NCBI GenBank assembly: GCA_002269645.1 | Contig: NIVC01000619.1 | Span: 1 to 64,000 of the forward strand | Reading direction: 5' to 3' | DNA length: 64,000 nt | From: Macrostomum lignano | Lineage: Eukaryota | Part shown: in pieces, positions 1 to 64,000 of the stretch | Numbering within the stretch: the stretch's first letter is position 1 | Layout: each line of letters opens with the position of its first letter | Position numbers and translations under genes: made by a program | Notes under the pieces: generated by a model | Databases searched by the model: none | Seen by the model: only the letters and a program-made list of their open reading frames with translations | What the model was told of the DNA's origin: nothing

Positions 1-1490
1 CGATGCGAACGCGATTGGCACTCTTTTCCGTTTTTGTACTTGGCTGAGTACCACCCCCAGTCCATCTAGACTTGCATCGCAGGTGACGTACGTCTCAGCT
101 TGGCAGTCAAAATGAACTAACACTGGGCTGCTGGTTACGGCTGACTTGAGTGTACGGAAGGCTGTACGTTCTCGCTCACCCCAGTGCCAGTCCGCGTCCT
201 TTTTGAGCAGTTGTCTCAGAGGCTCGGCGATCGCTGAGTAATGCGGTATGAACTTGTGCAAAAAGTTCACTGCGCCGAGGAACGATTAAATTTGCGCGAC
301 CGTTTTTGGCTCAGGAATTCTTAGAATTGCGTCGATGTTGGACTTGGTCGGTTTGAGGCCGTCTGCAGAGATGACCAATCCGAAGAAATCCACGCTCGCC
401 TGCCGGAATTTGCACTTCTCTCGATTGAGTGTAAAGCCTTCGCGGTGAATTCGCCCTAAGACTTCTCGGAGGTTCTTGTCGTGCTCAGTCTCGTGCTTGC
501 CGTGCACCAGGATGTCGTCCACGATGTTGATGGCGCCTGGAGCTCCTCGAAGCACCGTCTGCAGGGCTCGCTGGAAGGCAGCTCCGGAGCTGGATAGCCC
601 GAATGTCACCACAGTGAACTGGTACAGGCCGGCATCGGTGATGAAGCACGTTAGTCCTCGAGAGTCTGGATGCAGTGGAATCTGCTGGTAGCCTTGACGT
701 AGGTCCAGCTTGCTGAAGCACTTCGAGCCGTTGATGCTGGCCGATAGGTCCTCGATTGACGGTACCGGATAGCTGTCCGCGATCACCGCCCGTTGACCTG
801 CCGCAGATCCACGCAGAGACGAACCTTGTTGGACTCCTTCTTGCGCGTCACGACTACGTTGCTGACCCACTCGGACGCGTCGACTTTCTCAATGATGCCC
901 TGTTGCTCCATCCGGCTGATCTCTGACGTCACTTCGTCCTTCAGGCCGATCGGCAGCTTCCGCATTGGCTCAGACACTGGCTTGACCGAGGCGTCGATCT
1001 TTGTCCGGTTAATGAAGCTCTTGGACCGGCCCAGACCGTCGAAGATTCCGGAGAAGTCGCGCTCGATCGTAGTCTCGCTGATGCTCATCACTCTTTTCGC
1101 CTTGGAAGATTCTGAATCCGAGGGCCTAAAACAGGTCGCGGCCCAGGATCTTCGCTCTTTTGTCGGCGACATAGAATGTGGCTTCTGTCCAGATGTCGTT
1201 AAACGTCACTGGAAGCTCGACCTTGCCGATGGTTTTGATCGCAAATCCGCCGTATGCCTCCAGTCTTGTGCTCGTCGGGAGCAGCGGGTGCCTAGCGAAG
1301 GATTTCTTGAACGTCTCCGTGTTGAGCAATGAGACGGCAGCACCGCAGTCGATTTGTAGTCGGATCATCTGCCCGTCTAAGTGGCAGTCGCAGAATAAGT
1401 TGTCGATGCTCCTGTTGTTCACTGCCAAGACCGCAAGGCTAGACTTTGATTGTAGCTTTTTGAGCTCAGCGATACACATCTCGCTCACAA
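1..1490 (-). mobile_element. Degenerate Ty3/Gypsy pol fragment (protease, RT, start of RNase H), running off the window edge
   Basis: Protease motif QIDCGAAVSL (ORF 1126-1488); RT motifs CVDLRQVN, FSKLDLRQGYQQI, PGAINIVDDILV. In-frame stop at 286-288, then SFLGAVNF...CDASLDGLGVVLSQ...PIAFAS. Frameshifts near 1135 and 790. Confidence 0.9.
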
Positions 1491-2756
1491 TATATTTATA
1501 GAGATCAAACTCCTACTTGCACGTTGCACGTTGCACGTTGCAATCACCTACTCATTCTAGGATGAGTACAGTATACGCCCACGCATTCAATAAGGCCAAT
1601 AGTTCATTGTCAGTAGTCAGTTCATTGCGCGAGCATTGTCAATCACAACACTAGCAATGCAGGGAAAATAAGTCGGGATCATGAAAACGGGAGCATTGTG
1701 TGAGAGCGTCAGATTAAGAAAATGAGCGGCGCTAGGGGAGAAGGAGAGGGAAGAGGTTGAGTGCGAAGCAGGGAGGTAGAGACAGTGGTAGGGAGAAAGA
1801 GTTACGGAAAGCATAGAAAGAAGAAATGGTTCGAGAAATTCAGTAGCTACAGTAGTAGTTTCACAGCTAAATGCCCGAAAGTTGATGAGTGTATTAGCTC
1901 TGCTTCCGTCTGTCTCCATCTGAGTTTCTACGCATATCTGATAAGCCCTAACGCAGGCTAGCGTCACAAGTCGAAAGACAAGTCAAGGCGTATTTGAGCC
2001 TGATATAAAATTTACCCAAGCAACAGGCTTGCTTGCTTTGAGAGTTTTAACCGTTTCGTTTGACCTGAAGCTACCAGTCTAAGCGTGCAATTTGGACTCC
2101 GAGGAGGTGCTACTTTTCTCCAACAAGGCCGTCGGCTGTTTTAAGCTGCCGATTTGACTAAAAACATCACTGTTACAGTCAATTAGTCCGCATGCGGGGT
2201 GTCAACCCTGACTTTTAGGCGGCCGACAGACAAAGACTACTGGCAGGCACTACTCGATGCAAATAGTGCTCGTGCTCAGCGACTCAGCACTCACGAGTGC
2301 GACCTCGGCACCAGCGCCTCCCTCCCACAAAATCTGATTCTATCTTGGCAAGTGAAGAATCGATCTGGACATCAAGATCTATTTAAACAAAGCAGTTTCA
2401 ATGATGAATTTTTAGTTATTAAATTCGTATCCTTGACTGAATGGAAGTTAGGCCGGATGATCTATTACAAGCAGCCAATCATTAGCTACGAGTTATATGC
2501 ATTTAGGTACCAGTCCTCCACACAGCGACTTTCGAATTGCAAATTGAAACTAAAATAGCTCAACGATACGACTTTTAACTTTTAGTTTTGCTGAGTGCTT
2601 GAACGGGTTGTGATTGTTGTTATATTTGGTAGAACTAATCAGTAAACAAGTGCTTTTAAAATTTCACTCTGAATACCGGTCACAAGTCAGGGTTCAGAGT
2701 CAAGCCAGTCATATACGGTGAAGGGACTTCAATCTCAGGTGTATCTGAGAGCTCAT

Positions 2757-2951
2757 CTAACCAATCCTGACACGAAGACGGACGAACTTCTTCTTCAGCT
2801 TCGGAAACTGCTCCTCCGACACGCTGGACTCGTCCAGGTTGGACAGAGTCTCCTCCAGCACACGTTCGGCCATGGCCTTCTCCTCCTGGCTGGGCACGGC
2901 GACGGCCAGGGCTGCGCACAGCAAAAGTCCGAGAGCGAGTTGCCACTTCAT
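2757..2951 (-). CDS. Secreted prepropeptide copy 1 (64 aa; C-terminus KLKKK-FVRLRVRI-G)
   Basis: MKWQLALGLLLCAALAVA signal-like N-terminus, acidic spacer, KKK, terminal Gly-stop; family promoter at 3033-3065; nine further paralogs in the window. Confidence 0.9.
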   Translation of the reverse strand: MKWQLALGLLLCAALAVAVPSQEEKAMAERVLEETLSNLDESSVSEEQFPKLKKKFVRLRVRIG

Positions 2952-4329
2952 GATTGCTTGAGTCGAGTCTTCGAGCTGTATGTAGATTGAGTCGAGTTTA
3001 AAGTTGACTTCTTGAGCAGTTGGGAGTTCCGAATTTATGCGCATCGGATTGGCACGTGTTTCCGGTCGGAGGAGCGACGCTGTTTGACCTGTCTTCTTTC
3101 ATGTGAGAATAGCGGAACAGAGACTGTCTTGCTTTCCTACAAGAAATGATGCAGCTTTTGTTTGCTTGACGACAGCTGTCAGTCAAACAGATAACTCTTG
3201 AGAATTTTCTCTCTGAAACTGGTCTATAGACCATTCAGATTAAGCTATTTGACTTTTAGTTGCATAGTAGAGTTTACCGTCAGTCTCTTACAGCTGACTT
3301 GTAATTGTTTGCGCAGAATAGATAGATGTTTGAAATGACCACTCGTACTTCACTAGTGGAAATCAGCAGTGAAAATTTCTTTGCAATGTGTCATATAGCA
3401 GTCATCAAATAGGCATTGGTGATAGCCTCAGAGAAGGATTAAAATTTGCAAATTCAAAATTAAGGATTGATTAATTTTGGCCAAGGTGCCCTGCATTACA
3501 ATGCGTGTGCCTGAGTGTTCAGGCACAGAGCTCAGAAGATAGGGTCAAGGAGAAACTCCACACTTGAATAATATACATGTAAGATCCAGTAGAATAAAAC
3601 AGTCTTTAATAGACTGGTTTGAGTTGCTTTCCTGCCAAGGTTTTTTGCGTCTAAATGACAGCTCGTAAGACGTTGTCAATACGTATCGGAGATTGACCCA
3701 CTGCATGCTACTTTTGTACCTAGTTGATGCGGGACTCAGGGTCTGATCGGCAGATGGAAAGCAGATATCAGCAAGCAGCAGAGCCAACCTGCTCATTCTC
3801 TCCGGGACAGGGGCAAACACGTTTTCATGACCTTGCTATTATTATTGCAGATTTTCTTCCTTTACTCAGCCTCAGCGATGGCTGAATAATGCGGTTAAAA
3901 CAGAGACAGAAGTCACATGACAAATGCACGCAACCTTCTAATTCATTCTGCGTTCTAAATTTCCTATCAATCCATCTTAAGCCTTTGTGATTTTCAATGA
4001 GATTCGACTGGTTTGTGCCGAGGCATTTGTGGATGATGCTGAGTACCGATCAGTCTGACCTCCTCCATGGTCAAGCTGATGGAGGTACCGTTGCTCTGGC
4101 GCCTTCTTTTCAGTGGATCTGAAAAATGACTCCACCGAAAGCACGCTGCACGTCCTGGTTGATAAACTACTAGCATCTCACCAGGTGGATCATGTACATG
4201 ATCAGCCATCGCACGGCCATAACCAGCTTGCTGGGCCACCAGAGGACGGTCCCCGACTGCAAAGGTAAGCCCACAAGGTGGGATGATGTCCCTTCAAGTC
4301 TCTGGAATATAGTTATCGATGAGCTCTTT

Positions 4330-5480
4330 CGGAGGCCCTGCCTGACCCCTTTCTTAAAGTAGGTTACTCGGACGATGTCACCGCCGTGGCGTCTGAACCG
4401 TCCACTCAGGGACTTTCTTCAGATTTTTTTATCTACACCGCTGAGCAATGGGCGGATCGCTGTTGTCTAAAGCTTTCCGAGACTACGACGGCAGCGATAA
4501 TTTTCACCAGCAGGACAAAGTGGCAGATTCGACCGCTCACGCTTTACGGAAGGGAAATCTTCTTCTAAATGTCCAGGGATTACCTTGGACCACAGGCTGA
4601 ACTGGTCACCCCACGTTCAGACAAAAGCCAAGAGCGCCCTCGCAGTCCTTGCGCAGCTGCACAGGGCCGTCGGCACCACCTGGGGGCTCACTCCAAAACG
4701 TCTCTGGTGGATCTGCACTGCAATGGTTAGGTTGCTATCTCGTATGGCGGCCTGATCTGGGCTAGCGCCCTGCTGATGAAGATCTGCCTTGAGACTCTCA
4801 GGAGTACGCGTCTACTCCTTATGATTGCCTCAACGCTTTCCTTAACATTCCCCTACTGAAGCCGCCAAGACTGCCCGCCGTTTGATTAGCGCTGGCATTT
4901 GTTTCCTGTCCCATCGAGCCATGGCTAAGCGCAAGCTCCTGCCTCACGCCGACCTCTACCTCAGACTTGAGAGACGGTGGCGGGCTCCACGTTTGATCTG
5001 CTGGTGAACCTCGAACTCTAAAACTGTTTCAGCGCTACAAAGTCACCATCACCTCTGTCCGCCACTGTCCGCTGGAATTTCCAGGAGGTCCTTTGTTACA
5101 CGGACGACTTTCATCAAAGACGGCTACGGCGGCTTTGGGGTCTGCATCAGCATCAACGGCCGCGTCATTGCCACGCATGTCCAGCACACTGGCAGGTTCA
5201 CTTTGACAGCCAAGCAGCCTTACAGGCCCTTTACCACACCACAATGAAATACCAGACAGTCGCTGACTGCAACCGGCAGCTCAACCTTCTGGCCAGCAGC
5301 ACTACTGTCAGGCTGAAGTGGATCCGAGGGCACGCAAGCGTTTCCAGGGAAAGAGTTGACAGGCACCCTCGCCAAGACGGCGAGAAGCGGACCACCCTGA
5401 CCGGCCCCACGCCTCTGCCTGTCTGTGGCCTTCGGGGGCTAGCGGAATGGGCGACCCTCGCCTCCCCGCTGTGCCTACGG
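4330..5480 (+). mobile_element. Internally deleted non-LTR retrotransposon fragment with RT end and RNase H (R1/LOA-like)
   Basis: KVGYSDDVTAV (4365-4376, YADD-like), AEQWADRCCLKLS, WGLTPKRLWWICTAMVR, RNase H-type LKWIRGH; frame-disrupted. Confidence 0.65.
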
Positions 5481-6141
5481 ACCATCCTGCAGTCAAGTAA
5501 AGTCGAGTAATATTGGAATCATAGGACAGTCTCTCATTTTTTAAATGTCTCACAATCCTAACAGAGCTAAAAAATCTGTGAGACTTTGGATATTATTTAC
5601 TTCATCAGTCCAGATAGATTTATGGTTAATTCTGAAACAAGAGTTAATCATCAGACTGGGCTTTATAAAGCTTGAAGAATTCCTTATGACGCATGACATC
5701 GATCGGTGTGTCATTCTGGAGTAAAATGCCTGAACCGCACAGAAGAGCAGCAATACAGCTACTCGCTGAATCCTGTCCTAAATCTGGCTTAGGGATTATT
5801 ACCTCTGCCTCTAGGGACTGTTTAAACTGTGAACAGCGACCAAGAGACAAATCGGCCGCAATGAATTGCATACACCTGGACTGAGAAACTCTCGAGTCTT
5901 ACCTGTTTGACTGACAGCTGTCGTCAAGCAAACGAAAGCCGCATCATTTCTTGTAGGAAAACAAGCATGTCACTGCTCTGTTCTGTTTACATGAAAGCAG
6001 AAAAGTTAAACAGCGTCGCTCCTCCAACCGGAAACACGTGCCAATCCGATGCGCATAAATGAGCAACTTCCAACTGCTCAAGAATTCAACTTCAAACTCG
6101 ACTCAATCTACACACAGCTCGAAGACTCGACTCAAACAATC

Positions 6142-6360
6142 ATGAAGTGGCAGATCGCTCTCGGACTTCTGCTGTGCGCAGCCCTGGCCGTCGCCGAGCC
6201 CTCACGAGAGGAGAAGGCTGAGGCCATGGCCGTTCTGGAGGCTCTGTCCAACGTTGACGAGTCCAGCATGTCGGAGGAGGCCGTGGACACCGCTAAGAAG
6301 TGGCTCAGAGTTAGGGCCAGGGTTAGGGTCGGATCCAGGAGGAGGTCTAGGTCCGGTTAG
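6142..6360 (+). CDS. Secreted prepropeptide copy 2 (72 aa; AKK-WLRVRARVRVGSRRRSRS-G)
   Basis: Same architecture as copy 1; promoter module 6028-6060; divergent pro-piece and extended Arg/Ser tail. Confidence 0.9.
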   Translation: MKWQIALGLLLCAALAVAEPSREEKAEAMAVLEALSNVDESSMSEEAVDTAKKWLRVRARVRVGSRRRSRSG

Positions 6361-7909
6361 ATGCGCCTTGCGCTGTATCTGAGACCGACTTCATTTGGCT
6401 AGCACTGGCAGCTCAGCTGATTTGACTCTGAACTCTGACTCGTGGTCACAAAGTTTGAAACCCACCCAGCTCCTATTCACTGATAAAGTTTACGAAATAT
6501 AACTACAGTAAAAGCTGAAGTGCTTCGCAAAAGTACCTGCATTGACTTTTCGATCTTTTTTAACTTTTTCAAGGCGCAACTAGTAATTAAATGCACGTGA
6601 ACTGCTGTTGGATACGAATTGCAGGGAATTTTATGCGTGCTAAATTAAAGCATGGACTTCTAAAGTGTCCACCAAAGCATTAGGTGGATCGAAAAATGAA
6701 AAGAATGCTTTTCTGAGGAAATAGGAAAATCTGACAAACTCTGAGTCTGATTGGGTCTAAATTGAGCATATGGATTTGTATGAAATTGTAAGGGCCTTTA
6801 CTAAATAGCTCGTATTGATTATTGAACTTTTCGCTTGATTTTTTCCCTCATCTGGAGATTCTACGCTTCTAATCATACAATTTTACCCAATGAAACGATA
6901 TAAAAATGGTAGTCTTGCTACTACTGGTAGAGTCTCCAGGCATATCCAGGCAAAAGTCATATTTTGAGACGCGATTGAGGACCACTTTTCCAAGCCTTTG
7001 AGGTAATTCATTGGATTTTCAAAATTGAATAAATAATTGACTCAAACTGTCTAAATATTAGGAGCCTGTAATAGCACGCTAATGTACCCACTCTACCGTT
7101 TCCTAATTCTACCAAACTTTTCTTGTTTGTTTGCAAAAATACACTCCTTCATCGAACTGAGCAGTGTTTGGTGGTGCTCAGTTGACTATAATACATAATT
7201 GGGACAAATTCCAGCAATTGAAGGAAGATGGTCCTGCTATACTGCTGGAAAAGGCTTTTCATATTTATCTACGAGACGCGGCTCGCCTTTAGTGATAAAC
7301 AAGAGGGAGTAAAAGGAACAGAAATTGAGAGAGATGAAGAGGGAGAGAAGAAAAAAGTGAGATGGGAATAATGAGAGGAATGTGCGAGAAATCGATGGGG
7401 ACAGAGTCAGATTATTATCGAAAAGAAGAGTCAGAGTGAGAGTGACTGAAGATATGTGGGAGAGGAGAGACGGAGAGCGGACAGGAGTGAAACTATATTC
7501 GTGTGTGACTTCCTATAAAACAAGGATAAAAGGTGTTTGCAGCAGCATAGTTGAGATCCTCACACTTTCCTTGTCTGACATTCAACAATATATTTGCGCT
7601 TGCACAAATCTATCTGATTTTATCATGGAAGCATTGAAAATGGATGTTCGGAACGGGCCTGATTTTCGTATTCCACCCCAAACCCGGAATTATCCTTGAA
7701 AACTTAAACTTTATAAGTGAGGATTCGAAGACATGCTCAAGAAGTTATTGTAGGTAACAGTTTTAATTTTAACTAGCAATCTTCGCCCCCCGTTGGGGGA
7801 CATCTGTATAGAACCTCTGTTCTCTACAAGTAACAAAAAGATAGCCAAAAAAGGCCTTCACAAAAAAAACAGACAAAATACTCAAAGGAAGTGCAATGCA
7901 AAAAGAAAT

Positions 7910-8332
7910 CATCCCAAGACAGCAAGCATCCCCCAGATAGCAAGCATCTTCCAGATTACAAGCAACCCCCAGATAGCAAGCATCCCCCAGATAGCAAGCA
8001 TCCCCCAGATAGCAAGCATCCCCCAGATAGCAAGCATCCGCCAGATAGCAAGCATCTTCCAGATAGCAAGCATCCGCCAGATAGCAAGCATCTTCCAGAT
8101 TACAAGCAACCCCCAGATAGCAAGCATCCCCCAGATAGCAAGCATCCCCCAGATAGCAAGCATCCCCCAGATAGCAAGCATCCGCCAGATAGCAAGCATC
8201 TTCCAGATTACAAGCAACCCCCAGATAGCAAGCATCCCCCAGATAGCAAGCATCCCCCAGATAGCAAGCATCCGCCAGATAGCAAGCATCCCCTACATAG
8301 ATAGCATCCCCAAATAGCAAGCATCCACCAGA
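7910..8332. repeat. 18-bp minisatellite (CCCCCAGATAGCAAGCAT), about 23 units
   Basis: Direct tandem repetition visible; explains the low-complexity ORFs in several frames. Confidence 0.95.
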
Positions 8333-8394
8333 CAATAAGTAGCTAGTGCGATAATTTCCTTAGCATTATAGTGGCTCCTTTAAAATTCGCTTAC

Positions 8395-11160
8395 TTTTAT
8401 GTTTGAAATTGTGTAAATTTTATGTTTGACATGGTGGCTGTTTTAAGTTCTACATGGCAACTGTTTTATGTTTGAAACGATGGCTTTTTAATGTCAGACA
8501 TGGTGGCTCTTTTATGTTTTACATGGTGGCTCTTTAATGTTTAACCTGGTGGCTCTTTTATGTTTGAAACAGTGGCTCTTTTATGTTTGACACAGTGACT
8601 CTTTAATGTTCGAAATGGTGGCTCTTTAATGTTCGAAATGGTGGCTCTTTTATGTTTGACATGTTGGCTCTTTTATGTTTGACATGGTGGATCTTTAATG
8701 TTCGAAATAGTGGCTCTTTTATGGTCGACATGGTGGCTCTTTAATGTTCGAAATGGTGGCTCTTTAATGTTCGAAATAGTGGCTCTTTCATTTTCGACAT
8801 GGTGGCTCTTTATGTTTGACATGTTGGCTCTTTTATGTTTGACATGTTGGCTCTTTTATGTTTGACATGGTGGATATTTAATGTTCGAAATAGTGGCTCT
8901 TTTATGGTCGACATGGTGGCTCTTTAATGTTCGAAATGGTGGCTCTTTAATGTTCGAAATAGTGGCTCTTTTATTTTCGACATGGTGGCTCTTTAATGTT
9001 TGACATGGTGGCTCTTTAATGTTTTACATGGTTGCTCTTTTATGTTCGACATGGTGGCTCTTTAATGTTTGACATGGTAGCTCTGTTATGTCCGAAATGG
9101 TGGCTCTTTAATGTTTGACATAAAGTCACATATATGTTTGACATGGTGGCTCTTAAATGTTTGACATGGTGGCTCTTTATGTTTGACATGTTGGCTCTTT
9201 TATGTTCGAAATGGTGGCTCTTTTTTGTTCTACATGTTAACTCTTTTTATTTGATACGGTGGCTTTTTTAATGTCTGACATGTTGGCTCTTTAATGTTCG
9301 ACAAAGTGGCTCCTAAATGTTTGACATAGTGGCTCTTCAATGTTTGACAATGTGGCTTTTGAATGTTTGACATGGTGGCTCTTTAATGTTTGACATGGTA
9401 GCTCTGTTATGTTCGACATGGTGGCTCTTCTAGGTTTGACACGAAGGCTCTTAAATGTTTAACATGGTGGCTCTTTAATGTTTCACATGGTGGCTCTTTA
9501 ATGTTTTACATGGTGGCTCTTTTATGTTTAACTTGGTAGCGCTTTGTTATTTTACATGGCAGCTCTTTTATGTTCGACATGGTGGCTCTTTAATATTCTT
9601 CATGTTATAGCTCTTTCATGTTTGACATGGTGGCTCTTTAATGTTCGAAATGGTGGCTCTTTAATGTTTAACACAAAGTCACATATATGTTTGACATGGT
9701 GGCTCTTAAATGTTTGACATGGTGGCTCTTTATGTTTGACATGTTGGCTCTTTTATGTTTGACATGTTGGCTCTTTTATGTTTGACATGGTGGCTCTTTA
9801 ATGTTCGAAAAAGTGGCTCCTAAATGTTTGACATAGTGGCTCTTTGATGTTCGAAATAGTGACTCTTTTATTTTCGACATGGTGGCTCTTTAATGTTCGA
9901 AATGGTGGCTGTTTAATGTTAGAAATGGTGGCTCTTTTATGTTTGACATAAAGTCACTTATATGTTTTACATGGTGCCTCTTAAATATTAGACATGGTGG
10001 CTCGTTTAGGTTTGACGTGGTAGCTCTTTAATGTTCGACATGGTGGCTCTTTAATGTTCGACAAAGTGGCTCCTAAATGTTTGACATAGTGGCTCTTTAA
10101 TGTTTGACAATGTGGCTTTTGAATGTTTGACATGGTGGCTCGTTTTTGTTCGAAATGGTGGCTCTTTTTTGTTCTACATGGTAACTCTTTTATATTTAAT
10201 ACGGTGGCTTTTTTAAAGTCTGACATGTTGGCTCTTTTATGTTTGACATGGTGGCTCTTTAATGTTCGACAAAGTGGCTCCTAAATGTTTGACATAGTGG
10301 CTCTTTAATGTTTGACAATGTGGCTTTTGAATGTTTGACATGGTGGCTCTTTAATGATAGACATGGTGGCTCTTTTATGTTCGAAATGGTGGCTCTTTAA
10401 TGTTTAAAATAGTGGCTCTTTTATGTTCGATAAGGTGGCTCTTTAATGTTCGAAAAAGTGGCTCCTAAATGTTTGACATAGTGGCTCTTTGATGTTCGAA
10501 ATAGTGGCTTTTTTATGGTCGACATGGTGGCTCTTTAATGTTGGAAATGGTGGCTCTTTAATGTTCGAAATAGTGGCTCTTTTATTTTCGACATGGTGGC
10601 TCTTTAATTTCGAAATGGTGGCTGTTTAATGTTCGAAATGGTGGCTCTTTTATGTTTGACATAAAGTCACTTATATGTTTTAAATGGTGCCTCTTAAATA
10701 TTAGACATGGTGGCTCGTTTAGGTTTGACATGGTGGCTCTTTAATATTCGATATGTTAGCTCTTTTATGTTCGACATGGTGGCTCTTCTATGTTTGACAT
10801 GGTGGCTCTTTAATGATAGACATGGTGGCTCTTTGATGTTCGAAATAGTGGCTTTTTTATGGTCGACATGGTGGCTCTTTAATGTTGGAAATGGTGGCTC
10901 TTTAATGTTCGAAATAGTGGCTCTTTTATTTTCGACATGGTGGCTCTTTAATTTCGAAATGGTGGCTGTTTAATGTTCGAAATGGTGGCTCTTTTATGTT
11001 TGACATAAAGTCACTTATATGTTTTAAATGGTGCCTCTTAAATATTAGACATGGTGGCTCGTTTAGGTTTGACATGGTGGCTCTTTAATATTCGATATGT
11101 TAGCTCTTTTATGTTCGACATGGTGGCTCTTCTATGTTTGACATTGCGCTTCTTTTATGT
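8395..11160. repeat. 23-bp satellite (TGGTGGCTCTTTAATGTTYGAMA), about 120 units, with a ~344-bp higher-order duplication
   Basis: Tandem 23-mer; variant-rich block starting at 10501 recurs at 10845. Confidence 0.95.
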
Positions 11161-13091
11161 TTAGAAGTTTTGTGTTTTTAAGGTGTTTTAATAAAAAAAC
11201 TATTTTGCACTACTAAGATTCGAACCCAGGTCGCTACATTAGCATTCCAGTCTGTTCGCATCTGGGCTATCTCTTTTCAATTGGAGTACATCAATTGTGG
11301 CCCTTATAATTCAATTCTTACAGCAAGTCAATTAGAGTAAAAAGTTATGACATAATCAATTTCTCAGTCAGCCAGTATCAGTTTCAATTCAAGTTAGCAA
11401 TATTGGTTACGCAATTTAAATCAAGTCGTGTGTGCATTTCTTCGGCACTGTTTTCTACTTGTTGTGATGCAATCTTTATCAGAATTGAAATTCAGTCAGT
11501 CAGGTTTTTTTCTAGCATTCTTACAATGCATTTCAAGTCGAAAATTTTGCTTGACCTTTGCAAAAAAGCATGTTTTTCGAATATTTAATCCCTTTAACAT
11601 TGAGCAATTTCTTAGCCAAGATGCATGTACCGTCCCAGGAAAATTTCTGATCGAATGGTGCAAGTTTGAAGAAAATCGGTTGAGCCAATTTTTCTGAAAT
11701 CTATCGCATACCCACAGACAACTCATTTTTAGTATATAGGATGACATTGGTAAGTTGCAGGAGGCTTGTAGGGTCCCTGGCGTAATGCCTTTGGGACACT
11801 GCCTCACAACCAGCGCTGAGGCGATTCTGCCCATCCCGCTGACTCCTGAGCACGCAAGGCGCCAATACTGTACGCAGGCACGCACTCATGCACACGCTCA
11901 CCCAGGGTGTACAAAACGGTCCTGGATTTCCAATCCCCATGCATGTGCACTACCTGTGCTTTGGGGGTTGGCCGACGTCATGAGGGTATTTCGCACATCC
12001 ATCCACCCAGCACATCCATGAGCCTAATTATCAGAAAATTTAACGGTCTAAGTGAAGTACACTTTAGTAACAACAAACTTATGCTGCCGCACATACTGCT
12101 AATAAATAAACGCGAATTGGCCTGTTGCTTTCCAATATCAATGGGGTAAAGTTCTGTTCTTCGCCGATTATTTTATGTACTTAAAGACACTTTCTCAAAG
12201 ACGATTTGAGAGACATTCTCAGAAAAAAGTACTGTGTTTATACGCGCGTAATTAAGAATATGCAGACTCAGCGTTTTACCTTATAAAGCTATAAAATTTA
12301 TTCATTTTTTATGCCCGTATACTCAGTAATAACAACTTCATAATTTTCAGCATGATTTTCACAAGGAACGCTAGAAATTAGCGTTGTATCAGGACTTAGC
12401 ACTCGCGTTCAATGCAAACTTAGTCGAAGGCCCGTGTTGTGAACTTTGCAGTTAGACTTTAATATAAGTACCTTTTTCCTTACTACAATATTAATATATT
12501 TAAAATTAAATCTTGAATATTAAATCTTATTAAACACATATCTTTAAGTCTAAAGTTTAACTGCACTAATCTTTCGGATCTGTTGCATGTAGAGACATTT
12601 TTCACTAATTTGTTGACAATTTTGTTTATCATTCTTATAAAGCACAAATTAACTCGCTCGCGTTCGAAAGACTTTGGAGTCTTTGAATTTATTAGTGCAT
12701 AATTTTAAGGATCGCATTAATAATAAGCCAAAATATGCCGAAAGCTGATCAGTGCTTTAATTCGCACTTTATTCAATAAACAAACTTTGAAATAGCAACT
12801 TATCAAAAAAATAGTTGTCTAAAATGAATATCTTGCACCACTATATGTTCTAATTTATCGCTTTTGAGTTGCGTCGCAGAAATAAAATAATTTCAACCTA
12901 ACGAAGCATTGCTGAGTGCTTAAACTTATTGTGCTTGCTGTTTATATTTGGTAAAACTGATCAGCAAAGAGAGCTGTGTAAATTTCACCCTCAACACTAA
13001 ACAACAATGTGGTCAAGAGTCAGAGTTCAGAATCCGGTCAGTCATTTTCTATATGAAGCGACATCGATCTCAGATGCAGCGGAGAGCTCAT

Positions 13092-13280
13092 CTAACCGAA
13101 ATGAATATGGATGAACTTCTTCTTCAGCTTCGGGCTCTGCTCCTGCGACAGGCTGGACTCGTCCAGGTTGGACAGAGTCTCCTCCAGCACACGTTCGGCC
13201 TGGGCCTTCTCTTCTTGGGTGGGCATGGCGACGGCCATGGCTGCGAACAGCAAAAGTCCGAGAGCGAGTTGCCACTTCAT
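13092..13280 (-). CDS. Secreted prepropeptide copy 3 (62 aa; KLKKK-FIHIHF-G)
   Basis: Family architecture; promoter module 13365-13397. Confidence 0.9.
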   Translation of the reverse strand: MKWQLALGLLLFAAMAVAMPTQEEKAQAERVLEETLSNLDESSLSQEQSPKLKKKFIHIHFG

Positions 13281-14475
13281 GATTGCTTGAGTCGAGTCGA
13301 GTCTTCGAGCTGTGTAGATTGAGTCGAATGTGAGATTGTTGTGTTAAGCAGTCGGGAGTTCCGAATTTATGCACATCAGATTGGCACGTGTTTCCGTTCC
13401 GAGGAGAAACGTTTGACTTGTCTGCATTCACGAGAGCAGAGTCTGAGTGACATCTCTTTATTTGATGACAGCTGTCAGTCAACTAGTTACATCAAAAGAG
13501 CATTTTCAGTGTAATTGCATTCAGCTCACTGCAGTGTATTTGACCTTAGTTATTTTCGAAGTTACATTTGATGAAGCCTCTATTGGTTGAAGTACGCTCG
13601 TGTCTGTTGACCTACGAGCTACCCTTGAATTACTGTCAAGGTCTTTCTAAATATTTTAAAAAGCACGTCAAATAAAAACAAATCGATTTAGACGTGATTT
13701 GCTCTACGTCTAATCACTAATTAACCAGTGGGGCTCCTGGATCATGAGACCGGTAGAGATGGAGAAAGTGAGAAAAGTAGGCTGAGGATGAAGAGAAATG
13801 ATTGAGATGAAGAGAGAGGCCTGTAGTGATAGAGGAAGACGGATTAATAGTTGATAGTAGAGGAAAGGAGACACTCGGGTGTATATCAAAAAACGTTAAA
13901 AGTATTTTAACAGCTGGTTACGATCCATGATGTACTATACGGAAGTTATTATACTGAGTCTCTTGATAAAAGTTTCTTAAATAAGTGTATATTGTTACAC
14001 TCCCTCTCATCGGATAAGTTCAAAACTCAATAGTTCAGTCGTCTGCTCGTAAACTGTCTGTAAAGTTTCAGCAACACCTAATACTGCTATGCCGTACTAG
14101 AAGGGCACGGCTTGAGAGTGCAATAATGTCTAGACTACGAGAGCGCGTTAGTGTATAGTTAATATTTAACAGCAGAAAAAAGTCGACCATATACATCCAG
14201 ACCGTCCGTTCCGTTCCGTTCCGTCGATAATGGCCACTTAATGGCCACTCAATCAAATACTTAAATTGTCTATGGCTAAATTTGATGCTCCTCCCCATAC
14301 CCAGTCTTTTCACGTCCAGTAAAATTAAGTTGAAATGAATTCCGGCAGTTATTAACTCCATAAAAGATAAAGTACGCTTTTCCAGACACTATTTTTAGTG
14401 CTCATATCGAGCGTGATCATATCTCATATCAGGACAGGGCCATAGACAAAAATAACAATAATTAAAGCCGCTACT

Positions 14476-14601
<126 letters not shown>

Positions 14602-16074
14602 GTAGACTTTATATTTAAAATGGCGGGCACTATGAGAGTTGTATCATACTCTATCGCACAATAAAAGTGGTTTAAAATATATATGCCATAGCCTTGAGGT
14701 CAGTATGAGTTTAAATCCCGAGATCCTTCTTTTCAGCTCTTGTTTAACAGCCCAAGTTAGCAATTAAAAAATTGAGCAAAACCACGAAGCTTACGTAGGA
14801 AAAAATAGAAGCAATTTAGGCAGCGAGGTATGTTCAAAGCAAAGAGTATCAAGCTAACAATTAGCACGGAACTCTGAGTATTTTTGGCAAACATTGTCCA
14901 TGACAAGTACAGTAAAGAAACTTAGCAAAATAAGACGCTGTTAGAAATGAAAACAAAACGCAACGCGCATGCAAGAGCAGAAGACAAATTAGTTTTGCGT
15001 AACCAGTTGGCGCTAAAAATTCGAAATAGAATCGTCGAGTACGAACGAGAGCTACCCGGAATCCATAGCTTGACGGACTTCTTCATTGCAGTCATGATGG
15101 CTCAATAATGTCCTTGTTCTCTGGAGTCAGCGCATTTAGCCACAGCGTTGTGTCTTTAAGCTGAGCTCCCACAACGAGTACTCGTCGGCCTAGGCGAAAA
15201 ATATCCGAGCGTATCTTCAGCATGGAAGTGTTCCTGACAAATTCTTGCCACTTTCGTGACTTTCACTTCTCCTCGAAGTTTGATTTAGATTTTTTCGCTA
15301 GCAATTTTGCTAGCAAACGTTGCCTCCATGAAAGAAAAGCAAAGAAAAAAGCTGCCGGCGTGCTTGACGAGTTGCAGCAGCCTTCGACTGCACATTTTAC
15401 TGGCATCTTGTCATGATTAGATCTTGTCCTGCCGTATAGCAGTAGTGTAACTAAATGTAGTTGTTTATGAACGTGCTCTAAGAATTTTAGTCAAAATTTA
15501 GTTTCGGACATGGCTATAGTTTCGTTTTATGGTTAAAAAGTAGGGACCCGTGGATTGGCTCTCTCTGCTAGCTCGGTAATCTTTGGCTTCTACTTATCGC
15601 CCCAATGACTTTAGATCATAGATTAGTTTTTGGGCACAAATACGAGTACGAGGTAAAAAGATATAAAAAGCCAACTTTTGAGTTGAAGCACTGATAAATC
15701 AGAAATCAACCCTTAGAAATCCTAAGAAGAATGAAGAATGAGGAATCATTCAGTGATTGATTACAGATGTTATTGAATCGATCGACGCTGATACCTAAAC
15801 ATCTATTATGCGTAAATTCTTTCCTCTATCAGTCGGCTGCCAACAGGATTTCGACTTGGAAAAGAAATCTAAAAGTTCAACAAAACCTTTTTTGCGCTTA
15901 GTGGTTTGACAGTGCGTTTATGTATTTATGTGGTAAAACTGATCCGCGAACAAGCTTCGTATATTTCACCGAAACGCTTAATATTGTGCTGTCGTAGTCA
16001 GAGTTCAAAGTCCGGTCAGCTTGTGAGTCGTCAGTGCCAGTTAGCCTTAAACTTCAGTGTCGCGACAGACATAT

Positions 16075-16269
16075 CTAACCGATGTGGACCCTAACCCTGA
16101 AGATCTTCTTCTTCAGATCCATGGCCTTCTCCTCCGACACGTTGGGCTCGTCCAGGTTGGACAGAGTCTCCTCCAGCACACGTTCGGCCATGGCCTTCTC
16201 CTCCTGGCTGGGCACGGCGACGGCCAGGGCGGCGCACAGCAAAAGTCCGAGAGCGATCTGCCACTTCAT
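16075..16269 (-). CDS. Secreted prepropeptide copy 4 (64 aa; DLKKK-IFRVRVHI-G)
   Basis: Family architecture; promoter module 16351-16383. Confidence 0.9.
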   Translation of the reverse strand: MKWQIALGLLLCAALAVAVPSQEEKAMAERVLEETLSNLDEPNVSEEKAMDLKKKIFRVRVHIG

Positions 16270-17094
16270 AATTGCTTGAGTCGAGTCTTCGAGCTGTGTG
16301 TAGATTGAGTCGAGTTTGAAGTTGAATTCTTGAGCAGTTGGAAGTTGCTCATTTATGCGCATCGGATTGGCACGTGTTTCCGGTTGGAGGAGCGACGCTG
16401 TTTAACTTTTCTGCTTTCATGTAAACAGAACAGAGCAGTGACATGCTTGTTTTCCTACAAGAAATGATGCGGCTTTCGTTTGCTTGACGACAGCTGTCAG
16501 TCAAACAGGTAAGACTCGAGAGTTTCTCAGTCCAGGTGTATGCAATTCATTGCGGCCGATTTGTCTCTTGGTCGCTGTTCACAGTAAAGTTTAAACAGTC
16601 CCTAGAGGCAGAGGTAATAATCCCTAAGCCAGATTTAGGACAGGATTCAGCGAGTAGCTAGCTGTATTGCTGCTCCTCTGTGCGGTTCAGGCATTTTACT
16701 CCAGAATGACACACCGATCGATGTCATGCGTCATAAGGAATTCTTCAAGCTTTATAAAGCCCAGTCTGATGATTAACTCTTGTTTCAGAATTAACCATAA
16801 ATCTATCTGGACTGATGAAGTAAATAATATCCAAAGTCTCACAGATTTTTTAGCTCTGCTAGGATTGTCAGACATTAAAAAATGAGATACTGTCCTATGA
16901 TTCCAATATTACTCGACTTTACTTGACTGACAGGCGAGGACACGGCGCTACGTCGACTGTCTGCTGGCTGACGCCGGCGCCCCGGACCCTGCCGGCGGTG
17001 CGGCCTTTGTTCGCGCCCAAGCCTTAAAGCGTGCCATCTGACGCTGCTTTTGCGATCCGGCAGCGTACTCTGTTGTTTGTTGTTGTTGTTGTAG

Positions 17095-18260
17095 GCACAG
17101 CGAGGAGGCGAGGGTCGCCCATTCCGCTAGCCCCCGAAGGCCACAGACAGGCAGAGGCGTGGGGCCGGTCAGGGTGGTCCGCTTCTCGCCGTCTTGGCGA
17201 GGGTGCCTGTCAACTCTTTCCCTGGAAACGCTTGCGTGCCCTCGGATCCACTTCAGCCTGACAGTAGTGCTGCTGGCCAGAAGGTTGAGCTGCCGGTTGC
17301 AGTCAGCGACTGTCTGGTATTTCATTGTGGTGTGGTAAAGGGCCTGTAAGGCTGCTTGGCTGTCAAAGTGAACCTACCAGTGTGCTGGACATGCGTGGCA
17401 ATGACGCGGCCGTTGATGCTGATGCAGACCCCAAAGCAGCCGCAGTGATTTTGATGGAACTCGTCCGTGTAACAAAGGACCTCCTGGAAATTCCAGCGGA
17501 CAGTGGCGGACAGAGGTGATGGTGACTTTGTAGCGCTGAAACAGTTTTAGAGTTCGAGGTTCACCAGCAGATCAAACGTGGAGCCCGCCACCGTCTCTCA
17601 AGTCTTTGAGGTAGAGGTCGGCGTGAGGCAGGAGCTTGCGCTTAGCCATGGCTCTATGGGACAGGAAACAAATGCCAGCGCTAATCAAACGGCGGACAGT
17701 CTTGGCGGCTTCGCTGCCAACAAAGATGTCCAGTAGGGGAATGTTAAGGAAAGCGTTGAGGCAATCATAAGGAGTAGACGTGTACTCCTGAGAGTCTCAA
17801 GGCAGATCTTCATCAGCAGGGCGCTAGCCCAGATAAGGCCGCCGTACGAGATAGCAGGCCTAACCATTGCAGTGCAGATCCACCAGAGACGTTTTGGAGT
17901 GAGCCCCCAGGTGGTGCCGACGGCCCTGTGCAGCTGCGCGAGGACTGCGAGGGCGCTCTTGGATTTGTCTGAACGTGGGGTGACCAGTTCAGCCTGTAAT
18001 CCAGGGTAATCCCTAGACATTTAGAAGAAGATTTCCCTTCCGTAAAGCGTGAGCGGTCGAATCTGCCACTTTGTCCTGCTGGTGAAAATGATCGCTGCCG
18101 TCTTAGTCTCGGAAAGCTTTAGACAACAGCGATCCGCCCATTGCTCAGCGGTGTAGATAAAAAAATCTGAAGGAAGTCCCTGAGGGTATCAGTGGACAGT
18201 TCAGACGCCAAGGCGGTGACATCGTCCGAGTAACCTACTTTTAGAATGGGGTCAGGCCGG
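17095..18260 (-). mobile_element. Inverted duplicate of the RT/RNase H LINE fragment at 4330-5480
   Basis: WGLTPKRLWWICTAMVRPAISYGGLIWA (ORF 17685-18020); LKWIRGH (ORF 16948-17325). Confidence 0.65.
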
Positions 18261-19504
18261 GCATCCGAAGGAGCTCATCGATGACTATATTCCAGAGACT
18301 TGAAGACATCATTCCACCTTGCGGGCTTACCTTTGCAGTCGGGGACCGTCCTCTGGTGGCCCAGCAAGCTGGTTATGGCCGTGCGATGGCTGATCATGTA
18401 CATGATCCACCTGGTGAGATGCTAGTAGTTTATCAACCAGGACGTGCAGCGTGCTTTCGGTGGAGTCATTTTTCAGATCCACTGAAAAGAAGGCGCCAGA
18501 GCAACGGTACCTCCATCAGCTTGACCATGGAGGAGGTCAGACTGATCGGTACTCAGCATCATCCACAAATGCCTCAGCACAAACCAGTCGAATCTCATTG
18601 AAAATTACAAAGGCTCAAGATGGATTGATAGGAAATTTAGAACGCAGAATGAATTAGAAGGTTGCGTGCATTTGTCATGTGACTTCTGTCTCTGTTTTAA
18701 CCGCATTATTCAGCCATCGCTGAGGCTGAGAAAAGGAAGAAAATCTGCAAAAATAATAGCAAGGTCATGAAAACGTGTTTGCCTCTGTCCCGGAGAGAAT
18801 GAGCAGGTTGGCTCTGCTGCTTGCTGATATCTGCTTTCCATCTGCCGATCAGACCCTGAGTCCCGCATCAACTAGGTACAAAAGTAGCATGCAGTGGGTC
18901 AATCTCCGATACGTATTGACAACGTCTTACGAGCTGTCATTTAGACGCAAAAAACCTTGGCAGGAAAGCAACTCAAACAAGTCTATTAAAGACTGTTTTA
19001 TGCTACTGGATCTTACATGTATATTATTCAAGTGTGGAGTTGCTCCTTGGCCCTATCTTCTGAGCTCTGTGCCTGAACAGTCAGGCACACGCATTGTAAT
19101 GCAGGGCACCTTGGCCAAAATTAATAAATCCATAATTTTGAATTTGCAAATTTTAATCCTTCTCTGAGGCTATCACCAATGCCTATTTGATGACTGCTAT
19201 ATGACACATTCCACTAGTGAAGTACGAGTGGTCATTTCAAACATCTATCTATTCTGCGCAAACAATTACAAGTCAGCTGCAAGAGACTGACGGTAAAATC
19301 TACTATGCAACTAAAAGTCAAATAGCTCAATCTGAATGGTCTATAGACCAGTTTCAGAGAGAAAATTCTCAAGAGTTATCTGTTTGACTGACAGCTGTCG
19401 TCAAGCAAACAAAAGCTGCATCATTTCTTGTAGGAAAGCAAGACAGTCTCTGTTCCGCTATTCTCACGTGAAAGAAGACAGGTCAAACAGCGTCGCTCCT
19501 CCGA

Positions 19505-19537
19505 CCGGAAACACGTGCCAATCCGATGCGCATAAAT
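19505..19537 (+). promoter_or_regulatory. Conserved 33-bp core promoter of the peptide family (ETS-like GGAA, E-box CACGTG, CCAAT, TATA-like CATAAAT); shown for copy 5
   Basis: CCGGAAACACGTGCCAATCCGATGCGCATAAAT, nearly identical at 3033-3065(-), 6028-6060, 13365-13397(-), 16351-16383(-), 21917-21949, 29587-29619(-), 35092-35124, 38938-38970 and 42242-42274, always ~80-95 nt before the ATG. Confidence 0.75.
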
Positions 19538-19618
19538 TCGGAACTCCCAACTGCTCAAGAAGTCAACTTTAAACTCGACTCAATCTACATACAGCTCGAA
19601 GACTCGACTCAAACAATC

Positions 19619-19813
19619 ATGAAGTGGCAACTCGCTCTCGGACTTTTGCTGTGCGCAGCCCTGGCCGTCGCCGTGCCCAGCCAGGAGGAGAAGGCCATGG
19701 CCGAACGTGTGCTGGAGGAGACTCTGTCCAACCTGGACGAGTCCAGCGTGTCGGAGGAGCAGTTTCCGAAGCTGAAGAAGAAGTTCGTCCGTCTTCGTGT
19801 CAGGATTGGTTAG
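19619..19813 (+). CDS. Secreted prepropeptide copy 5 (64 aa; same protein as copy 1)
   Basis: Inverted-duplication partner of copy 1. Confidence 0.9.
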   Translation: MKWQLALGLLLCAALAVAVPSQEEKAMAERVLEETLSNLDESSVSEEQFPKLKKKFVRLRVRIG

Positions 19814-20429
19814 ATGAGTTCTCAGATACACCTGAGATTGAAGTCCCTTCATCGTATATGACTGGCTTGACTCTGAACCCTGACTTGTGACCGGTATTCA
19901 GAGTGAAATTTTAAAAGCACTTGTTTACTGATCAGTTCTACCAAATATAACAACAATTACAACCCGTTCAAGCACTCAGCACAACTAAAAGTTAAAAGTC
20001 GTCTTGTTGAGCTATTTTAGTTTCAATTTGCAATTCGAAAGTCGCTGTGTGGAGGACTGGTACCTAAATGCATATAACTCGTAGCTAATGATTGGCTGCT
20101 TGTAATAGATCATCCGGCCTAAATTCCATTCAGTCAAGGATACGAATTTAATAACTAAAAATTCATCATTGAAACTGCTTTGTTTAAATAGATCTTGATG
20201 TCCAGATCGATTCTTCACTTGGCAAGATAGAATCAGATTTTGTGGGAGGGATAGCGTAGAAGACTATGGGTAGGTCAGACGCGTATTAAATGAAAAATGA
20301 AAGCCTGACATCTTTCTAGTTCATTTTTGCCATTACTGAAACTCTGCCAAGTACGAGTTATTTTCGGAAGAGATTCCAAGTTTTGCTCGAAAGCTCTGTG
20401 TGAATTTGAATTGCAGCTTTCATGGTTAT

Positions 20430-20830
20430 AACTACGAGCGTAGTTTGAATGTTTTGCGGATAACAAACATAGACGGTATTGATCTATTGCGAGATCGAGA
20501 GAACTTAGCGACTAAATCTTGGCCAGGGCTGCCACCTTGTCCAGATTCGGCCGGTGTCCTTCCCCGGCTGACGATTTTGCCCAGGTACTTCACGCTGGAC
20601 TGACTTGTCCTTGATGAGATTTGGTCCCGCAACTCGCAGCCGGTCAAAAACTTTGTGCAGACTGGCCAAATGCCTTTCGAAGCTTCGACCTGCTGTATGA
20701 TGTCGTACTCCAGCATGTCGTCGATTTTCTGGTCGACCTGCTTTCGAACCGGCAACGGAATCGGTCGCTGGCACTGCTTGTAGGGCTGCGTGTGGGGCTG
20801 AAACTCGATGAGATGCTTCAGCAATGCGCT
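20430..20830 (-). mobile_element. Multiply deleted Gypsy pol remnant
   Basis: QRPIPLPVRKQVDQKIDDMLEYDIIQ (RT N-terminus) joined directly to SSVKYLGKIVS (RT end); present only in the right IR arm. Confidence 0.7.
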
Positions 20831-22040
20831 GGTGCTGAGGTCGCACTCGTGAGTGCTGAGTCGCTGAGCGCGAGCACTATTTGCATTGAGTCCATCTTGC
20901 CAGTAGTCTTTGTCTGTCGGCCGCCTAAAGGTCAGGGTTGACATACCCCGCACTCGGACTAATTGACTGTACCAGTGATGTTTTTAGTCAAATCGGCAGC
21001 TTCAAAACAGCCGACGGCCTTGTTGGCGAAGAGTAGCACCTCCTCGGAGTCCAAATTGCGCGCTTAGACTGGTAGCTTCAGGTCAAACAAAACGGTTAAA
21101 ACTCTCAAAGCAAGCAAGCCAGTTGCTTGGGTAAATCTTCCTCTGCACATCTACGCTTTTCTGATAAGCCCCAATGTAGTTTAAAGTAACCACATGCTAA
21201 ATTTTTTTTGTTTTCATGATAACGACTTATTTTCCCTGCATTGACTAGACATGATATATGTAACTATTGATAGTACCGAAGTAGATAGTCAATAATTAGC
21301 CATTACCCACCTTCCACTTCTTCCTGCCTATTACCGCTTAAGTAAAGGGCCCTTTACCTTGTTTTAGGTATATGAGTAGGAGCCTCATAAAGAGTTTTGA
21401 CTCATTTGGATTCAGAGTTTGTTATGTTTTCCTATTTCATCAGAAGAGCAGTCTTTTCATTTTCTGATTCACTGACTATTTACATGAACGCTAGAAGTCT
21501 AAGTCTAATTTAGCAGGCAAAAGATGTCAAAAGATGTCACAGATCCGTCTCTGCAAGTCGATTTCTCCCGCTTGCCTCAGTCGCTTAAATTTCACACAGC
21601 TCCCCTGCCTTTAATAAGATAATATGGTTAATTCGATAATTAAAATGTCTTCTATTTAGGGTATGTAGCCTTTAAAAAAATTAGGAAAAACCCTGAGAGA
21701 AATTTGAATGGGACGAATACGAACGAACCTTAACCATTATAGTCTGTCAATAAACTTAACTGATGAGCTTTAAACTAGGCGAATACACTTCTACTTGAAA
21801 TTCATTCTCGCGTTAATTGTTTAATTGCTCACTGTCATCAAAAGAGCAATTACTGCTCAGTCACCCAGACTCTGCTCCGTTAAAAGAAGACAGATCAAAC
21901 AGCGTCACTCCTCCGACCGGAAACACGTGCCAATCCGATGTGCATAAATTCGTAACTGCCAACTGCTCAAGAATTCAACTTCAAACTCGACTCAATCTAC
22001 ACACAGCTCGAAGACTCGACTCGACTCGACTCAAGCAATC

Positions 22041-22235
22041 ATGAAGTGGCAGATCGCTCTCGGACTTTTGCTGTGTGCCGCCCTGGCCGTCGCCGTGCCC
22101 AGCCAGGAGGAGAAGGCCATGGCCGAACGTGTGCTGGAGGAGACTCTGTCCAACCTGGACGAGCCCAACGTGTCGGAGGAGAAGGCCATGGACCTGAAGA
22201 AGAAGATCTTCAGGGTTAGGGTCCGCATCGGTTAG
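22041..22235 (+). CDS. Secreted prepropeptide copy 6 (64 aa; DLKKK-IFRVRVRI-G)
   Basis: Family architecture; promoter module 21917-21949. Confidence 0.9.
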   Translation: MKWQIALGLLLCAALAVAVPSQEEKAMAERVLEETLSNLDEPNVSEEKAMDLKKKIFRVRVRIG

Positions 22236-23186
22236 ATATGTGTGCCACCACACTGAAGTTTAAGGCTAACTGGCACTGACGACTCACAAGCTGACCGGAC
22301 TCTGAACTCTGACTATGACAGCACAGTCTTAAACACTATTGGTGAAATATACGAAGCTTGTTCGCTGATCAGTTTTACCAAATAATAAGACAAACGCAAT
22401 CAGTTAAACAACTGAGCACAAAACAGACTTTATCGATTTCTTCTTCTAATTCTAAATCTTGTTGTCTATCGACTGTGAAAGGAATGCATTTACAAAGAAA
22501 ATTTTTATTTTTCATCGTCTATCGGTTTGATTAATGCCATATTTAATTTTTTATTAACTCCTTCCGATTAACTCCTCATCAGCAACTTTTACCAGACGGT
22601 ATTCATCGGTACTACGAGCGTAAGGGTTGGATTTCTGGTTTATCAGTTCTTTAAAAGTTGTATCTTTCTGTATTTTATTCTGCCTTTTCCCGACATTATT
22701 CTAAAGTATAAAGCTAATCTTCTTTAAGTCAGCTCTTCTTAGTGAAAAACGCTCAAACCAGTCGTTGTAGGACTGTTTTTTCTGTTTTTTTATTGTAGCT
22801 CAAAAACAAGTGCAATTCATTTCTACTTAAAATTGCAGCCTGTGACTAGCCATCTTCGCCCCTGTTCAGGAGGCAACAAAGAAACGAATAGAAATAGTTT
22901 AAATTCACTCAGGGACTGCTCAAACACTGTTTGAGTAGTCCCTTCATTCACTATTGTCAGTTACTCACGAAAAATTGTTTAAAGTAAATAAGAATATGCC
23001 CGGAAATCAGCTATCTTGACTAAGATATCAGTATCCCTTTTGAGCTTCGAAATCAAAGTCATGGCTTACGTTAACACTTACTCTCCCTTTGCTGCTTGGC
23101 CTACCAACAACTCCCAGTTGACTCTAGGGCTCCTTCGAAACCCCTCTCCCATTAAACCTTGACACCTCCTCGATAATTGATCGAGT

Positions 23187-23359
23187 GAGATCACTACTGA
23201 TTCTCTCGGGCCATTTTTTTCTTTCTATGCTTACAGAAACTCATTACCAAACTCCCTATCACTGCCTCTACCTCTCTGCGTCGCATTTCTTCCTCTCCGT
23301 CCCTCATCATCGCACTGTCTTTCTCTGTGAGTCTACGCTTATTTGATGAGCCCCCAATG
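23187..23359 (+). repeat. 173-bp direct repeat, left copy (partner 27072-27244)
   Basis: GAGATCACTACTGA...GAGCCCCCAATG appears identical in both copies by eye. Confidence 0.9.
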
Positions 23360-26300
23360 GAGTTGCGTTCCAGCTTACGCCAAGTGCCTTCGCGGTTGGT
23401 GATTCACCCTGCAGTAGTAGCTCAGCGCGTTCTGCCCTGTCTTCAACTGGAATCGATTGCAGGACTTCCTCAGAGTTCGAAAGCCACTTCCGAGCTCGCA
23501 TACCGGCTCTCTTCCACAGCTCCATCAGCTGCTCATACAACTGCTTTGCTTTCTCAACTGTCTCCATGGAGTCGAGACTGTCGTCCATGTAGGTGGACCT
23601 CAAAACCGTCGTTGCCGCCAAAGGCAGTTGATCCTGATGTTGCCTTGCATTCTCTTGTGCCACTAGTTGAGCCAGGAACGGGGAGCAGTTGACGCCAAAG
23701 ACCACGCTGCAGAACTCGTATACTTTTGGCTCACATTCCTTTTGCATTCCGCGCCACAAGAACCGAAAGAAGCGGCGATCATCTGGAGCCAACCGAATTC
23801 GAAGATACATTTCCTCAATATCACAAACTAGCGCGACCGGATGCTTGCGAAATCTTAGCAGCACGCTGACGAGATTGTTTTGCAGCTTCGGTCCGGTGTG
23901 GATGGCATCGTTAAGGCTGAGACCGCCACAGCGAGCAGACGCGTCAAAGACTATGCGAGTCTTTGTTGTCTCCTTGTCCGCTCTCACTACTGCAAAATGT
24001 GGCAGGTACCAACTTCCCTGACCGGCGGCTCCGTCGACTTCTTGAATGTAGCCCTTCTCCAGCTGTCCATCAAACACTCGCTGATACGCCTGCGCCAGCT
24101 CCGGGTTCTTCTTAAGCCGTTGCTCCGTATTAACGAGCCGCTGCCGCGCCATATCCTTGTTGTCTGGCAACGTTGTCGGATCCATCTTCCATGGGATCGC
24201 CACCTGGTAACGACCGGCCTCCATCCTCATTGAACTCTTCGTCAATTGAACGGTCTCTTGCTCTCCCATCGACAACGTGGCCATCGCTCCACCGTCGGGG
24301 ACCTCATCCACCTCCCAGAAACGCTTTAAAACGCCATCCAAGTCTCCATCCGCAATCGATAGGAAAGTCCTCTGTCGTCCAGCTTCCGGTCCGTAGTCCC
24401 TTATCGGTCCCACACACGTCCAACCGATCGGCGTCAGTCGCGCTGTCGGCTCTCCAGGTTGACCCCCGACCTCACGGCAGGCGAAGTGTAGATCAACGTG
24501 ATCGATGCCGATGAGCATGTCAACCGTCTGATTGCCTTCAACTCTGCTGAACGGAATGCCACGCAAATGATGCCACTGCGACGCTAGCTGACTCCAATCC
24601 ACGGCCTTCATATCACCCGTCACTTTCTCCGTGGTGTACGCCAAAACCCTAGCTCGAAACGCTCCATCAAGACTCTTCAAGTCCACTTCAACCGGCGCTG
24701 TCTGGAAGGTATTTACCTGTCCGTTGAGTACTTTAACGTTCATCTGCTCAAACTTCTCTTCCAGCCCAAGTTCGGCCGCCACGTCCGAGTTCAAATATGT
24801 TCTTGTGCTCGCATCATCCAGAAGCGCGTTGACTTGCACCTGTCGGTCTCCATTGGACAAGATCACCGGAACAGTTCGCAGCGCAACCGCAGCGGTCTCC
24901 CTAACTAGCAAAGTACAGGCTTCTCGCTGCTTGTTCATCGTCTCCTTCGGCCTCTCGCCTGAACTTGGCGCCTTGAGGACCTTCTGCGTCCCCCCTTCGT
25001 GGCGTGCCATCGACTCACTCTTTTGCGCTTGGTGGAGCAGCCGGTGATGCCTGGCCTTGCACCCGTCGATGCCGCAGCTTCGCAATCGTCTGCACGACAA
25101 ACTCATGTGGTTGCTTCCCAAGCACCCAAAGCACAGCTTCCACTCGCGTACCGCTGCCCATCGAGCTTCAACATCCATACGCGCAAACCTAGGGCACGCC
25201 CACACTCCATGCTGCTCTCCACAGAGACGACATAACCTACGGTTGTCTGTTGGTTCGACACTGCGACTTTCAGCGGCGTCGTTGTGAGTGAACAGTGTTC
25301 GCTGTGGTTCACGAGACCCTGACCACTTCTTCCCAGCTTCCCGACCGCCATCGCTCACCGGTACCACTCCTCGCGTCGCCTCCCACGCAATCGTCCGATA
25401 TTCAGCCTCCTGTAACAACCACTGATGGAGCACACTCAGCGAATCTACTTTAGAGTTCTCGCCCACCCACCGGTGATAGCGCGCCAAGGTGTCTGCGGGC
25501 AGCTTCCGCTGAACGCGCAAATGTAACAGGCCATTGCTACTTAGCTCAACGTCACGCCCAGCCGCCTTCAAATTATTCACGGTCACATCCAACAGGTCTG
25601 CCAACTTTTTTAACTGCGCTGCACTCTCCGTCTGAATCGGCCGAAAATTGTCCAAGTCTTCCAGAGCTAACGTTAATCTGCGTCTCTCTCCACCGTACTC
25701 TCGCTCTAAACGCTCTAGTGCAGACCGGTAGGCGAAAGCCGAGAACCCTAAATTCACAATAAGCTTAAGTGCCTCCCCTTGCAGGGATTGACGCAGCTGC
25801 AACAACTTGTACGCGTCTGAAGCCGGCGACTCATCCACACATGCATAGAAGGCAGCCTTCCACCCCTCATACTGCCGCTTGTCTCCTGAGAACACAGGAA
25901 TAGACACACGCTGCAATTGTCGCCACATGTCCTGTCCAATCCTAGCTGACTGATCCTCTGCGTACATTGCCGCCGCCTGCCCTGCTCCGCCAAATGATAG
26001 GCCAGCCCGCCACTCTGACTCAAATTGCCTAGGCCTTTCGTTTGCGCTAACTCCAGCCGGGCCAGTACGCGCAGTGTACATTTCGCTAATTGGGGTTGGC
26101 CGCCAGCCTGGATTGTTGATTGGCCACTCTTTGGGTTGCCACCCCTCCCCGTAGTTTGCGACTCCTCACGCGCTTCGTGTACACTTCGCGACTGAACTTG
26201 CTGCCGCTGAACTCCAACCACTCTGTCTAGCCTCTCCATTTCATACTCCAACTCCTTTTGCTTAGCCTCAAATGTTTCTCTCAACCGCTGTTGACGCTCT

Positions 26301-26770
26301 TCCAGTTCAGCTTTCTGACACTTTGCGGCCTCTAGCTCTCTCTGATGACCATCTCTCTCAAGGCTCTCGATAGCGTTCTGGCGCTCCCTCTTTCGCAATT
26401 CACCAAGCAGTGCCACTGTCTCGTTGTACTCACATTCGAGTGCTTCTAGCTCCTTCACCGTTTGGGCCTGCACCAGAAAGTTGCCTTCAGCCGCTTGTAG
26501 TAGGTCCTGAAGCACCGCACTGACACGCTCAGCCTGCTCGTCCAGCGCTCCGGCAATCTTCTCCGCGCCCTCCAGTGTCACGCCGTCCGAGTCGAGGTAC
26601 TTGAGTAGCTTGTTTCGCTGCTTAGTGAAGGCACATTTTTCGACAGCCTTTTTGCCCTTCAGTTGCACCACTCGTTGCTCCGATTCCGATCTCTCTTGAT
26701 TTCGCTCAGATGCTGATGCTGTTGCTGCTGCCGCTGCTGCATCCGCAGCCTTTTCGTCTCCGAATGACAT
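23360..26770 (-). pseudogene. BEL/Pao gag-pol polyprotein split over two overlapping ORFs (25754-26770 and 23307-26081)
   Basis: Coiled-coil gag N-terminus in ORF1; DUF1759-like FSGDKRQYEGWKAAF onward in the -1 frame; overlap ~26090-26160. Confidence 0.8.
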
Positions 26771-26787
26771 TCGATTTCACAACCACG

Positions 26788-26798
26788 CTCTGCTACCA
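26788..26798 (-). promoter_or_regulatory. Primer-binding site TGGTAGCAGAG, complementary to initiator tRNA-Met 3' end
   Basis: Six nt after the LTR end; matches the CTCTGCTACCA 3' end of animal tRNA-iMet. Confidence 0.8.
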
Positions 26799-26804
26799 GA
26801 TTTA

Positions 26805-27071
26805 TGTTCTAAAGACAAATAACTTTTGTTCAAACTCTCGGCAGGTTTTTGACTATTGCCACAACGCACTCTCACGAACAAATTCAAGCCATCGTTCCTT
26901 CTATATTTAACTGCTAAATGACACACAAAAGATTGGGGTGGGGCTGAGATTGCATGTACACTAAGCGATAATGGGGGGCGGGGCCCGGAGACGTACATAT
27001 CGTCGATATACTAAAATGAGACCTACAACTATAACTAACAACGAAACATAAAATACAAAGCCTACGCAACA
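26805..27071 (-). repeat. 5' LTR of the BEL/Pao element (267 bp)
   Basis: Minus strand begins TGTT and ends AACA, immediately before the PBS. Confidence 0.8.
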
Positions 27072-27244
27072 GAGATCACTACTGATTCTCTCGGGCCATT
27101 TTTTTCTTTCTATGCTTACAGAAACTCATTACCAAACTCCCTATCACTGCCTCTACCTCTCTGCGTCGCATTTCTTCCTCTCCGTCCCTCATCATCGCAC
27201 TGTCTTTCTCTGTGAGTCTACGCTTATTTGATGAGCCCCCAATG
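27072..27244 (+). repeat. 173-bp direct repeat, right copy
   Basis: Abuts the LTR terminus exactly. Confidence 0.9.
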
Positions 27245-27402
27245 AAGGCTAAAGTAACCACACGATAAAGTTTGTTGTTTTCATGATCGTGACTTATTTT
27301 GCCTGCATCATTGGACATGAAATATCCGAGCTCGGATATGCATCATTTGACAATACTGAGGTAGATTGTCAATAATTAGCCATTGTCAAAAATCAGCCTT
27401 TA

Positions 27403-28404
27403 GGATAATGCAATCGTCTATGGTTAAACCATGAGCACATTTATTTATTTTTTCACTTAAACTTCAGGATAATGATTTCAAACTCGGGATACTGGACACC
27501 TATTTTTAGAACAAAACAGCAAACACCAACAACAAAAGATTTGCGCTATGGAAAGTTAATTGTGCAGTATCAATATGGCGCAATTGTCATAGTGCCGAAG
27601 ACCATTACAGATTGCAATTGTTAAAAGTGCAGTTGTTCATAATAAAGATATTCCGACCATTCATCTGACGACCATCAGACACGCTCACTGCTTCTTGCAC
27701 GATGGAACTTTGGATGCTGATGTCAGCAGGCATTGTTACTTGACCGTGGGTCGCGGCGCTTTGTCCCATGTTCAACGCACGCGACACTGCATCGCTGCAT
27801 TGTTACAGGGACTTGTCCCGTTTAACTGCCAGGTAGCGCCGGACCGTGCTCTCGGACTTTTGACCCGTGATAGCCATGATCTCGCTCATCGAATGCCCAG
27901 CCGATTCCAGGTCTCAAGAAAGTGCAAGAAGTTCAAAAAGTCTTCGTTATCCTTCATGTCCTTCTGAGATGTGGAAAGTCTTGAGATCCAATTGAGTTCG
28001 CTGCTAGATACGTTGGCTAAACTTTCGACAGGCAGATTGCCCCAGTTGATCGGATATGACGTCTGGTTCTCCATGGCCAAGCGAATGTAGCTATTTACGT
28101 TTTATTCTCTCTTTCTCTCCACATCTCCTTCCTTTCCACCCTCTTAACCCCCAGCCTGTTTGCAACTTCGTTGTCTATGGCCCAAACTCCAGTAAACCAC
28201 CTCAGTCTTTATGTCTCTCTCTCCTCGGTAACCCCTCTCTCCTTTCGATGCCCTTTTTGTCTATGGCCCCACTGAAATTCGACAATGCGGTTATTCGTAA
28301 GTGAGACTTTAGGATAATAGTCCTATGCTCACTCGTGCGCTGCGCGCACTCATGAGCCGGACTATTATCCTAAAGTCTCACTTACGAATAACCAACCATT
28401 ATCC
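27403..28404 (-). mobile_element. Non-autonomous Crypton-like tyrosine-recombinase element (internally deleted)
   Basis: Minus-strand EIMAITGQKSESTVRRY (~27885-27833) fits the YR C-terminal TGHxS...Y motif, followed by ...NNCTFNNCNL. GGATAATG/CATTATCC ends, repeated CTATGG motifs and a 35-bp perfect hairpin at 28289-28393. Confidence 0.65.
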
Positions 28405-28597
28405 ACTTTCCATTTGTCCCCACGATTTACCATTTACGTTCAAAGTAATTTTTTGAAAAGAAAATAGCTAATGATAGACGTGATATTTTTGCAATCATGT
28501 ACATAGGCAGTTAAAACCCTAATTGTACACTTTGAACCCAAAAATTTACTATCTGTGACTGAAGGCACCACGATTTTGATGAAAACACTGGCTGCGA

Positions 28598-28745
28598 ATT
28601 TATGCGTATCGGATGGGCACGTTTTCCGGTCCGAGGAGCGGCGCTGTTTGAGTTGAAGGCTTTCACGTGAGAAGAGAGGAGCAGTGACTGGCTTGCTGTC
28701 TGCGAGTCTGCAGTACTTTTTGTTTGATGAATGTTGACAATCGAA
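28598..28745 (-). pseudogene. Promoter-only relic of the peptide gene family
   Basis: CCGGAAAACGTGCCCATCCGATACGCATAAAT (E-box and CCAAT mutated) plus upstream family sequence; no peptide CDS follows. Confidence 0.7.
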
Positions 28746-29300
28746 CAAGTCAAGTACTACTCTAATGCTGTGTCAGTACAAGTTCAATCAAATAACATTG
28801 GTACTCTGGTAGGTTATTCACTAAGACTGGCAAGAAGTTCTCAAAATTTCGGTATCCAATAGACGGCGAAGTTTATTTCAAAACCCAATGCAGATACCCG
28901 ACTGAAAATATTTTAAGTGAGTGACTTGAAAAGTAAAAGTAAAAACCAAATAAGTCATTTTAGGAGAAGTCACACTCTAGGAGTCAAAACCTTGGACCTT
29001 TGAAGAAAAGAAAAGCAATATGATGAATTAATGACCCCTCAACTATGGCCAAACCGAATCACGACTTTGAGAAATAAAAAAACTATAATTAAAAAGGAAG
29101 AGCTTTTAGTTACATGGGTTGCTTAAACTGAGTATTGTTGGTGTTTTGCTCATATATTTTGTTCAAGTGTAATCACTAATTTTACTGTTAACACTTAAGG
29201 ATTATTCGCAAACGAGTAAGAGTTCAGAGTCAGGTCAGTTGTAAGGGCTAGATAATCTTCGATGAGGTGTCGTCAATCTCAGGCGTATCTGAGAGCTTAT

Positions 29301-29495
29301 CTAACCGAACCTAACATGAACACGGACGAACTTCTTCTTCAGCTTCGGAATCTGCTCCTCCGACACGCTGGACTCGTCCAGGTTGGACAGAGTCTCCTCC
29401 AGCACACGTTCGGCCATGGCCTTCTCCTCCTGGCTGGGCACGGCGACGGCCAGGGCTGCGCACAGCAGAAGTCCGAGAGCGAGTTGCCACTTCAT
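29301..29495 (-). CDS. Secreted prepropeptide copy 7 (64 aa; KLKKK-FVRVHVRF-G)
   Basis: Family architecture; promoter module 29587-29619. Confidence 0.9.
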   Translation of the reverse strand: MKWQLALGLLLCAALAVAVPSQEEKAMAERVLEETLSNLDESSVSEEQIPKLKKKFVRVHVRFG

Positions 29496-30263
29496 GATTG
29501 CTTGAGTCGAGTCGAGTCGAGTCGTCGAGCTGTGTGTAGATTGAGTCGAGTTTGAAGTTGAATTCTTGAGACGCTGGGAGTTACGAATTTATGCGCATTG
29601 GATTGGCACGTGTTTCCGTTCGGAGGAGCGACTCTACTTAACTTGTCTGCTTTCATGTAAAAAGAGTCAAGCAGTGACATGCTTGTTTTCCTACAAAAAT
29701 GATGCAGCTTTTGTTTGCTTGACGACAGCTGTCAGTCAAACAGATAACTTTTGAGAGTTCTCTCAGAGCAAGTGTATTCAATTCAACGCGGTCGATTTGA
29801 CTCTTAGCCGCTGGAGACTGTTTAAACTTTACTGTGTACTCGTAAGCGAAAATTCAACAATGCGGGAACAATTTCTCATAGTAGGGTAACTAAATAACTC
29901 TGTTTTATTCCTTTTTGACTGCAAGAAATATTGCACATAGGCATTACTCTATTATCCCACGCGTAGATATGAGTATAGGGCCAAACGTTGTGTCATCTTG
30001 AAGAGAGCAAAATTTCCAACAACGGAGCGAAAAAATATCTTTGCAAATGCAACAAATTCAGAGGTAGACTTCAGAGAGGCATTTAAAGTTTAGCTGCAAT
30101 GCAAACAAGCTGGCCTTCAAATAATTTTGAGATAATTACGAACATTAAGCCCTGATACAGTTCAACTTCTATTGGTCCTTGGGTAGATCTTCAATACGTA
30201 TAGTTAATAGTTTGTAGTGAAACTACAACATAACTTAGATTTGAATTGCAATGTAACGATATA

Positions 30264-30352
30264 TACCGATTTTTTTCGGCAGCAATTGCGTAAGCTGAAG
30301 CCGCGTAGCGGCTGAAGCTTAGTAGAGCAATTGCTGCCGAAAAAAATCGGTA
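30264..30352. repeat. 89-bp foldback hairpin with perfect 26-bp arms
   Basis: TACCGATTTTTTTCGGCAGCAATTGC (30264-30289) is the exact reverse complement of 30327-30352; the loop has further pairing. Confidence 0.9.
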
Positions 30353-30449
30353 CATGTCATTATTGTACCCTTTTGACTTCCCTTGTATATGGCCCAGACA
30401 TAGTGCGGATGCTGAGTATGAAATGCGATTGTTGCCGGAATGCGCTTTG

Positions 30450-31155
30450 AAAGGGTTGTAGAGATAATCAATCGTATATGGCAAATTTAGTTGCTCTCTA
30501 AATGAAAGGGTTGTAGAGATAATTAATCGTTTATGGCAAATTTAAAGGACAGTGAAGACAGCTAGCCTGGCTGCCATGAGTTAATTCTCAAGTTGATTTT
30601 GAGCTTGAATTAATTCTCCTATTCGGAGTGCAAATAGGAAAAGTAGCTATGATTCGCTACGCAAACATTCCTGGCGGAGAAATATGTGGACTCTCCACGG
30701 ACGAGTTGGCTTTTGTCACCCGAGAGTCGAGCACGCGCTACGTTCTGGAGATGGACAACCTGGATGCGTCGTCCAGTTCCAACGGGCTGCCTGAGCTAGG
30801 TAGCGAAGATCTGGAAATTGACGACGATGCGGAATCCACCATCGAAAGTGTGACAACTGGGTCTGATAGAGGCGAGCTGATGAAAGCACCCGAGGGCGGC
30901 CAAGACCTGCCGAGAAGCCTCTGTGGTGGTCAGTTCCACAACTGCACATTCAACTTTTACGGAAAGTAAAACAATTGATTCGATCGGTTTGTTCTTAAGA
31001 ACTTTTTGTGACTATGAAACACTTTCGCCGTGTTGCTATTGTTGTTCCTTGTTTTGATAGCCAAATACATTCGTCTGAAATCCGGCAACAATCGAAAAAA
31101 GCCGACAAACAATTAAATTGTTACCGCAAGTATGAATGCCGGAAACCATAGACAA
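30450..31155 (+). mobile_element. Second Crypton-like deleted element with residual ORF 30628-30969
   Basis: Duplicated GATAATNAATCGTNTATGG motif like 27404-27422; ORF ends QFHNCTFNFYGK; CCATAGACAAAAG near 31146. No catalytic motif seen. Confidence 0.4.
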
Positions 31156-31294
31156 AAGGGAACAATATATTTTATGAGTTAACGACGAGAAGGCTTGGGG
31201 CGAGAAACTTAACTGCGAGAAAGAACTGTAAAAGGAAATTAGTCTATGGTAATTTATGACAAACTAAGTTGCAAATAAAAAGTACAACAAAATA

Positions 31295-34090
31295 CCCATA
31301 CGACTCCCCCCTCCAATTGCGGAGCACGGGGAAAAGAGACTGTAACTGAATTATAAAATGGTGGAATGGCTTAAATTATTGAAACGAAGCGGTTATACAG
31401 TTGAAATACGAGCTAAATTTATATGAGGGGTTGAACATTGAGAAATATTGAGAACAATGGAACAGCAGTCAGTAGACGTTATACATTACAAGGTTAATAA
31501 TAAATGTAATCATTATGGCGTCGGAATTGGACTCGGCGGCCGCTAGAGGTCGCTCTAGGAGTTGATGAGTCCATCGGTTCCTCTGGTTTGGCGGCTTCTT
31601 CCGGCAGCGAGTTCGCGGCCGGCTGAACAGCCGACTTCGGAAGCGAAAGTCGCGCCGGCTTGAGGCGATCGATAGAGACAGATTCGGTGTTGCCTGACGG
31701 TAGGAAAATAACGAAGAACTTGTCAGTTCGCTGTTTCACGCGATACGGCCCTGAGTACGGCGCCTCGAGCGGCGACCGCACGCGATCGACCCGAACCCAG
31801 ACGAATTCAGCCATTTCCAGGTCCTTGGGTACGTAGCTCCGTGGTTCGTGCGTCTTCGCGTGTGGACTCGGTAACTCTGTCAGCAGTTCCTGCAGCCGTG
31901 TCCGAATGTCCGTTGGGGCGAGTGGTTCAGAAGTTAGAATGCGCAGAACCATCGGAAGCTCGCCGGTAACCCTGGTGAACGGTGATATTCCTTGGTCGTC
32001 AGGTGCGACGTGCATCGCGAGGAGAGCCACAGGTAGGTCTGTCAGCCAGTCATTGCCTCGAGCACGTAGCATCGTCTTCAGGGTGCGATGGGCTCGCTCG
32101 ACCTTGCCATTGGTTTGAGGGTGGTAGGCCGTTGTGCGTAATCGATGAAAACCAATTGATGACGAGACCGAGTGAAAGAATTCTGATTCGAACTGGCGCC
32201 CCCGATCAGTGATTACATACAGTGGCACTCCGTAGCGCGAGACCCAAGACGAGACGAATGCATGGGCGACTACTTCCGCGGTTATTGATTCCAGTGGTGT
32301 AGCTTCTAGCCAGCCAGTCGAGCGGTCGACCATCGTGAGAAGGTAGCGGGCAGACTGGTGGCCAAAGGTGGTAGCATTAGCTGGTGGAAGTGGTCCCACA
32401 ATATCGATGTGTACCGCCTCAAAGCGATTTGATGGTAATGCGAAGGCCTGTTGCGGGGAGACAGTGTGGCGAGTGACTTTACTCCGTTGGCAGTCCTGGC
32501 AGTTCCAGCAGTAGGTCTTGATGGACTTGCGCATTCCGGGCCAAAAGTAACGTTCTGTGATGAGTTTTGCTGTTTTACGGTAGCCGAAATGACCAAGTCG
32601 ATGGAAGGAGGCAATTACGGCGTCGCGGAGAGACGGCGGAATGATCGGGCGAGGATACGGCGTTGACGTCTCACACCAAACGACGACGTCTTTGTCCAGA
32701 GAATACGATCGAATATTTGGTGCAGGTGAGAACGACTCCGGTCGTTGTGCTTCAGCGATACTGGGCAGATCAACAGGGAATTGGCTTGATGGGGCAGCGA
32801 CTACAGCGACTGTTGCGATGTTGGACACGCGATCATTCACTGGGAAGTCAGGCAGTCGAGAAAGGGCATCAGCTATTACGTTGTCTGCACCGCGAATGTA
32901 CTGGACATCTGCCACGTACTCGGACAAGATGGTCAAGTAGCGCTGATTGCGATCTGACGTAGTGGTGCGATTGGCGTGGAAGGCCTGAGCTAGTGGTTTA
33001 TGATCGGTGAACAAGGTCACGCTCAGTCCTTCAATGAGGTTGCGGAAGTGCAACACTGCCAGGTACGCCGCGAGTAGTTCTCGATCGAACGTGCTGTACA
33101 TCCTTTGAGATGATGACAACTTCTTGCTGAACATGCCAAGAGGTGACGTTCCGGTTGAAGAGGTTTGATGCAGAACGGCACCAACACAGTCGGCTGAGGC
33201 ATCAGTGTACAGGTGGTACGCAGTACAGTTGGGGTCCGGATGATGCAGCAGTAGTCTCTCTGAGAGAGCTTGTTTGATGTTTTCGAAAGATTTCTGATGC
33301 TGCTCTGCCCATTGGAAGTTTCCTGCTGACTGTAGTGATGCAGTGAGTAGGTCTTGCAGCGGACAGATGCGGTCGGCAAATTTGGGAACGAATCGACGGT
33401 AGAAACCGACGACACCGAGGAAGCGCCGAAGTGCGTTCGAATCCGTGGGTGTCGGCCAGTCAGTGATTATTTGGATCTTCTTCTGGAGAGGTTTTATTCC
33501 TTCAGGAGTCACGCGATGGCCAAGGAAATCTACCTCGGACTGAAAGAATTCGCACTTCTTCAAATGAACCTGTAGGCCGTGTGTTCTTAGGCGGTCCAAA
33601 ACTTGTTCCAAATGCGAGTAGTGGTCCTCACGAGTCTTTGAGAATATCAGGACATCATCGATGTAAGAGATGACGAATGACAGTCCGTGAAAAACAGAGT
33701 CGATGAAGCGTTGAAATGTTTGTGCTGCATTCCTCAGGCCGAAGGGCATGCGTGTGTACTCGAACAATCCAAACGGTGTGGTGATAGCGGTTTTGCAAAT
33801 ATCCTCTTCGGCGACTGGAATTTGATGAAAGGCGCGAACAAGGTCTAACTTTGAAAACACAGTGCTTCCGTGTAGGTACCGAGTGAAGGTTTGAATTTGT
33901 GGAACCGGATAGTTGTCCGGCTTTGTTTGTTTGTTCAATTCGCGATAGTCACCGCACGGACGCCAGCCAGCTCCCTTGGGTGCCATGTGGAGGGGTGACG
34001 CCCAAGGGCTTGAGGAAGGTCTGAGGTAGCCAGCATCGATTAGTTGCTGAAACTCCTGCTTTGCAGCCTGTAGTTTTGCAGGGTGCAGGA
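31295..34090 (-). mobile_element. 5'-truncated Ty3/Gypsy element (CsRN1-like) with uninterrupted RT-RNase H-integrase ORF (31494 to ~34090)
   Basis: [40 protein letters not shown] zinc finger (H..GH...C..C), HIDIVGP, ITDRG, NGKVER, C-terminal SSGRRVQF; polypurine tract GGAGGGGGGAG at 31304-31314. Confidence 0.92.
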
Positions 34091-35208
34091 TATTTTGTTG
34101 TACTTTTTATTTGCAACTCAGTTTGTCATAAATTACCATAGACTAATTTCCTTTTACAGTTCTTTCTCATAAACCCATAAGTTTATCATTTAGATGTACG
34201 AACTAAAAACATGTGCAGGAAAGCAACTGAAACAAGTGTCCATTAAAATAACTGCTACAAACACTGCCGGGTTGCTGAATTGTAGTGAAAATATTGGGTC
34301 AGGTGCGATGTATTAATTGTTTAAAAACATTGGTGATATTTTGAGTTGTAGAAGATGACAAGTTGTGACTTTAAAAAACTTATTTTGGGTGCATTTTGGG
34401 TTATTTTGGACCGAAAGCTTCCTGACGACTACTAGTCGATAAGACGGCGAGTCGATATGACTGAATTCTTAGAAACAGGGAAAATGATCGCAGAAATTGA
34501 ACCAAATAAAGCACACAGCTAAATAGAGACTCTGTGTGCACATTGATCTTTGTGTAGCAGCTTATACGGGGGCTTGTGGACAACCTTCTTAAACTGGCTG
34601 GCTTGCACATAACAATCACATTTCAATCATTAAGAATCACTCCAGAAAGTGCAAAAAATTCCAAAATTTTGAGCTCGTACATTAACCAAAATGAATAAGA
34701 GCGTGAAGTCGCATCTTATAGAATTAATACAAAAGCTTGTAGAATAGTTGGTTGCGTATATAGTCAAAATATAGACATGTGTAATACCGTATTAGCTTTC
34801 GTTTCAGTGTGAGAGCCTCGACCGGCTTCCGAACTCTTCCCGAACCCACCATACTCCATGACATGGGCCAAATTGATCAACCGCCATAGGCTCTCGTAAA
34901 CGTAACTTCGAAACTGACTAAATTCAAATAGACCAAACTGAAATACAAACATTTACACTAAAAAACGCTCGAGTTGAGGGTTACCTGTTTGATAGACAGC
35001 TTTCATCAAACAAGCAAAGGCTGCAGCATATTCGCAGTCTGTGCTCCACCCCGCTCACGTGACATCAATTCCAACGACTTTTCTCCTAGGACCGGAAACA
35101 CGTGCCAATCTGATGTGCATAAATTCGGAACTGCCGACTGCTCAACACAACAATCTCACATTCGACTCAATCTACACAGCTCGAAGACTCGACTCGACTC
35201 AAGCAATC

Positions 35209-35397
35209 ATGAAGTGGCAACTCGCTCTCGGACTTTTGCTGTTCGCAGCCATGGCCGTCGCCATGCCCACCCAGGAGGAGAAGGCCCAGGCCGAACGTGT
35301 GCTGGAGGAGACTCTGTCCAACCTGGATGAATCCAGCCTGTCGCAGGAGCAGAGCCCGAAGCTGAAGAAGAAGTTCATCCATATTCATTTCGGTTAG
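35209..35397 (+). CDS. Secreted prepropeptide copy 8 (62 aa; same protein as copy 3, FIHIHF-G)
   Basis: Family architecture; promoter module 35092-35124. Confidence 0.9.
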   Translation: MKWQLALGLLLFAAMAVAMPTQEEKAQAERVLEETLSNLDESSLSQEQSPKLKKKFIHIHFG

Positions 35398-36659
35398 ATG
35401 AGCTCTCTGCTATATCTAAGATCAAAGTCGTTTCATGAAACATTGAGTCTGACTGACACTGACAACTGACAACTGACCTGATTCTGAACTCCGACTCTGA
35501 CCACCTAATTATTAGTTGTTAACTGCTCCATTCTAGTGAGCAGTTTTACTAAATATAACGAAAATTCAAATCTTGCTTTAGCATAAACTACATCTAAAAA
35601 CTTTGTGTTGCTTGCATTTGTATTAATTAAAGTCGCCAAATCGAAAGGCAATGTGTGTTGAACTATTTTAAAAATTTATATGATAATAGTTATCACTTTT
35701 AAAGACTTTGGACATTAGCAACGATGAATGTTTATCGCCAAGCTGCAAATGAAGAATGATTTTACACTTTTATATCATTCAAAACTTTTAACTGCTTTCA
35801 TTCATTTCCGACGGGAACTGGCTTTAAAGGCATAAAACATCTTGTAGCTGCTGCTGTCTAGGGATACTTGTTTTTTAGATTAGTGTCGGATAATTTCTTC
35901 GGATGCGCTTTTTAGTGCATACTGCAAAAGGTCTCGCATTATTTTGCCATTTCAAGGGTTTGTGTTTTAAAATGCGGTATAAAAAGCACTTTTGTGAGGG
36001 CCGATTTGTTCTCTGGCAGATTCTGTAAACATTTTTTAAACACAAGATGAATAGCCGTGTACGAGCTAGAAATGTAACTTTAGTCTTGCATTTTGAGCAA
36101 AACATTCTCGAACGACACTTTTTGTTTTTCTTCTCTTCAGCCGAGCGCCGTGCTTTTGAATTTGAGAAGACTGCCTTTGAATATTCCTGCATGGTTATGT
36201 GACGGTTTTTCGACTTTTTAATCAAACAGTCTAATTCTTAAACAAACAGTATCTCATGCAAACAAATTCTAACGAAAGAGGCCGTAGAGGTGCTATTAGC
36301 TCTGATCTCCCTATCCCCATTGCTGCTTCAGGTCGACAACCGGCTTTGCAAGTTTGCGGCCAAATTGGTCACTTGTTCTGCACGTCCGTGCCGCCCCTAC
36401 CTAAACGAGTATCACCCTAATTAGAGTCACCTCTCTGACTGACTTTCAGTGTTAGCTAAAACTGGCTGCGGCACAAAGTGACACAAATCATCTTAGTACG
36501 AGCTAAGCTGAATAAACTCCCTCATCAATCCGACAATGCTCCCTCATCAATTTTCTGAGAGACAGTTGTCATCAAAAAGCATACCCTCCATTGCTGCAAG
36601 GAAATCACGTAAAAATTTCTCAGTCTGTGTTCACCGTGAAAGACTTCTAACCAAAAAGC

Positions 36660-36910
36660 GTCGCTAGTCGGACCGGGAACAGCGGAACCTTCCGACTGCT
36701 CAGAAACTTAACAATACAGCTACACACAGAAGGCCGTCGACAACGCTAAGAAGTGGCTAAGGGTTAGGGCTAGGGTTAGGATCGGTAAATCTGTCTGTCG
36801 CACAACATCTGTGATCAAACTCGCTTCATCGAAAGGCCAAGGCAAGGCTTGTGGGTACTAAGAGCTCACAGACAGCTGACACTACTCTGAACTCTGACCC
36901 GTGACCGCTT
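36660..36910 (+). pseudogene. Deleted pseudogene of the peptide family (copy-10 type)
   Basis: Promoter core lost; 5' UTR fused (ACACAG|AAGGCC) to KAVDNAKKWLRVRARVRIG; 1-nt deletion removes the stop; 3' flank matches copy 10. Confidence 0.85.
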
Positions 36911-37261
36911 TATTATTGACTGATCAGAATTAACAAAGCAAGGACAGTCTGTCCAAGCTATCAGCACCTTTAAACGGTTTTTTGAAGTTATTATTTACTC
37001 TGATTTACAAGTTATACGACATTGGATTGGTACTTGAGTTTATACAGTAGCAATGCACTTCGGCAACGGCTGGCGGTTCAATGCGTCAGCGGTCAGCAAG
37101 GAGGAACCCTTCTGGTAAACTACGAGTAGCTTGTAATGGTAGGCCAACGGGCGACAACAGGAACCCCAGCGTTCCACTCATCCCGACGCCAGGGCTGGAA
37201 TGCTTCATCGTCCAACGAGAACTGCAGAAACGCCTAGCTGAGATCAATATTCGAGAAATTC

Positions 37262-37830
37262 TTGCCGCTGACAGTCGTGAAAAGAGCTAGTCAATTTTTG
37301 GCAGCGGGTAGCCGTCCAGTTCCACGAGAGCGTTCACGGTCTGCTAGAAGTCGGCGCACACCTGGAGCCTGCCGTCGGACATCATCGCGGGAACGGTCTG
37401 AAATGCCAGGTCGGACGACTTTACCCCTGGCTGACCTCCTTGCGTAGCTTATGCTCCACTTTTTCTTTTAATGTGAGGGGCACGGAGCTGGCTTTAAAAA
37501 ACCGAGAACAGTCTCCCTCCTTGACGCCGATGGATAGAGGTGCGCCGTTGAATGTGCCCAGTTCCTGGAACACCTGGGGGAATTCGCCCGAAATTTTTCA
37601 ATGTCGGAAGCCGTTGAAGACAGTCGTTTAACTGAGCGCCAGTTCAGTCGCATGCTGTGCAGCCAGTTCCAGCCGAAGATATTTGGTCCGCTGTCCGCCA
37701 CAAATAGCAGCAGTTGCAAAGTGGCTGTCCTGCGCCGTTTCTTGATTGGGATGACCAGTCTACCGAGCATCTCGACAGCCTGGTCAGAATATGTGTTAAG
37801 ACGGATTTCGGTTGATTTCAGCTGGAGCTA
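37262..37830 (-). mobile_element. Degenerate Gypsy protease/RT fragment
   Basis: GPNIFGWNWLHSMRLNW; RFFKARSVPLTLKEKVE-type segment; DGRLQVCADF...GYPLPKI; internally deleted. Confidence 0.6.
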
Positions 37831-37890
37831 GCTCAGATTCGTTGGAACATTGTCATGAGCGAGCTGCTCGGCAGCCCCAATTCGGCCCCG

Positions 37891-37970
37891 GTACAGAAGG
37901 TCGGCTACGCGGACGATTTTATCGCCACTGTGGCTGGACCATCACCCGCGGTCCTAAGAGACCTACGAGT
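37891..37970 (+). mobile_element. Short non-LTR RT fragment
   Basis: VQKVGYADDFIATVAG, resembling the LINE fragment at 4350. Confidence 0.55.
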
Positions 37971-39054
37971 ATTTGAGGCTTTCATTCACCGTGCCGAACG
38001 CTAAGCACACAGCTGCGGTCTCAAGCTCTCTGAGCCTAAAAGCGTGGCTATTACGCGTATGTACAGCCACCGAAACTGGAGAACCGAACCGCTCTCCCTG
38101 GAAAGCAGAAGCGGTCGCAAAATTCGTTAAGAAGATCATCAACATGCGATCGAATCTTCCTTCGCAAGGTGCTACCGCTAGACTCTGGAGACCTAACCAG
38201 TGGGCATCAAAGGTAGCCAAACGAAACCTACCCAACAGAGGACCAGGACAAACAAGTCACTAATGATTTCAATTCCGTGTCAAGCATACACGACACAAAG
38301 TTGTTTCGGCAACGCGCAAGAGCAGGAGGGAGGGAGGGATCAGAATTTGTTGATTTATATCTTATTAAGTTATGGCAGGCTCAATTTAAACAGTAGACCC
38401 ATCAAAAAGGTAGATCTGACGGTTCCTACCTGCAGCGCTATCAGGCTACTGCCAAGAATGCCCTTCATGCCGTTTTGGTGTTAGGCCGGATGCCAGATGG
38501 AACTCGGCTTGGCAGTTTTGCTTCGTGGCTATGTAGGCACCTAGTCATTAATTTCTGGGAAACTATCTTAGCATGACTTAGAATAAAAATGAATCAATTT
38601 GTCGGGAAACCCAAAGCCTAAATAGATAAATAAAATATCCATTCAGCGCTTATTCAAGTCAAAGACAAAACCCCACGTCGCCGCTTCACCGATTTCCCAG
38701 TTTCGTGCAGTTTACTACCTGAGAAAATATCTCAAGAAATAATGGACAACTGACTAAGAGTAACTGAACGCAGCGAGTTTTCTACATTTGCACTGAGAAA
38801 TACCTTAAGAGGTACTGGTTTGATTGACAGCTGCCATCCAACAAGCATATGTGTATGCTGCATAATATTCTTAGACAACCAAGCGTGCATTCTTTACTCA
38901 CGTAAAGCCAGAAAAATCAACAACTTTGCTCCTAGTACCGGAAACACGTGCCAATCTGATGTGCATAAATTCGGAACTGCCGACTGCTCAACACAACAAT
39001 CTCACATTCGACTCAATCTACACAGCTCGAAGACTCGACTCGACTCAAGCAATC

Positions 39055-39243
39055 ATGAAGTGGCAACTCGCTCTCGGACTTTTGCTGTTCGCAGCCATGG
39101 CCGTCGCCATGCCCACCCAGGAGGAGAAGGCCCACGCCGAACGTGTGCTGGAGGAGACTCTGTCCAACCTGGACGAGTCCAGCCTGTCGCAGGAGCAGAG
39201 CCCGAAGCTGAAGAAGAAGTTCATCCATATTCATTTCGGTTAG
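39055..39243 (+). CDS. Secreted prepropeptide copy 9 (62 aa; FIHIHF-G; one pro-piece Q to H change versus copy 8)
   Basis: Family architecture; promoter module 38938-38970; flanks homologous to copy 8. Confidence 0.9.
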   Translation: MKWQLALGLLLFAAMAVAMPTQEEKAHAERVLEETLSNLDESSLSQEQSPKLKKKFIHIHFG

Positions 39244-39853
39244 ATGAGCTCTCCGCTGCATCTGAGATCGAAGTCGCTTCATGAAATATTGAGGCTGACT
39301 GACACTGACAACTGACAACTCACCTGACTCTAAACTCCGACTCTGACCATCTAGTTATTAGCTGGTAACTGTTCCTATCTAGTGAGCAGTTTTACTAAAT
39401 ATAACGAAAACTCAAATTTTGTTTTAGCATCAACTACAAAAGCTTTGTCTTGCTTGCATTGGTATTTATTCAAGTCGCCAAATCGAAAGGCAATGCGTGT
39501 CGGACTTTAAATTTATATGACAGTAGTTATCAGTGATAATTTTGTAGAGATAAATAAGTTCCATCACCTGTTTTTGTTGAATAGTTTTCTTTATCAACTA
39601 TGGTATTTTATTGGAGAAAATTTCATTTATGACATAGTTGATCAATTAGTGATCACGTTTCAGAGTTGTAACGACGCATTTTAATCGCCAAACTGTTGCA
39701 GTACAAAAGAAAAATGATTTAACTCTCATTTATTTCAAAATTATTAACTTATTTCATTTATTACCAAAGGGAACTCGTTTTGAATGCATAGCATGTGCAA
39801 AATTGCTTAAACTGGTAAATAAATGGCATATAAATTAGGCATGAACCGTTATA

Positions 39854-41820
39854 GGATAATGTACAGTTATTCGTAAGTGAGACTTTAGGATGATAGTCCG
39901 GCTCGCGAGTGTGCGCAGCTGCACAGGACTATTAAAGTCTCAGTAATATCCACAGATACTAAAAACACTAGATGGGTCACTTAATGCAAATTCGCTCGAT
40001 GTCTGAATAGCCTACTCTCTTCTGGGCATATGAGCGCGCAAGACTATCGATTTTTGTTTTTCCACGTCAGCGCTATGGTTTGAGCCATAGACAAAAGTGT
40101 CTAGCAACGAAATTCAGCTTACTACGAGGGAGAATCAAAAAGTAGTAGTAGGGGTTCACCATGGCTTTCCTATGAGAAATCAGAGCTAAGCAAGGAGTAT
40201 ATTTGTCTAACTTTTCTCCTTTGCAAGTACGCTATTTTGTTTTCCAAGTGTTGCCAAGACTAATCAGGGAGAAGCCACTTCAGAGAGAAGACGTCAATTA
40301 AGCGGCGCATCAGATTGTCCTTTCAGGAAGAGGGCGTTTGTGAAGTTACCATGAAGCTGATGAGAAAAAAGTTGCAAGACGTCTGCACAGAGCCAAATTT
40401 ACCAGCCGGATCAAGCGCATCTTTTGCCGAAACCGTGCCGACGACACGCACAGATGAGGGGCTTCAATGCAGTTTGCTTCTCCTGACACATCAATCGAAG
40501 CCATGGAATATGTTGCTGGCTACGTGTAGCAAAAAGTGGTGCACTGGATTGCCTGGATTGCAAGGAAACTCTGACCGCTCAAATCCCATCTGGAGTTCAC
40601 TTGGCCAACAAGCAGTACAGTGTTGTTCACACTGGATTGACAGCACCATCGTAAGCAGTTCTGGAAAGTTTCAGTCTTTTGGAATCTTTTTGGCTCATTA
40701 CCGAAGACTAAATTGCTGCAGAATCTCGTGAGCCATTCAATATTGAGACGCTTCCGACACGCAAATGACGTGCTCCGTGCGTCAAATTCGCTTGTCTCAG
40801 GCTGCATCACTGGTGCCGCTGTGAGGCCAAATCGCTGAAGGATAGGACAGTGCGATGCTCAGCAAGCAGAAAGATGAGTAAACCCAATTAACCTTTGTAT
40901 TTGTAATAAACATTTAGTATCAGTATTTCGAGACAGTATTTCGTTCTGTCATTCTTCTTCAATTTGTTGATGCACATTTGCTTCTAAGTTCAACTAACTA
41001 GCTTAAACTAAAAAACTTATTTGGTTTATATAAATGCTTTTGTCGTTCCCCATTGCTATACATGTATAATACTTATTTTTGTGAAATCATCTTTGTTTAT
41101 ATGAAAAGCTGATATGACCTGTGCATAAAAATACACAAGTGCTACGTGCATGCCACTATTAACAATTTTTTACGAAGCCCACATTTTTGTTCAAAGTTTT
41201 CATTGCCCGTCCGTGTGATAGAAAAATGAGGACCTGAAATGTCATAACTTTTCAATCTGCATCATAATAAAATTTTACTTGATGCACAATTATATCAAAA
41301 AAACTCTATACAGACGCCCAATTAAAAGTAGCTTATTCATTAAATAGGCGAGTGACCCATCTAGTGTTTTTATTATCTATGGTAATATCTAAATTATCGA
41401 ATTTCAGTGGGACCATAGACAAACAATGCATGGAATGAAGAGAGAGGATACAGAGAAGAGAAACATAAAGCTGGACGTGAAAAGACTTACGTGGTTTACT
41501 GGATTTTGGGCCATAGACAAAAAGTTGCAAACAGGGGATTAAGAGGGTTGGAAAAGAATGAGATGCGGAGATTAAGAGAGAATAAAATGTGAATTGCTAC
41601 ATTCGTTTGACCATGGAGAACCAGCCACTTACCGTCCACTACACAAAAAAATAGTTTGTCCGTACTTTGTTTTAACGTTTACTATAATAGTCATCTATTA
41701 TCCCGAGTTTGAATTCTTTATTCTATAGTCATTCCAATCTATGCATTATCCAGTGAAGTTTATGTGAAGCAATAAATTGAATGTGCTTAAGGTTTAACCA
41801 TAGACAATGCGAATGATCTT
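39854..41820 (+). mobile_element. Third Crypton-like element (same family as 27403-28404), split by a TIR element
   Basis: 39854-39950 and 41390-41630 are collinear with the reverse complement of 28404-28066; 41780-41815 matches the other end. Confidence 0.6.
39951..41381. mobile_element. 1.43-kb non-autonomous DNA transposon, probably P superfamily
   Basis: 31-bp TIRs CACAGATACTAAAAACACTAGATGGGTCACT (2 mismatches), perfect 8-bp TSD GTAATATC; internal EAMEYVAGYV resembles P/THAP9 transposase C-terminal region. hAT not excluded. Confidence 0.75.
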
Positions 41821-42365
41821 CCATTGTGGGAACTATTTCTAGAAACAAAGACAGGGGTAAAGAGTAAAGGACTAAAGGCCAATCAACAACATTTTCAATC
41901 CATTTTGTTTTTCTCCGGCTTTGTAAGCTGGTGTGACTGGCAGCTACTGTTAACTTCCAATGCCAAGGTCCGTCGACGTGAATTCGACCAAAAAATCTCT
42001 AAAATTGATTCACTTTGCTAAAAATTAGTTGATTTTGGCATCTTACACAGCTAGGAGTCAAATTGCAGCGAGTTTGATAAACGAGTACATGTACTGTGAA
42101 ATATTTCTAGCGGTACTCGTTTGATTGGCAGCTGTCGTCAAACAAAGAAAGGCTGCATAGTACTCTCGCAGACAAGCAAACCGTGTAGCTATGCTCATGC
42201 TCACGTAAAAGCAAAAAAGTCAAACAACGATGCTCTTTGGACCGGAAACACGTGCCAATCCGTTGCGCATAAATTGGGAACTCCCAACTGCTCAAGAACT
42301 CAACTTTAAACTCGACTCAATCTACACACAGCTCGAAGACTCGACTCGACTCGACTCAAGCAATC

Positions 42366-42566
42366 ATGAAGTGGCAAATCGCTCTCGGACTTTTGCTGTG
42401 CGCAGCCCTGGCCGTCGCCGTGCCCAGCCAGGAGGAGAAGGCCATGGCCGAACGTGTGCTGGAGGAGACTCTGTCCAACCTGGACGAGTCCAGCGTGTCG
42501 GAGGAGAAGGCCGTCGACAACGCTAAGAAGTGGCTCAGGGTTAGGGCTAGGGTTAGGATCGGTTAA
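42366..42566 (+). CDS. Secreted prepropeptide copy 10 (66 aa; AKK-WLRVRARVRI-G)
   Basis: Family architecture; promoter module 42242-42274. Confidence 0.9.
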   Translation: MKWQIALGLLLCAALAVAVPSQEEKAMAERVLEETLSNLDESSVSEEKAVDNAKKWLRVRARVRIG

Positions 42567-43663
42567 ATCTGTCTGTCGCACAAAATCTGAGATCGAACTC
42601 GAAGTGTTTCGAACTCGCTTCATCGAAAGGCCAAGACTCGTGGGCACTAAGAGCTCACTGCTGACCGTACTCTGAACTCTGACCTGTGACCGCTTTATTG
42701 ACTGATCAGAATTACCAACAAATATAACAGCAATGACAGTCTGTCTAAGCTAACAGCACCTTTTGGAAGTTATGTTAAGTTTTATTTGCAAGTTATACGA
42801 CATTAAACGGATTGGTAGTGGAGTTTCTTTGCAGGAAGTGATTATTAAAATGATTTTTACTGACTTTTCTAGGCAGCAAATTTTTTTTACTCATGATAGG
42901 GCTAGAAAGAAATACTAATCGTACGAACTTCACAACTCTTAACTTAATTCGAGATCTTAGCACCTCGTTGGTGGTTTCTTCTCCTCGTGATTGTTCCCAG
43001 TGGAGTATTGATTCAAATATCGTCATTGTGGGAACTGATTTCTAGAAGCAAACAAGGACGGGATTGCGGGAACGCCGGTCTAAAAGCGAATTTGCTACAT
43101 TTTCAATCCAATTTGTTTGTTTCGAAGAACTCCTTTGTGAGCTGATGGGACTGGTAGCTACTAAGATCGTACTAACTTCCAATGCCAAGTTCCTTCGACG
43201 TGAATTCAACCAAAAAATTGATTCACTTTGAAAATAATGTTTTGTTTCTAGGTGTCCCATACAACTAAGAGTAAAAAATGCAGAGTTTTATACACCTGCA
43301 ATCTGAAATATCCCAAGCTGTACTTGTTTGATCGATAGTCGTAAAAAATTATTCTGACAACATGCTTCAGACTATGCGTCTTTTAGGATGTTTTTGAGCA
43401 TTTTCACTTGTATGCGTATCTGTTCTCACAGTACTCACAATTGGTGACGAACATGTTTAGAAACAAAAATGTTTCCCCGAAGAGATCCACACTCTGGGAC
43501 ACTTTTGCAATAAGACACTTCTGTGGGAAGAGATTCACATAAGGACCACTAGGAACACTTTGTTATAGACTCTAGTCTAGTAGTCCTTGGATTCAAAATG
43601 GCACATCCCACAAGACATCTTATCTTTTAGTAAGAGACACACTCAATAGGATGTATTCTAAGA

Positions 43664-44052
43664 CAGGTGTCGCAAACCCGGCCCGCGAAGCCTGATCTTT
43701 ATCCGACCCTTGGGTTCTTTGAAATTTCACAATAGCAATCCGGCCCGCTCAGGCCTGTCTCTTCTTAGCTCCCCCTCTCTCTTCTCTCCTCTCTCCCCTC
43801 TCTCCTCTCTTCTTCTCTCCTCTCTCCTCTCTTCTCTTATCTCCGCCTTTCTCCTTCTCCTCTCACCCTCTTCTGCTCTTCTCTCCCCTCTATCCCCTCT
43901 TCCCTAATCCCTCGTGTTATTATCCTCTCTTATCTTCTCTCTCATCCCATCTCTCGCTTCTCCTCTCCCATCTTCTATTCCCTCTCTTCTTCTCTTTCAT
44001 GAGCTGGATTCTTTATCAGGACCTTGAGGTAAAAAGTTTGCCGACACCCCTG
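43664..44052. mobile_element. hAT-type MITE
   Basis: Ends CAGGTGTCGCAAAC / GTTTGCCGACACCCCTG; 8-bp TSD TTCTAAGA / TTCTAGGA. Confidence 0.75.
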
Positions 44053-45208
44053 TTCTAGGAAATTATCTTAGAGATGCATTCTTAGAAACACATCCCGGAA
44101 CATTGCAATTAAGAGACACGACAAAAATACTTTCTCTATAGCTTAGTAATAGTCCATCAAGTTCACTAATCAATAACTCAAGTTAAATACCTTAGCGTTT
44201 TGACAAGAAAATCAGGGAATGAATTAAGAAACAAATATCCTGTCAGTCATTCCTACATTATGACCATGTTCTCCATCCCAACCGTAGCTATCAAGCATGC
44301 TAATACGACAGAAACTAAAGACGTAGGCCAACTCAGGATTGAGAATTGATTGGGATGGCGCCATGTATACCATTCAATTTTCTCTTCCCCACGTTGATTC
44401 TTTTTGATCGACTGTTACTCAGTCTACAATGTGGCTCCGCTCCTACCCCAGATCCCTTGGGAATCATTTAATTAGCCAAAAGGATACACTCACGCACAGA
44501 CACTCCCCATCTGCCGGCAGACTAAGCAACAGTTCAGTCAAGTGTAATTACTAGAGCGAGACGGAACTTTCTCCAGCTTCCACATGAAAAATATTGCTGG
44601 CTACTTCTGTCGCTCTCGTCTCCTTGGCGACCAGAAAGCTGCTTTGTGTTTTTGCAATTAAATACAGGGGGGAGGCTGTGGGGCACCGGAAACTGGGCTG
44701 GTCCTCATCACGCATAATTTTGTACAGTGATGTCGGAGATGGCTACAGAGTCACCCGGTTATATTCTATTGGAAGAGTCCTGGGTAATTTGATTCGATTT
44801 CGTTCAGTTTGGGGCTTGAACAAGCGCCGCGTACACAAAGATTTGACTTTTTGTGTACCCCCAAGGAAGGAACAAGTACGTTCTTGCCTGACGCTGAGAA
44901 AGTCAGGGCCGCTTTACAATCTGAGTGAATGCATGCCGGAGTGTGTGTGCTCAGGCGTCGGTGAAATGTGCGTAACTGTTTGCCTCCTCGCTGTCGCCTT
45001 GTCTTGCTGCAGCAAAAATCCTAAAAGCCCAGAAACTGGCTAACATAATTTGTGGCATTAGGAAACAAGGCGATACGGCTAACGACAAGCACTCTACAAA
45101 TCCTATTATATTTTTCTGGGCGACGATGTCACAATCCAAACTTTTTTCAACGGATCTAAATCCTGCCAAATCCCTTGCAGATCCCCATAAACAGCGATTT
45201 CCGCTCAC

Positions 45209-45804
45209 CTTGGCGGCAGCGGCCTGCAGCCGTCTGCTTTGCACAGCCGGAGCCGCCTCCCGCCGCCGCCTCCAGCCGCATCTTTCGTCGTCGCTCTGCA
45301 GCTGCGCTTCATCGCTGAACGCCGCCGCCAGTGGTAACTGGGGCGATGCGGCCTCGGACGTAGCCGCAGAGGAATCCTCGCCGCCTTTGGTTGCCACGCG
45401 GAGGCGGCATGCCGTTGCCGTGACTGCAGCCGCCGCCGGCCAAGTCCGCTGCCGCTGTCCCTCTAGCTGTTTGCCACTGAAGTCCTGGTGCCGAAGCAGC
45501 GTCTGGATGGATCGCCTGGACAGCTGAGAGAGCCGGCCGTCGTCATTCTCGAAGGTCGCCGCCGTTGTCGACACCGCTGACTCCTCGTCCGCCGAGGCCA
45601 TCGAGCCGACTGCCGTCGACCAGCGTCTGCGCGAGGCAACGCAGCCGCCGCCGCCTCCGTCGCTGGTTTCGCCGCTTTTGAAGCCGCCGGCCTCGCCGAT
45701 CGTCTGCGATCGCGGAAGTCGCCGCCGCGGTGCTGGCAGCTCTCCGCGGCTGTTGTCGACTTGACTGACCTTCCCAGCTTCAGCAGCCGACACAGGGCTG
45801 ATGT
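45209..45804 (-). CDS. Probable internal coding exon of an unidentified Ala/Ser/Arg-rich protein
   Basis: Open GC-rich frame bounded by CAG acceptor (45807-45805) and AAG|GTGAGC donor; phase fits the upstream exon. Confidence 0.5.
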
Positions 45805-46688
45805 CTGTTGAGCAGAATTTTAGAGTCGAGATAAGAATCGGAGAAACTTTGGGCAAATTCTGCGGGTGCCTTGAGAAATGAACAGAGCGTGGAGAGCCAC
45901 TCGTACTCCGGCTCAATTCCGCTCTCGCCGCTGCTGCGTAGCAAAGCAAAGACTAGGGAGAGTGGGAGAAGTGTTGTGAGTAGCTTTGGCTTGGCTTTCA
46001 TTGGGTATTCACCTTCCTCGTGTCTCCGCTCTCCTCTCAGTCTCGTTTACTTAGTTCTGCCCCAGAGGCTTCTCAGGGCCGCACTCAAATTGACAAATGG
46101 GAGTCAATTCCCTCTCCCCGCCTGTCTCCCTTTACTCGCTCCGACTATTTTTTGCCCATCGCTTTTTCAGCGAGGCTGAGCAGACTGGGCCCCAGGTATC
46201 CCAACACTAGTCTGACATCCTAGTGCCAACAATCCGGCTTTATTTATGCTATCTCCAGCACTTGTTCGCCATTTTTATTCCCATCAGTGAATATTCCCAG
46301 ACAGAGAGCTGAAGCCGCCGGTTTCTCCATTATTTTTTTTTCCTCCCTTAACCATTTGAGCCTCGGGGAGGGATCAATCCCTTCCCACGCAAGCGACCGA
46401 TTTCTGGGTCGAATTCCCTATGAAAATCCCTGAGTAGAGACGGAGCTGCTGCGGAGATGGGAGAGCCAGCGGGAGTCAAAAGTACCTTCAGCAACAGGCC
46501 GCCAGATCGCATTTAGCAGAGGGCTGCGGACGACTCTCGGAGGGATGAAATGGGTGCAATCCAATCCAGTATATTCATTTATGCATTCGGGCTGTCTCAG
46601 CAATCTATAATATTTACTATAAATTACCAATTGCTTTTTAAACAAGTTAATTATCACGCATTAACAGGCTCATCAGCAGTTCAGATAC

Positions 46689-46911
46689 CTCCCAGTCTCC
46701 TGGCCAACCGATCCATCGAAGCCTTCAGCTCTGATAGAGCCTCATCACCTTGGGATGATTCAGCCTCGGACACGGTAGTCAGCGAGCTGGAACAAAGGCT
46801 GGAAGAAAGGACACCTGAGCAGTCCTGATCGAGATCAACCAGTTCGAGCTGTTGGTCTTTGTCTCCGAGCCAGGTGGAGACGCGGTCAATCCGCTGCTGC
46901 CGCTGCGTCAT
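46689..46911 (-). CDS. Probable first coding exon of the same gene (MTQRQQRIDRVSTW...)
   Basis: AAAATG start; phase-1 G|GTATCT donor compatible with the acceptor at 45804. Confidence 0.45.
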
Positions 46912-48742
46912 TTTTGACTCGCGCTGGGTTTTTATCAATCAATCAAAATTCCCGTTTGAACCTACATGCCCGGATGCCTCTAGTCTCAGTGCTCTCGGGT
47001 AACAGGAACTTCGCGCCTGCACCAGCCGCTTCAATCCTTCCGCCTTTCTATGCGCACTGCAGCAGAACGGGGCAGACTGCCTAGGCTGCGGGATGTGTTC
47101 CTCTCTGCCCTTGAAGAAAAACTTCAAGCCTGTGTCTCTCTCCCTATCTCTCTGTATTTTTACTTGCTTCAGTAAAAATTGCATTCTTCTTATTAACCTG
47201 CAGCCCTCTGATACCAATTGCTTTTAATTGGTCCCACTAACGCCATAGAAGGGGTAATATAGTATGCACTGCATAGGCTGGTTGAAGCAAAGCTTTAGCA
47301 ATGGACTCGGGAAATCCGGAAAGCTTCTGGTAGCTGAACTGAGGGACGGGAGCGAACTGAGGTCTGCATGATAAACAAATTTCACTGTACGACTTGCTTC
47401 CCAACTAGATCGACTTGGTTGGAAGCAACAAGGCAGGTGGAAGATCCGTGCGTGTGCGTGCGTTTTGCTACACCGATAGCACCCTGTACTGATTCAAAGT
47501 TCTGTTTTGAAATTTAGTCATTCAATCATGCTGGATTGCATGCATGCATGCTGGACATGACATTGCATTACATACTGGACATAACTGGTACATCAACAGA
47601 TAATCGCCCCCATCAAATGATGCTCATTAGTGACACGCACCACAAGCTATTTGCATAAATAATGATGATGAAGCATGGACTTATCCCAGGCTCCAAATAA
47701 CAGATGCAGTACAGATTTTTTTCTGTTTTTTTCAATAAATTACAAGCCTTAAAACATACTCGTACCTTCCCACTTCTCTACTTCTAGTAGGCATCTTAGC
47801 TTGCTAATCAGACCAGGCCGATGAAATATTTATGCTACAAGGACTGAATTAGCTCGTATGCAAGTTGTGTCACAAGTTGTGGATGAGAAGGTACGCCCCC
47901 GACAATAAATTGGGTGCGCCTGAAGAGAACAGCCTCATAAACATTCATTTAATGAAATGTCGAATTGAGGTTGAGTTGTCATTGTGCACCTATGATAAAA
48001 CTGTCTTCATCATTTCGAAGTTCCCAAAGGCCCGTCAGGCTGTTAATGATGATGATGATGATGAACTCAAAGTTTTCGTACCACCTCGTAAAGGCTGATC
48101 TTACCCATCGAATGCATCAAAATCTTCTGAATTGACAGTCGTTTAACTTGCGAGCTAGACGTAAAATTATAACAAAAGGCCTGCAACTTGGATCTCGCAA
48201 ATGCAGCTGCTCCACGCCCCAATAGGCTGGCAAAAATGTTGGCAGCCCATTCACAACGGCGGTGGCACCCTCCCTCTCACAGCAGGCTTGGCCCCTCTGT
48301 TTCCAATTGAAGCAGTTTCCTATGCAACAACTAACTGTGGTGCTGGCGCCTCACAATGCCACACCCATAATTACGCCACACGATTGAGCCCTCACGATGG
48401 CGCTCCCAAAGACGCGCCCCCAGCAAAAATACTTGGCTACAAAGATCAAACGCTTACCATTGCAGCTGGGTTTGCAAAGTCGCACTGCACAGTAGCCGCT
48501 CCAATTGGACATGATGCGGAGAACTGCACCGACTTCACAGTCTGTTTTCACAGTTTCACAGTTGATAAACTTCACAGTCTAGACTTGAATCAAGATCTGT
48601 CCAGCTTAAGACCGACTTGTTATGTTAGGTACGGTCTCAGAAAGTAAGAATAGGTCGATTTGCGGTTGGATGGATGAATACAGCACATAAGATAGAGTTG
48701 GACTGAACCAATCAGCGTGAGCTTCAGCTTGTCGCTCAGTTT

Positions 48743-50950
48743 ATCTCAGTGCCTGTCTCAGCTTGTCAGTCGAGTTGTATCCTGTGTGTGTCTCAGTGCC
48801 TGCAACAGCTTGTCAGTCGAGTTGTATCCTGTGTGTGTCTCAGTGCCTGCAACAGCTTGTCAGTCGAGTTGTATCCTGTGTGTGTGTCTCAGTGCCTGCA
48901 ACAGCTTGTCAGTCGAGTTGTATCCTGTGTGTGTGTCTCAGTGCCTGCAACAGCTTGTCAATCGAGTTGTATCCTGTGTGTGTGTCTCAGTGCCTGCAAC
49001 AGCTTGTCAGTCGAGTTGTATCCTGTGTGTGTCTCAGTGCCTGCAACAGCTTGTCAGTCGAGTTGTATCTTGTGTGTCTCAGTGCCTGCAACAGCTTGTC
49101 AGTCGAGTTGTATCCTGTGTGTGTCTCAGTGCCTGCAACAGCTTGTCAATCGAGTTGTATCCTGTGTGTGTCTCTGTGCCTGCAACAGCTTGTCAGTCGA
49201 GTTGTATCCTGTGTGTGTCTCAGTGCCTGCAACAGCTTGTCAGTCGAGTTGTATCCTGTGTGTGTCTCAGTGCCTGCAACAGCTTGTCAGTCGAGTTGTA
49301 TCCTGTGTGTGTGTCTCAGTGCCTGCAACAGCTTGTCAGTCGAGTTGTATCCTGTGTGTGTGTCTCAGTGCCTGCAACAGCTTGTCAGTCGACTTGTATC
49401 CTGTGTGTGTCTCAGTGCCTGCAACAGCTTGTCAGTCGAGTTGCATCTTGTGTGTGTCTCAGTGCCTGCAACAGCTTGTCAGCCGAGTTGTATCCTGTGT
49501 GTGTCTCAGTGCCTGCAACAGCTTGTCAGTCGAGTTGTATCCTGTGTGTGTGTCTCAGTGCCTGCAACAGCTTGTCAGTCGAGTTGTATCTTTTGTGTCT
49601 CAGTGCCTGCAACAGCTTGTCAGTCGAGTTGTATCCTGTGTGTGTCTCAGTGCCTGCAACAGCTTGTCAGTCGAGTTGTATCCTGTGTGTGTGTCTCAGT
49701 GCCTGCAACAGCTTGTCAGTCGAGTTGTATCCTGTGTGTGTCTCAGTGCCTGCAACAGCTTGTCAGTCGAGTTGTATCTTGTGTGTCTCAGTGCCTGCAA
49801 CAGCTTGTCAGTCGAGTTGTATCCTGTGTGTGTCTCAGTGCCTGCAACAGCTTGTCAATCGAGTTGTATCCTGTGTGTGTCTCTGTGTCTGCAACAGCTT
49901 GTCAATCGAGTTGTATCCTGTGTGTGTCTCAGTGCCTGCAACAGCTTGTCAGTCGAGTTGTATCCTGTGTGTGTCTCAGTGCCTGCAACAGCTTGTCAGT
50001 CGAGTTGTATCCTGTGTGTGTGTCTCAGTGCCTGCAACAGCTTGTCAGTCGAGTTGTATCCTGTGTGTGTGTCTCAGTGCCTGCAACAGCTTGTCAGTCG
50101 ACTTGTATCCTGTGTGTGTCTCAGTGCCTGCAACAGCTTGTCAGTCGAGTTGCATCTTGTGTGTGTCTCAGTGCCTGCAACAGCTTGTCAGCCGAGTTGT
50201 ATCCTGTGTGTGTCTCAGTGCCTGCAACAGCTTGTCAGTCGAGTTGTATCCTGTGTGTGTCTCAGTGCCTGCAACAGCTTGTCAGTCGAGTTGTATCTTT
50301 TGTGTCTCAGTGGCTGCAACAGCTTGTCAGTCGAGTTGTATCCTGTGTGTGTCTCAGTGCCTGCAACAGCTTGTCAGTCGAGTTGTATCCTGTGTGTGTG
50401 TCTCAGTGCCTGCAACAGCTTGTCAGTCGAGTTGTATCCTGTGTGTGTCTCAGTGCCTGCAACAGCTTGTCAGTCGAGTTGTATCCTGTGTGTGTCTCAG
50501 TGCCTGCAACAGCTTGTCAGTCGAGTTGTATCTTGTGTGTCTCAGTGCCTGCAACAGCTTGTCAGTCGAGTTGTATCCTGTGTGTGTCTCAGTGCCTGCA
50601 ACAGCTTGTCAGTCGAGTTGTATCCTGTGTGTGTCTCAGTGCCTGCAACAGCTTGTCAGTCGAGTTGTATCCTGTGTGTGTCTCAGTGCCTGCAACAGCT
50701 TGTCAGTCGAGTTGTGTGTGTCTCAGTGCCTGCAACAGCTTGTCAGTCGAGTTGTATCTTGTGTGTGTCTCAATGCCTGCAACAGCTTGTCAGTCGAGTT
50801 GTATCCTGTGTGTGTCTCAGTGCCTGCAACAGCTTGTCAGTCGAGTTGTATCCTGTGTGTGTCTCAGTGCCTGCAACAGCTTGTCAGTCGAGTTGCATCC
50901 TGTGTGTGTCTCAGTGCCTGCAACAGCTTGTCAGTTGAGTTGTATCCTGT
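48743..50950. repeat. 45-49-bp satellite (GTCTCAGTGCCTGCAACAGCTTGTCAGTCGAGTTGTATCC + (TG)n), about 47 units
   Basis: Directly visible; the three 700+ aa ORFs are by-products. Confidence 0.97.
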
Positions 50951-51356
50951 AAGTGGCTGCGTACACAGCCTGGCATTGAAACAGGCTCGTCTGTACGGAA
51001 TTGTTAACAAAACAAATAGACAGCAAAGAAGTCAGTTCCAAGTAGAAATATCGCACCTACGAAGTATGTCTTAGACTAGTCATGACCATTTCCATAAACA
51101 GTGACACACTCGACAGAAATGTCCCGGTTTTGATAAAATCTCCGCGACAGACCGGCAGGGATATGCGGAACAGCTTCTCCAGCCCTGAGCGGTGCCGAGG
51201 GAATCGCGTCGGCTCATAATTATGCAGACTCAATAAGCTGGATGCAGACTGTCCCTGGCCTAGCAATGCTGCAAGCTGAATAATTCAATCACCACCGCAC
51301 AGCGGTGTCTGCGCTACTGTTGAAGGCTAATCCTGTGTGCGACAAATCCCTGCATG

Positions 51357-51874
<518 letters not shown>

Positions 51875-52949
51875 AAGTTGGCTAGAAGACTATATTGGTA
51901 ATTAAAGAACACAATAATTTAAAGTCGGATAGAAATGCAAGTCCGACAAGAGATTAAGCTTAAATCCCCAACTTGCACAGCACGGATATTAGGATGGGTA
52001 GTCCGACTCAAATAGCTGCATTTGCACGGAGCTGCCATTTTGTTGAAGCGGATTTGTGCCTAGCAACCGTCAAGATTTTGAGGCAGAATTTTTGGCTAAT
52101 GAGTTACTACTCGTGGCGTATAATTTTTACAAAACTTTCACAAATATAAAACAGATCGATAGTACTATGTCCATAATATTTCAAACCTAAACTTTGGTAA
52201 GCAAATTTTGCTAACAAGCCCTCACATGTATGAACAGCTAGTGGAATAAGTCTTGCAAACATTTTGCTGCTAATAAATTCTAGCCTTGACTTTATAGCGG
52301 CTGATCGATCAAGTGAAGAGCAGCAGGAATATAAATTGGCGATTGAATTTTCAAGTAAGCCTTTTTTTATACATGTACACGGCATGCGGTACGGGCCATG
52401 CAGGGACAGGAATTGCACAGATTCCATACTGGGTTTTCATGTACTTTATATAGCTCGTAATAAAGTAGTGGTTAAAGTCTGGCTTGAATCGCTTTCGCGG
52501 CAATAAAAGTGGCCAATTTGCCAATCTATCTGCATATCGTGGCTTAACGCCTGAGAGCGCCTACAGATGTGACTGTTGTTTTGTGGCAAACCGCACCAAC
52601 TTGTGCTTTTTATAGCTTTCGACTGAATGTACTTGTCACGAAATCATCCTTCTGCAGCATAACAAGTACATGTTCTATGCAGTTTACATTAAAAAGCTTA
52701 CACCTTGTTTTTAATGCTTTCGTTTGTAAGTCGAATTCTACCGATTCGGAATCTATAGCCATGGTTCAGAAGTCCATGTAAATGTCTAGCCATACTGTCC
52801 ATACATCCGTTAATCTTCTCCACGGTTTTCTAATTCGCTCAGCAAACTATTTGGGACTCTTGCAAATGGTGATTAAGGCGACTAAGTATCTCATTTCGCA
52901 GACGAAGAAGTAGCTCGTACTTGGCCGATTTAAACAAACGCGTTATTGA

Positions 52950-53430
52950 GTTGGGGGATGTGTGTCTGCCAGCTAGGTGTCCCAAGCCTCTGTGCCGGCA
53001 TACAGCAGCTAGCTTTGGTCTCCTTGCCAGTGGTTCGACTTTGTATGGGCCAAGGAGTCCTTTTCCGAGATAGGGCTCAAGCTCAGAATCGGGAGGCAAT
53101 TTGCTCTCTAGATTACTATGAGTAGTAGGCTGCCACCACCGATTAAAAGAGGACATGCAGCCACCTTATGTAGCTTGATTGCACTGTAGCACTAGCCTCC
53201 GCTTTAGGTACGAGAGAAATGATGAAATTCTCTGGATAGACTTCTCCCAGATTTCCCTGGGGACAACCCCAATTTTTATCAATGCAGAAGTCAAAAGACC
53301 TCCAGAGGTCAAAGACCAAGTTTTTAGGCCATAACACATGGTTGTATGTAAATAAACTTTTGCGAACGGAACGGCAATATTGTTTAAGATCAAATTGTGC
53401 CTTGATTAAAAAATATTTCAAACTCATTCG
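52950..53430 (-). mobile_element. Degenerate RTE-like LINE 3' fragment
   Basis: MCYGLKTWSLT (cf. LLYGSETWTLT), EIWEKSIQRIS, GLGHLAGRH; frame-disrupted. Confidence 0.4.
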
Positions 53431-53644
53431 GAAATTCAATATCTCCACCACCAGCCTCCGCTCCAGTCTCTCTGCTCCAGTAGTGTCAGGTTGTTAATGT
53501 AGGTTGTTAATTAGGTTGTTACCTGTAGGTTGATGCATGGTCTAGGAATAGAATTCAAAATAGATGGAAGCAAATTTATGTAGCATTTCCAGTATAAGAA
53601 AGGGTGTATTGACACCATATACATGTATATTGATGCGTGCACAG

Positions 53645-53969
53645 CAGGGGCGTCGCGATTGGATTTTATGGTGGGGGGACAAAAGCTAAGAATTCTACAT
53701 GTACATGATATGTACTTGACTATTCCTACATGTACATTATTTTCGGAATTGGTGTTGTCAGCGCTTATTTCATGGCGCCGCAGGCGCTATGTTTTGTCGC
53801 CTAGAAGCAAAATTATTGATTGATCCATAACGGGTCCATACGTTTACTTTAGTCGTCCTTGGTCTTAATAAGGTGGGGGGAAACAAAGCATTGGCATTTC
53901 CCCATAACTTTTACTGGGGGGGGGGGGCATATCCCTCCTGCCCCCCCCCCCCCGGTGGCGACGCCCCTG
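53645..53969. mobile_element. MITE with CAGGGGCGTCGC terminal inverted repeats
   Basis: 12-bp TIR pair; no clear TSD. Confidence 0.65.
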
Positions 53970-53990
53970 TGTGTGCGATTCAACTATAGC

Positions 53991-54149
53991 TAGGCGCGTA
54001 GCTAGGATTCACGTCAGGCCCAGGGGGACAGACATATGAATCCATCTCCGATGGAAGCAATGGAAGCAAGATACAAAGGCAGTAAGAAAATTCCCCCCCC
54101 CCTTTAGGGGGGACATGTCCCCAGTGTCGCCACCTTGGCTACGCCCCTG
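53991..54149. mobile_element. Small MITE (AGGCGCGTAGC / GCTACGCCCCTG ends)
   Basis: Imperfect TIR; no clear TSD. Confidence 0.45.
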
Positions 54150-55228
54150 TGCAGTTGTTGTAGTAAATTAATGCAATTAAGGCAAATTTATTTACATTAA
54201 TTACATTTTCTAGTTACATTTTTACTTTTTGTCGAGTCCAACCTCGTAATAAATTACATGTAGCCAAATTTATTTTTTCATAGCTTCTGTAACTATTTCG
54301 AGCAAATAGGCAAAAGTCTAACATTTTGTTTGGTATATTCTAGGTAAACATTTCTCCGAAAAGAGAACAAAAAGCTTTCGCCGAAATGACTCACCTTCGC
54401 TAAATGTTGCTAATTTGCTTATTTTAGGACCGTAAATTTTGTTCTGGATGATGTGACAAGACCTAGCTAGCCAATAAATTTATACGGTTCCTTTTCTGGT
54501 TTATTTGTAAGCCTAGTCTATTGTTTCCTCAATATAAGGCTTATATTAAGTACCTAAAGTCCTATGTTCCTCCTTAGTTATACATGTATGCGTGACGTAT
54601 TGGACCTATTTATTATTTTCTGGGCCTGGCCTGCCGCGTATGTAGGCCCTAGTTATTTAAATTCTTAGTTTTTAAATAAATATAGTTGCAACGCCGCGCT
54701 AAAAATCATATGCAGCTGTTTTTTTATGCCAGCAATTCATGCGGTGTAAGACTAGGCATAAGATGGCCATATACACACAGTCACACACACCAAGATCAAG
54801 ATGGCCACAATATTGAATCTTTATTATTAGCCTAGGCCTGCCTACTCCTACTCAGAGTATTATTAGTACTATTGTTAATCCATATTTTGCAAACTAAAAA
54901 CTAATAGCTATTGTTATATTATTAAACTATTTATTATGTTTAATCAATCATATTCATAATTGATTAATATTGATACAATTATTACAATAACAAATTTCAA
55001 ACTAATTAGGACTAGGACTACCTAATTATAATACAAAAACTTTCATCTTTTTTAATGTTTATGCCAATTTATTCCCTATCATTACATCTATCAAATCTAT
55101 TAGTATTACTATCTATCAGCTTATTAAGAATTATATCATTGCCAGTGCTAGTGGTAATGCTATGCAAAAATATAATTAATATGCAATAGCAATAGTGTAT
55201 TTGTTTTATATGCCTACTAGACTACTTG

Positions 55229-55869
55229 TAGTGATGGATTGAAATTCAATTTCGATTTCGATATTCCAAATTTTGAAACTAATTTTGCATTGAAATAATT
55301 TTGATTTCAATTTCGAATTTCAACACCATTCATCAAAAATCATTTCAAAATTTTGGTTATATTTTAACAATTTAGACATTAATGATCATGCTACATGAGA
55401 AAGAAAATCTATAGGAAGTAAAAAGAAGTGCAGTTCAAAGACTTAGTGGGAAAGTGAGAATCGCCTTTTCTACAAGAAAGATTATCTGGGGCACACAGTG
55501 TTCCAGGCCTTGTGCTGCACCCACCTCAACCTCTACAAGCCCACTGGCTGAACTCATCGGCGTGGATTTTAATTGGCTAAAGACTTATGAAATTGATATA
55601 AGTATAATACAACTTCTACTATATTTCTATGTACGAGTATATAATACATAATACACTAGCATTTTCTATTTTGTATTTTTAAAGTTAAGTTAAATCTTAA
55701 GTATTCTGGTTTAAACATATCAAATATACTTTTTATAAAACATGTAAGCTCATGCATGCAGAGGCAAGGTGTTAACCTTTTTGCATGATTAGTGAAAAAG
55801 TAAAAATTTGTTAAGCTCAAAAATTTCGATTTCAATTTTGATTTGAAAAATAATTTCGATCCATCACTA
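55229..55869. mobile_element. hAT-type MITE
   Basis: TIR TAGTGATGGATTGAAATT / AATTTCGATCCATCACTA; perfect 8-bp TSD ACTACTTG. Confidence 0.85.
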
Positions 55870-57968
55870 ACTACTTGTATTATTTAATAGATAAAACATT
55901 ATAGGTTAGGCACTACAATACATATAGGCCTATTAAAATTGGTCTATTGATAAATAAATAGGTATATGGGTTATGTGAGTACTATACTCTGGATCATGTA
56001 GTATATGCCCAAAAATTTGGGCATGCATTAGCCTTGCATGCTAAATGTCAGCATGCATAGGCCTAGTTGGCCTACATCACTCCTAAGAAAATAACGTGCG
56101 TGCATAACCTGGCATGCATTTCACTTCATAGAATCACGCAGAAGAGTTATTGTAAAGTAGAAGAAATATAAAAAAGGGTTCATTTTAAGTGCAATTTTAA
56201 GCTTTCCATGTTTTTAAGCTCATTAAAAAGCATTTAAAGAAATATTTGCATGTATCAATTTTTACTGTTAATAATATTGTCAAAAAAGCAGAAAAATTAA
56301 CTAAATAATTTGCCAAAATGGTTCCTTATGCAATTCAAAAAAGGTCATTTATTGTCGCAACATCAGCGTAGTTTTGAAAATGGGCATACACTCAATTTTT
56401 TAGCAAGCATTTATAATTATTTGATTTTTTGGGCATTTATTAGAGGCAGGAGGATTGTGTGCACTCTGGCGCACTTTAAGCGACATAGGCACACAACCCG
56501 CGAGAGGCATTACTGCACATTCTGCCGACTCCCCTGAGCTAGCATATAAGCGTGCGGATATGTACGCAGGCACACACTCACACAGGAATGTATAGTAGCC
56601 CTAACTTTGTTTTATTGTTAGGCATGTACACTTCACTATGCCTTGGGGGTTGGCTCTAATATAGCATCTATATTCCTAAGACTTAAAGATCTATACCTAA
56701 TACAAATTGCTACCAATAAAAAATAAATGAAATATATAGACTTAGGCTTAATATTAGACCTTATCTATTTAAACATTTAGAGCTGTGGCCTCATATACCA
56801 TTTATAGCCTAGGGTCTACTAATCCATTTTTATTAATTTTTGTATTAGGCTTAGGCATTTATGCCAATGCTATTTTTTTTTTTAGTATAACTAGGCCTAT
56901 AACTAAATGGACTAGGCTTATAGGTACAAGATCATGCTATTAGTAAGAAAAACAAATTTATCATTATATGCTTTATCTAATGAGATATTTTTTTGTTTAG
57001 TGACATGTTTTAAAATATAAGTGGCATCATCAGGCAATGAATATTGATAGATTAAACAAAATTGTGCAAAAATATAAGTCAATAAGTGAAAGTGGATAAA
57101 GGTAATAAGCAGCAAGAGCTTGTAGCACTAGGGGTATGTGCCTTTGAAAATAAGTCCATTTGTCACAATGCATTATGCCCCTTGAATTTTCAAGTTTTAG
57201 ATACCCCCATTTTAGTGCTTAGTAATAGCTAATATCTAAAATTTTTAGTGCTTTTTATGATTTTAGGCCATAATTCAGTATGTGATTACTAGTATAAAAT
57301 AATATAATGATACAATGAATAATATTATATAAAATAATATAATGAATAAAATAATGTTCCTATGCTCTATGCCATGCCTAATGCCTTCCTTAAAATATTA
57401 GGCTCCATTGCCCCTAGTAAAGGCTAACAAAAGTGGTGATAGGTGATTGCACAGAATAAGAAAATACTGGTCAAAAAACCTTTAAGTGTACATTATTGCC
57501 TCTGTTAAATAGCCGGCTATTGAGAGTAGGTTTAAGCTATATATAATGCTTCTAAAGCTAGTGGTTTTCCACTGTATTTATGCCTGTCTTTGTTTTTGTT
57601 TAAATTTAATTGTGGCTTTGCCAATGAATGATAAAGTATGATTGATCATATTTTATTTAGCACTTAATGAATCATGGTATTCTTTTGTTTTGAGCTAAAC
57701 TTTTAGTTGATAAAGTAGTACACAAAGGTAAAATTATTATTACTTATTATTACTTAAAGTAGGGGTAGGCAACTTCTAGCAAGAGCAAGAGCCAAATAAC
57801 CAAATTTTTAAAGGGCTCAGGGGCCAATAACAATCCATATAAAGAAGTGAAATACCATAATTGCATCATGTCAGTTTGAAAAAGAATACATTTTTTTCTG
57901 GGCTTTTAACCTAGGATAGGGATAATAAAGAGAGAATGTAGAGTGAAAGCCCAGGGGGCAGATGCAAT

Positions 57969-58262
57969 CATACATGCGCAACAGTTGGCCGAGTCGGCCA
58001 ATCCGGCCGACCAATTTGGTGGCCAACCAAGGAAGTCGCAAAAATGCCCACCTAAAATACCGAAGTAGTAGTACTAATTAGCTGACGAGGCATTTTGACT
58101 AAATAAGACAGTCATAGTTACTCTTGCCGTTTACCCAAAGTTGCGTTAATTTTGCTTAATGGTTTTCTTACATGTAAGTCGCATTTTTGGCCAAAAACTA
58201 CGTCGCATTTTGTTAAAACTAAGTCGCATGGCCAACCGAATTTTGGAGGTTGCGCATGTATG
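57969..58262. mobile_element. hAT-type MITE upstream of the phosphatase gene
   Basis: Perfect 14-bp TIR CATACATGCGCAAC; perfect 8-bp TSD GATGCAAT. Confidence 0.85.
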
Positions 58263-58816
58263 GATGCAATACTAGTTCATCAAGGACCTTGGGAGCTGGA
58301 TTAGAAAGCTTTAAAGGCTGGATCTGGCCTTGGGACTAGAGGTTGCTGATGCCTGACTTAAAGCAATATAAAACACTTGATGATTTACTAAAGCCTATTT
58401 AAAAGACTGTTATAAATAAATTCACTATCTTCATAGATTACATCAAATATCTTTTTCTTTTTGAATTTTCCTATTAATTTATTTGAATATTTTTAGTTTT
58501 GTCATAATTAACTATCTTAACCTCCCAATGTATATATTAAAAACTAAAACTCTGTCTTTTTTTATAAGCATTACTACAATAAAATGAATGTCCCTACTAT
58601 TTATAACTCCAAGAAATGTCCCAGTTTGTACTGAATGGTCCCAAATGGTAATATTTGAAGGTTATTTATCTTAATTAAAATAACGACTAAAACATTATTG
58701 CTGGGGCATGGGTCAGGTATAACAATGATTGAGTATTGCAGACAATAACCTAGGCATAATCTGTCCCTTCAGCCAATCGCTGCATTCCAATTGCATTGGC
58801 CAGCGCACCAGAGACA

Positions 58817-59191
58817 ATGGACTCAGACTGCACCAGCAACAATCTGGACAAACAGATTGAAAAGCTTCGCCGATGCGAGCTGATTACGGAGGCCGAGGTC
58901 AAGGCTCTGTGCGGCAAAGCTAGAGAAATCCTCATTGAAGAGTCCAATGTGCAGTGCGTTGACGCCCCAGTCACAGTCTGCGGCGACATCCACGGCCAGT
59001 ACTACGACCTCAAGGAGCTCTTCAGCCACGGCGGGGATGTGCCCGACACGAACTACCTGTTCCTTGGCGACTTTGTCGATCGCGGCTTCTACTCGGTTGA
59101 GACGTTCCTGCTGCTGCTGGCGCTGAAGGTGCGGTATCCCGACCGCATCACCCTGATCCGGGGCAACCACGAGAGTCGCCAGATAACTCAG
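58817..59191 (+). CDS. PPP4C: Serine/threonine-protein phosphatase 4 catalytic subunit, coding exon 1
   Basis: GDIHGQ, GDFVDRG, RGNHE PPP motifs; CAG|GT donor, phase 0. Confidence 0.93.
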
Positions 59192-59574
59192 GTTTGAAGG
59201 GCAATAATTTCAACTCGAAATTGATTTTCTCCGGTCAGAAAAGTTTCTAGGTATTCTCGAAAAGCTAGAAAATTAAATCTGAACCAATTTTCATCTTTTA
59301 ATATATCTTGCCTGTCTTTTAGCTCCATTGATATTTATAGAGCATTTTTAGAATAAAAGGCTTAAATTATATTAGGCTAATACAGGCCATATTAATGAGA
59401 AAAGTGGAGCCTAGTCAATATTGTCTCATTTTTCTGATTGCTTGTACTCGTATTATTCTAGTTAAAATTCAAATTTTTTTACACATTCAATAAGCTGAGC
59501 ATTACGAAATAGATTCATAAATCAAGCTGTCATTTTTTATTTTAGACACAGGGCATGTACGTAGGATATAAAAT

Positions 59575-59917
59575 AAAAATAAAGGCAGCTAAAACAACTT
59601 TGATAAGTTTAGAAGCCCAAGCTTGCAGGCGTAAACAACTTGCTAATTGGTTCAGCAATGATGTACATTGGCCAGTCTACTGAAATGTACATGGCAGCTT
59701 TAGGCTGGAAGTCCGAGAAAGGCAATAAAAATTGGGGTGGGGCGGGAGTAGTGTGGAAAGGCGCGGTCGGGGGGGGTTTAAGCTGGGGGTAAGAGCCAAT
59801 AAATGAGCCTTGGCTTTAAAAATACATTAAAATGCTTCTGTTTAACTTACTACTTAACTGAAAGTAGCTCACACGCAAATGTGCTGAGTGGCCCAACTAG
59901 TTATTCTAGTATCTGTG
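59575..59917. mobile_element. Intronic MITE (P-like TIR end TAGTATCTGTG), inverted relative to the copy in intron 2
   Basis: Reverse complement matches 60674-60985; terminus resembles the TIR of 39951-41381. Confidence 0.65.
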
Positions 59918-59981
59918 GATAAAACCGGCCTCCCAAAGTAGTTGCTACTGCAGCAAAGCTGACCTCGAACCCCTTGTCAAG

Positions 59982-60296
59982 GTGTACGGTTTCTACGAAG
60001 AGTGCAACCGCAAGTACGGCTCCTCCACAGTGTGGCGCTACTGCACCGAAATATTCGACTACCTCAGCCTCTCCGCCATCATTGACGGCAAGATTTTCTG
60101 CGTCCACGGCGGCCTCAGCCCGTCAATCAGCACCCTGGACCAGATTCGGGCCATCGATCGCAAACAGGAGGTGCCGCACGACGGCGCCATGTGCGACCTG
60201 CTCTGGTCGGACCCTGAGGACACCCTCGGCTGGGGCGTGTCGCCTCGCGGCGCCGGCTTCCTGTTTGGCTCGGATGTGGTGGCGCAGTTCAACCAG
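59982..60296 (+). CDS. PPP4C: Protein phosphatase 4 catalytic subunit, coding exon 2
   Basis: VYGFYEEC...HGGLSP...DLLWSDP...SPRGAG; AG acceptor and GTGAG donor, phase 0. Confidence 0.93.
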
Positions 60297-60673
60297 GTGA
60301 GGCATTGAGCGCGATTTTATACTACTGTCTATTCAGTAGATAGTTGTAGATGAATTTAGTTGCACCCTGACCTCTATTGCTCCTGTGTACTTTGCATTGA
60401 ACACATGAGCGCTTTTGGGAAAAATTAGGACTTTCTGGCAGAATCGTTGAATATCTCGACGGTCCGAAGGATTGCTGACTTGATTCTTGCTTGAGAAGGT
60501 GCGCAACCAAGCTTAGGCAATTTTCTTTAATTGGCCTACCGCAAGTTGGCCTACCACCTGCTTCTTGTTCTTGCGCGCCTTGGGTCGAATTGTCGCTGGC
60601 GTTTGTGTGCCTGCGCTGCTCCGTTACGCCGGTTATGCTGCAGCAAAACATCGTAATGGCTTGGTATTATATA

Positions 60674-61084
60674 CACAGATTCTAGAATAACTGGATGGGC
60701 CTCAGCACATTTGCGTGTAAGCTACTTTCAGTTCAGTAGTAAGTTAAACAGAAGCATTTTATGGTATTTTTTAAAGCCAAGGCTCATTTATTAGCCCTTT
60801 CCACAGTACCCCCGCCCGCCCCAATTTTTATTGCCTTCCTCAGACTTCCAGCCTAAAGCTGCCATGTACATTTCAGTGGACTGGCTAATGTACATTATTG
60901 CTGAACCAATTAGCAAGCTGTTTACGTCTGCAAGCTTGGGCTTCTAAACTTATCAAAGTCATTTTAGCTGCCTTTATTTTTATAAAAAAGCTTATATTCT
61001 TCTTTGCTACTGAACTGAAAGTAGAAAGCTGATTTACTAAGTATATATTCCTGAGTGGCCCATCTAGTTATATTAGTATCCGTA
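60674..61084. mobile_element. Intronic MITE with both P-like TIRs
   Basis: CACAGATTCTAGAATAACTGGATGGGCC ... GGCCCATCTAGTTATATTAGTATCCGTA; GTATTATA on both sides (offset 2 nt on the left). Confidence 0.65.
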
Positions 61085-61163
61085 GTATTATACAGCTGTA
61101 TCCTGCGCTCAGAGTCTCATCGTCGAAATTTCCGTCGAAGTCTACTTATCCGTACCCTTACAG

Positions 61164-61409
61164 TCGAACAACATCGAGCTGATTTGCCGAGCGCACCAGC
61201 TGGTCATGGAAGGCTATAAATGGCATTTCGCCAGCCAGTCAGTGCTCACTGTTTGGTCTGCGCCCAACTATTGCTACCGATGCGGCAATGTGGCCGCCAT
61301 ACTCAAACTCGACGACTGTCTTGAGAAAGAGTTCACCATATTCGAGGCGGCGCCGCAAGAGACCAGAGGCGTACCAGCTAAGAAACCTGTGGCCGAGTAC
61401 TTCCTTTAG
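61164..61409 (+). CDS. PPP4C: Protein phosphatase 4 catalytic subunit, coding exon 3 (311 aa in total)
   Basis: [24 protein letters not shown]; C-terminus VAEYFL is closest to PP4 (VADYFL) rather than PP2A (TPDYFL) or PP6. Confidence 0.9.
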
Positions 61410-63580
61410 AGACCTGTTGAATCTTGTACTTGTATTGTCATGCTTTTGGTGTGAAAACGCATTGCTTTTTACTTGTGAATTGATCAGAATATTGAATTCT
61501 CCTCCTCTCTACCGTTCTCTCCATCCTACCGTCCTCTCCATCCTACCGTCCTCTCCATCCTACCATCCTCTCTACCCCACCATCCTCTCCACCCTACCGT
61601 TCTCCATTTCCCCTTTCTACCGTCTTCACACCTCCATATTTCTCAACTAAGAAATTTTAAATTCAAATTGAATCGGACGAATTCAAGTTAAAATAAATTA
61701 TACTCTGTATATCTTGGCCAGTTTTTACTGATTTATTGGCCTGTGCAATTACTGTTGTAATGTATTTGTATTTCGGTATTGCAGAAAAGGATAAACAGAG
61801 CTAAATGAAAAATATCGGTGCGAGCTGTAAACTTTCCATTGTTAGCGAACGCATCGCTTGCTTGCTTTGGATGTTATTCTGCTACTGTTTATCACTTTAT
61901 GAATTGAATTGAATCGCTGATTGCCTCTCTGAGTGGCAAAAAAATGCAATACTTGCTGGTGCGCACTTGTCTTTTGTTTATCTATTCGATATCGCTGTGT
62001 AATTTAATAATAAACCAACCGCGTTAATAATATTAGTACAGCTAATTTTTATATAGTCAATTGAAAGAGACGGCTCAAGGCTAAGTTTGTTTTTGTCGAA
62101 GTACACGGTGCACCGTGTGTTACATTAACAAGATGAAATATTTAATTTTTGCCATGACATGTCAATAAATATTAGCTAAATGTTACTTTAGGCGATATAA
62201 GGTTTCGATGTCGTGTCGTCGCTCTCTTTTATGGGAATGCGAACAGAATCAAGCAGCATGACATGATTGGCGCTGAACGGTACAGTAGTTTGGAATTCAG
62301 AATAACACAATCCAGAATAGATTAAATTAAATGAACCCGTGGAAACTTTTAGCTAACTAAAGTTGAATCAAAGCAGAGCACACGGAACAGACACCAAAAG
62401 CTTGGTTAGCTTGGGGAAAAGCCATTGCACTCGTGCAATAAAAATAACATTTTGGTTCACCAAGCAGTTATTCTAATTCCCGCTTGAAAACTCTATAATA
62501 TATCAACAGTAGCGCGTACAATTACAGACTGTCAGAAGTGTATTTGAAAAATCTAATGACAACCATTGGTATGAAAGCGACCTGTCAGTCGAAGTACATC
62601 TTGATTTTGTTTTTGTGAGTAATCGAAAATTTAAACTCGTGCTTAAAAACGATATATTTTTTAAATAAAATGTTTTGAACAATTAGGCTATATTTGCGGG
62701 TTTTGGCACGAATTTAAATTTTCTATTATTCAACAACGAAATAATCGTCTGCTAGACGAATATCGATAACTTTAATGAAGTAACTAAAGTACAGAAAATA
62801 ATTTGGCTACAAATGAAAACACGATGGTCATTGTTAAATAACGCACGCATACTGTAAGATGAGTTTTTTGAAAGCCAATTGACTTGACAAGTACAACAAC
62901 ACGGAAAAGAGTTATAACGCATTCGACCGCCGAACGTAGCTGTCAGCGAGGAGGAAACTATGAGGAAGTGCGAGCAACAAAGAAAATCGCTGGATGATGA
63001 TCATAAGTAGCATAGCATGATTTTCCTTATTATTTGTGTAGCAATGAATAAAAACTCGTAATAACTATATATATTTCACTACATATCGGCTCAACTCAAA
63101 ATAACTATTGATTAGAAATACTTAGTTAGATGCAAATGTTAAGCAACAAGAATAGTACCATTAGCAACAAAATAATCCCAGTCTGCTTCCCAAAATGATA
63201 CTTCAACAAAGGTGATATGCACCGCTGCATAATCGCGCGATTAGAGCAAATCCACCCGTTCAGCCGGCGCCACTGCCCTCCATCTGGTCCGTCACGCTCA
63301 GTCCATAGATTCGCTTCCGGAATGCCTCCCTGTGCTGCTCTTGTAAACTGCTCTTTGGCTTGCTCCGCTTCAGATTGCCGTCCCACTGCAGGTCAACCAG
63401 ACCGCCGCGGCCGGCAATTTGACGCTTCACCGATTGGCGAAGGCAACCTTAGTGGAATTTCATTTCGATACATATCGTCTGAACTTTTGTCAATTATGCT
63501 ACTGTAGCATCACTGTGCAAAGACTAAATTATGAGGCGAAATGGGGATATTTTGTTATGGGGAGGCTCTAGAGAGATTCT

Positions 63581-63790
63581 AAGGGATACCTGTGGGCGAT
63601 TCACATGGATACCTGTGGGAAGTTCTCAGGGATACCTGTGGGCGATTCTCAGGGATACCTGTGGGCAATTCTCAAGGATACCTGTGGGCAATTCTCATGG
63701 ATACCTGTGGGCAATTCTCAGGGATACCTGTGGGCAATTCTCATGGATACCTGTGGGCGATTCTCAGGGAGCCTGTAGGAAATTCTCAAA
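63581..63790. repeat. 23-bp minisatellite (AGGGATACCTGTGGGCAATTCTC), about 9 units
   Basis: Directly visible. Confidence 0.9.
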
Positions 63791-64000
63791 GAAATTTAAG
63801 AGCGAATTCCCAGGGACAATTAAGGGGCGATTGTCAGAAATTGTCAGACGATTCTCAAGAAGCTGAAGCTCGTGGGCGATTCTCGGCAATACAGTATTGA
63901 GAAAGCGACCAAACTCACGGAACTCTCGCCCTCCTGCTGAATCTGCGGCGGCAGATACCAGACGTCAGCAACAATGGCCCAGCTGGTCATCATCATGAAC

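What the first reader, a model, noticed from the sequence alone, without database searches (positions are those of the whole stretch)
35362..35397. FIHIHF-amide: a natural look-alike of designed zinc-binding catalytic amyloid peptides, kept in three copies
Seen: copies 3, 8 and 9 encode the same KLKKKFIHIHFG although their flanks have diverged. Established: the designed heptapeptide IHIHIQI forms Zn-binding amyloid with esterase activity through His at i and i+2. Inference: the His variant could be a pH- or metal-switched member of the family (metal-binding fibril, metal-dependent antimicrobial), distinct from the Arg-rich members.
Basis: partly seen in the sequence, partly recalled or inferred. 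Interest (0 to 1): 0.7.

Follow-up and report, generated by a model that had tools for sequence, protein, structure and literature searches.

The report
Flatworm family of tiny histidine peptides
The flagged stretch is the end of a small secreted-peptide gene of the flatworm Macrostomum lignano, one of at least 150 related genes; about 70 of them encode 6-7-residue peptides that alternate histidine with greasy residues, which no one has studied and which resemble both antimicrobial peptides and man-made metal-binding "catalytic amyloid" peptides.

Summary
The window is Macrostomum lignano DNA. It holds 10 intact intronless genes for 62-72-aa precursors. Each has a signal peptide, an acidic propiece, an invariant Lys-Lys, a 6-10-residue tail that alternates hydrophobic with Arg or His, and a terminal Gly. 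Copies 3, 8 and 9 all end in KLKKKFIHIHFG*.

The assembly holds 9 FIHIHF genes. It also holds 46 genes ending KK-GFHVHFH-G* and 15 ending KK-FHLHLP-GK*. Many of these lie 150 kb away on the same contig. So the His type is a major class of the family, not a rare variant.

The three window copies form a young clade that shares the tail by descent. That clade sits between the Arg-type genes and the large His-type cluster.

My best reading is a lineage-restricted, transcribed family of secreted peptides, cleaved after KK and C-terminally amidated, that form ultrashort amphipathic β-strands. The precursor layout is the one typical of host-defence peptides. The His class would be nearly uncharged at seawater pH, about +3 in acid, and would carry N-terminal Cu/Ni-binding (ATCUN-type) motifs.

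The likeness to the designed peptide IHIHIQI is real at sequence level. Fibril formation, zinc binding, catalysis and killing are all untested. A neuropeptide-like role remains a serious rival.

The parts
35209..35397 (+). Copy 8: intronless gene for the 62-aa precursor MKWQLALGLLLFAAMAVA|MPTQEEKAQAERVLEETLSNLDESSLSQEQSPKLKK K|FIHIHF|G*
   Evidence: ORF. 100% tblastn self-match. Transcript-based NCBI gene models exist for identical proteins, Mlig015272 and Mlig022210.
35209..35262 (+). Predicted signal peptide (residues 1-18), with cleavage after AVA
   Evidence: Hydrophobic core LALGLLLFAAMAVA with Ala at -3 and -1 (von Heijne rule; inference). It is the most conserved part of the family (invariant M1 K2 W3 Q4 L7 G8 L9 L10 A13 V17).
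35263..35367 (+). Acidic propiece (residues 19-53)
   Evidence: Rich in Glu/Asp/Ser. It varies between subfamilies but is always anionic.
35368..35373 (+). Invariant Lys-Lys, the predicted prohormone-convertase cleavage site
   Evidence: K54 and K55 are invariant in all 17 aligned family members, although the residues on either side vary. A PC2 homologue is known in M. lignano (PMC4490696).
35374..35391 (+). Predicted mature peptide FIHIHF (TTC ATC CAT ATT CAT TTC)
   Evidence: Strict two-residue periodicity: muH(180 deg) 2.57 against muH(100 deg) 0.50. His at position 3 of the new N-terminus gives the X-X-His pattern.
35392..35397 (+). Terminal Gly (amide donor) and the TAG stop
   Evidence: G62 is invariant in the alignment. 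The sister subfamily ends in -GK*, the classic Gly plus basic amidation signal. Cu-monooxygenase (PHM/DBH-type) domains are present in the genome.
35092..35125 (+). Family-wide conserved upstream element CCGGAAACACGTGCCAATCTGATGTGCATAAATT (ETS-like GGAA, CACGTG E-box, TATA-like CATAAAT)
   Evidence: Conserved in position and sequence upstream of Arg-type and His-type genes alike. Function as a promoter is inferred. Some deposited gene models start upstream of it.
13092..13280 (-). Copy 3: FIHIHF precursor gene, same protein as copy 8
   Evidence: 4 synonymous differences from copy 8, 0 nonsynonymous.
39055..39243 (+). Copy 9: FIHIHF precursor gene (Q27H in the propiece)
2757..2951 (-). Copy 1: paralogue ending KKK-FVRLRVRI-G*
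6142..6360 (+). Copy 2: paralogue ending KK-WLRVRARVRVG-SRRRSRSG* (C-terminal extension)
16075..16269 (-). Copy 4: paralogue ending KKK-IFRVRVHI-G*
19619..19813 (+). Copy 5: paralogue ending KKK-FVRLRVRI-G*. It lies in an inverted duplicate of the copy-1 block (96% identity over 3.2 kb).
22041..22235 (+). Copy 6: paralogue ending KKK-IFRVRVRI-G*
29301..29495 (-). Copy 7: paralogue ending KKK-FVRVHVRF-G*, the closest Arg-type tail to FIHIHF (three G>A changes plus a 6-nt indel)
42366..42566 (+). Copy 10: paralogue ending KK-WLRVRARVRI-G*
36728..36842 (+). Truncated remnant of a WLRVRARVRI-type gene. It keeps the last ~20 codons and the start of the 3' UTR. It has no start codon or signal peptide, and one base is missing at the Gly/stop junction.
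   Evidence: Alignment with copy 10.

Best explanation
The flagged bases are the 3' end of one gene of a large, Macrostomum-restricted family of secreted-peptide precursors.

Each gene is a single small exon. It encodes a signal peptide, an acidic propiece, an invariant Lys-Lys, a 6-10-residue tail and a terminal Gly (or Gly-Lys).

The most likely processing has four steps, all inferred:
1. The signal peptide is removed.
2. A prohormone convertase cuts after KK.
3. Any C-terminal Lys is trimmed.
4. The Gly is converted to a C-terminal amide.

The predicted products include FIHIHF-NH2 here, GFHVHFH-NH2 and FHLHLP-NH2 in the neighbouring cluster, and FVRLRVRI-NH2, IFRVRV(R/H)I-NH2, FVRVHVRF-NH2 and WLRVRARVRI-NH2 from the other window genes.

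Every tail alternates hydrophobic with Arg or His. As a β-strand it would therefore have one greasy face and one cationic or His face.

I think the family acts as secreted membrane-active or self-assembling effector peptides of the host-defence type (inferred). The Arg class would be permanently cationic. The His class would be nearly uncharged and aggregation-prone at seawater pH. It would become about +3 in acidic compartments. It would also carry a high-affinity N-terminal Cu(II)/Ni(II) site (X-X-His in FIH- and GFH-, X-His in FH-) plus HxH motifs able to bridge Zn between strands.

The FIHIHF genes are a young, monophyletic sub-clade. That clade lies between the Arg-type genes and the amplified His-type cluster.
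For: Organism and reality of the genes:
- The homologues that carry a name are all M. lignano hypothetical proteins.
- The deposited annotation is built from RNA-seq transcripts (PMC5730564). It includes FIHIHF models Mlig015272.g1-3 and Mlig022210.g2.

Architecture:
- Signal-peptide residues, KK and the terminal G are invariant across 17 divergent members.
- A -GK* ending occurs in one subfamily.
- A PC2 homologue is known, and PHM/DBH-type domains are present.

Constraint:
- The 9 FIHIHF genes show 5 variable coding sites, 4 synonymous and 1 nonsynonymous, none of them in the tail. Binomial P is about 0.01.
- Of 46 GFHVHFH tails found while allowing 2 mismatches, the only 4 variants are all synonymous or stop-to-stop. 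P is about 9e-4, or about 0.012 if only transitions are counted (and my arithmetic).
- In the window, CDS identity is about 98%, against 57-89% in the 3' UTR of the same duplicated unit.

Pattern: all 13 distinct tails have muH(180 deg) far above muH(100 deg).

Host-defence-like layout:
- The prepro region is conserved and the tail is hypervariable. Nonsynonymous change per site is 0.54 in the tail against 0.12 in the signal peptide.
- Distant members carry Pro/Arg-repeat, Trp/Arg-rich and Cys-pair cationic tails.
- The genes sit in large tandem arrays that share one upstream element.
- Designed 8-mers with the same alternation and a C-terminal amide (IRIKIRIK-NH2) are antimicrobial (PMC4330034).

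Metal site: piscidin 3 starts with FIH and binds Cu(II) with picomolar affinity through this motif (PMC6862162).

Phylogeny: three clades with bootstrap support 95, 99 and 100.
Against: - No peptide has been detected. Cleavage after KK, amidation and the resulting N-terminus are all predictions. If the N-terminus differs, the ATCUN argument falls.
- I found no tissue, induction or infection data.
- There is no homology to any known antimicrobial family. Pfam gives only sub-threshold noise.
- Six to eight residues is at the lower limit for natural antimicrobial peptides. The animal lives in seawater, where salt weakens short cationic peptides. At pH about 8 the His peptides carry almost no charge.
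- Gene conversion could help explain the near-identity of the paralogues. Site patterns are mosaic between allelic pairs.
- Short, amidated, dibasic-flanked peptides are also what neuropeptide genes encode.
Confidence: 0.55

Rival explanations
1. The peptides are neuropeptides or hormone-like signals, or secreted mimics of such signals (for example transferred to a mating partner), acting on receptors rather than on membranes or metals.
For: - The peptides are short, C-terminally amidated and flanked by a dibasic site. That is the standard prohormone design.
- Flatworm neuropeptides include (A/G)FVR(I/L)amide (NPP-1), AVRLMRLamide and GLRLMRLamide (PMC2953531; PMC6797213). The tails FVRLRVRI and FVRVRVRL resemble these locally.
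- M. lignano has a PC2 homologue that is needed for development.
Against: - The assembly holds at least 150 loci in tandem arrays.
- Each precursor carries one peptide, not the multi-copy layout of NPP-1.
- The tails are hypervariable and include 30-residue Pro/Arg repeats.
- Among 1.84 billion cluster representatives, the only matches apart from one weak, dissimilar hit (P0022) are M. lignano proteins and one unattributed genomic contig. Flatworm neuropeptides, in contrast, are shared across the phylum.
- The binary Arg/His-hydrophobic pattern is conserved rather than a specific sequence.
Confidence: 0.2
2. One reading: FIHIHF-NH2 (and its His-type relatives) self-assembles with Zn2+ or Cu2+ into β-sheet fibrils that are catalytic or redox-active, as a natural counterpart of the designed IHIHIQI-type catalytic amyloids.
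For: - The peptide shares the IHIH core, the strict alternation and the predicted C-terminal amide.
- The designs need only about 7 residues with His at i and i+2, and they work with Zn (esterase) or Cu (phosphoesterase, where aromatic residues are needed) (PMC8431744).
- Near-neutral charge at pH 7.4-8.1 favours assembly.
- The His class is amplified to about 70 loci, and its tails show only synonymous variation.
Against: - Nothing was tested.
- The natural peptide is shorter (6 residues). Its hydrophobic face has 3 residues rather than 4.
- It has a charged free N-terminus that would bind Cu(II) as a monomeric ATCUN chelate rather than bridge strands.
- No substrate or biological need for such catalysis is evident.
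- The Arg-type paralogues with the same layout cannot bind metal this way. That argues for a shared function that does not depend on metal.
Confidence: 0.1
3. The His-type peptides serve metal handling (secreted Cu/Ni/Zn chelators for detoxification or supply) or act as metal-crosslinked structural material, rather than in defence.
For: - There are predicted X-X-His or X-His N-termini and HxH(xH) motifs in all three His-type tails.
- The gene dosage is very high.
- His-metal crosslinking of secreted proteins is known in other marine invertebrates (my own knowledge, not checked here).
Against: - The peptides share their origin and promoter element with Arg-type peptides that have no metal ligands.
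- They are very small for a structural role.
- I have no expression data.
Confidence: 0.07
4. The conserved tail has no activity of its own. The three identical copies only reflect recent duplication, gene conversion and assembly redundancy, and the genes are drifting or non-functional.
For: - The FIHIHF clade is young (2.2% divergence).
- Mosaic site patterns suggest gene conversion.
- The assembly is known to be redundant, and each window copy has a near-identical twin on C181.
- With only 5 variable sites in 186 nt, zero changes in the 36-nt tail is not significant on its own (my arithmetic: about 1 expected).
Against: - All 9 ORFs are intact, with a 4:1 ratio of synonymous to nonsynonymous changes.
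- The CDS is far more conserved than the 3' UTR of the same unit.
- Decayed copies do exist and look different: they have stops, frameshifts or truncation.
- The 46-copy GFHVHFH class shows only synonymous variants.
- Gene models are transcript-based.
Confidence: 0.08

Closest known systems
Designed catalytic amyloid heptapeptides (Ac-IHIHIQI-NH2, Ac-IHIHIYI-NH2, LHLHLXL series)
   Same: Alternating hydrophobic/His sequence with His at i and i+2. The IHIH core is identical. C-terminal amide (predicted here). Length 6-7 residues.
   Different: The natural peptides are gene-encoded and cut from a precursor. They have a free (not acetylated) N-terminus, an aromatic first and last residue, and only three residues on the hydrophobic face. 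Assembly, Zn binding and catalysis are untested.
ATCUN-motif host-defence peptides (piscidin 1 FFH..., piscidin 3 FIH...; histatin 5 from my own knowledge)
   Same: Predicted free N-terminus with His at position 3. FIH- is literally the start of piscidin 3. His-rich and pH-sensitive.
   Different: Piscidins are 22-residue amphipathic helices. These peptides are 6-7-residue β-strand-patterned. There is no sequence homology between the precursors.
Designed β-sheet-forming antimicrobial peptides (IRIK)2-NH2 / IRIKIRIK-NH2
   Same: An 8-residue, C-amidated, strictly alternating hydrophobic/cationic design, very close to FVRLRVRI-NH2 and IFRVRVRI-NH2.
   Different: Those are synthetic and use Arg/Lys only. 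No natural gene family of this design was found in the literature searched.
Prepro-antimicrobial peptide families with a conserved prepro region and hypervariable mature peptide (amphibian preprodermaseptins, cathelicidins; my own knowledge)
   Same: Highly conserved signal peptide, acidic propiece, basic cleavage site, hypervariable cationic C-terminal peptide, frequent Gly amidation, tandem multigene arrays.
   Different: No sequence homology. The mature peptides are much shorter. The cleavage site is KK rather than KR. The host is a flatworm.
Flatworm I/L-amide neuropeptides (NPP-1: AFVRLamide, GFVRIamide) and myomodulin-like AVRLMRLamide
   Same: Short, amidated, hydrophobic-Arg-hydrophobic sequences ending in I/L-amide. 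Same phylum. Dibasic processing.
   Different: NPP-1 precursors carry several peptide copies and are conserved across flatworms. This family has one C-terminal peptide per precursor, at least 150 loci, and no detectable homologues outside Macrostomum-like data.
Carbonic anhydrase zinc-binding strand (His-x-His on a β-strand), the template for the designed amyloids
   Same: HxH on an alternating strand. The review states that the designs copy the carbonic anhydrase Zn site.
   Different: That is a strand inside a folded enzyme, with a third His supplied from elsewhere. It is not a free peptide.

Membership tests
Designed Zn-dependent catalytic amyloid peptides (IHIHIQI type) | Alternating hydrophobic/His sequence with His at i and i+2 | tested here: met
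   FIHIHF has His at 3 and 5 with I, I, F on the other face. GFHVHFH has His at 3, 5 and 7.
Designed Zn-dependent catalytic amyloid peptides (IHIHIQI type) | Capped termini (N-acetyl, C-amide) | tested here: not met
   A C-amide is predicted from the invariant terminal Gly. Cleavage after KK would leave a free N-terminal amine, and nothing in the sequence indicates acetylation. Both points are predictions from sequence.
Designed Zn-dependent catalytic amyloid peptides (IHIHIQI type) | Zn2+-dependent β-sheet fibril formation | not testable with these tools
   Needs synthetic peptide with ThT, CD and EM. Only a charge calculation is available.
Designed Zn-dependent catalytic amyloid peptides (IHIHIQI type) | Esterase activity (pNPA hydrolysis) in the fibril state | not testable with these tools
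   Bench assay needed.
ATCUN (amino-terminal Cu/Ni-binding) peptides | Free N-terminal amine with His at position 3 (and no Pro at position 2) | tested here: inconclusive
   Met at sequence level for FIH-IHF and GFH-VHFH if cleavage falls directly after the invariant KK. The real N-terminus has not been observed. FHLHLP has His at position 2 instead.
ATCUN (amino-terminal Cu/Ni-binding) peptides | High-affinity square-planar Cu(II)/Ni(II) binding | not testable with these tools
   Needs UV-vis, EPR or ITC on synthetic peptide. Piscidin 3, which has the same FIH start, binds with picomolar affinity.
Host-defence (antimicrobial) peptide precursor families | Signal peptide + anionic propiece + basic cleavage site + cationic amphipathic mature peptide | tested here: met
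   Alignment A2, charge and hydrophobic-moment table, distant members with Pro/Arg and Trp/Arg tails. The His-type tails are cationic only below about pH 6.5.
Host-defence (antimicrobial) peptide precursor families | Conserved prepro region with a fast-evolving mature region, in multigene arrays | tested here: met
   Nonsynonymous changes per site are 0.54 (tail), 0.24 (propiece) and 0.12 (signal peptide). At least 150 loci lie in clusters.
Host-defence (antimicrobial) peptide precursor families | Antimicrobial activity, or induction by or exposure to microbes | not testable with these tools
   No expression or activity data found.
Host-defence (antimicrobial) peptide precursor families | Sequence homology to a described antimicrobial family | tested here: not met
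   Pfam gives only sub-threshold hits, for example Defensin_propep at E = 0.068. Every named hit in the protein searches is an M. lignano hypothetical protein.
Flatworm neuropeptide prohormones (NPP-1 I/L-amides) | Short amidated peptide flanked by basic cleavage sites | tested here: met
   KK ... G* or GK*.
Flatworm neuropeptide prohormones (NPP-1 I/L-amides) | Several peptide copies per precursor, and conservation across flatworms | tested here: not met
   One tail per precursor. A profile search of 1.84 billion representatives found only 11 proteins. Those with a source name are all M. lignano.
Flatworm neuropeptide prohormones (NPP-1 I/L-amides) | Neuronal expression and receptor-mediated activity | not testable with these tools
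   No localisation data found.

The most novel reading that the evidence does not exclude
Macrostomum lignano makes, from about 70 dedicated genes, 6-7-residue His-x-His(-x-His) peptide amides. Once secreted, these assemble with Zn2+ or Cu2+ into β-sheet fibrils or films with catalytic or redox activity. That would be the first gene-encoded natural counterpart of the designed catalytic amyloids, switched on and off by pH and metal.
Probability: 0.1. Interest if true: 0.9.

Novelty: new variant of a known kind. Interest (0 to 1): 0.6.

Why it matters
If the predicted products exist, this is a natural, heavily amplified family of the shortest kind of amphipathic β-strand peptide. Chemists reached the same designs independently, both as antimicrobials (IRIK-type 8-mers) and as catalytic amyloids (IHIH-type 7-mers).

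The family offers Arg and His versions of one scaffold, made from precursors that are otherwise alike. That is a ready-made comparison for asking what histidine adds: pH gating, copper or zinc binding, or self-assembly.

Free-living flatworms also have almost no described host-defence peptides, so this family could fill that gap.

Every question here can be tested directly with cheap synthetic hexa- to decapeptides and with the RNAi, in situ hybridisation and transgenesis methods already available for M. lignano.

Tried and rejected
Family-wide statistics therefore rest on the window, 30 short loci and 20 ten-kb stretches. Tail counts come from pattern searches.
- Exact look-ups of the FIHIHF precursor in public assemblies returned nothing, possibly because records of the window's own genome are left out.
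- I found no expression or tissue data. The gene ids Mlig015272, Mlig022210, Mlig010443, Mlig012700, Mlig015779 and Mlig004045 are absent from the held supplements of four M. lignano papers and from all full texts. Two further papers have no held supplements.
- The peptide strings FIHIHF, FHVHFH, FHLHLP, VRLRVRI and RVRARVRI occur in no held paper.
- A search for papers on M. lignano antimicrobial peptides found nothing relevant.
- McVeigh 2009 on flatworm neuropeptides is not held.
- Pfam gave no domain. I rejected the faint hits (Lock_Gag1-like, Defensin_propep, DUF4576) as low-complexity or signal-peptide noise.
- I dropped grouping genes by identical tail to 'show' zero nonsynonymous change, because it is circular. 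I replaced it with mismatch-tolerant pattern searches.
- I did not run structure prediction. A 6-residue product and a 62-aa mostly disordered precursor would not give a decisive model.
- I considered and rejected the idea that FIHIHF is a decayed Arg-type tail. All 9 copies are intact, and real decayed copies look different.
Full report
**What is at the coordinates**

Window 35359-35397 (+) reads KLKKKFIHIHFG followed by a stop. The finding's start, 35362, is the Leu codon. This is the end of a 62-codon intronless ORF at 35209-35397. The ORF encodes MKWQLALGLLLFAAMAVAMPTQEEKAQAERVLEETLSNLDESSLSQEQSPKLKKKFIHIHFG.

A tblastn of this protein against the window finds ten intact relatives:
- Copies 3 (13092-13280, -), 8 and 9 (39055-39243, +) end in FIHIHFG.
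- The other seven end in FVRLRVRIG (two copies), IFRVRVHIG, IFRVRVRIG, FVRVHVRFG, WLRVRARVRIG and WLRVRARVRVGSRRRSRSG.

**Organism and status of the genes**

Protein searches return Macrostomum lignano 'hypothetical proteins' as the only named relatives. The window's assembly has 764 Mb in 5,269 contigs.

The deposited annotation of that assembly is derived from RNA-seq-based, genome-guided transcripts (PMC5730564). It contains models for the FIHIHF precursor: Mlig015272.g1-3 and Mlig022210.g2. I take this as indirect evidence of transcription.

Several models extend the reading frame upstream of the conserved Met. That extension is not conserved in the family and is closed by stop codons in some paralogues (open-frame lengths). 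I treat MKWQ as the true start.

No paper in the searchable library mentions these genes or peptide strings.

**How many copies, and are the flanks really diverged?**

The 30-nt string encoding KKFIHIHFG* occurs nine times in the assembly, always without a mismatch. The reversed control pattern occurs zero times.

Comparing 3.2-kb loci gives the following:
- Each window copy has a twin on contig C181: 99.2%, 97.1% and 99.8% identity over 2.7-3.2 kb.
- The C1713 and C3608 copies are a similar pair.
- Between true paralogues, homology covers only about 335-390 bp, or 624 bp for copies 8 and 9, or about 1 kb for copy 3 against the C2803/C1713 group.

The twins fit the documented redundancy of this assembly, which comes from a line with extra large chromosomes.

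Within the window, identity by region is:

| Region | Identity |
|---|---|
| CDS | 97.9-98.4% |
| -135 to -1 | 94.7-97.8% |
| Upstream of -135 | about 65% |
| 3' UTR | 57-89% |

So the core is much better preserved than the rest of the same duplicated unit. Part of the 'diverged flanks' is simply DNA outside a small duplicated unit.

**Selection on the FIHIHF genes**

Across the nine genes there are five variable coding sites. Four are synonymous and one is Q27H in the propiece. None lies in the tail. With 41 synonymous and 145 nonsynonymous sites, four or more synonymous changes out of five has P of about 0.01. This points to purifying selection on the precursor as a whole.

It says little about the tail itself. 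About one change would be expected in 36 nt, so zero is unremarkable.

Site patterns are mosaic between allelic pairs. Gene conversion may therefore contribute to the similarity.

**The larger picture: the His type is a major class**

I fetched the more distant matches on the same contig (C619:154-203 kb) and on C181 and C570. These regions hold dozens of paralogues ending ...KLRKK-GFHVHFH-G* or ...KLRKK-FHLHLP-GK*.

Pattern searches allowing two mismatches find the following:
- **GFHVHFHG\*: 46 tails.** Forty-two are exact. The four variants are AAG>AAA, CAC>CAT, CAT>CAC and TAG>TAA, so all are silent. If mutations hit the 33 nt at random, four silent changes out of four has P of about 9e-4. 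It is about 0.012 if only transitions are considered (my arithmetic).
- **FHLHLPGK\*-type: 15 tails.** Three of these read FHFHLP or FRFHLP and sit in copies with a lost start codon, frameshifts or stop codons.

About 70 of the at least 150 family loci are therefore His-type. The class is maintained, not drifting.

**Family anatomy**

An alignment of 17 divergent members has these invariant columns: most of the signal peptide (M1 K2 W3 Q4 L7 G8 L9 L10 A13 V17), P20, a Lys-Lys pair immediately before the tail, and the terminal Gly. The residues before KK vary (PKLK, PKLR, SKLE, MDLK, DNA, ELQ). This singles out KK as the functional element.

One subfamily ends in -GK*, the textbook 'Gly plus basic residue' amidation signal. 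M. lignano has a PC2 homologue (PMC4490696). Its genome also has many PHM/DBH-type copper monooxygenase domains.

From this I infer the processing: signal peptide off after AVA, cut after KK, Gly converted to a C-terminal amide.

All 13 distinct predicted products have a strict two-residue period. The hydrophobic moment at 180 degrees is 2.6-3.7, against 0.2-1.3 at 100 degrees. As β-strands they would be amphipathic.

**Shared regulation**

Arg-type and His-type genes share an upstream block, CCGGAAACACGTGCC(A/G)ATC(C/T)GATG..(C/T)ATAAAT, about 90-125 nt before the ATG. They also share a more distal palindromic element. Its role as a promoter is inferred. Some deposited models begin upstream of it.

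**Phylogeny**

A maximum-likelihood tree was built on the 130 nt upstream plus the coding region up to KK, excluding the tail. It gives three supported clades: FIHIHF (bootstrap 95), Arg-type (99) and the His-type cluster (100).

| Comparison | Mean divergence |
|---|---|
| Within FIHIHF | 0.022 |
| FIHIHF to Arg-type | 0.136 |
| FIHIHF to His cluster | 0.193 |
| Arg-type to His cluster | 0.228 |

The three window copies thus share their tail by recent descent, and the clade sits between the other two.

Against the closest Arg-type tail, the FIHIHF codons differ by three G>A transitions and a 6-nt indel:
- FVRVHVRF: TTC GTC CGT GTT CAT GTT AGG TTC
- FIHIHF: TTC ATC CAT ATT CAT TTC

Which state is ancestral depends on the root, and I could not fix it. 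More distant members have Arg-rich tails. This hints that the His type arose once, with FIHIHF as its early branch.

**Breadth of the superfamily**

A profile search of 1.84 billion cluster representatives found only 11 proteins. Apart from one weak, dissimilar hit, they are M. lignano proteins plus one 929-bp genomic contig from run SRR31628392. That contig has a similar upstream layout.

The distant members keep the signal peptide and acidic propiece but carry very different cationic tails:
- FLRVRLPRVRMPRVRLPRVRLPRLRVRFRWSKK
- WRRRRRFRWRKAIRVAGKVAKAVL
- WRIKSACKIFRRLLHLARKCYAKKG
- WFSRWFRITYRRRGGERRYLRSYFRLG

Nonsynonymous change per site is highest in the tail (0.54), lower in the propiece (0.24) and lowest in the signal peptide (0.12). 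This combination of a conserved prepro region and a hypervariable cationic tail in tandem arrays is typical of host-defence peptide families (my own knowledge of amphibian and mammalian examples). It is the main reason I rank that reading first.

**What histidine would add**

With a free N-terminus and an amidated C-terminus, FIHIHF-NH2 would carry about +2.7 at pH 5.5, +0.9 at pH 7.4 and +0.5 at pH 8.1. The Arg-type peptides stay at +2.5 to +5. The His peptides would therefore be hydrophobic and prone to assemble in sea water, and cationic in acidic compartments.

If cleavage is directly after KK, FIH- and GFH- place His at position 3 of a free N-terminus. That is the ATCUN Cu(II)/Ni(II) pattern. 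Piscidin 3 begins with the same FIH and binds Cu(II) with picomolar affinity (PMC6862162). FHLHLP has His at position 2.

The HxH and HxHxH arrangement is the one exploited in the designed Zn-dependent catalytic amyloids, of which IHIHIQI is the best known. Aromatic variants of those designs work with Cu (PMC8431744).

The differences are that the natural peptide is shorter, has a three-residue hydrophobic face and is not N-acetylated. None of the physical properties can be tested here.

**Rivals**

The neuropeptide reading deserves weight. Flatworm neuropeptides include (A/G)FVR(I/L)amide and AVRLMRLamide, which look locally like FVRLRVRI-amide. Four things count against it:
- the copy number;
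- the single-peptide precursors;
- the extreme variety of tails;
- the absence of homologues in other flatworms.

I give lower weight to a pure metal-handling or structural role, and to 'no function of its own'.

**Verdict**

The sequence likeness and the pH and metal logic hold. 'Three kept copies of a variant' misdescribes what is in fact a large His-type class. The amyloid and catalysis idea remains a low-probability, high-interest conjecture.

The family itself is uncharacterised. It can be tested directly by peptidomics, in situ hybridisation and cheap synthetic peptides.

Noticed in passing
G000:C619:154000-203000 (loci L046-L050); also C181:582-646 kb and C570:349-427 kb: A second tandem cluster lies on the window's own contig. 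It holds about 15 genes per contig copy for GFHVHFH-amide and FHLHLP-amide precursors, in both orientations, roughly one gene every 2-4 kb.
   Followed up: yes
window 36728-36842 (+): A truncated remnant of a WLRVRARVRI-type gene lies between copies 8 and 9. It keeps the last ~20 codons and the start of the 3' UTR. The start codon and signal peptide are gone, and one base is missing at the Gly/stop junction.
   Followed up: yes
window 6142-6360 (+): Copy 2 runs past the usual terminal Gly into an extra SRRRSRSG. Either the stop was lost or a second basic module was added. It also sits on a very long branch in the tree.
   Followed up: partly
window 2319-5478 vs 20251-17091: A 3.2-kb inverted segmental duplication (96.2% identity) carries copies 1 and 5. 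A second block, 5486-6279 vs 16934-16129 (94.8%), links the upstream region and first ~46 codons (nearly two thirds of the CDS) of copy 2 with those of copy 4. The cluster grew by local inverted duplications.
   Followed up: partly
window 31494-34106 (-), 23307-26165 (-), 286-888 (-): Retrotransposon ORFs are interspersed with the peptide genes. One is an 870-aa RT-RNaseH-integrase frame (Ty3/gypsy-like), one is a 952-aa DUF1759 + protease + RT frame (Bel/Pao-like), and one is an RT fragment.
   Followed up: partly
window 7913-8332, 8418-11162, 48744-50950, 51357-51874, 63576-63788: Large tandem arrays are present: an 18-bp unit x23, a 23-bp unit x119 (2.7 kb), a 47-bp unit x47 (2.2 kb), TCTA x129, and a 23-bp unit x9.
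   Followed up: no
G000:C861:376-425 kb, C757:32-66 kb, C4862, C3975: PF01082 (copper type II monooxygenase, PHM/DBH-like) hits 46 places in the genome. These include tandem clusters of long single-frame ORFs of 490-670 aa. This is an unexpectedly expanded family that might relate to the heavy demand for peptide amidation.
   Followed up: no
L051 (Logan SRR31628392 contig, gene 541-813): A genomic contig from an unattributed sequencing run encodes a family member with a Pro/Arg-repeat tail (FLRVRLPRVRMPRVRLPRVRLPRLRVRFRWSKK). It has a similar GGAAA...CATAAAT upstream layout. It probably comes from another Macrostomum species or strain.
   Followed up: partly
L032:8004-8191, L039:992-1179, L049:528-715: Decayed His-type copies are present (FRFHLP and FHFHLP tails). 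Their start codon has changed to ATA and they carry frameshifts or in-frame stops. This shows what non-functional members of the family look like.
   Followed up: partly
window 35092-35125 and the equivalent position of every family gene: A conserved upstream block combines an ETS-like CCGGAAAC, a CACGTG E-box and a TATA-like box. A distal palindrome, TTGACTGACAGCTGTCGTCAA, lies about 200 nt upstream. These are candidate handles for a reporter transgene.
   Followed up: partly

Follow-up and report, generated by a model that had tools for sequence, protein, structure and literature searches.

What is the function of a peptide of ten residues in which hydrophobic and basic residues strictly alternate, and why does the same stretch of DNA encode so many of them? 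[quoted passage not shown] We have examined the gene at 42366-42566, its paralogs in the window and elsewhere in the genome, and the peptide systems that they resemble.

Gene structure and organization of the cluster

The gene is intronless, on the forward strand, and has 66 codons (42366-42566); positions 42519-42566, the 3' end of this ORF, translate as N-A-K-K-W-L-R-V-R-A-R-V-R-I-G-stop. It starts with an 18-residue signal peptide, MKWQIALGLLLCAALAVA (42366-42419), followed by an acidic propiece, VPSQEEKAMAERVLEETLSNLDESSVSEEKAVDNA (42420-42524), a KK (42525-42530), the predicted mature peptide WLRVRARVRI (42531-42560), a Gly as amide donor (42561-42563) and the stop codon (42564-42566). 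Here and below, "mature" peptides are those predicted from the processing signals. A protein search showed that the product is 100% identical to the M. lignano hypothetical proteins BOX15_Mlig004045g1/g2, and the remaining matches were also from M. lignano. An exact-protein look-up of the 66-residue product under its exact start gave no record.

A six-frame scan of the window counted 10 intact intronless genes, one variant and one pseudogene, all of a single family; coordinates are given here for nine canonical genes, the variant and the pseudogene. The common layout is signal peptide, acidic propiece, KK or KKK, short peptide, Gly and stop, with Gly-stop terminating 10 of the 11 window genes. 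FVRLRVRI-NH2 is predicted from genes at 2757-2951(-) and 19619-19813(+), the latter lying within a 3.2-kb inverted duplicate of the former locus, and FIHIHF-NH2 from genes at 13092-13280(-), 35209-35397(+) and 39055-39243(+). The other paralogs would yield IFRVRVHI-NH2 (16075-16269(-), protein P0005), IFRVRVRI-NH2 (22041-22235(+)) and FVRVHVRF-NH2 (29301-29495(-), protein P0007). The first-pass annotation had listed these peptides as two hydrophobic residues followed by basic-hydrophobic pairs and a Gly, and each of them does end a paralogous ORF, after KK or KKK and before Gly-stop. It had also described them as free of cysteine, which holds for all peptides in the window, and their amidation is predicted from the Gly signal at the end of the precursors.

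Two members of the family were absent from the earlier list of peptides. In the variant at 6142-6360(+), 24 nt are inserted in frame after the last Val codon and before the Gly codon, which adds eight residues, so that WLRVRARVRV continues as G-SRRRSRS-G-stop; the promoter element of this gene is intact (6029-6060). The pseudogene at 36729-36935(+) is truncated at the 5' end, where the promoter element, the signal peptide and the bulk of the propiece are gone. What remains is the 3' part of a WLRVRARVRI gene (…EKAVDNAKKWLRVRARVRIG) together with the 3'UTR, and a 1-nt deletion, GGTTAA to GGTAAA, has removed its stop codon.

The signal peptide, MKWQ[IL]ALGLLLCAALAVA, is nearly invariant across all family members and by inspection has a basic n-region, a hydrophobic core of 14 residues and A-x-A at -3/-1. 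The propiece contains 8-10 Asp/Glu and has a net charge of -5 to -7 when the KK(K), of which KK is invariant in the alignment, is left out. The predicted peptides carry +2 to +4 from Arg, plus His, and in FIHIHF the His residues are the sole basic ones. The gene at 42366-42566 is preceded, some 92 nt before its ATG, by a core promoter element of 32 nt, CGGAAACACGTGCCAATCCGTTGCGCATAAAT (42243-42274(+)), with a CACGTG E-box, a CCAAT and a TATA-like CATAAAT. The element has exactly 10 matches in the window as compared to 0 expected, one upstream of each intact gene, the variant included. The DNA between the genes contains LTR-retroelement ORFs and satellites.

Another locus of the same assembly (GCA_002269645.1) is 97-99% identical to the window at 28.4-54.7 kb and encodes an identical set of four peptides. 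The FVRVHVRF gene of this locus is a mosaic, with prepro residues like those of the IFRV… genes, which is direct evidence for an exchange of prepro segments between paralogs. The family seems to be transcribed, as indirectly suggested by the GenBank models, which derive from an RNA-seq-based, genome-guided transcriptome.

Conservation of the alternating pattern

All 10 canonical predicted products have the form hydrophobic-hydrophobic-(R/H-hydrophobic)n, with n=2-4. The same pattern was found in paralog peptides from other loci, IFRVHVRF, FVRVRVRL, IFRVRARIHI, FVRVRARIRL and FIRARVRVRL. A replacement test was made on 11 distinct peptides of the subfamily, from the window and from other M. lignano loci; FIRARVRVRL came to light after the test, and also fits. 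Among the 11 peptides there are at least 14 replacements, and in every case a hydrophobic residue stays hydrophobic and a basic residue stays basic (R or H, never K), which bears out the earlier claim that substitutions preserve the alternation. A random nonsynonymous single-base change would keep the class with a chance of 0.59 at hydrophobic and 0.14 at basic positions. This gives P~8e-6, or ~3e-4 if R to H is set at 0.5 for CpG transitions (our own adjustment), figures that are rough and should be read as 1e-3 to 1e-5. When single 8-mers were shuffled, 12-15% of the shuffles reached an equal beta moment, so that no peptide is individually significant and the significance rests on the replacement test across the paralogs.

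The two halves of the genes differ strongly in their divergence. Between six lineages, mean pairwise nucleotide identity is highest in the signal peptide (0.95), followed by the propiece (0.87) and by the promoter and 5'UTR (0.82-0.83), and it falls to 0.42 for the mature part, a value near that of the 3'UTR (0.45). Pooled Nei-Gojobori estimates of pN and pS were 0.014 and 0.064, respectively, in the prepro part, as compared to 0.224 and 0.371 in the mature part, all of them rough values from small regions and non-independent pairs; the pN/pS of 0.60 in the mature part gives no formal proof of positive selection. The low synonymous divergence of the 5' half may in part be a result of the prepro exchange, and the raised synonymous divergence of the mature part could alternatively come from gene conversion that homogenizes the 5' half only. 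On this comparison of paralogs the alternation is kept by selection. The residue class is kept at every position despite a divergence at the level of the 3'UTR, which implies that selection acts on the amphipathic pattern and not on the exact sequence. Such a mode of selection is to be expected if peptides act on membranes, but not if they are ligands of receptors.

Length variation and the telomere-like repeat

The forms of 6, 8 and 10 residues differ by 6-nt units at the DNA level, and slippage or duplication of a 6-nt unit can probably explain the length steps. Genes of the WLRV… subclade have a core of consecutive AGGGTT/AGGGCT units, and this hexamer, which is of the telomere type, is read in the Arg-Val frame. 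For 18-mers resembling TTAGGG repeats there are five matches as compared to 0.02 expected, all of them either in the peptide-coding stretch of WLRV… genes or in the pseudogene, and the likeness exceeds the level that the peptide sequence itself forces (P about 4e-4 to 8e-3). It could be argued from this that a repetitive element gives rise to the repeated ORFs as by-products without function, and that the alternation is simply the AGGGTT hexanucleotide read in frame. However, other subclades use CGT/CAT and GTC/CTT/ATT codons and arrive at the same pattern, and in the CGT/CAT-using subclades telomere-like similarity is not in excess. Furthermore, the ORF is intact in each gene and is accompanied by a signal peptide, the conserved promoter and an RNA-seq-based annotation, and the decayed copy at 36729-36935 shows how a non-functional member looks. 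The by-product explanation is thus already disfavoured and we regard it as very improbable. A telomere-repeat origin of the whole family was rejected because the excess TTAGGG similarity is restricted to the WLRV… subclade, and the telomere-type repeat is kept as a local mechanism for the expansion from 8 to 10 residues in this subclade.

The wider family

Profile searches against 5.8 billion proteins and 1.84 billion representative proteins, together with a word-indexed profile search, matched M. lignano proteins and one short genomic (Logan) contig from run SRR31628392. Two further weak matches, to a plant protein and an unnamed protein, are probably spurious. The protein searches gave no homolog beyond Macrostomum, in databases from which some flatworm proteomes may be missing. 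Pfam gave nothing above threshold; a hit to PF22991 on the acidic, helix-prone stretch scored 21.5 bits, below the 27-bit cut-off, and was read as spurious. Neither Pfam nor the protein profile searches found homology to known antimicrobial peptide (AMP) families, in the prepro region, as a cathelin domain or as a frog signal/spacer.

Within M. lignano, in a census that rests on annotated proteins, a common cassette of signal peptide, acidic propiece and KK precedes very different tails of 6 to 37 residues. Many genes carry GFHVHFH-G, a 7-mer with Gly first and His last, and several of these genes lie on the same contig of 208.6 kb as the window. Some tails end in GK, such as FHLHLP-GK, FRIRIRWGRVARNVLRLL-GK and WLLRRIRIRWRRVLRVASRVYRIYRYLPI-GK, and further examples are WRRRRRFRWRKAIRVAGKVAKAVL, WRIKSACKIFRRLLHLARKCYAKK-G and FLRVRLPRVRMPRVRLPRVRLPRLRVRFRWSKK. 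By type the tails include Pro/Arg repeats, an (LPRVR)n repeat, helix-like tails, a two-Cys tail, Arg runs and Arg/Tyr/His-rich tails; tails rich in Arg and aromatic residues have 18-37 residues, and one tail, AVYKPNYYKD, is non-cationic. More clusters of the family are found on other M. lignano contigs, with dozens of paralogs and one peptide per precursor.

The diversity of tails on one and the same cassette makes the alternation a trait of one subfamily, which it defines inside a superfamily of cationic peptides. The pattern had been called strict, and this is true for the canonical subfamily of the window but not for the variant at 6142-6360(+) or for the wider family. In the same way, the claim that length changes in dipeptide steps only holds for the subfamily of the window, and fails outside it with the GFHVHFH-G 7-mer and FHLHLP-GK. 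Orthologs that break the alternation freely had been named in the first-pass annotation as a finding that would speak against its own proposal, and this is in part borne out when the superfamily is considered, where the same cassette carries non-alternating tails. The genomic context suggests a broad superfamily of host-defence peptides, in which the beta-amphiphile is one design among several, and not evidence for a dedicated fibre-forming material.

Neuropeptides or peptide hormones are the first alternative that the processing signals bring to mind, that is RFamide/RIamide-like ligands of GPCRs, released from neurons and akin to the FMRFamide-like peptides (FLPs) of flatworms. The KK/KKK cleavage site and the C-terminal Gly as amide donor fit, and short, KK-flanked, Gly-amidated peptides are typical of neuropeptide production, which is a point against host defence. 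Furthermore, FVRVHVRF and IFRVHVRF would end in -VRFamide, near the -IRFamide of flatworm FLPs. The FLPs (YIRFamide, GYIRFamide, RYIRFamide, GNFFRFamide) are likewise short and amidated and released at basic sites, but they have a conserved C-terminal motif and are present across flatworms. The family described here has instead a variable C-terminus and is found in Macrostomum only; in place of [YF]-I-R-F-amide its peptides end in -VRI, -VHI, -VRF, -IHF, -VRL, -IRL, -IHI or -FH. The residues that a receptor would read vary freely (I/F/L/V or H at the end, R/H at -2), in contrast to the signal peptide, which hardly varies at all. The dozens of paralogs with a single peptide per precursor also speak against neuropeptides, as do the sister genes in which the same cassette bears polycationic tails of 18-37 residues. 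True flatworm neuropeptide families are conserved phylum-wide, and for this family there was no ortholog in other flatworms among the 1.84 billion representative proteins. We consider a neuropeptide function quite unlikely.

In the open literature searched there was no mention of the peptides of the family or of the Mlig gene ids, and the gene ids that were tried gave no match in the supplements of papers on aging, ploidy and flatworm-specific genes. Nor did these papers and supplements yield any record of the site of expression, induction, peptidomic detection or activity of the family. Within that literature, the peptide family appears to be previously undescribed.

Amphipathicity and self-assembly

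The hydrophobic moment of the peptides is 1.1-1.45 at 180 degrees as compared to 0.2-0.8 at 100 degrees, with about 0.6 for the beta moment of the His-only forms. The same calculation gave 1.70 for IRIKIRIK and 1.28 for [KL]5, both of them designed antimicrobials, so the earlier description as a beta-type amphiphile is well founded with respect to the pattern, the conformation itself being predicted. An AlphaFold2 model of the precursor was all-helix with low confidence (pLDDT 65.6, pTM 0.25); it is uninformative for an 8-10-mer, and lends no support to the beta conformation.

The 10 canonical genes and the 5 further paralog peptides have the alternation of the (XZ)n-NH2 class, if the Gly-stop is taken to give an amide. 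IK8L, which is (IRIK)2-NH2, is broadly bactericidal (PMC4330034), and the activity of [KL]n peptides is maximal at 10 residues (PMC7378186). These designed peptides share with the family the alternation of hydrophobic and cationic residues, a length of 8-10 residues, the C-terminal amide (predicted here) and a comparable beta moment. They differ in being synthetic, whereas the peptides of the family have a hydrophobic pair at the N-terminus, contain Arg/His but never Lys, and carry one charge fewer for their length.

It is conceivable that the main role of the peptides is to assemble into extracellular beta-sheet nanofibres or gels, as mucus, rhabdite material or nets that trap bacteria. The strict polar/apolar alternation under selection and the high beta moment would be in line with this, and FIHIHF resembles the designed catalytic amyloids of the IHIHIQI type. 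This string occurs in PMC10759172. [KL]n peptides of at least 10 residues form amyloid-like fibrils with phosphate (PMC7378186), and designed His/aromatic oligopeptides form fibrils that are pH-reversible (PMC8375021), which makes assembly chemically plausible, especially for the His forms. However, most of the peptides have a charge of +3 to +5 on 8-10 residues that is not balanced by acidic residues, and this disfavours assembly in solution. In the [KL]n series the 6-mer [KL]3 neither aggregates nor forms fibrils, and peptides that aggregated ahead of membrane binding did so unproductively (PMC7378186). An amidated 8-mer from nature that alternates in a similar way, jelleine-I, is reported to be helical in SDS micelles (PMC10819630). 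Together with the non-alternating relatives in the superfamily, these points make self-assembly unlikely as the main role.

A more elaborate idea is that the peptides are natural, encoded counterparts of the designer beta-sheet amphiphiles. The acidic propiece would then be a chaperone against aggregation, the Arg forms would assemble into beta-sheet structures on microbial surfaces, and the His-only forms (FIHIHF-NH2, GFHVHFH-NH2) would be functional amyloids in mucus or glands, switched by pH or by Zn/Cu, with the length tuned by the 6-nt slippage. We hold this to be doubtful as a whole.

Discussion

We propose that the genes belong to a Macrostomum-restricted tandem multigene family of secreted prepropeptides which most likely serve host defence, as antimicrobial or cytolytic peptides, with a probability of about 0.55. 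The combination of a conserved secretory cassette, a hypervariable cationic C-terminus and a tandem array favours host-defence peptides and disfavours neuropeptides. The precursors have the features that are expected for host defence, a signal peptide, an anionic propiece with a basic site, a cationic amphipathic peptide, and a conserved prepro part next to a hypervariable mature part. Copy number and turnover point in the same direction, with 11 genes and one pseudogene in 64 kb, clusters on other contigs, and the mosaic prepro. A point against host defence is FIHIHF, which is without fixed positive charge at neutral pH and in this respect atypical for an AMP.

The precursor would enter the ER by means of its signal peptide, and the acidic propiece would neutralize and mask the cationic tail during transit and storage. 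Cleavage by a proprotein convertase is predicted to follow the invariant KK/KKK, and the C-terminal Gly would be converted to an amide. If the freed peptide of 6-10 residues is extended, it would have one hydrophobic face and one Arg/His face, and such a beta-strand amphiphile may bind to anionic microbial surfaces and disrupt membranes, like (IRIK)2-NH2 and [KL]n. The His-only forms FIHIHF and GFHVHFH would probably gain charge only when the pH is low or metal ions are present.

This kind of system, with secreted cationic peptides on a conserved cassette, is already known. Frog-skin AMP genes, which form a multigene family and often encode a Gly amide donor, and conotoxin genes both combine a conserved prepro part with a hypervariable mature part. 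Frog-skin precursors of the preprodermaseptin type also have the signal peptide, acidic spacer, dibasic site and short cationic peptide, and acidic-spacer/convertase processing is described for frog AMPs (PMC13444074). There is no sequence homology between these and the family described here, and the basic site is KK/KKK here as compared to mostly KR in frogs. The products are beta-patterned and have 6-10 residues, while frog peptides are mostly helices of 13-35 residues, and the genes are intronless, unlike those of the preprodermaseptin type. Cathelicidins follow the same logic, in that one conserved pro-region precedes C-terminal cationic peptides that are structurally unrelated (beta, Pro/Arg-rich, helical). 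Examples are indolicidin, PR-39, the protegrins and the bovine dodecapeptide bactenecin, RLCRIVVIRVCR, of which the latter is close to the family's peptides in its size and R/V/I/L composition. The differences are that the family has no cathelin domain, that the window peptides are without Cys, and that the propiece is a short acidic stretch and not a folded domain.

Jelleines (PFKISIHL-NH2, from honeybee royal jelly) are natural Cys-free amidated 8-9-mers in which hydrophobic residues alternate with K/S/H, and they are antimicrobial (PMC10819630), an activity that is predicted for the family described here. They are cut from the C-terminus of the large MRJP-1 and have a lower charge, whereas our peptides have dedicated prepropeptide genes. 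The myticalins of mussels, which are longer, unrelated in sequence and have their anionic region C-terminal to the peptide, can also be compared. Like the family described here they are lineage-specific, multigenic, linear cationic peptides that were obtained by genome and transcriptome mining (PMC5577615). The design of the M. lignano peptides, ultrashort, Cys-free, strictly alternating and with Arg/His only, is unusual among natural products.

Small secreted peptides that are lineage-restricted, fast-diversifying and tandemly duplicated are also typical of toxins and reproductive proteins. The peptides could therefore be other secreted effectors, either cytolysins that deter predators or are directed against prey, or fast-evolving peptides of the seminal fluid. 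Reproduction-related genes of Macrostomum evolve rapidly (PMC7336406), but the texts searched contained no link of the family to prostate or tail transcripts. The toxin alternative overlaps with host defence, since a cytolysin and an AMP cannot be told apart by their cationic amphipathic chemistry. We consider such other effector roles rather doubtful.

The innate-immune effectors of flatworms are poorly known. If host defence is the right explanation, the family would be a large, lineage-specific superfamily of AMP type in a flatworm with established transgenesis (PMC5730564), and the compact conserved promoter would suit reporter constructs. It would also provide a natural ultrashort alternating beta-amphiphile, a design that peptide engineers have reached independently, together with the variation that selection tolerates in it: R or H but never K, two N-terminal hydrophobic residues, and 6, 8 or 10 residues. 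Furthermore, it would be an unambiguous example, beyond vertebrates and cone snails, of a hypervariable tail evolving on a conserved secretory cassette.

In genes with a WLRV… core, the Arg-Val stretch of the peptide is encoded by telomere-like hexamers, AGGGTT and AGGGCT (window 42535-42558, 6311-6328 and 36758-36781). The Gly codon and the stop read GGTTAG or GGTTAA in all ten canonical genes, a permutation of TTAGGG, and the similarity to the telomere repeat is in significant excess for the WLRV… subclade only.

A variant member of the family (6142-6360, plus strand) carries a 24-nt in-frame insertion, GGATCCAGGAGGAGGTCTAGGTCC, ahead of its Gly codon, and the encoded end becomes WLRVRARVRV-GSRRRSRS-G. 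Its promoter is intact, and the RRR created by the insertion could serve as an additional cleavage site. Protein searches found no annotated protein matching this gene. A second conserved block, with a CAGCTG E-box, precedes every ATG by some 230 nt (for example 42126-42135); it is a perfect palindrome, GACAGCTGTC, in most of the genes and reads GGCAGCTGTC in the focal gene. This block may be a tissue-specific enhancer.

Two M. lignano paralogs encoded on other contigs, P0021 and P0034, join the signal and propiece cassette of the family to a decapeptide of Tyr/Lys/Pro type that is not cationic (AVYKPNYYKD or AVYKPNYNKD) and that we take to be loosely reminiscent of the mussel adhesive decapeptide repeats. 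A divergent genomic homolog was found in L001, a 929-bp Logan contig from run SRR31628392, which may come from another Macrostomum species. The homolog has an (LPRVR)n repeat as its tail, and its promoter is recognisable, GACCGGAAA…GCATAAAT.

A segment of about 4 kb (30213-34180) is present in the window but missing from the 97-99% identical second copy, L002 (NIVC01000181.1:456149-476395), and it looks like a recent retroelement insertion. The segment contains a pol ORF with reverse transcriptase, RNase H and integrase domains (31494-33986, minus strand), probably of the Ty3/gypsy type. Another retroelement ORF, with a DUF1759 and a reverse-transcriptase domain and preceded by a coiled-coil-like ORF, lies at 23307-26770, and a separate reverse-transcriptase fragment at 286-870, both on the minus strand. 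Satellite arrays are formed by units of 18 bp (23 copies, 7913-8332), 23 bp (119 copies, 8418-11162, and 9 copies, 63576-63788) and 47 bp (47 copies, 48744-50950), and microsatellites by (CTA)n (44 copies, 14471-14600) and (TCTA)n (130 copies, 51357-51874); these arrays give rise to long spurious ORFs.

An inverted duplication of 3.2 kb (2319-5478 and 17091-20251, 96% identity) bears both FVRLRVRI genes. In L002 the prepro region of the FVRVHVRF gene is a mosaic (M19, DEPNV), and this suggests gene conversion. A pseudogene of a WLRVRARVRI gene (36729-36935, plus strand), with the CAGCTG block still present upstream as GACAGTTGTC, is truncated at its 5' end and has lost its stop through a 1-nt deletion; this decayed copy is evidence for birth-and-death turnover in the cluster.

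What the first reader, a model, noticed from the sequence alone, without database searches (positions are those of the whole stretch)
42535..42566. Arg-Val repeat and Gly-stop are written in telomere-like TTAGGG hexamers
Seen: copy 10 has TCAGGG TTAGGG CTAGGG TTAGGA (42535-42558); copy 2 has TTAGGG CCAGGG TTAGGG (6311-6328); copies 4 and 6 have TCAGGG TTAGGG; the pseudogene has TAAGGG TTAGGG CTAGGG TTAGGA. Nine of ten genes end GGT TAG. By the genetic code, (TTAGGG)n reads AGG-GTT (Arg-Val) in one frame and GGT-TAG (Gly-stop) in another, so one telomeric tract could supply both the peptide and its amidation signal. Established: telomeric RNA can be translated to Val-Arg dipeptide proteins. Inference: the mature exon part may derive from, or expand like, an interstitial telomeric repeat. 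Caveat: copies 1, 5 and 7 use other codons.
Basis: partly seen in the sequence, partly recalled or inferred. Interest (0 to 1): 0.75.

Follow-up and report, generated by a model that had tools for sequence, protein, structure and literature searches.

The report
Flatworm cationic peptide genes, telomere look-alike codons
The telomere-like TTAGGG hexamers are really there, but they are best read as an Arg-hydrophobic two-codon unit (AGG-GTY) that expanded inside a rapidly diversifying family of small secreted, amidated cationic peptides of the flatworm Macrostomum lignano, not as captured telomere DNA.

Summary
The window is Macrostomum lignano DNA with ten intact single-ORF paralogs and one truncated pseudogene. 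Each paralog encodes a signal peptide, an acidic propiece, a KK or KKK site, a 6-18 residue peptide that alternates cationic and hydrophobic residues, and Gly-stop. Copies 2, 4, 6, 10 and the pseudogene carry TTAGGG-like hexamers. The host telomere is TTAGGG.

The telomere-origin reading is poorly supported:
- The whole signal reduces to one fact. In one 3' module lineage, 32 of 34 Arg codons are AGG. With Arg fixed as AGG, copy 10's 21/24 telomere match has P=0.13. Val there is GTT 10, GTC 11.
- The longest exact telomeric run is 11 nt.
- AGG-GTT and GGT-TAG lie in different frames of (TTAGGG)n.
- GGT-TAG also ends His-only paralogs with no AGG (FIHIHF, GFHVHFH), so it is older and independent.
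- Relatives write the same alternating pattern with CGC/CGT/CAT/AGA codons, and all four outgroup loci start with CGY.
- No G-quadruplex is predicted.

Paralogs differ by exact 6-nt (AGG-NYY) indels. This supports "expands like a hexamer repeat" but not "derives from a telomere". The family is undescribed and has the precursor layout of frog-skin antimicrobial peptides. That is the more useful result.

The parts
42366..42566 (+). Copy 10: prepropeptide gene, mature WLRVRARVRI + Gly-stop (GGT TAA). It is a chimera, with a clade-B 5' half and a clade-A-like 3' module.
   Evidence: ORF and codons. 100% match to M. lignano BOX15_Mlig004045g1/g2. 5' and 3' trees disagree.
42535..42558 (+). The flagged tract TCAGGG TTAGGG CTAGGG TTAGGA, read as (L)-R-V-R-A-R-V-R. 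It matches (TTAGGG)n at 21 of 24 positions; the longest exact run is 10 nt.
   Evidence: TRF sees a weak 12-nt x2.1 repeat at 42532-42557.
6142..6360 (+). Copy 2: mature WLRVRARVRVGSRRRSRS + Gly-stop (GGT TAG). Hexamer tract at 6305-6328. Carries a 24-nt extension relative to copy 10.
16075..16269 (-). Copy 4: mature IFRVRVHI + Gly-stop. TCAGGGTTAGGG at 16089-16100.
22041..22235 (+). Copy 6: mature IFRVRVRI + Gly-stop. TCAGGGTTAGGG at 22210-22221; exact telomeric run of 11 nt.
36728..36914 (+). 5'-truncated pseudogene: a copy of copy 10's 3' module (hexamers at 36758-36781) with a 1-nt deletion in GGTTAA. It starts at the same junction where copy 10 switches clade.
2757..2951 (-). Copy 1: mature FVRLRVRI, codons CGT CTT CGT GTC AGG ATT GGT TAG (mixed CGT/AGG type).
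19619..19813 (+). Copy 5: same mature peptide and codons as copy 1.
29301..29495 (-). Copy 7: mature FVRVHVRF, codons CGT GTT CAT GTT AGG TTC GGT TAG.
13092..13280 (-). Copy 3: mature FIHIHF (CAT ATT CAT TTC GGT TAG). No Arg and no AGG, yet it ends GGT TAG.
35209..35397 (+). Copy 8: mature FIHIHF, ends GGT TAG.
39055..39243 (+). Copy 9: mature FIHIHF, ends GGT TAG.

Best explanation
**What the genes are.** The flagged tract is the mature-peptide coding end of one member of a tandemly arrayed, lineage-specific gene family of Macrostomum lignano. Each gene is a single ORF with its own conserved promoter-like upstream block. Each encodes:
- a signal peptide (MKWQ[IL]ALGLLLCAALAVA);
- an acidic propiece;
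- a KK/KKK processing site;
- a short peptide in which cationic (Arg/His) and hydrophobic residues strictly alternate;
- a C-terminal Gly followed by stop, the usual amide donor.

**Likely products (inferred).** The products are probably 6-10 residue (18 in copy 2), C-terminally amidated, amphipathic beta-strand cationic peptides. They are most probably host-defence or otherwise membrane-active secreted peptides. The precursor layout (conserved signal and propiece, hypervariable cationic tail) is that of frog-skin antimicrobial peptide precursors.

**Why it looks telomeric.**
1. The alternation is selected at the peptide level. Relatives encode it with many different codons.
2. In one lineage of 3' modules (copies 2, 4, 6, 10, the pseudogene, and paralogs on other contigs), a single two-codon unit, AGG-GTY, multiplied by hexamer slippage or tandem duplication.
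3. That unit spread by recombination between paralogs.
4. The hydrophobic codon then drifted by single steps: GTT/GTC to GCT, GCC, ATT, ATC, CTT, CTC, TTC.

AGG-GTT happens to be a circular permutation of TTAGGG, so arrays of the unit look telomeric.

**Gly-stop.** The GGT-TAG ending is an older, independent, shared ancestral feature.

**Shown versus inferred.** Shown here: gene structures, codons, 6-nt indels, codon statistics, family membership, mosaic trees. Inferred: proteolytic processing, amidation, peptide function, and slippage as the mechanism of unit gain and loss.
For: **Organism and family.**
- 100% hits to M. lignano proteins.
- A profile search of 1.84 billion representatives and an alignment search find only M. 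lignano paralogs plus one Logan contig.
- All share the signal and acidic propiece but carry very different cationic tails: GFHVHFHG, FHLHLPGK, FRIRIRWGRVARNVLRLLGK, WLLRRIRIRWRRV...GK, WRIKSACKIFRRLLHLARKCYAKKG, FLRVRLPRVRMPRVRL....

**Conserved 5' half, variable mature part.** Mean pairwise identity among window copies is 0.92 for signal+propiece and 0.85 for the 5' flank. It is 0.59 for the mature part and 0.63-0.67 for the 3'UTR.

**Peptide-level periodicity with other codons.** Examples are CGC ATC AGA ATC AGG TGG (L010), CGC ATC CGC ATC AGG TGG (L011), CAC GTT CAT TTT CAT (L013), CAT ATT CAT TTC (copies 3, 8, 9) and CGT CTT CGT GTC AGG (copies 1, 5).

**Hexamer-unit turnover.**
- Paralogs with near-identical flanks differ by exactly one AGG-NYY unit. 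L004/L006 FVRVRVRL compares with L001 FVRARVRVRL and FVRVRARIRL; copy 6 compares with L002. Copy 2 carries a 24-nt insert.
- Mature lengths are 6, 8 or 10 residues.

**Codon statistics.**
- In this module lineage Arg is AGG 32/34, and Val is GTT 10, GTC 11, GTG 0.
- In relatives' mature regions AGG is 12/32 and 3/7, and GTT is 5/10 and 6/9.
- GC3 drops from 0.81-0.84 in the signal+propiece region to 0.39-0.78 in the mature region in every group, including groups without telomere-like hexamers.

**Simulation.** Copy 10's telomere match is P=0.13 once Arg is fixed as AGG.

**Other points.**
- A GTY-AGG unit already sits at the C-terminal end of the CGT-type paralogs (GTC AGG ATT; GTT AGG TTC). 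ATC AGG is present in outgroups. Both give a coding source for the expanding unit.
- Recombination: 5' and 3' trees disagree, and copy 10 is chimeric.
- GGT TAG occurs in His-only paralogs. Clade A and copy 10 use GGT TAA. Distant members use GGC AAG TAA/TAG or GGC TAA.
Against: - AGG is only about 10% of Arg codons in conserved M. lignano genes. An all-AGG array therefore needs a special cause. Slippage explains it, but it is inferred from indel patterns, not observed.
- The host telomere really is TTAGGG. Degenerate telomere-like satellites do exist near paralogs on other contigs (L004 18931-19189). A telomeric seed is therefore not impossible.
- Deep ancestral codons cannot be reconstructed rigorously. 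The mature part is short and hypervariable, and paralogs recombine. The crown-group node has only 58.5% bootstrap support.
- No outgroup species of known identity was available.
- Processing, amidation and antimicrobial function are untested. No expression site is known.
- The mature region is about as divergent as the 3'UTR, so positive selection is not demonstrated.
Confidence: 0.7

Rival explanations
1. Telomeric origin. A short interstitial (TTAGGG)n tract was captured in frame after the KK site, for example by telomerase-mediated break repair or by an ITS-like satellite. It created the (Arg-Val)n peptide, and later point changes blurred it.
For: - The host telomere is TTAGGG.
- AGG is a rare Arg codon in conserved genes, yet it makes up 32/34 Arg codons here.
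- Copy 10 matches the repeat at 21 of 24 positions.
- All hydrophobic codons in the arrays are within one step of GTT or GTC.
- A degenerate telomere-like satellite lies about 9 kb from clade-A paralogs.
Against: - No paralog has two perfect consecutive units; the longest exact run is 11 nt.
- GTT is not favoured over GTC (10 vs 11).
- The flanks of the array (TTC GTC ... NTT GGT TAR) are codon-for-codon homologous to CGT-type paralogs of the same length (FVRLRVRI vs FVRVRVRL). This looks like unit replacement within an existing coding frame rather than an insertion.
- Outgroups and early-branching paralogs have CGY/CAY at the first cationic position.
- The 3'UTRs carry no telomeric remnants.
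- FISH shows no interstitial telomeric sites, although short ones would be missed.
- Gly-stop cannot come from the same tract without a 2-nt deletion, and it predates the arrays.
Confidence: 0.1
2. Pure coincidence of codon usage, with no repeat dynamics. Each Arg and Val codon was chosen independently under the family's own AT3-shifted usage in the mature region.
For: - Mature regions across the whole superfamily use AGG (about 38%) and GTT (about 50%) far more than conserved genes do.
- An exact telomeric run of 10 nt or more has P=0.09 under that usage.
Against: - 21/24 matches still has P=2.6e-3 under family usage.
- 32/34 AGG is far above 38%.
- Exact 6-nt indels between otherwise near-identical paralogs show unit gain and loss.
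Confidence: 0.12
3. Selection at the nucleic-acid level. The telomere-like RNA or DNA is kept for a function of its own, such as a G-quadruplex, binding of telomere-repeat proteins, or YAG|G acceptor-like motifs.
For: - Hydrophobic codons before AGG always end in a pyrimidine (0 GTG among 21 Val codons), giving YAGG at every unit.
- GC3 is lower in the mature part than in the signal+propiece region.
Against: - There are only three GGG runs. ViennaRNA with G4 allowed predicts none in copy 10 or copy 2, in short or full mRNA context, whereas the (UUAGGG)4 control folds at -12.64.
- The low GC3 is shared by paralogs with no telomere-like sequence.
- The pyrimidine-ending pattern is what descent from a GTY founder predicts.
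Confidence: 0.03

Closest known systems
Frog-skin antimicrobial peptide precursors (preprodermaseptin/temporin-type); from my own knowledge, not tested here
   Same: - Highly conserved signal peptide and acidic propiece, a dibasic cleavage site, and a hypervariable short cationic C-terminal peptide.
- Gly or Gly-Lys as amide donor. GK endings occur in the paralogs of L010, L011 and L014.
- A multigene family diversified by duplication.
   Different: - No sequence homology, and a flatworm rather than a vertebrate.
- Mature peptides here are shorter (6-10 aa) and strictly alternating (beta-strand type) rather than helical.
- Activity is untested.
Designed beta-sheet-forming cationic peptides such as (IRIK)2-NH2 / (VRVK)n; from my own knowledge
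   Same: Eight-residue amidated peptides with alternating hydrophobic and cationic residues. IFRVRVRI-NH2 and FVRVRVRL-NH2 have the same design.
   Different: Those are synthetic peptides. Nothing here shows that the natural peptides assemble or kill microbes.
Interstitial telomeric sequences (ITS)
   Same: The hexamer period and a TTAGGG-like consensus. The host telomere is TTAGGG.
   Different: - Only one or two perfect units per gene.
- The tract lies in a conventional reading frame whose flanks are homologous to non-telomeric paralogs.
- A real degenerate telomere-like array in this genome looks quite different: about 260 bp, non-coding, period 6/18 (L004).
Val-Arg dipeptide-repeat proteins translated from telomeric RNA (TERRA), PMC9992779
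   Same: The same codon arithmetic: (UUAGGG)n read as AGG-GUU gives Arg-Val.
   Different: Those are long repeats made by non-ATG translation of telomere transcripts. Here there is an ATG-initiated secretory precursor with 2-4 Arg-X units at an internal gene cluster.
Flatworm FMRFamide-like neuropeptides (e.g. YIRFamide, GYIRFamide); from my own knowledge
   Same: A short amidated peptide at the C-terminal end of a small precursor. Two paralog types end in -VRF-NH2.
   Different: The C-terminus is not conserved (RI, RL, HI, HF, RF, RS amides). There are tens of fast-diverging tandem paralogs and an acidic neutralising propiece. These traits fit effector peptides better than a receptor ligand.

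Membership tests
Interstitial telomeric sequence | Tandem array of several perfect or near-perfect TTAGGG units | tested here: not met
   The longest exact telomeric run is 10-11 nt. Copy 10 has one perfect unit of four.
Interstitial telomeric sequence | Sequence is an insertion relative to homologous loci | tested here: not met
   The arrays occupy the same codon positions, and the same total length, as CGT/CAT-type mature peptides in paralogs. Differences are 6-nt unit indels.
Interstitial telomeric sequence | Repeat matches the host telomere motif | tested here: met
   A (TTAGGG)n probe labels M. lignano chromosome ends (PMC5068713).
Amidated secretory peptide precursor | N-terminal signal peptide | tested here: inconclusive
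   The sequence shows a short N-terminal stretch (MKW), a hydrophobic core and an A-V-A cleavage motif, invariant in all paralogs. No signal-peptide predictor was available.
Amidated secretory peptide precursor | Basic cleavage site before the peptide and C-terminal Gly (or Gly-Lys) before stop | tested here: met
   KK/KKK and a terminal Gly are invariant in the 12-sequence alignment of the close (MKWQ-type) paralogs. Distant members end GK or G, except L008.
Amidated secretory peptide precursor | Mature amidated peptide detected | not testable with these tools
   Needs peptidomics.
Host-defence (antimicrobial) peptide gene family with conserved signal/propiece and hypervariable mature peptide | Conserved signal and acidic propiece with a hypervariable cationic tail across many paralogs | tested here: met
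   Identity is 0.92 for signal+propiece against 0.59 for the mature part. Tails are diverse.
Host-defence (antimicrobial) peptide gene family with conserved signal/propiece and hypervariable mature peptide | Antimicrobial activity, or immune or epithelial expression | not testable with these tools
   No paper in the library describes these genes.
RNA G-quadruplex | Four G-runs able to form stacked tetrads; G4 in the predicted fold | tested here: not met
   There are three GGG runs plus GG. No G4 appears in the minimum-free-energy fold with G4 allowed. The control folds.
FMRFamide-like neuropeptides | Conserved C-terminal RF-amide | tested here: not met
   Of the ten window genes, only copy 7 (and L005 elsewhere) ends RF-Gly. 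The others end RI, RL, HI, HF or RS.

The most novel reading that the evidence does not exclude
The AGG-type mature module was seeded by a short telomere-like (TTAGGG)n tract captured in frame behind the KK processing site of an existing secretory precursor. A cationic Arg-Val effector peptide would then have been born from telomeric repeat DNA and diversified by unit slippage.
Probability: 0.08. Interest if true: 0.75.

Novelty: new member of a known kind. Interest (0 to 1): 0.3.

Why it matters
**As posed (peptide and amidation signal written by telomere DNA).** This would be a striking route for making new coding sequence. The evidence points instead to a look-alike produced by expansion of an AGG-GTY two-codon unit.

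**What remains useful.**
- A large, unannotated ("hypothetical protein") family of tandemly arrayed genes in a genetically tractable model flatworm.
- The genes predict very short amidated Arg/His-hydrophobic alternating peptides.
- Their precursor architecture converges on that of amphibian antimicrobial peptides.
- The family gives a clean example of peptide length evolving in dipeptide (6-nt) steps with module shuffling between paralogs.
- The peptides can be synthesised and tested cheaply. To my knowledge few flatworm effector peptides of this kind have been characterised.

Tried and rejected
- **Rfam scan of the window:** no hits.
- **Pfam on the precursors:** only a marginal Lock_Gag1-like match on the acidic propiece. 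It just reaches its cut-off in the fused P0008 model (27.1 vs 27 bits) and is below cut-off in the window proteins. I treat it as spurious.
- **Literature searches** for the locus tags, for Macrostomum antimicrobial peptides and for Macrostomum neuropeptides: nothing on this family.
- **3'UTR-based tree** to follow the mature module's own history: distant paralogs do not align well and outgroups fall inside the tree, so I did not use it for rooting.
- **Search for further family members in the window** with distant paralogs as queries: only the ten genes were found.
- **Finding an identified outgroup species:** only one Logan contig of unknown species turned up (L008, SRR31628392).
- **Intron in the genes ("mature exon"):** rejected. 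All ten ORFs are contiguous. The break in BLAST matches at about position 250 of the query is where 3' modules differ, not an intron.
- **Palindromic segmental duplication as an explanation of copy pairs 1/5, 4/6 and 3/8/9:** from the gene coordinates, the pairs have no common centre. Not pursued.

Full report
**1. What is at the coordinates**

Positions 42535-42558 are part of a 66-codon ORF (42366-42566, +). It encodes MKWQIALGLLLCAALAVAVPSQEEKAMAERVLEETLSNLDESSVSEEKAVDNAKKWLRVRARVRIG, and its last codons are TGG CTC AGG GTT AGG GCT AGG GTT AGG ATC GGT TAA.

BLASTN of this gene against the window, followed by ORF extraction, finds ten intact paralogs and a 5'-truncated pseudogene at 36728-36914.

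| Copy | Coordinates | Strand |
|---|---|---|
| 1 | 2757-2951 | - |
| 2 | 6142-6360 | + |
| 3 | 13092-13280 | - |
| 4 | 16075-16269 | - |
| 5 | 19619-19813 | + |
| 6 | 22041-22235 | + |
| 7 | 29301-29495 | - |
| 8 | 35209-35397 | + |
| 9 | 39055-39243 | + |
| 10 | 42366-42566 | + |

Nine of ten genes end GGT TAG, and copy 10 ends GGT TAA. There is no intron; every ORF is contiguous.

**2. Organism and family**

The proteins are 100% identical to "hypothetical proteins" of the flatworm Macrostomum lignano.

Three searches recover only M. lignano paralogs plus one short contig from an unidentified sequencing run (P0015/L008). They were two word-index searches and one exhaustive profile search of 1.84 billion representatives.

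All members share the signal peptide and an acidic propiece ending in KK/KKK. After that they carry very different cationic tails:
- FVRLRVRI, IFRVRVRI, FVRVHVRF, FIHIHF, WLRVRARVRI, FVRVRVRL;
- GFHVHFH, FHLHLP(GK);
- FRIRIRWGRVARNVLRLL(GK), WLLRRIRIRWRRV...(GK);
- a two-Cys peptide, WRIKSACKIFRRLLHLARKCYAKK(G);
- a PRVRL-repeat peptide.

Among the window copies, mean pairwise identity is 0.92 for signal+propiece and 0.85 for the 5' flank. It is only 0.59 for the mature part and 0.63-0.67 for the 3'UTR.

Every copy has a conserved upstream CACGTG-CCAAT-...-GCATAAAT block and a (GACTC)2-4 microsatellite in the 5'UTR.

The NCBI models include in-frame 5'UTR as "partial" proteins. The published M. 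lignano annotation is transcriptome-guided (PMC5730564). If these models come from that annotation, the genes are transcribed.

No paper in the searchable library describes the family. Pfam and Rfam add nothing.

**3. Is the telomere likeness more than chance?**

Against random sequence, yes. There are 13 near-matches to TTAGGGTTAGGG, against 3.2 expected. But 11 of them sit in five paralogous loci carrying one 3' module. They count as about one event.

The right null conditions on the peptide. I recoded the peptide with independent synonymous codons.

| Codon usage used for recoding | P for copy 10's 21/24 match |
|---|---|
| Conserved-gene usage | <5e-6 |
| Usage in mature regions of relatives lacking such arrays | 2.6e-3 |
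| Same, with Arg fixed as AGG | 0.13 |

So the whole signal is the AGG monopoly: 32 of 34 Arg codons in this module lineage are AGG.

- **AGG.** It is a minor codon in conserved M. lignano genes (310/2993 = 10.4%; PMC6739440 Table S3). In the mature regions of this superfamily it is common: 12/32 in outgroups and 3/7 in the QFPKL-tail group.
- **GTT.** It is not enriched by the telomere-like context. Val is GTT 10, GTC 11 in the arrays, against GTT 5/10 and 6/9 in the other groups. In conserved genes GTT is 20% of Val.
- **GC3.** It falls from 0.81-0.84 in the signal+propiece region to 0.39-0.78 in the mature part in all groups. The T-ending codons are therefore a general property of these fast-changing tails.
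- **Exact runs.** The longest exact telomeric run anywhere is 11 nt, less than two units.

**4. Evidence on mechanism**

- **Unit indels.** Paralogs with near-identical flanks differ by exactly one AGG-NYY unit. For example, TTC GTC AGG GTC AGG GTT AGG CTT compares with TTT GTC AGG GCT AGG GTC AGG GTT AGG CTT. Likewise copy 6's AGG GTT AGG GTC CGC ATC compares with L002's AGG GTT AGG GCC AGG ATC CAT ATT.
- **Copy 2.** It carries a 24-nt insert.
- **Lengths.** Mature peptides are 6, 8 or 10 residues long.
- **Weak internal repeat.** TRF reports a weak 12-nt repeat inside copy 10.
- **Single-step drift.** All hydrophobic codons in the arrays are one step from GTT or GTC.
- **A coding source for the unit.** A GTY-AGG unit is already present at the C-terminal end of CGT-type paralogs (GTC AGG ATT; GTT AGG TTC). 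ATC AGG occurs in outgroups. Expansion of a pre-existing coding unit is therefore enough.
- **Mosaicism.** Trees of the 5' half and the 3'UTR disagree. Copy 10 joins a clade-B 5' half to a clade-A-like 3' module. The pseudogene begins at that same junction.

**5. Ancestral state**

The tree uses the 5' flank, signal and propiece. Bootstrap support:
- the MRWQ/MKYQ outgroups separate from the rest at 96.5%;
- the FHLHLP genes branch before the remaining close (MKWQ-type) paralogs at 95.5%;
- the crown group is weakly supported at 58.5%;
- a basal position for clade A has 0% support.

The first cationic codon is CGY in all four outgroup loci with DNA in hand, and CAY in the FHLHLP and GFHVHFH genes. 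It is AGG/AGA only in the modules whose propiece tail reads A-x-D. Parsimony therefore makes CGY/CAY ancestral and the AGG arrays derived.

Caveat: recombination and the short, hypervariable target make this moderate evidence only.

**6. Gly-stop**

AGG-GTT and GGT-TAG are different frames of (TTAGGG)n. A single tract would need a 2-nt deletion (AGG GTT [AG]G GTT AG) to give Arg-Val-Gly-stop. No gene has GTT before GGT; they have ATC, ATT, TTC, CTT or TCC.

| Genes | Ending |
|---|---|
| FIHIHF and GFHVHFH (no AGG) | GGT TAG |
| FHLHLP | GGT AAA TAA |
| Clade A and copy 10 | GGT TAA |
| Distant members | GGC AAG TAA/TAG or GGC TAA |

Gly-stop is therefore an old family trait, independent of the hexamers.

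**7.

- **Host telomere.** A (TTAGGG)n FISH probe labels all M. lignano chromosome ends and no interstitial sites (PMC5068713).
- **G-quadruplex.** The copy-10 segment has three GGG runs. ViennaRNA with G4 allowed places no G4 in the 37-nt, 101-nt or 471-nt contexts, nor in copy 2. The (UUAGGG)4 control gives -12.64 kcal/mol.
- **Telomeric Val-Arg translation.** This is indeed published (PMC9992779). It concerns non-ATG translation of telomere transcripts, not a secretory ORF.

**8. Interpretation**

The most likely account has three parts:
- peptide-level selection for alternating cationic and hydrophobic residues;
- slippage-type gain and loss of a two-codon unit;
- recombination among tandem paralogs.

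The telomere resemblance is incidental, and Gly-stop is independent (confidence about 0.7). A telomeric seed cannot be excluded (about 0.1). The motif matches the host telomere, AGG is otherwise rare, and a degenerate telomere-like satellite exists about 9 kb from paralogs on other contigs.

The peptides' function is inferred from architecture only. A conserved signal and acidic propiece with a hypervariable amidated cationic tail is the layout of frog-skin antimicrobial peptide precursors. Eight-residue alternating Arg-hydrophobic amides resemble designed beta-sheet antimicrobial peptides (my own knowledge). A neuropeptide role is less likely because the C-terminus is not conserved.

**9. Verdict**

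The telomere-origin and one-tract-supplies-both claims are not supported. The hexamer-step expansion is supported. The gene family itself is an undescribed member of a known kind of system. Interest 0.3.

Noticed in passing
L004 18931-19189 (- strand) and L006 about 22004-22133: A degenerate telomere-like satellite of about 260 bp (TRF period 6/18, unit GTTAGGGTTATGGTTTAG). It lies inside the range of the neighbouring EF-hand gene, about 9 kb from clade-A peptide genes on two other M. lignano contigs. The window has nothing comparable.
   Followed up: partly
window 42338-42357, 22013-22032, 29504-29524, and the 5'UTR of every copy: A (GACTC)n pentamer microsatellite immediately upstream of each ATG, with 2-4 units depending on the paralog. 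This is a second slippage-prone repeat in the same genes.
   Followed up: partly
about 75-105 nt upstream of each ATG, e.g. window 42250-42285: A conserved CACGTG (E-box-like), CCAAT and GCATAAAT (TATA-like) block in all paralogs, suggesting each copy has its own promoter.
   Followed up: no
window 42366-42566 and 36728-36914: Copy 10 is a chimera: its 5' half groups with clade B and its 3' module with clade A. The truncated pseudogene starts at exactly that junction, which hints at a recombination hotspot or a mobile 3' module.
   Followed up: partly
window 6329-6357: Copy 2 carries a 24-nt extension encoding GSRRRSRS before the final Gly (AGG AGG AGG TCT AGG). This gives an 18-residue, Arg/Ser-rich tail that is unique in the family.
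   Followed up: no
L008 706-813 (Logan contig SRR31628392_42504, species unknown): A distant relative whose mature part is a 15-nt (Pro-Arg-Val-Arg-Leu) repeat written CCG AGG GTY CGY CTG. It ends SKK-TGA with no Gly. This is another, different repeat expansion in the same superfamily.
   Followed up: partly
L006 10001-12935; protein P0012: The public gene model P0008 fuses two tandem copies into one protein with a duplicated propiece. The UniRef name 'SERPIN domain-containing protein' for P0012 looks like a mis-annotation.
   Followed up: no
window 23307-26770 (-), 31494-33986 (-), 286-870 (-): Retrotransposon ORFs interspersed with the peptide genes. The first has a DUF1759 gag-like domain plus reverse transcriptase. 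The second has reverse transcriptase, RNase H and integrase. The third is a reverse-transcriptase fragment.
   Followed up: partly
window 8418-11162, 7913-8332, 48744-50950, 51357-51874, 14471-14600: Large satellite arrays: 23 bp x119, 18 bp x23, 47 bp x47, TCTA x129 and CTA x44.
   Followed up: no
window 58796-59197 (+): An exon of a PP2A-family Ser/Thr phosphatase (Pfam Metallophos hit). By eye it resembles the PP4 catalytic subunit. It is the only conserved housekeeping gene seen in the window.
   Followed up: partly
all AGG-type arrays: Every codon preceding AGG ends in T or C. There are 0 GTG among 21 Val codons, although GTG is 48% of Val in conserved genes and 22/45 in the signal+propiece region of the same genes. 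Descent from a GTY founder explains this, but a YAG|G constraint was not excluded.
   Followed up: partly
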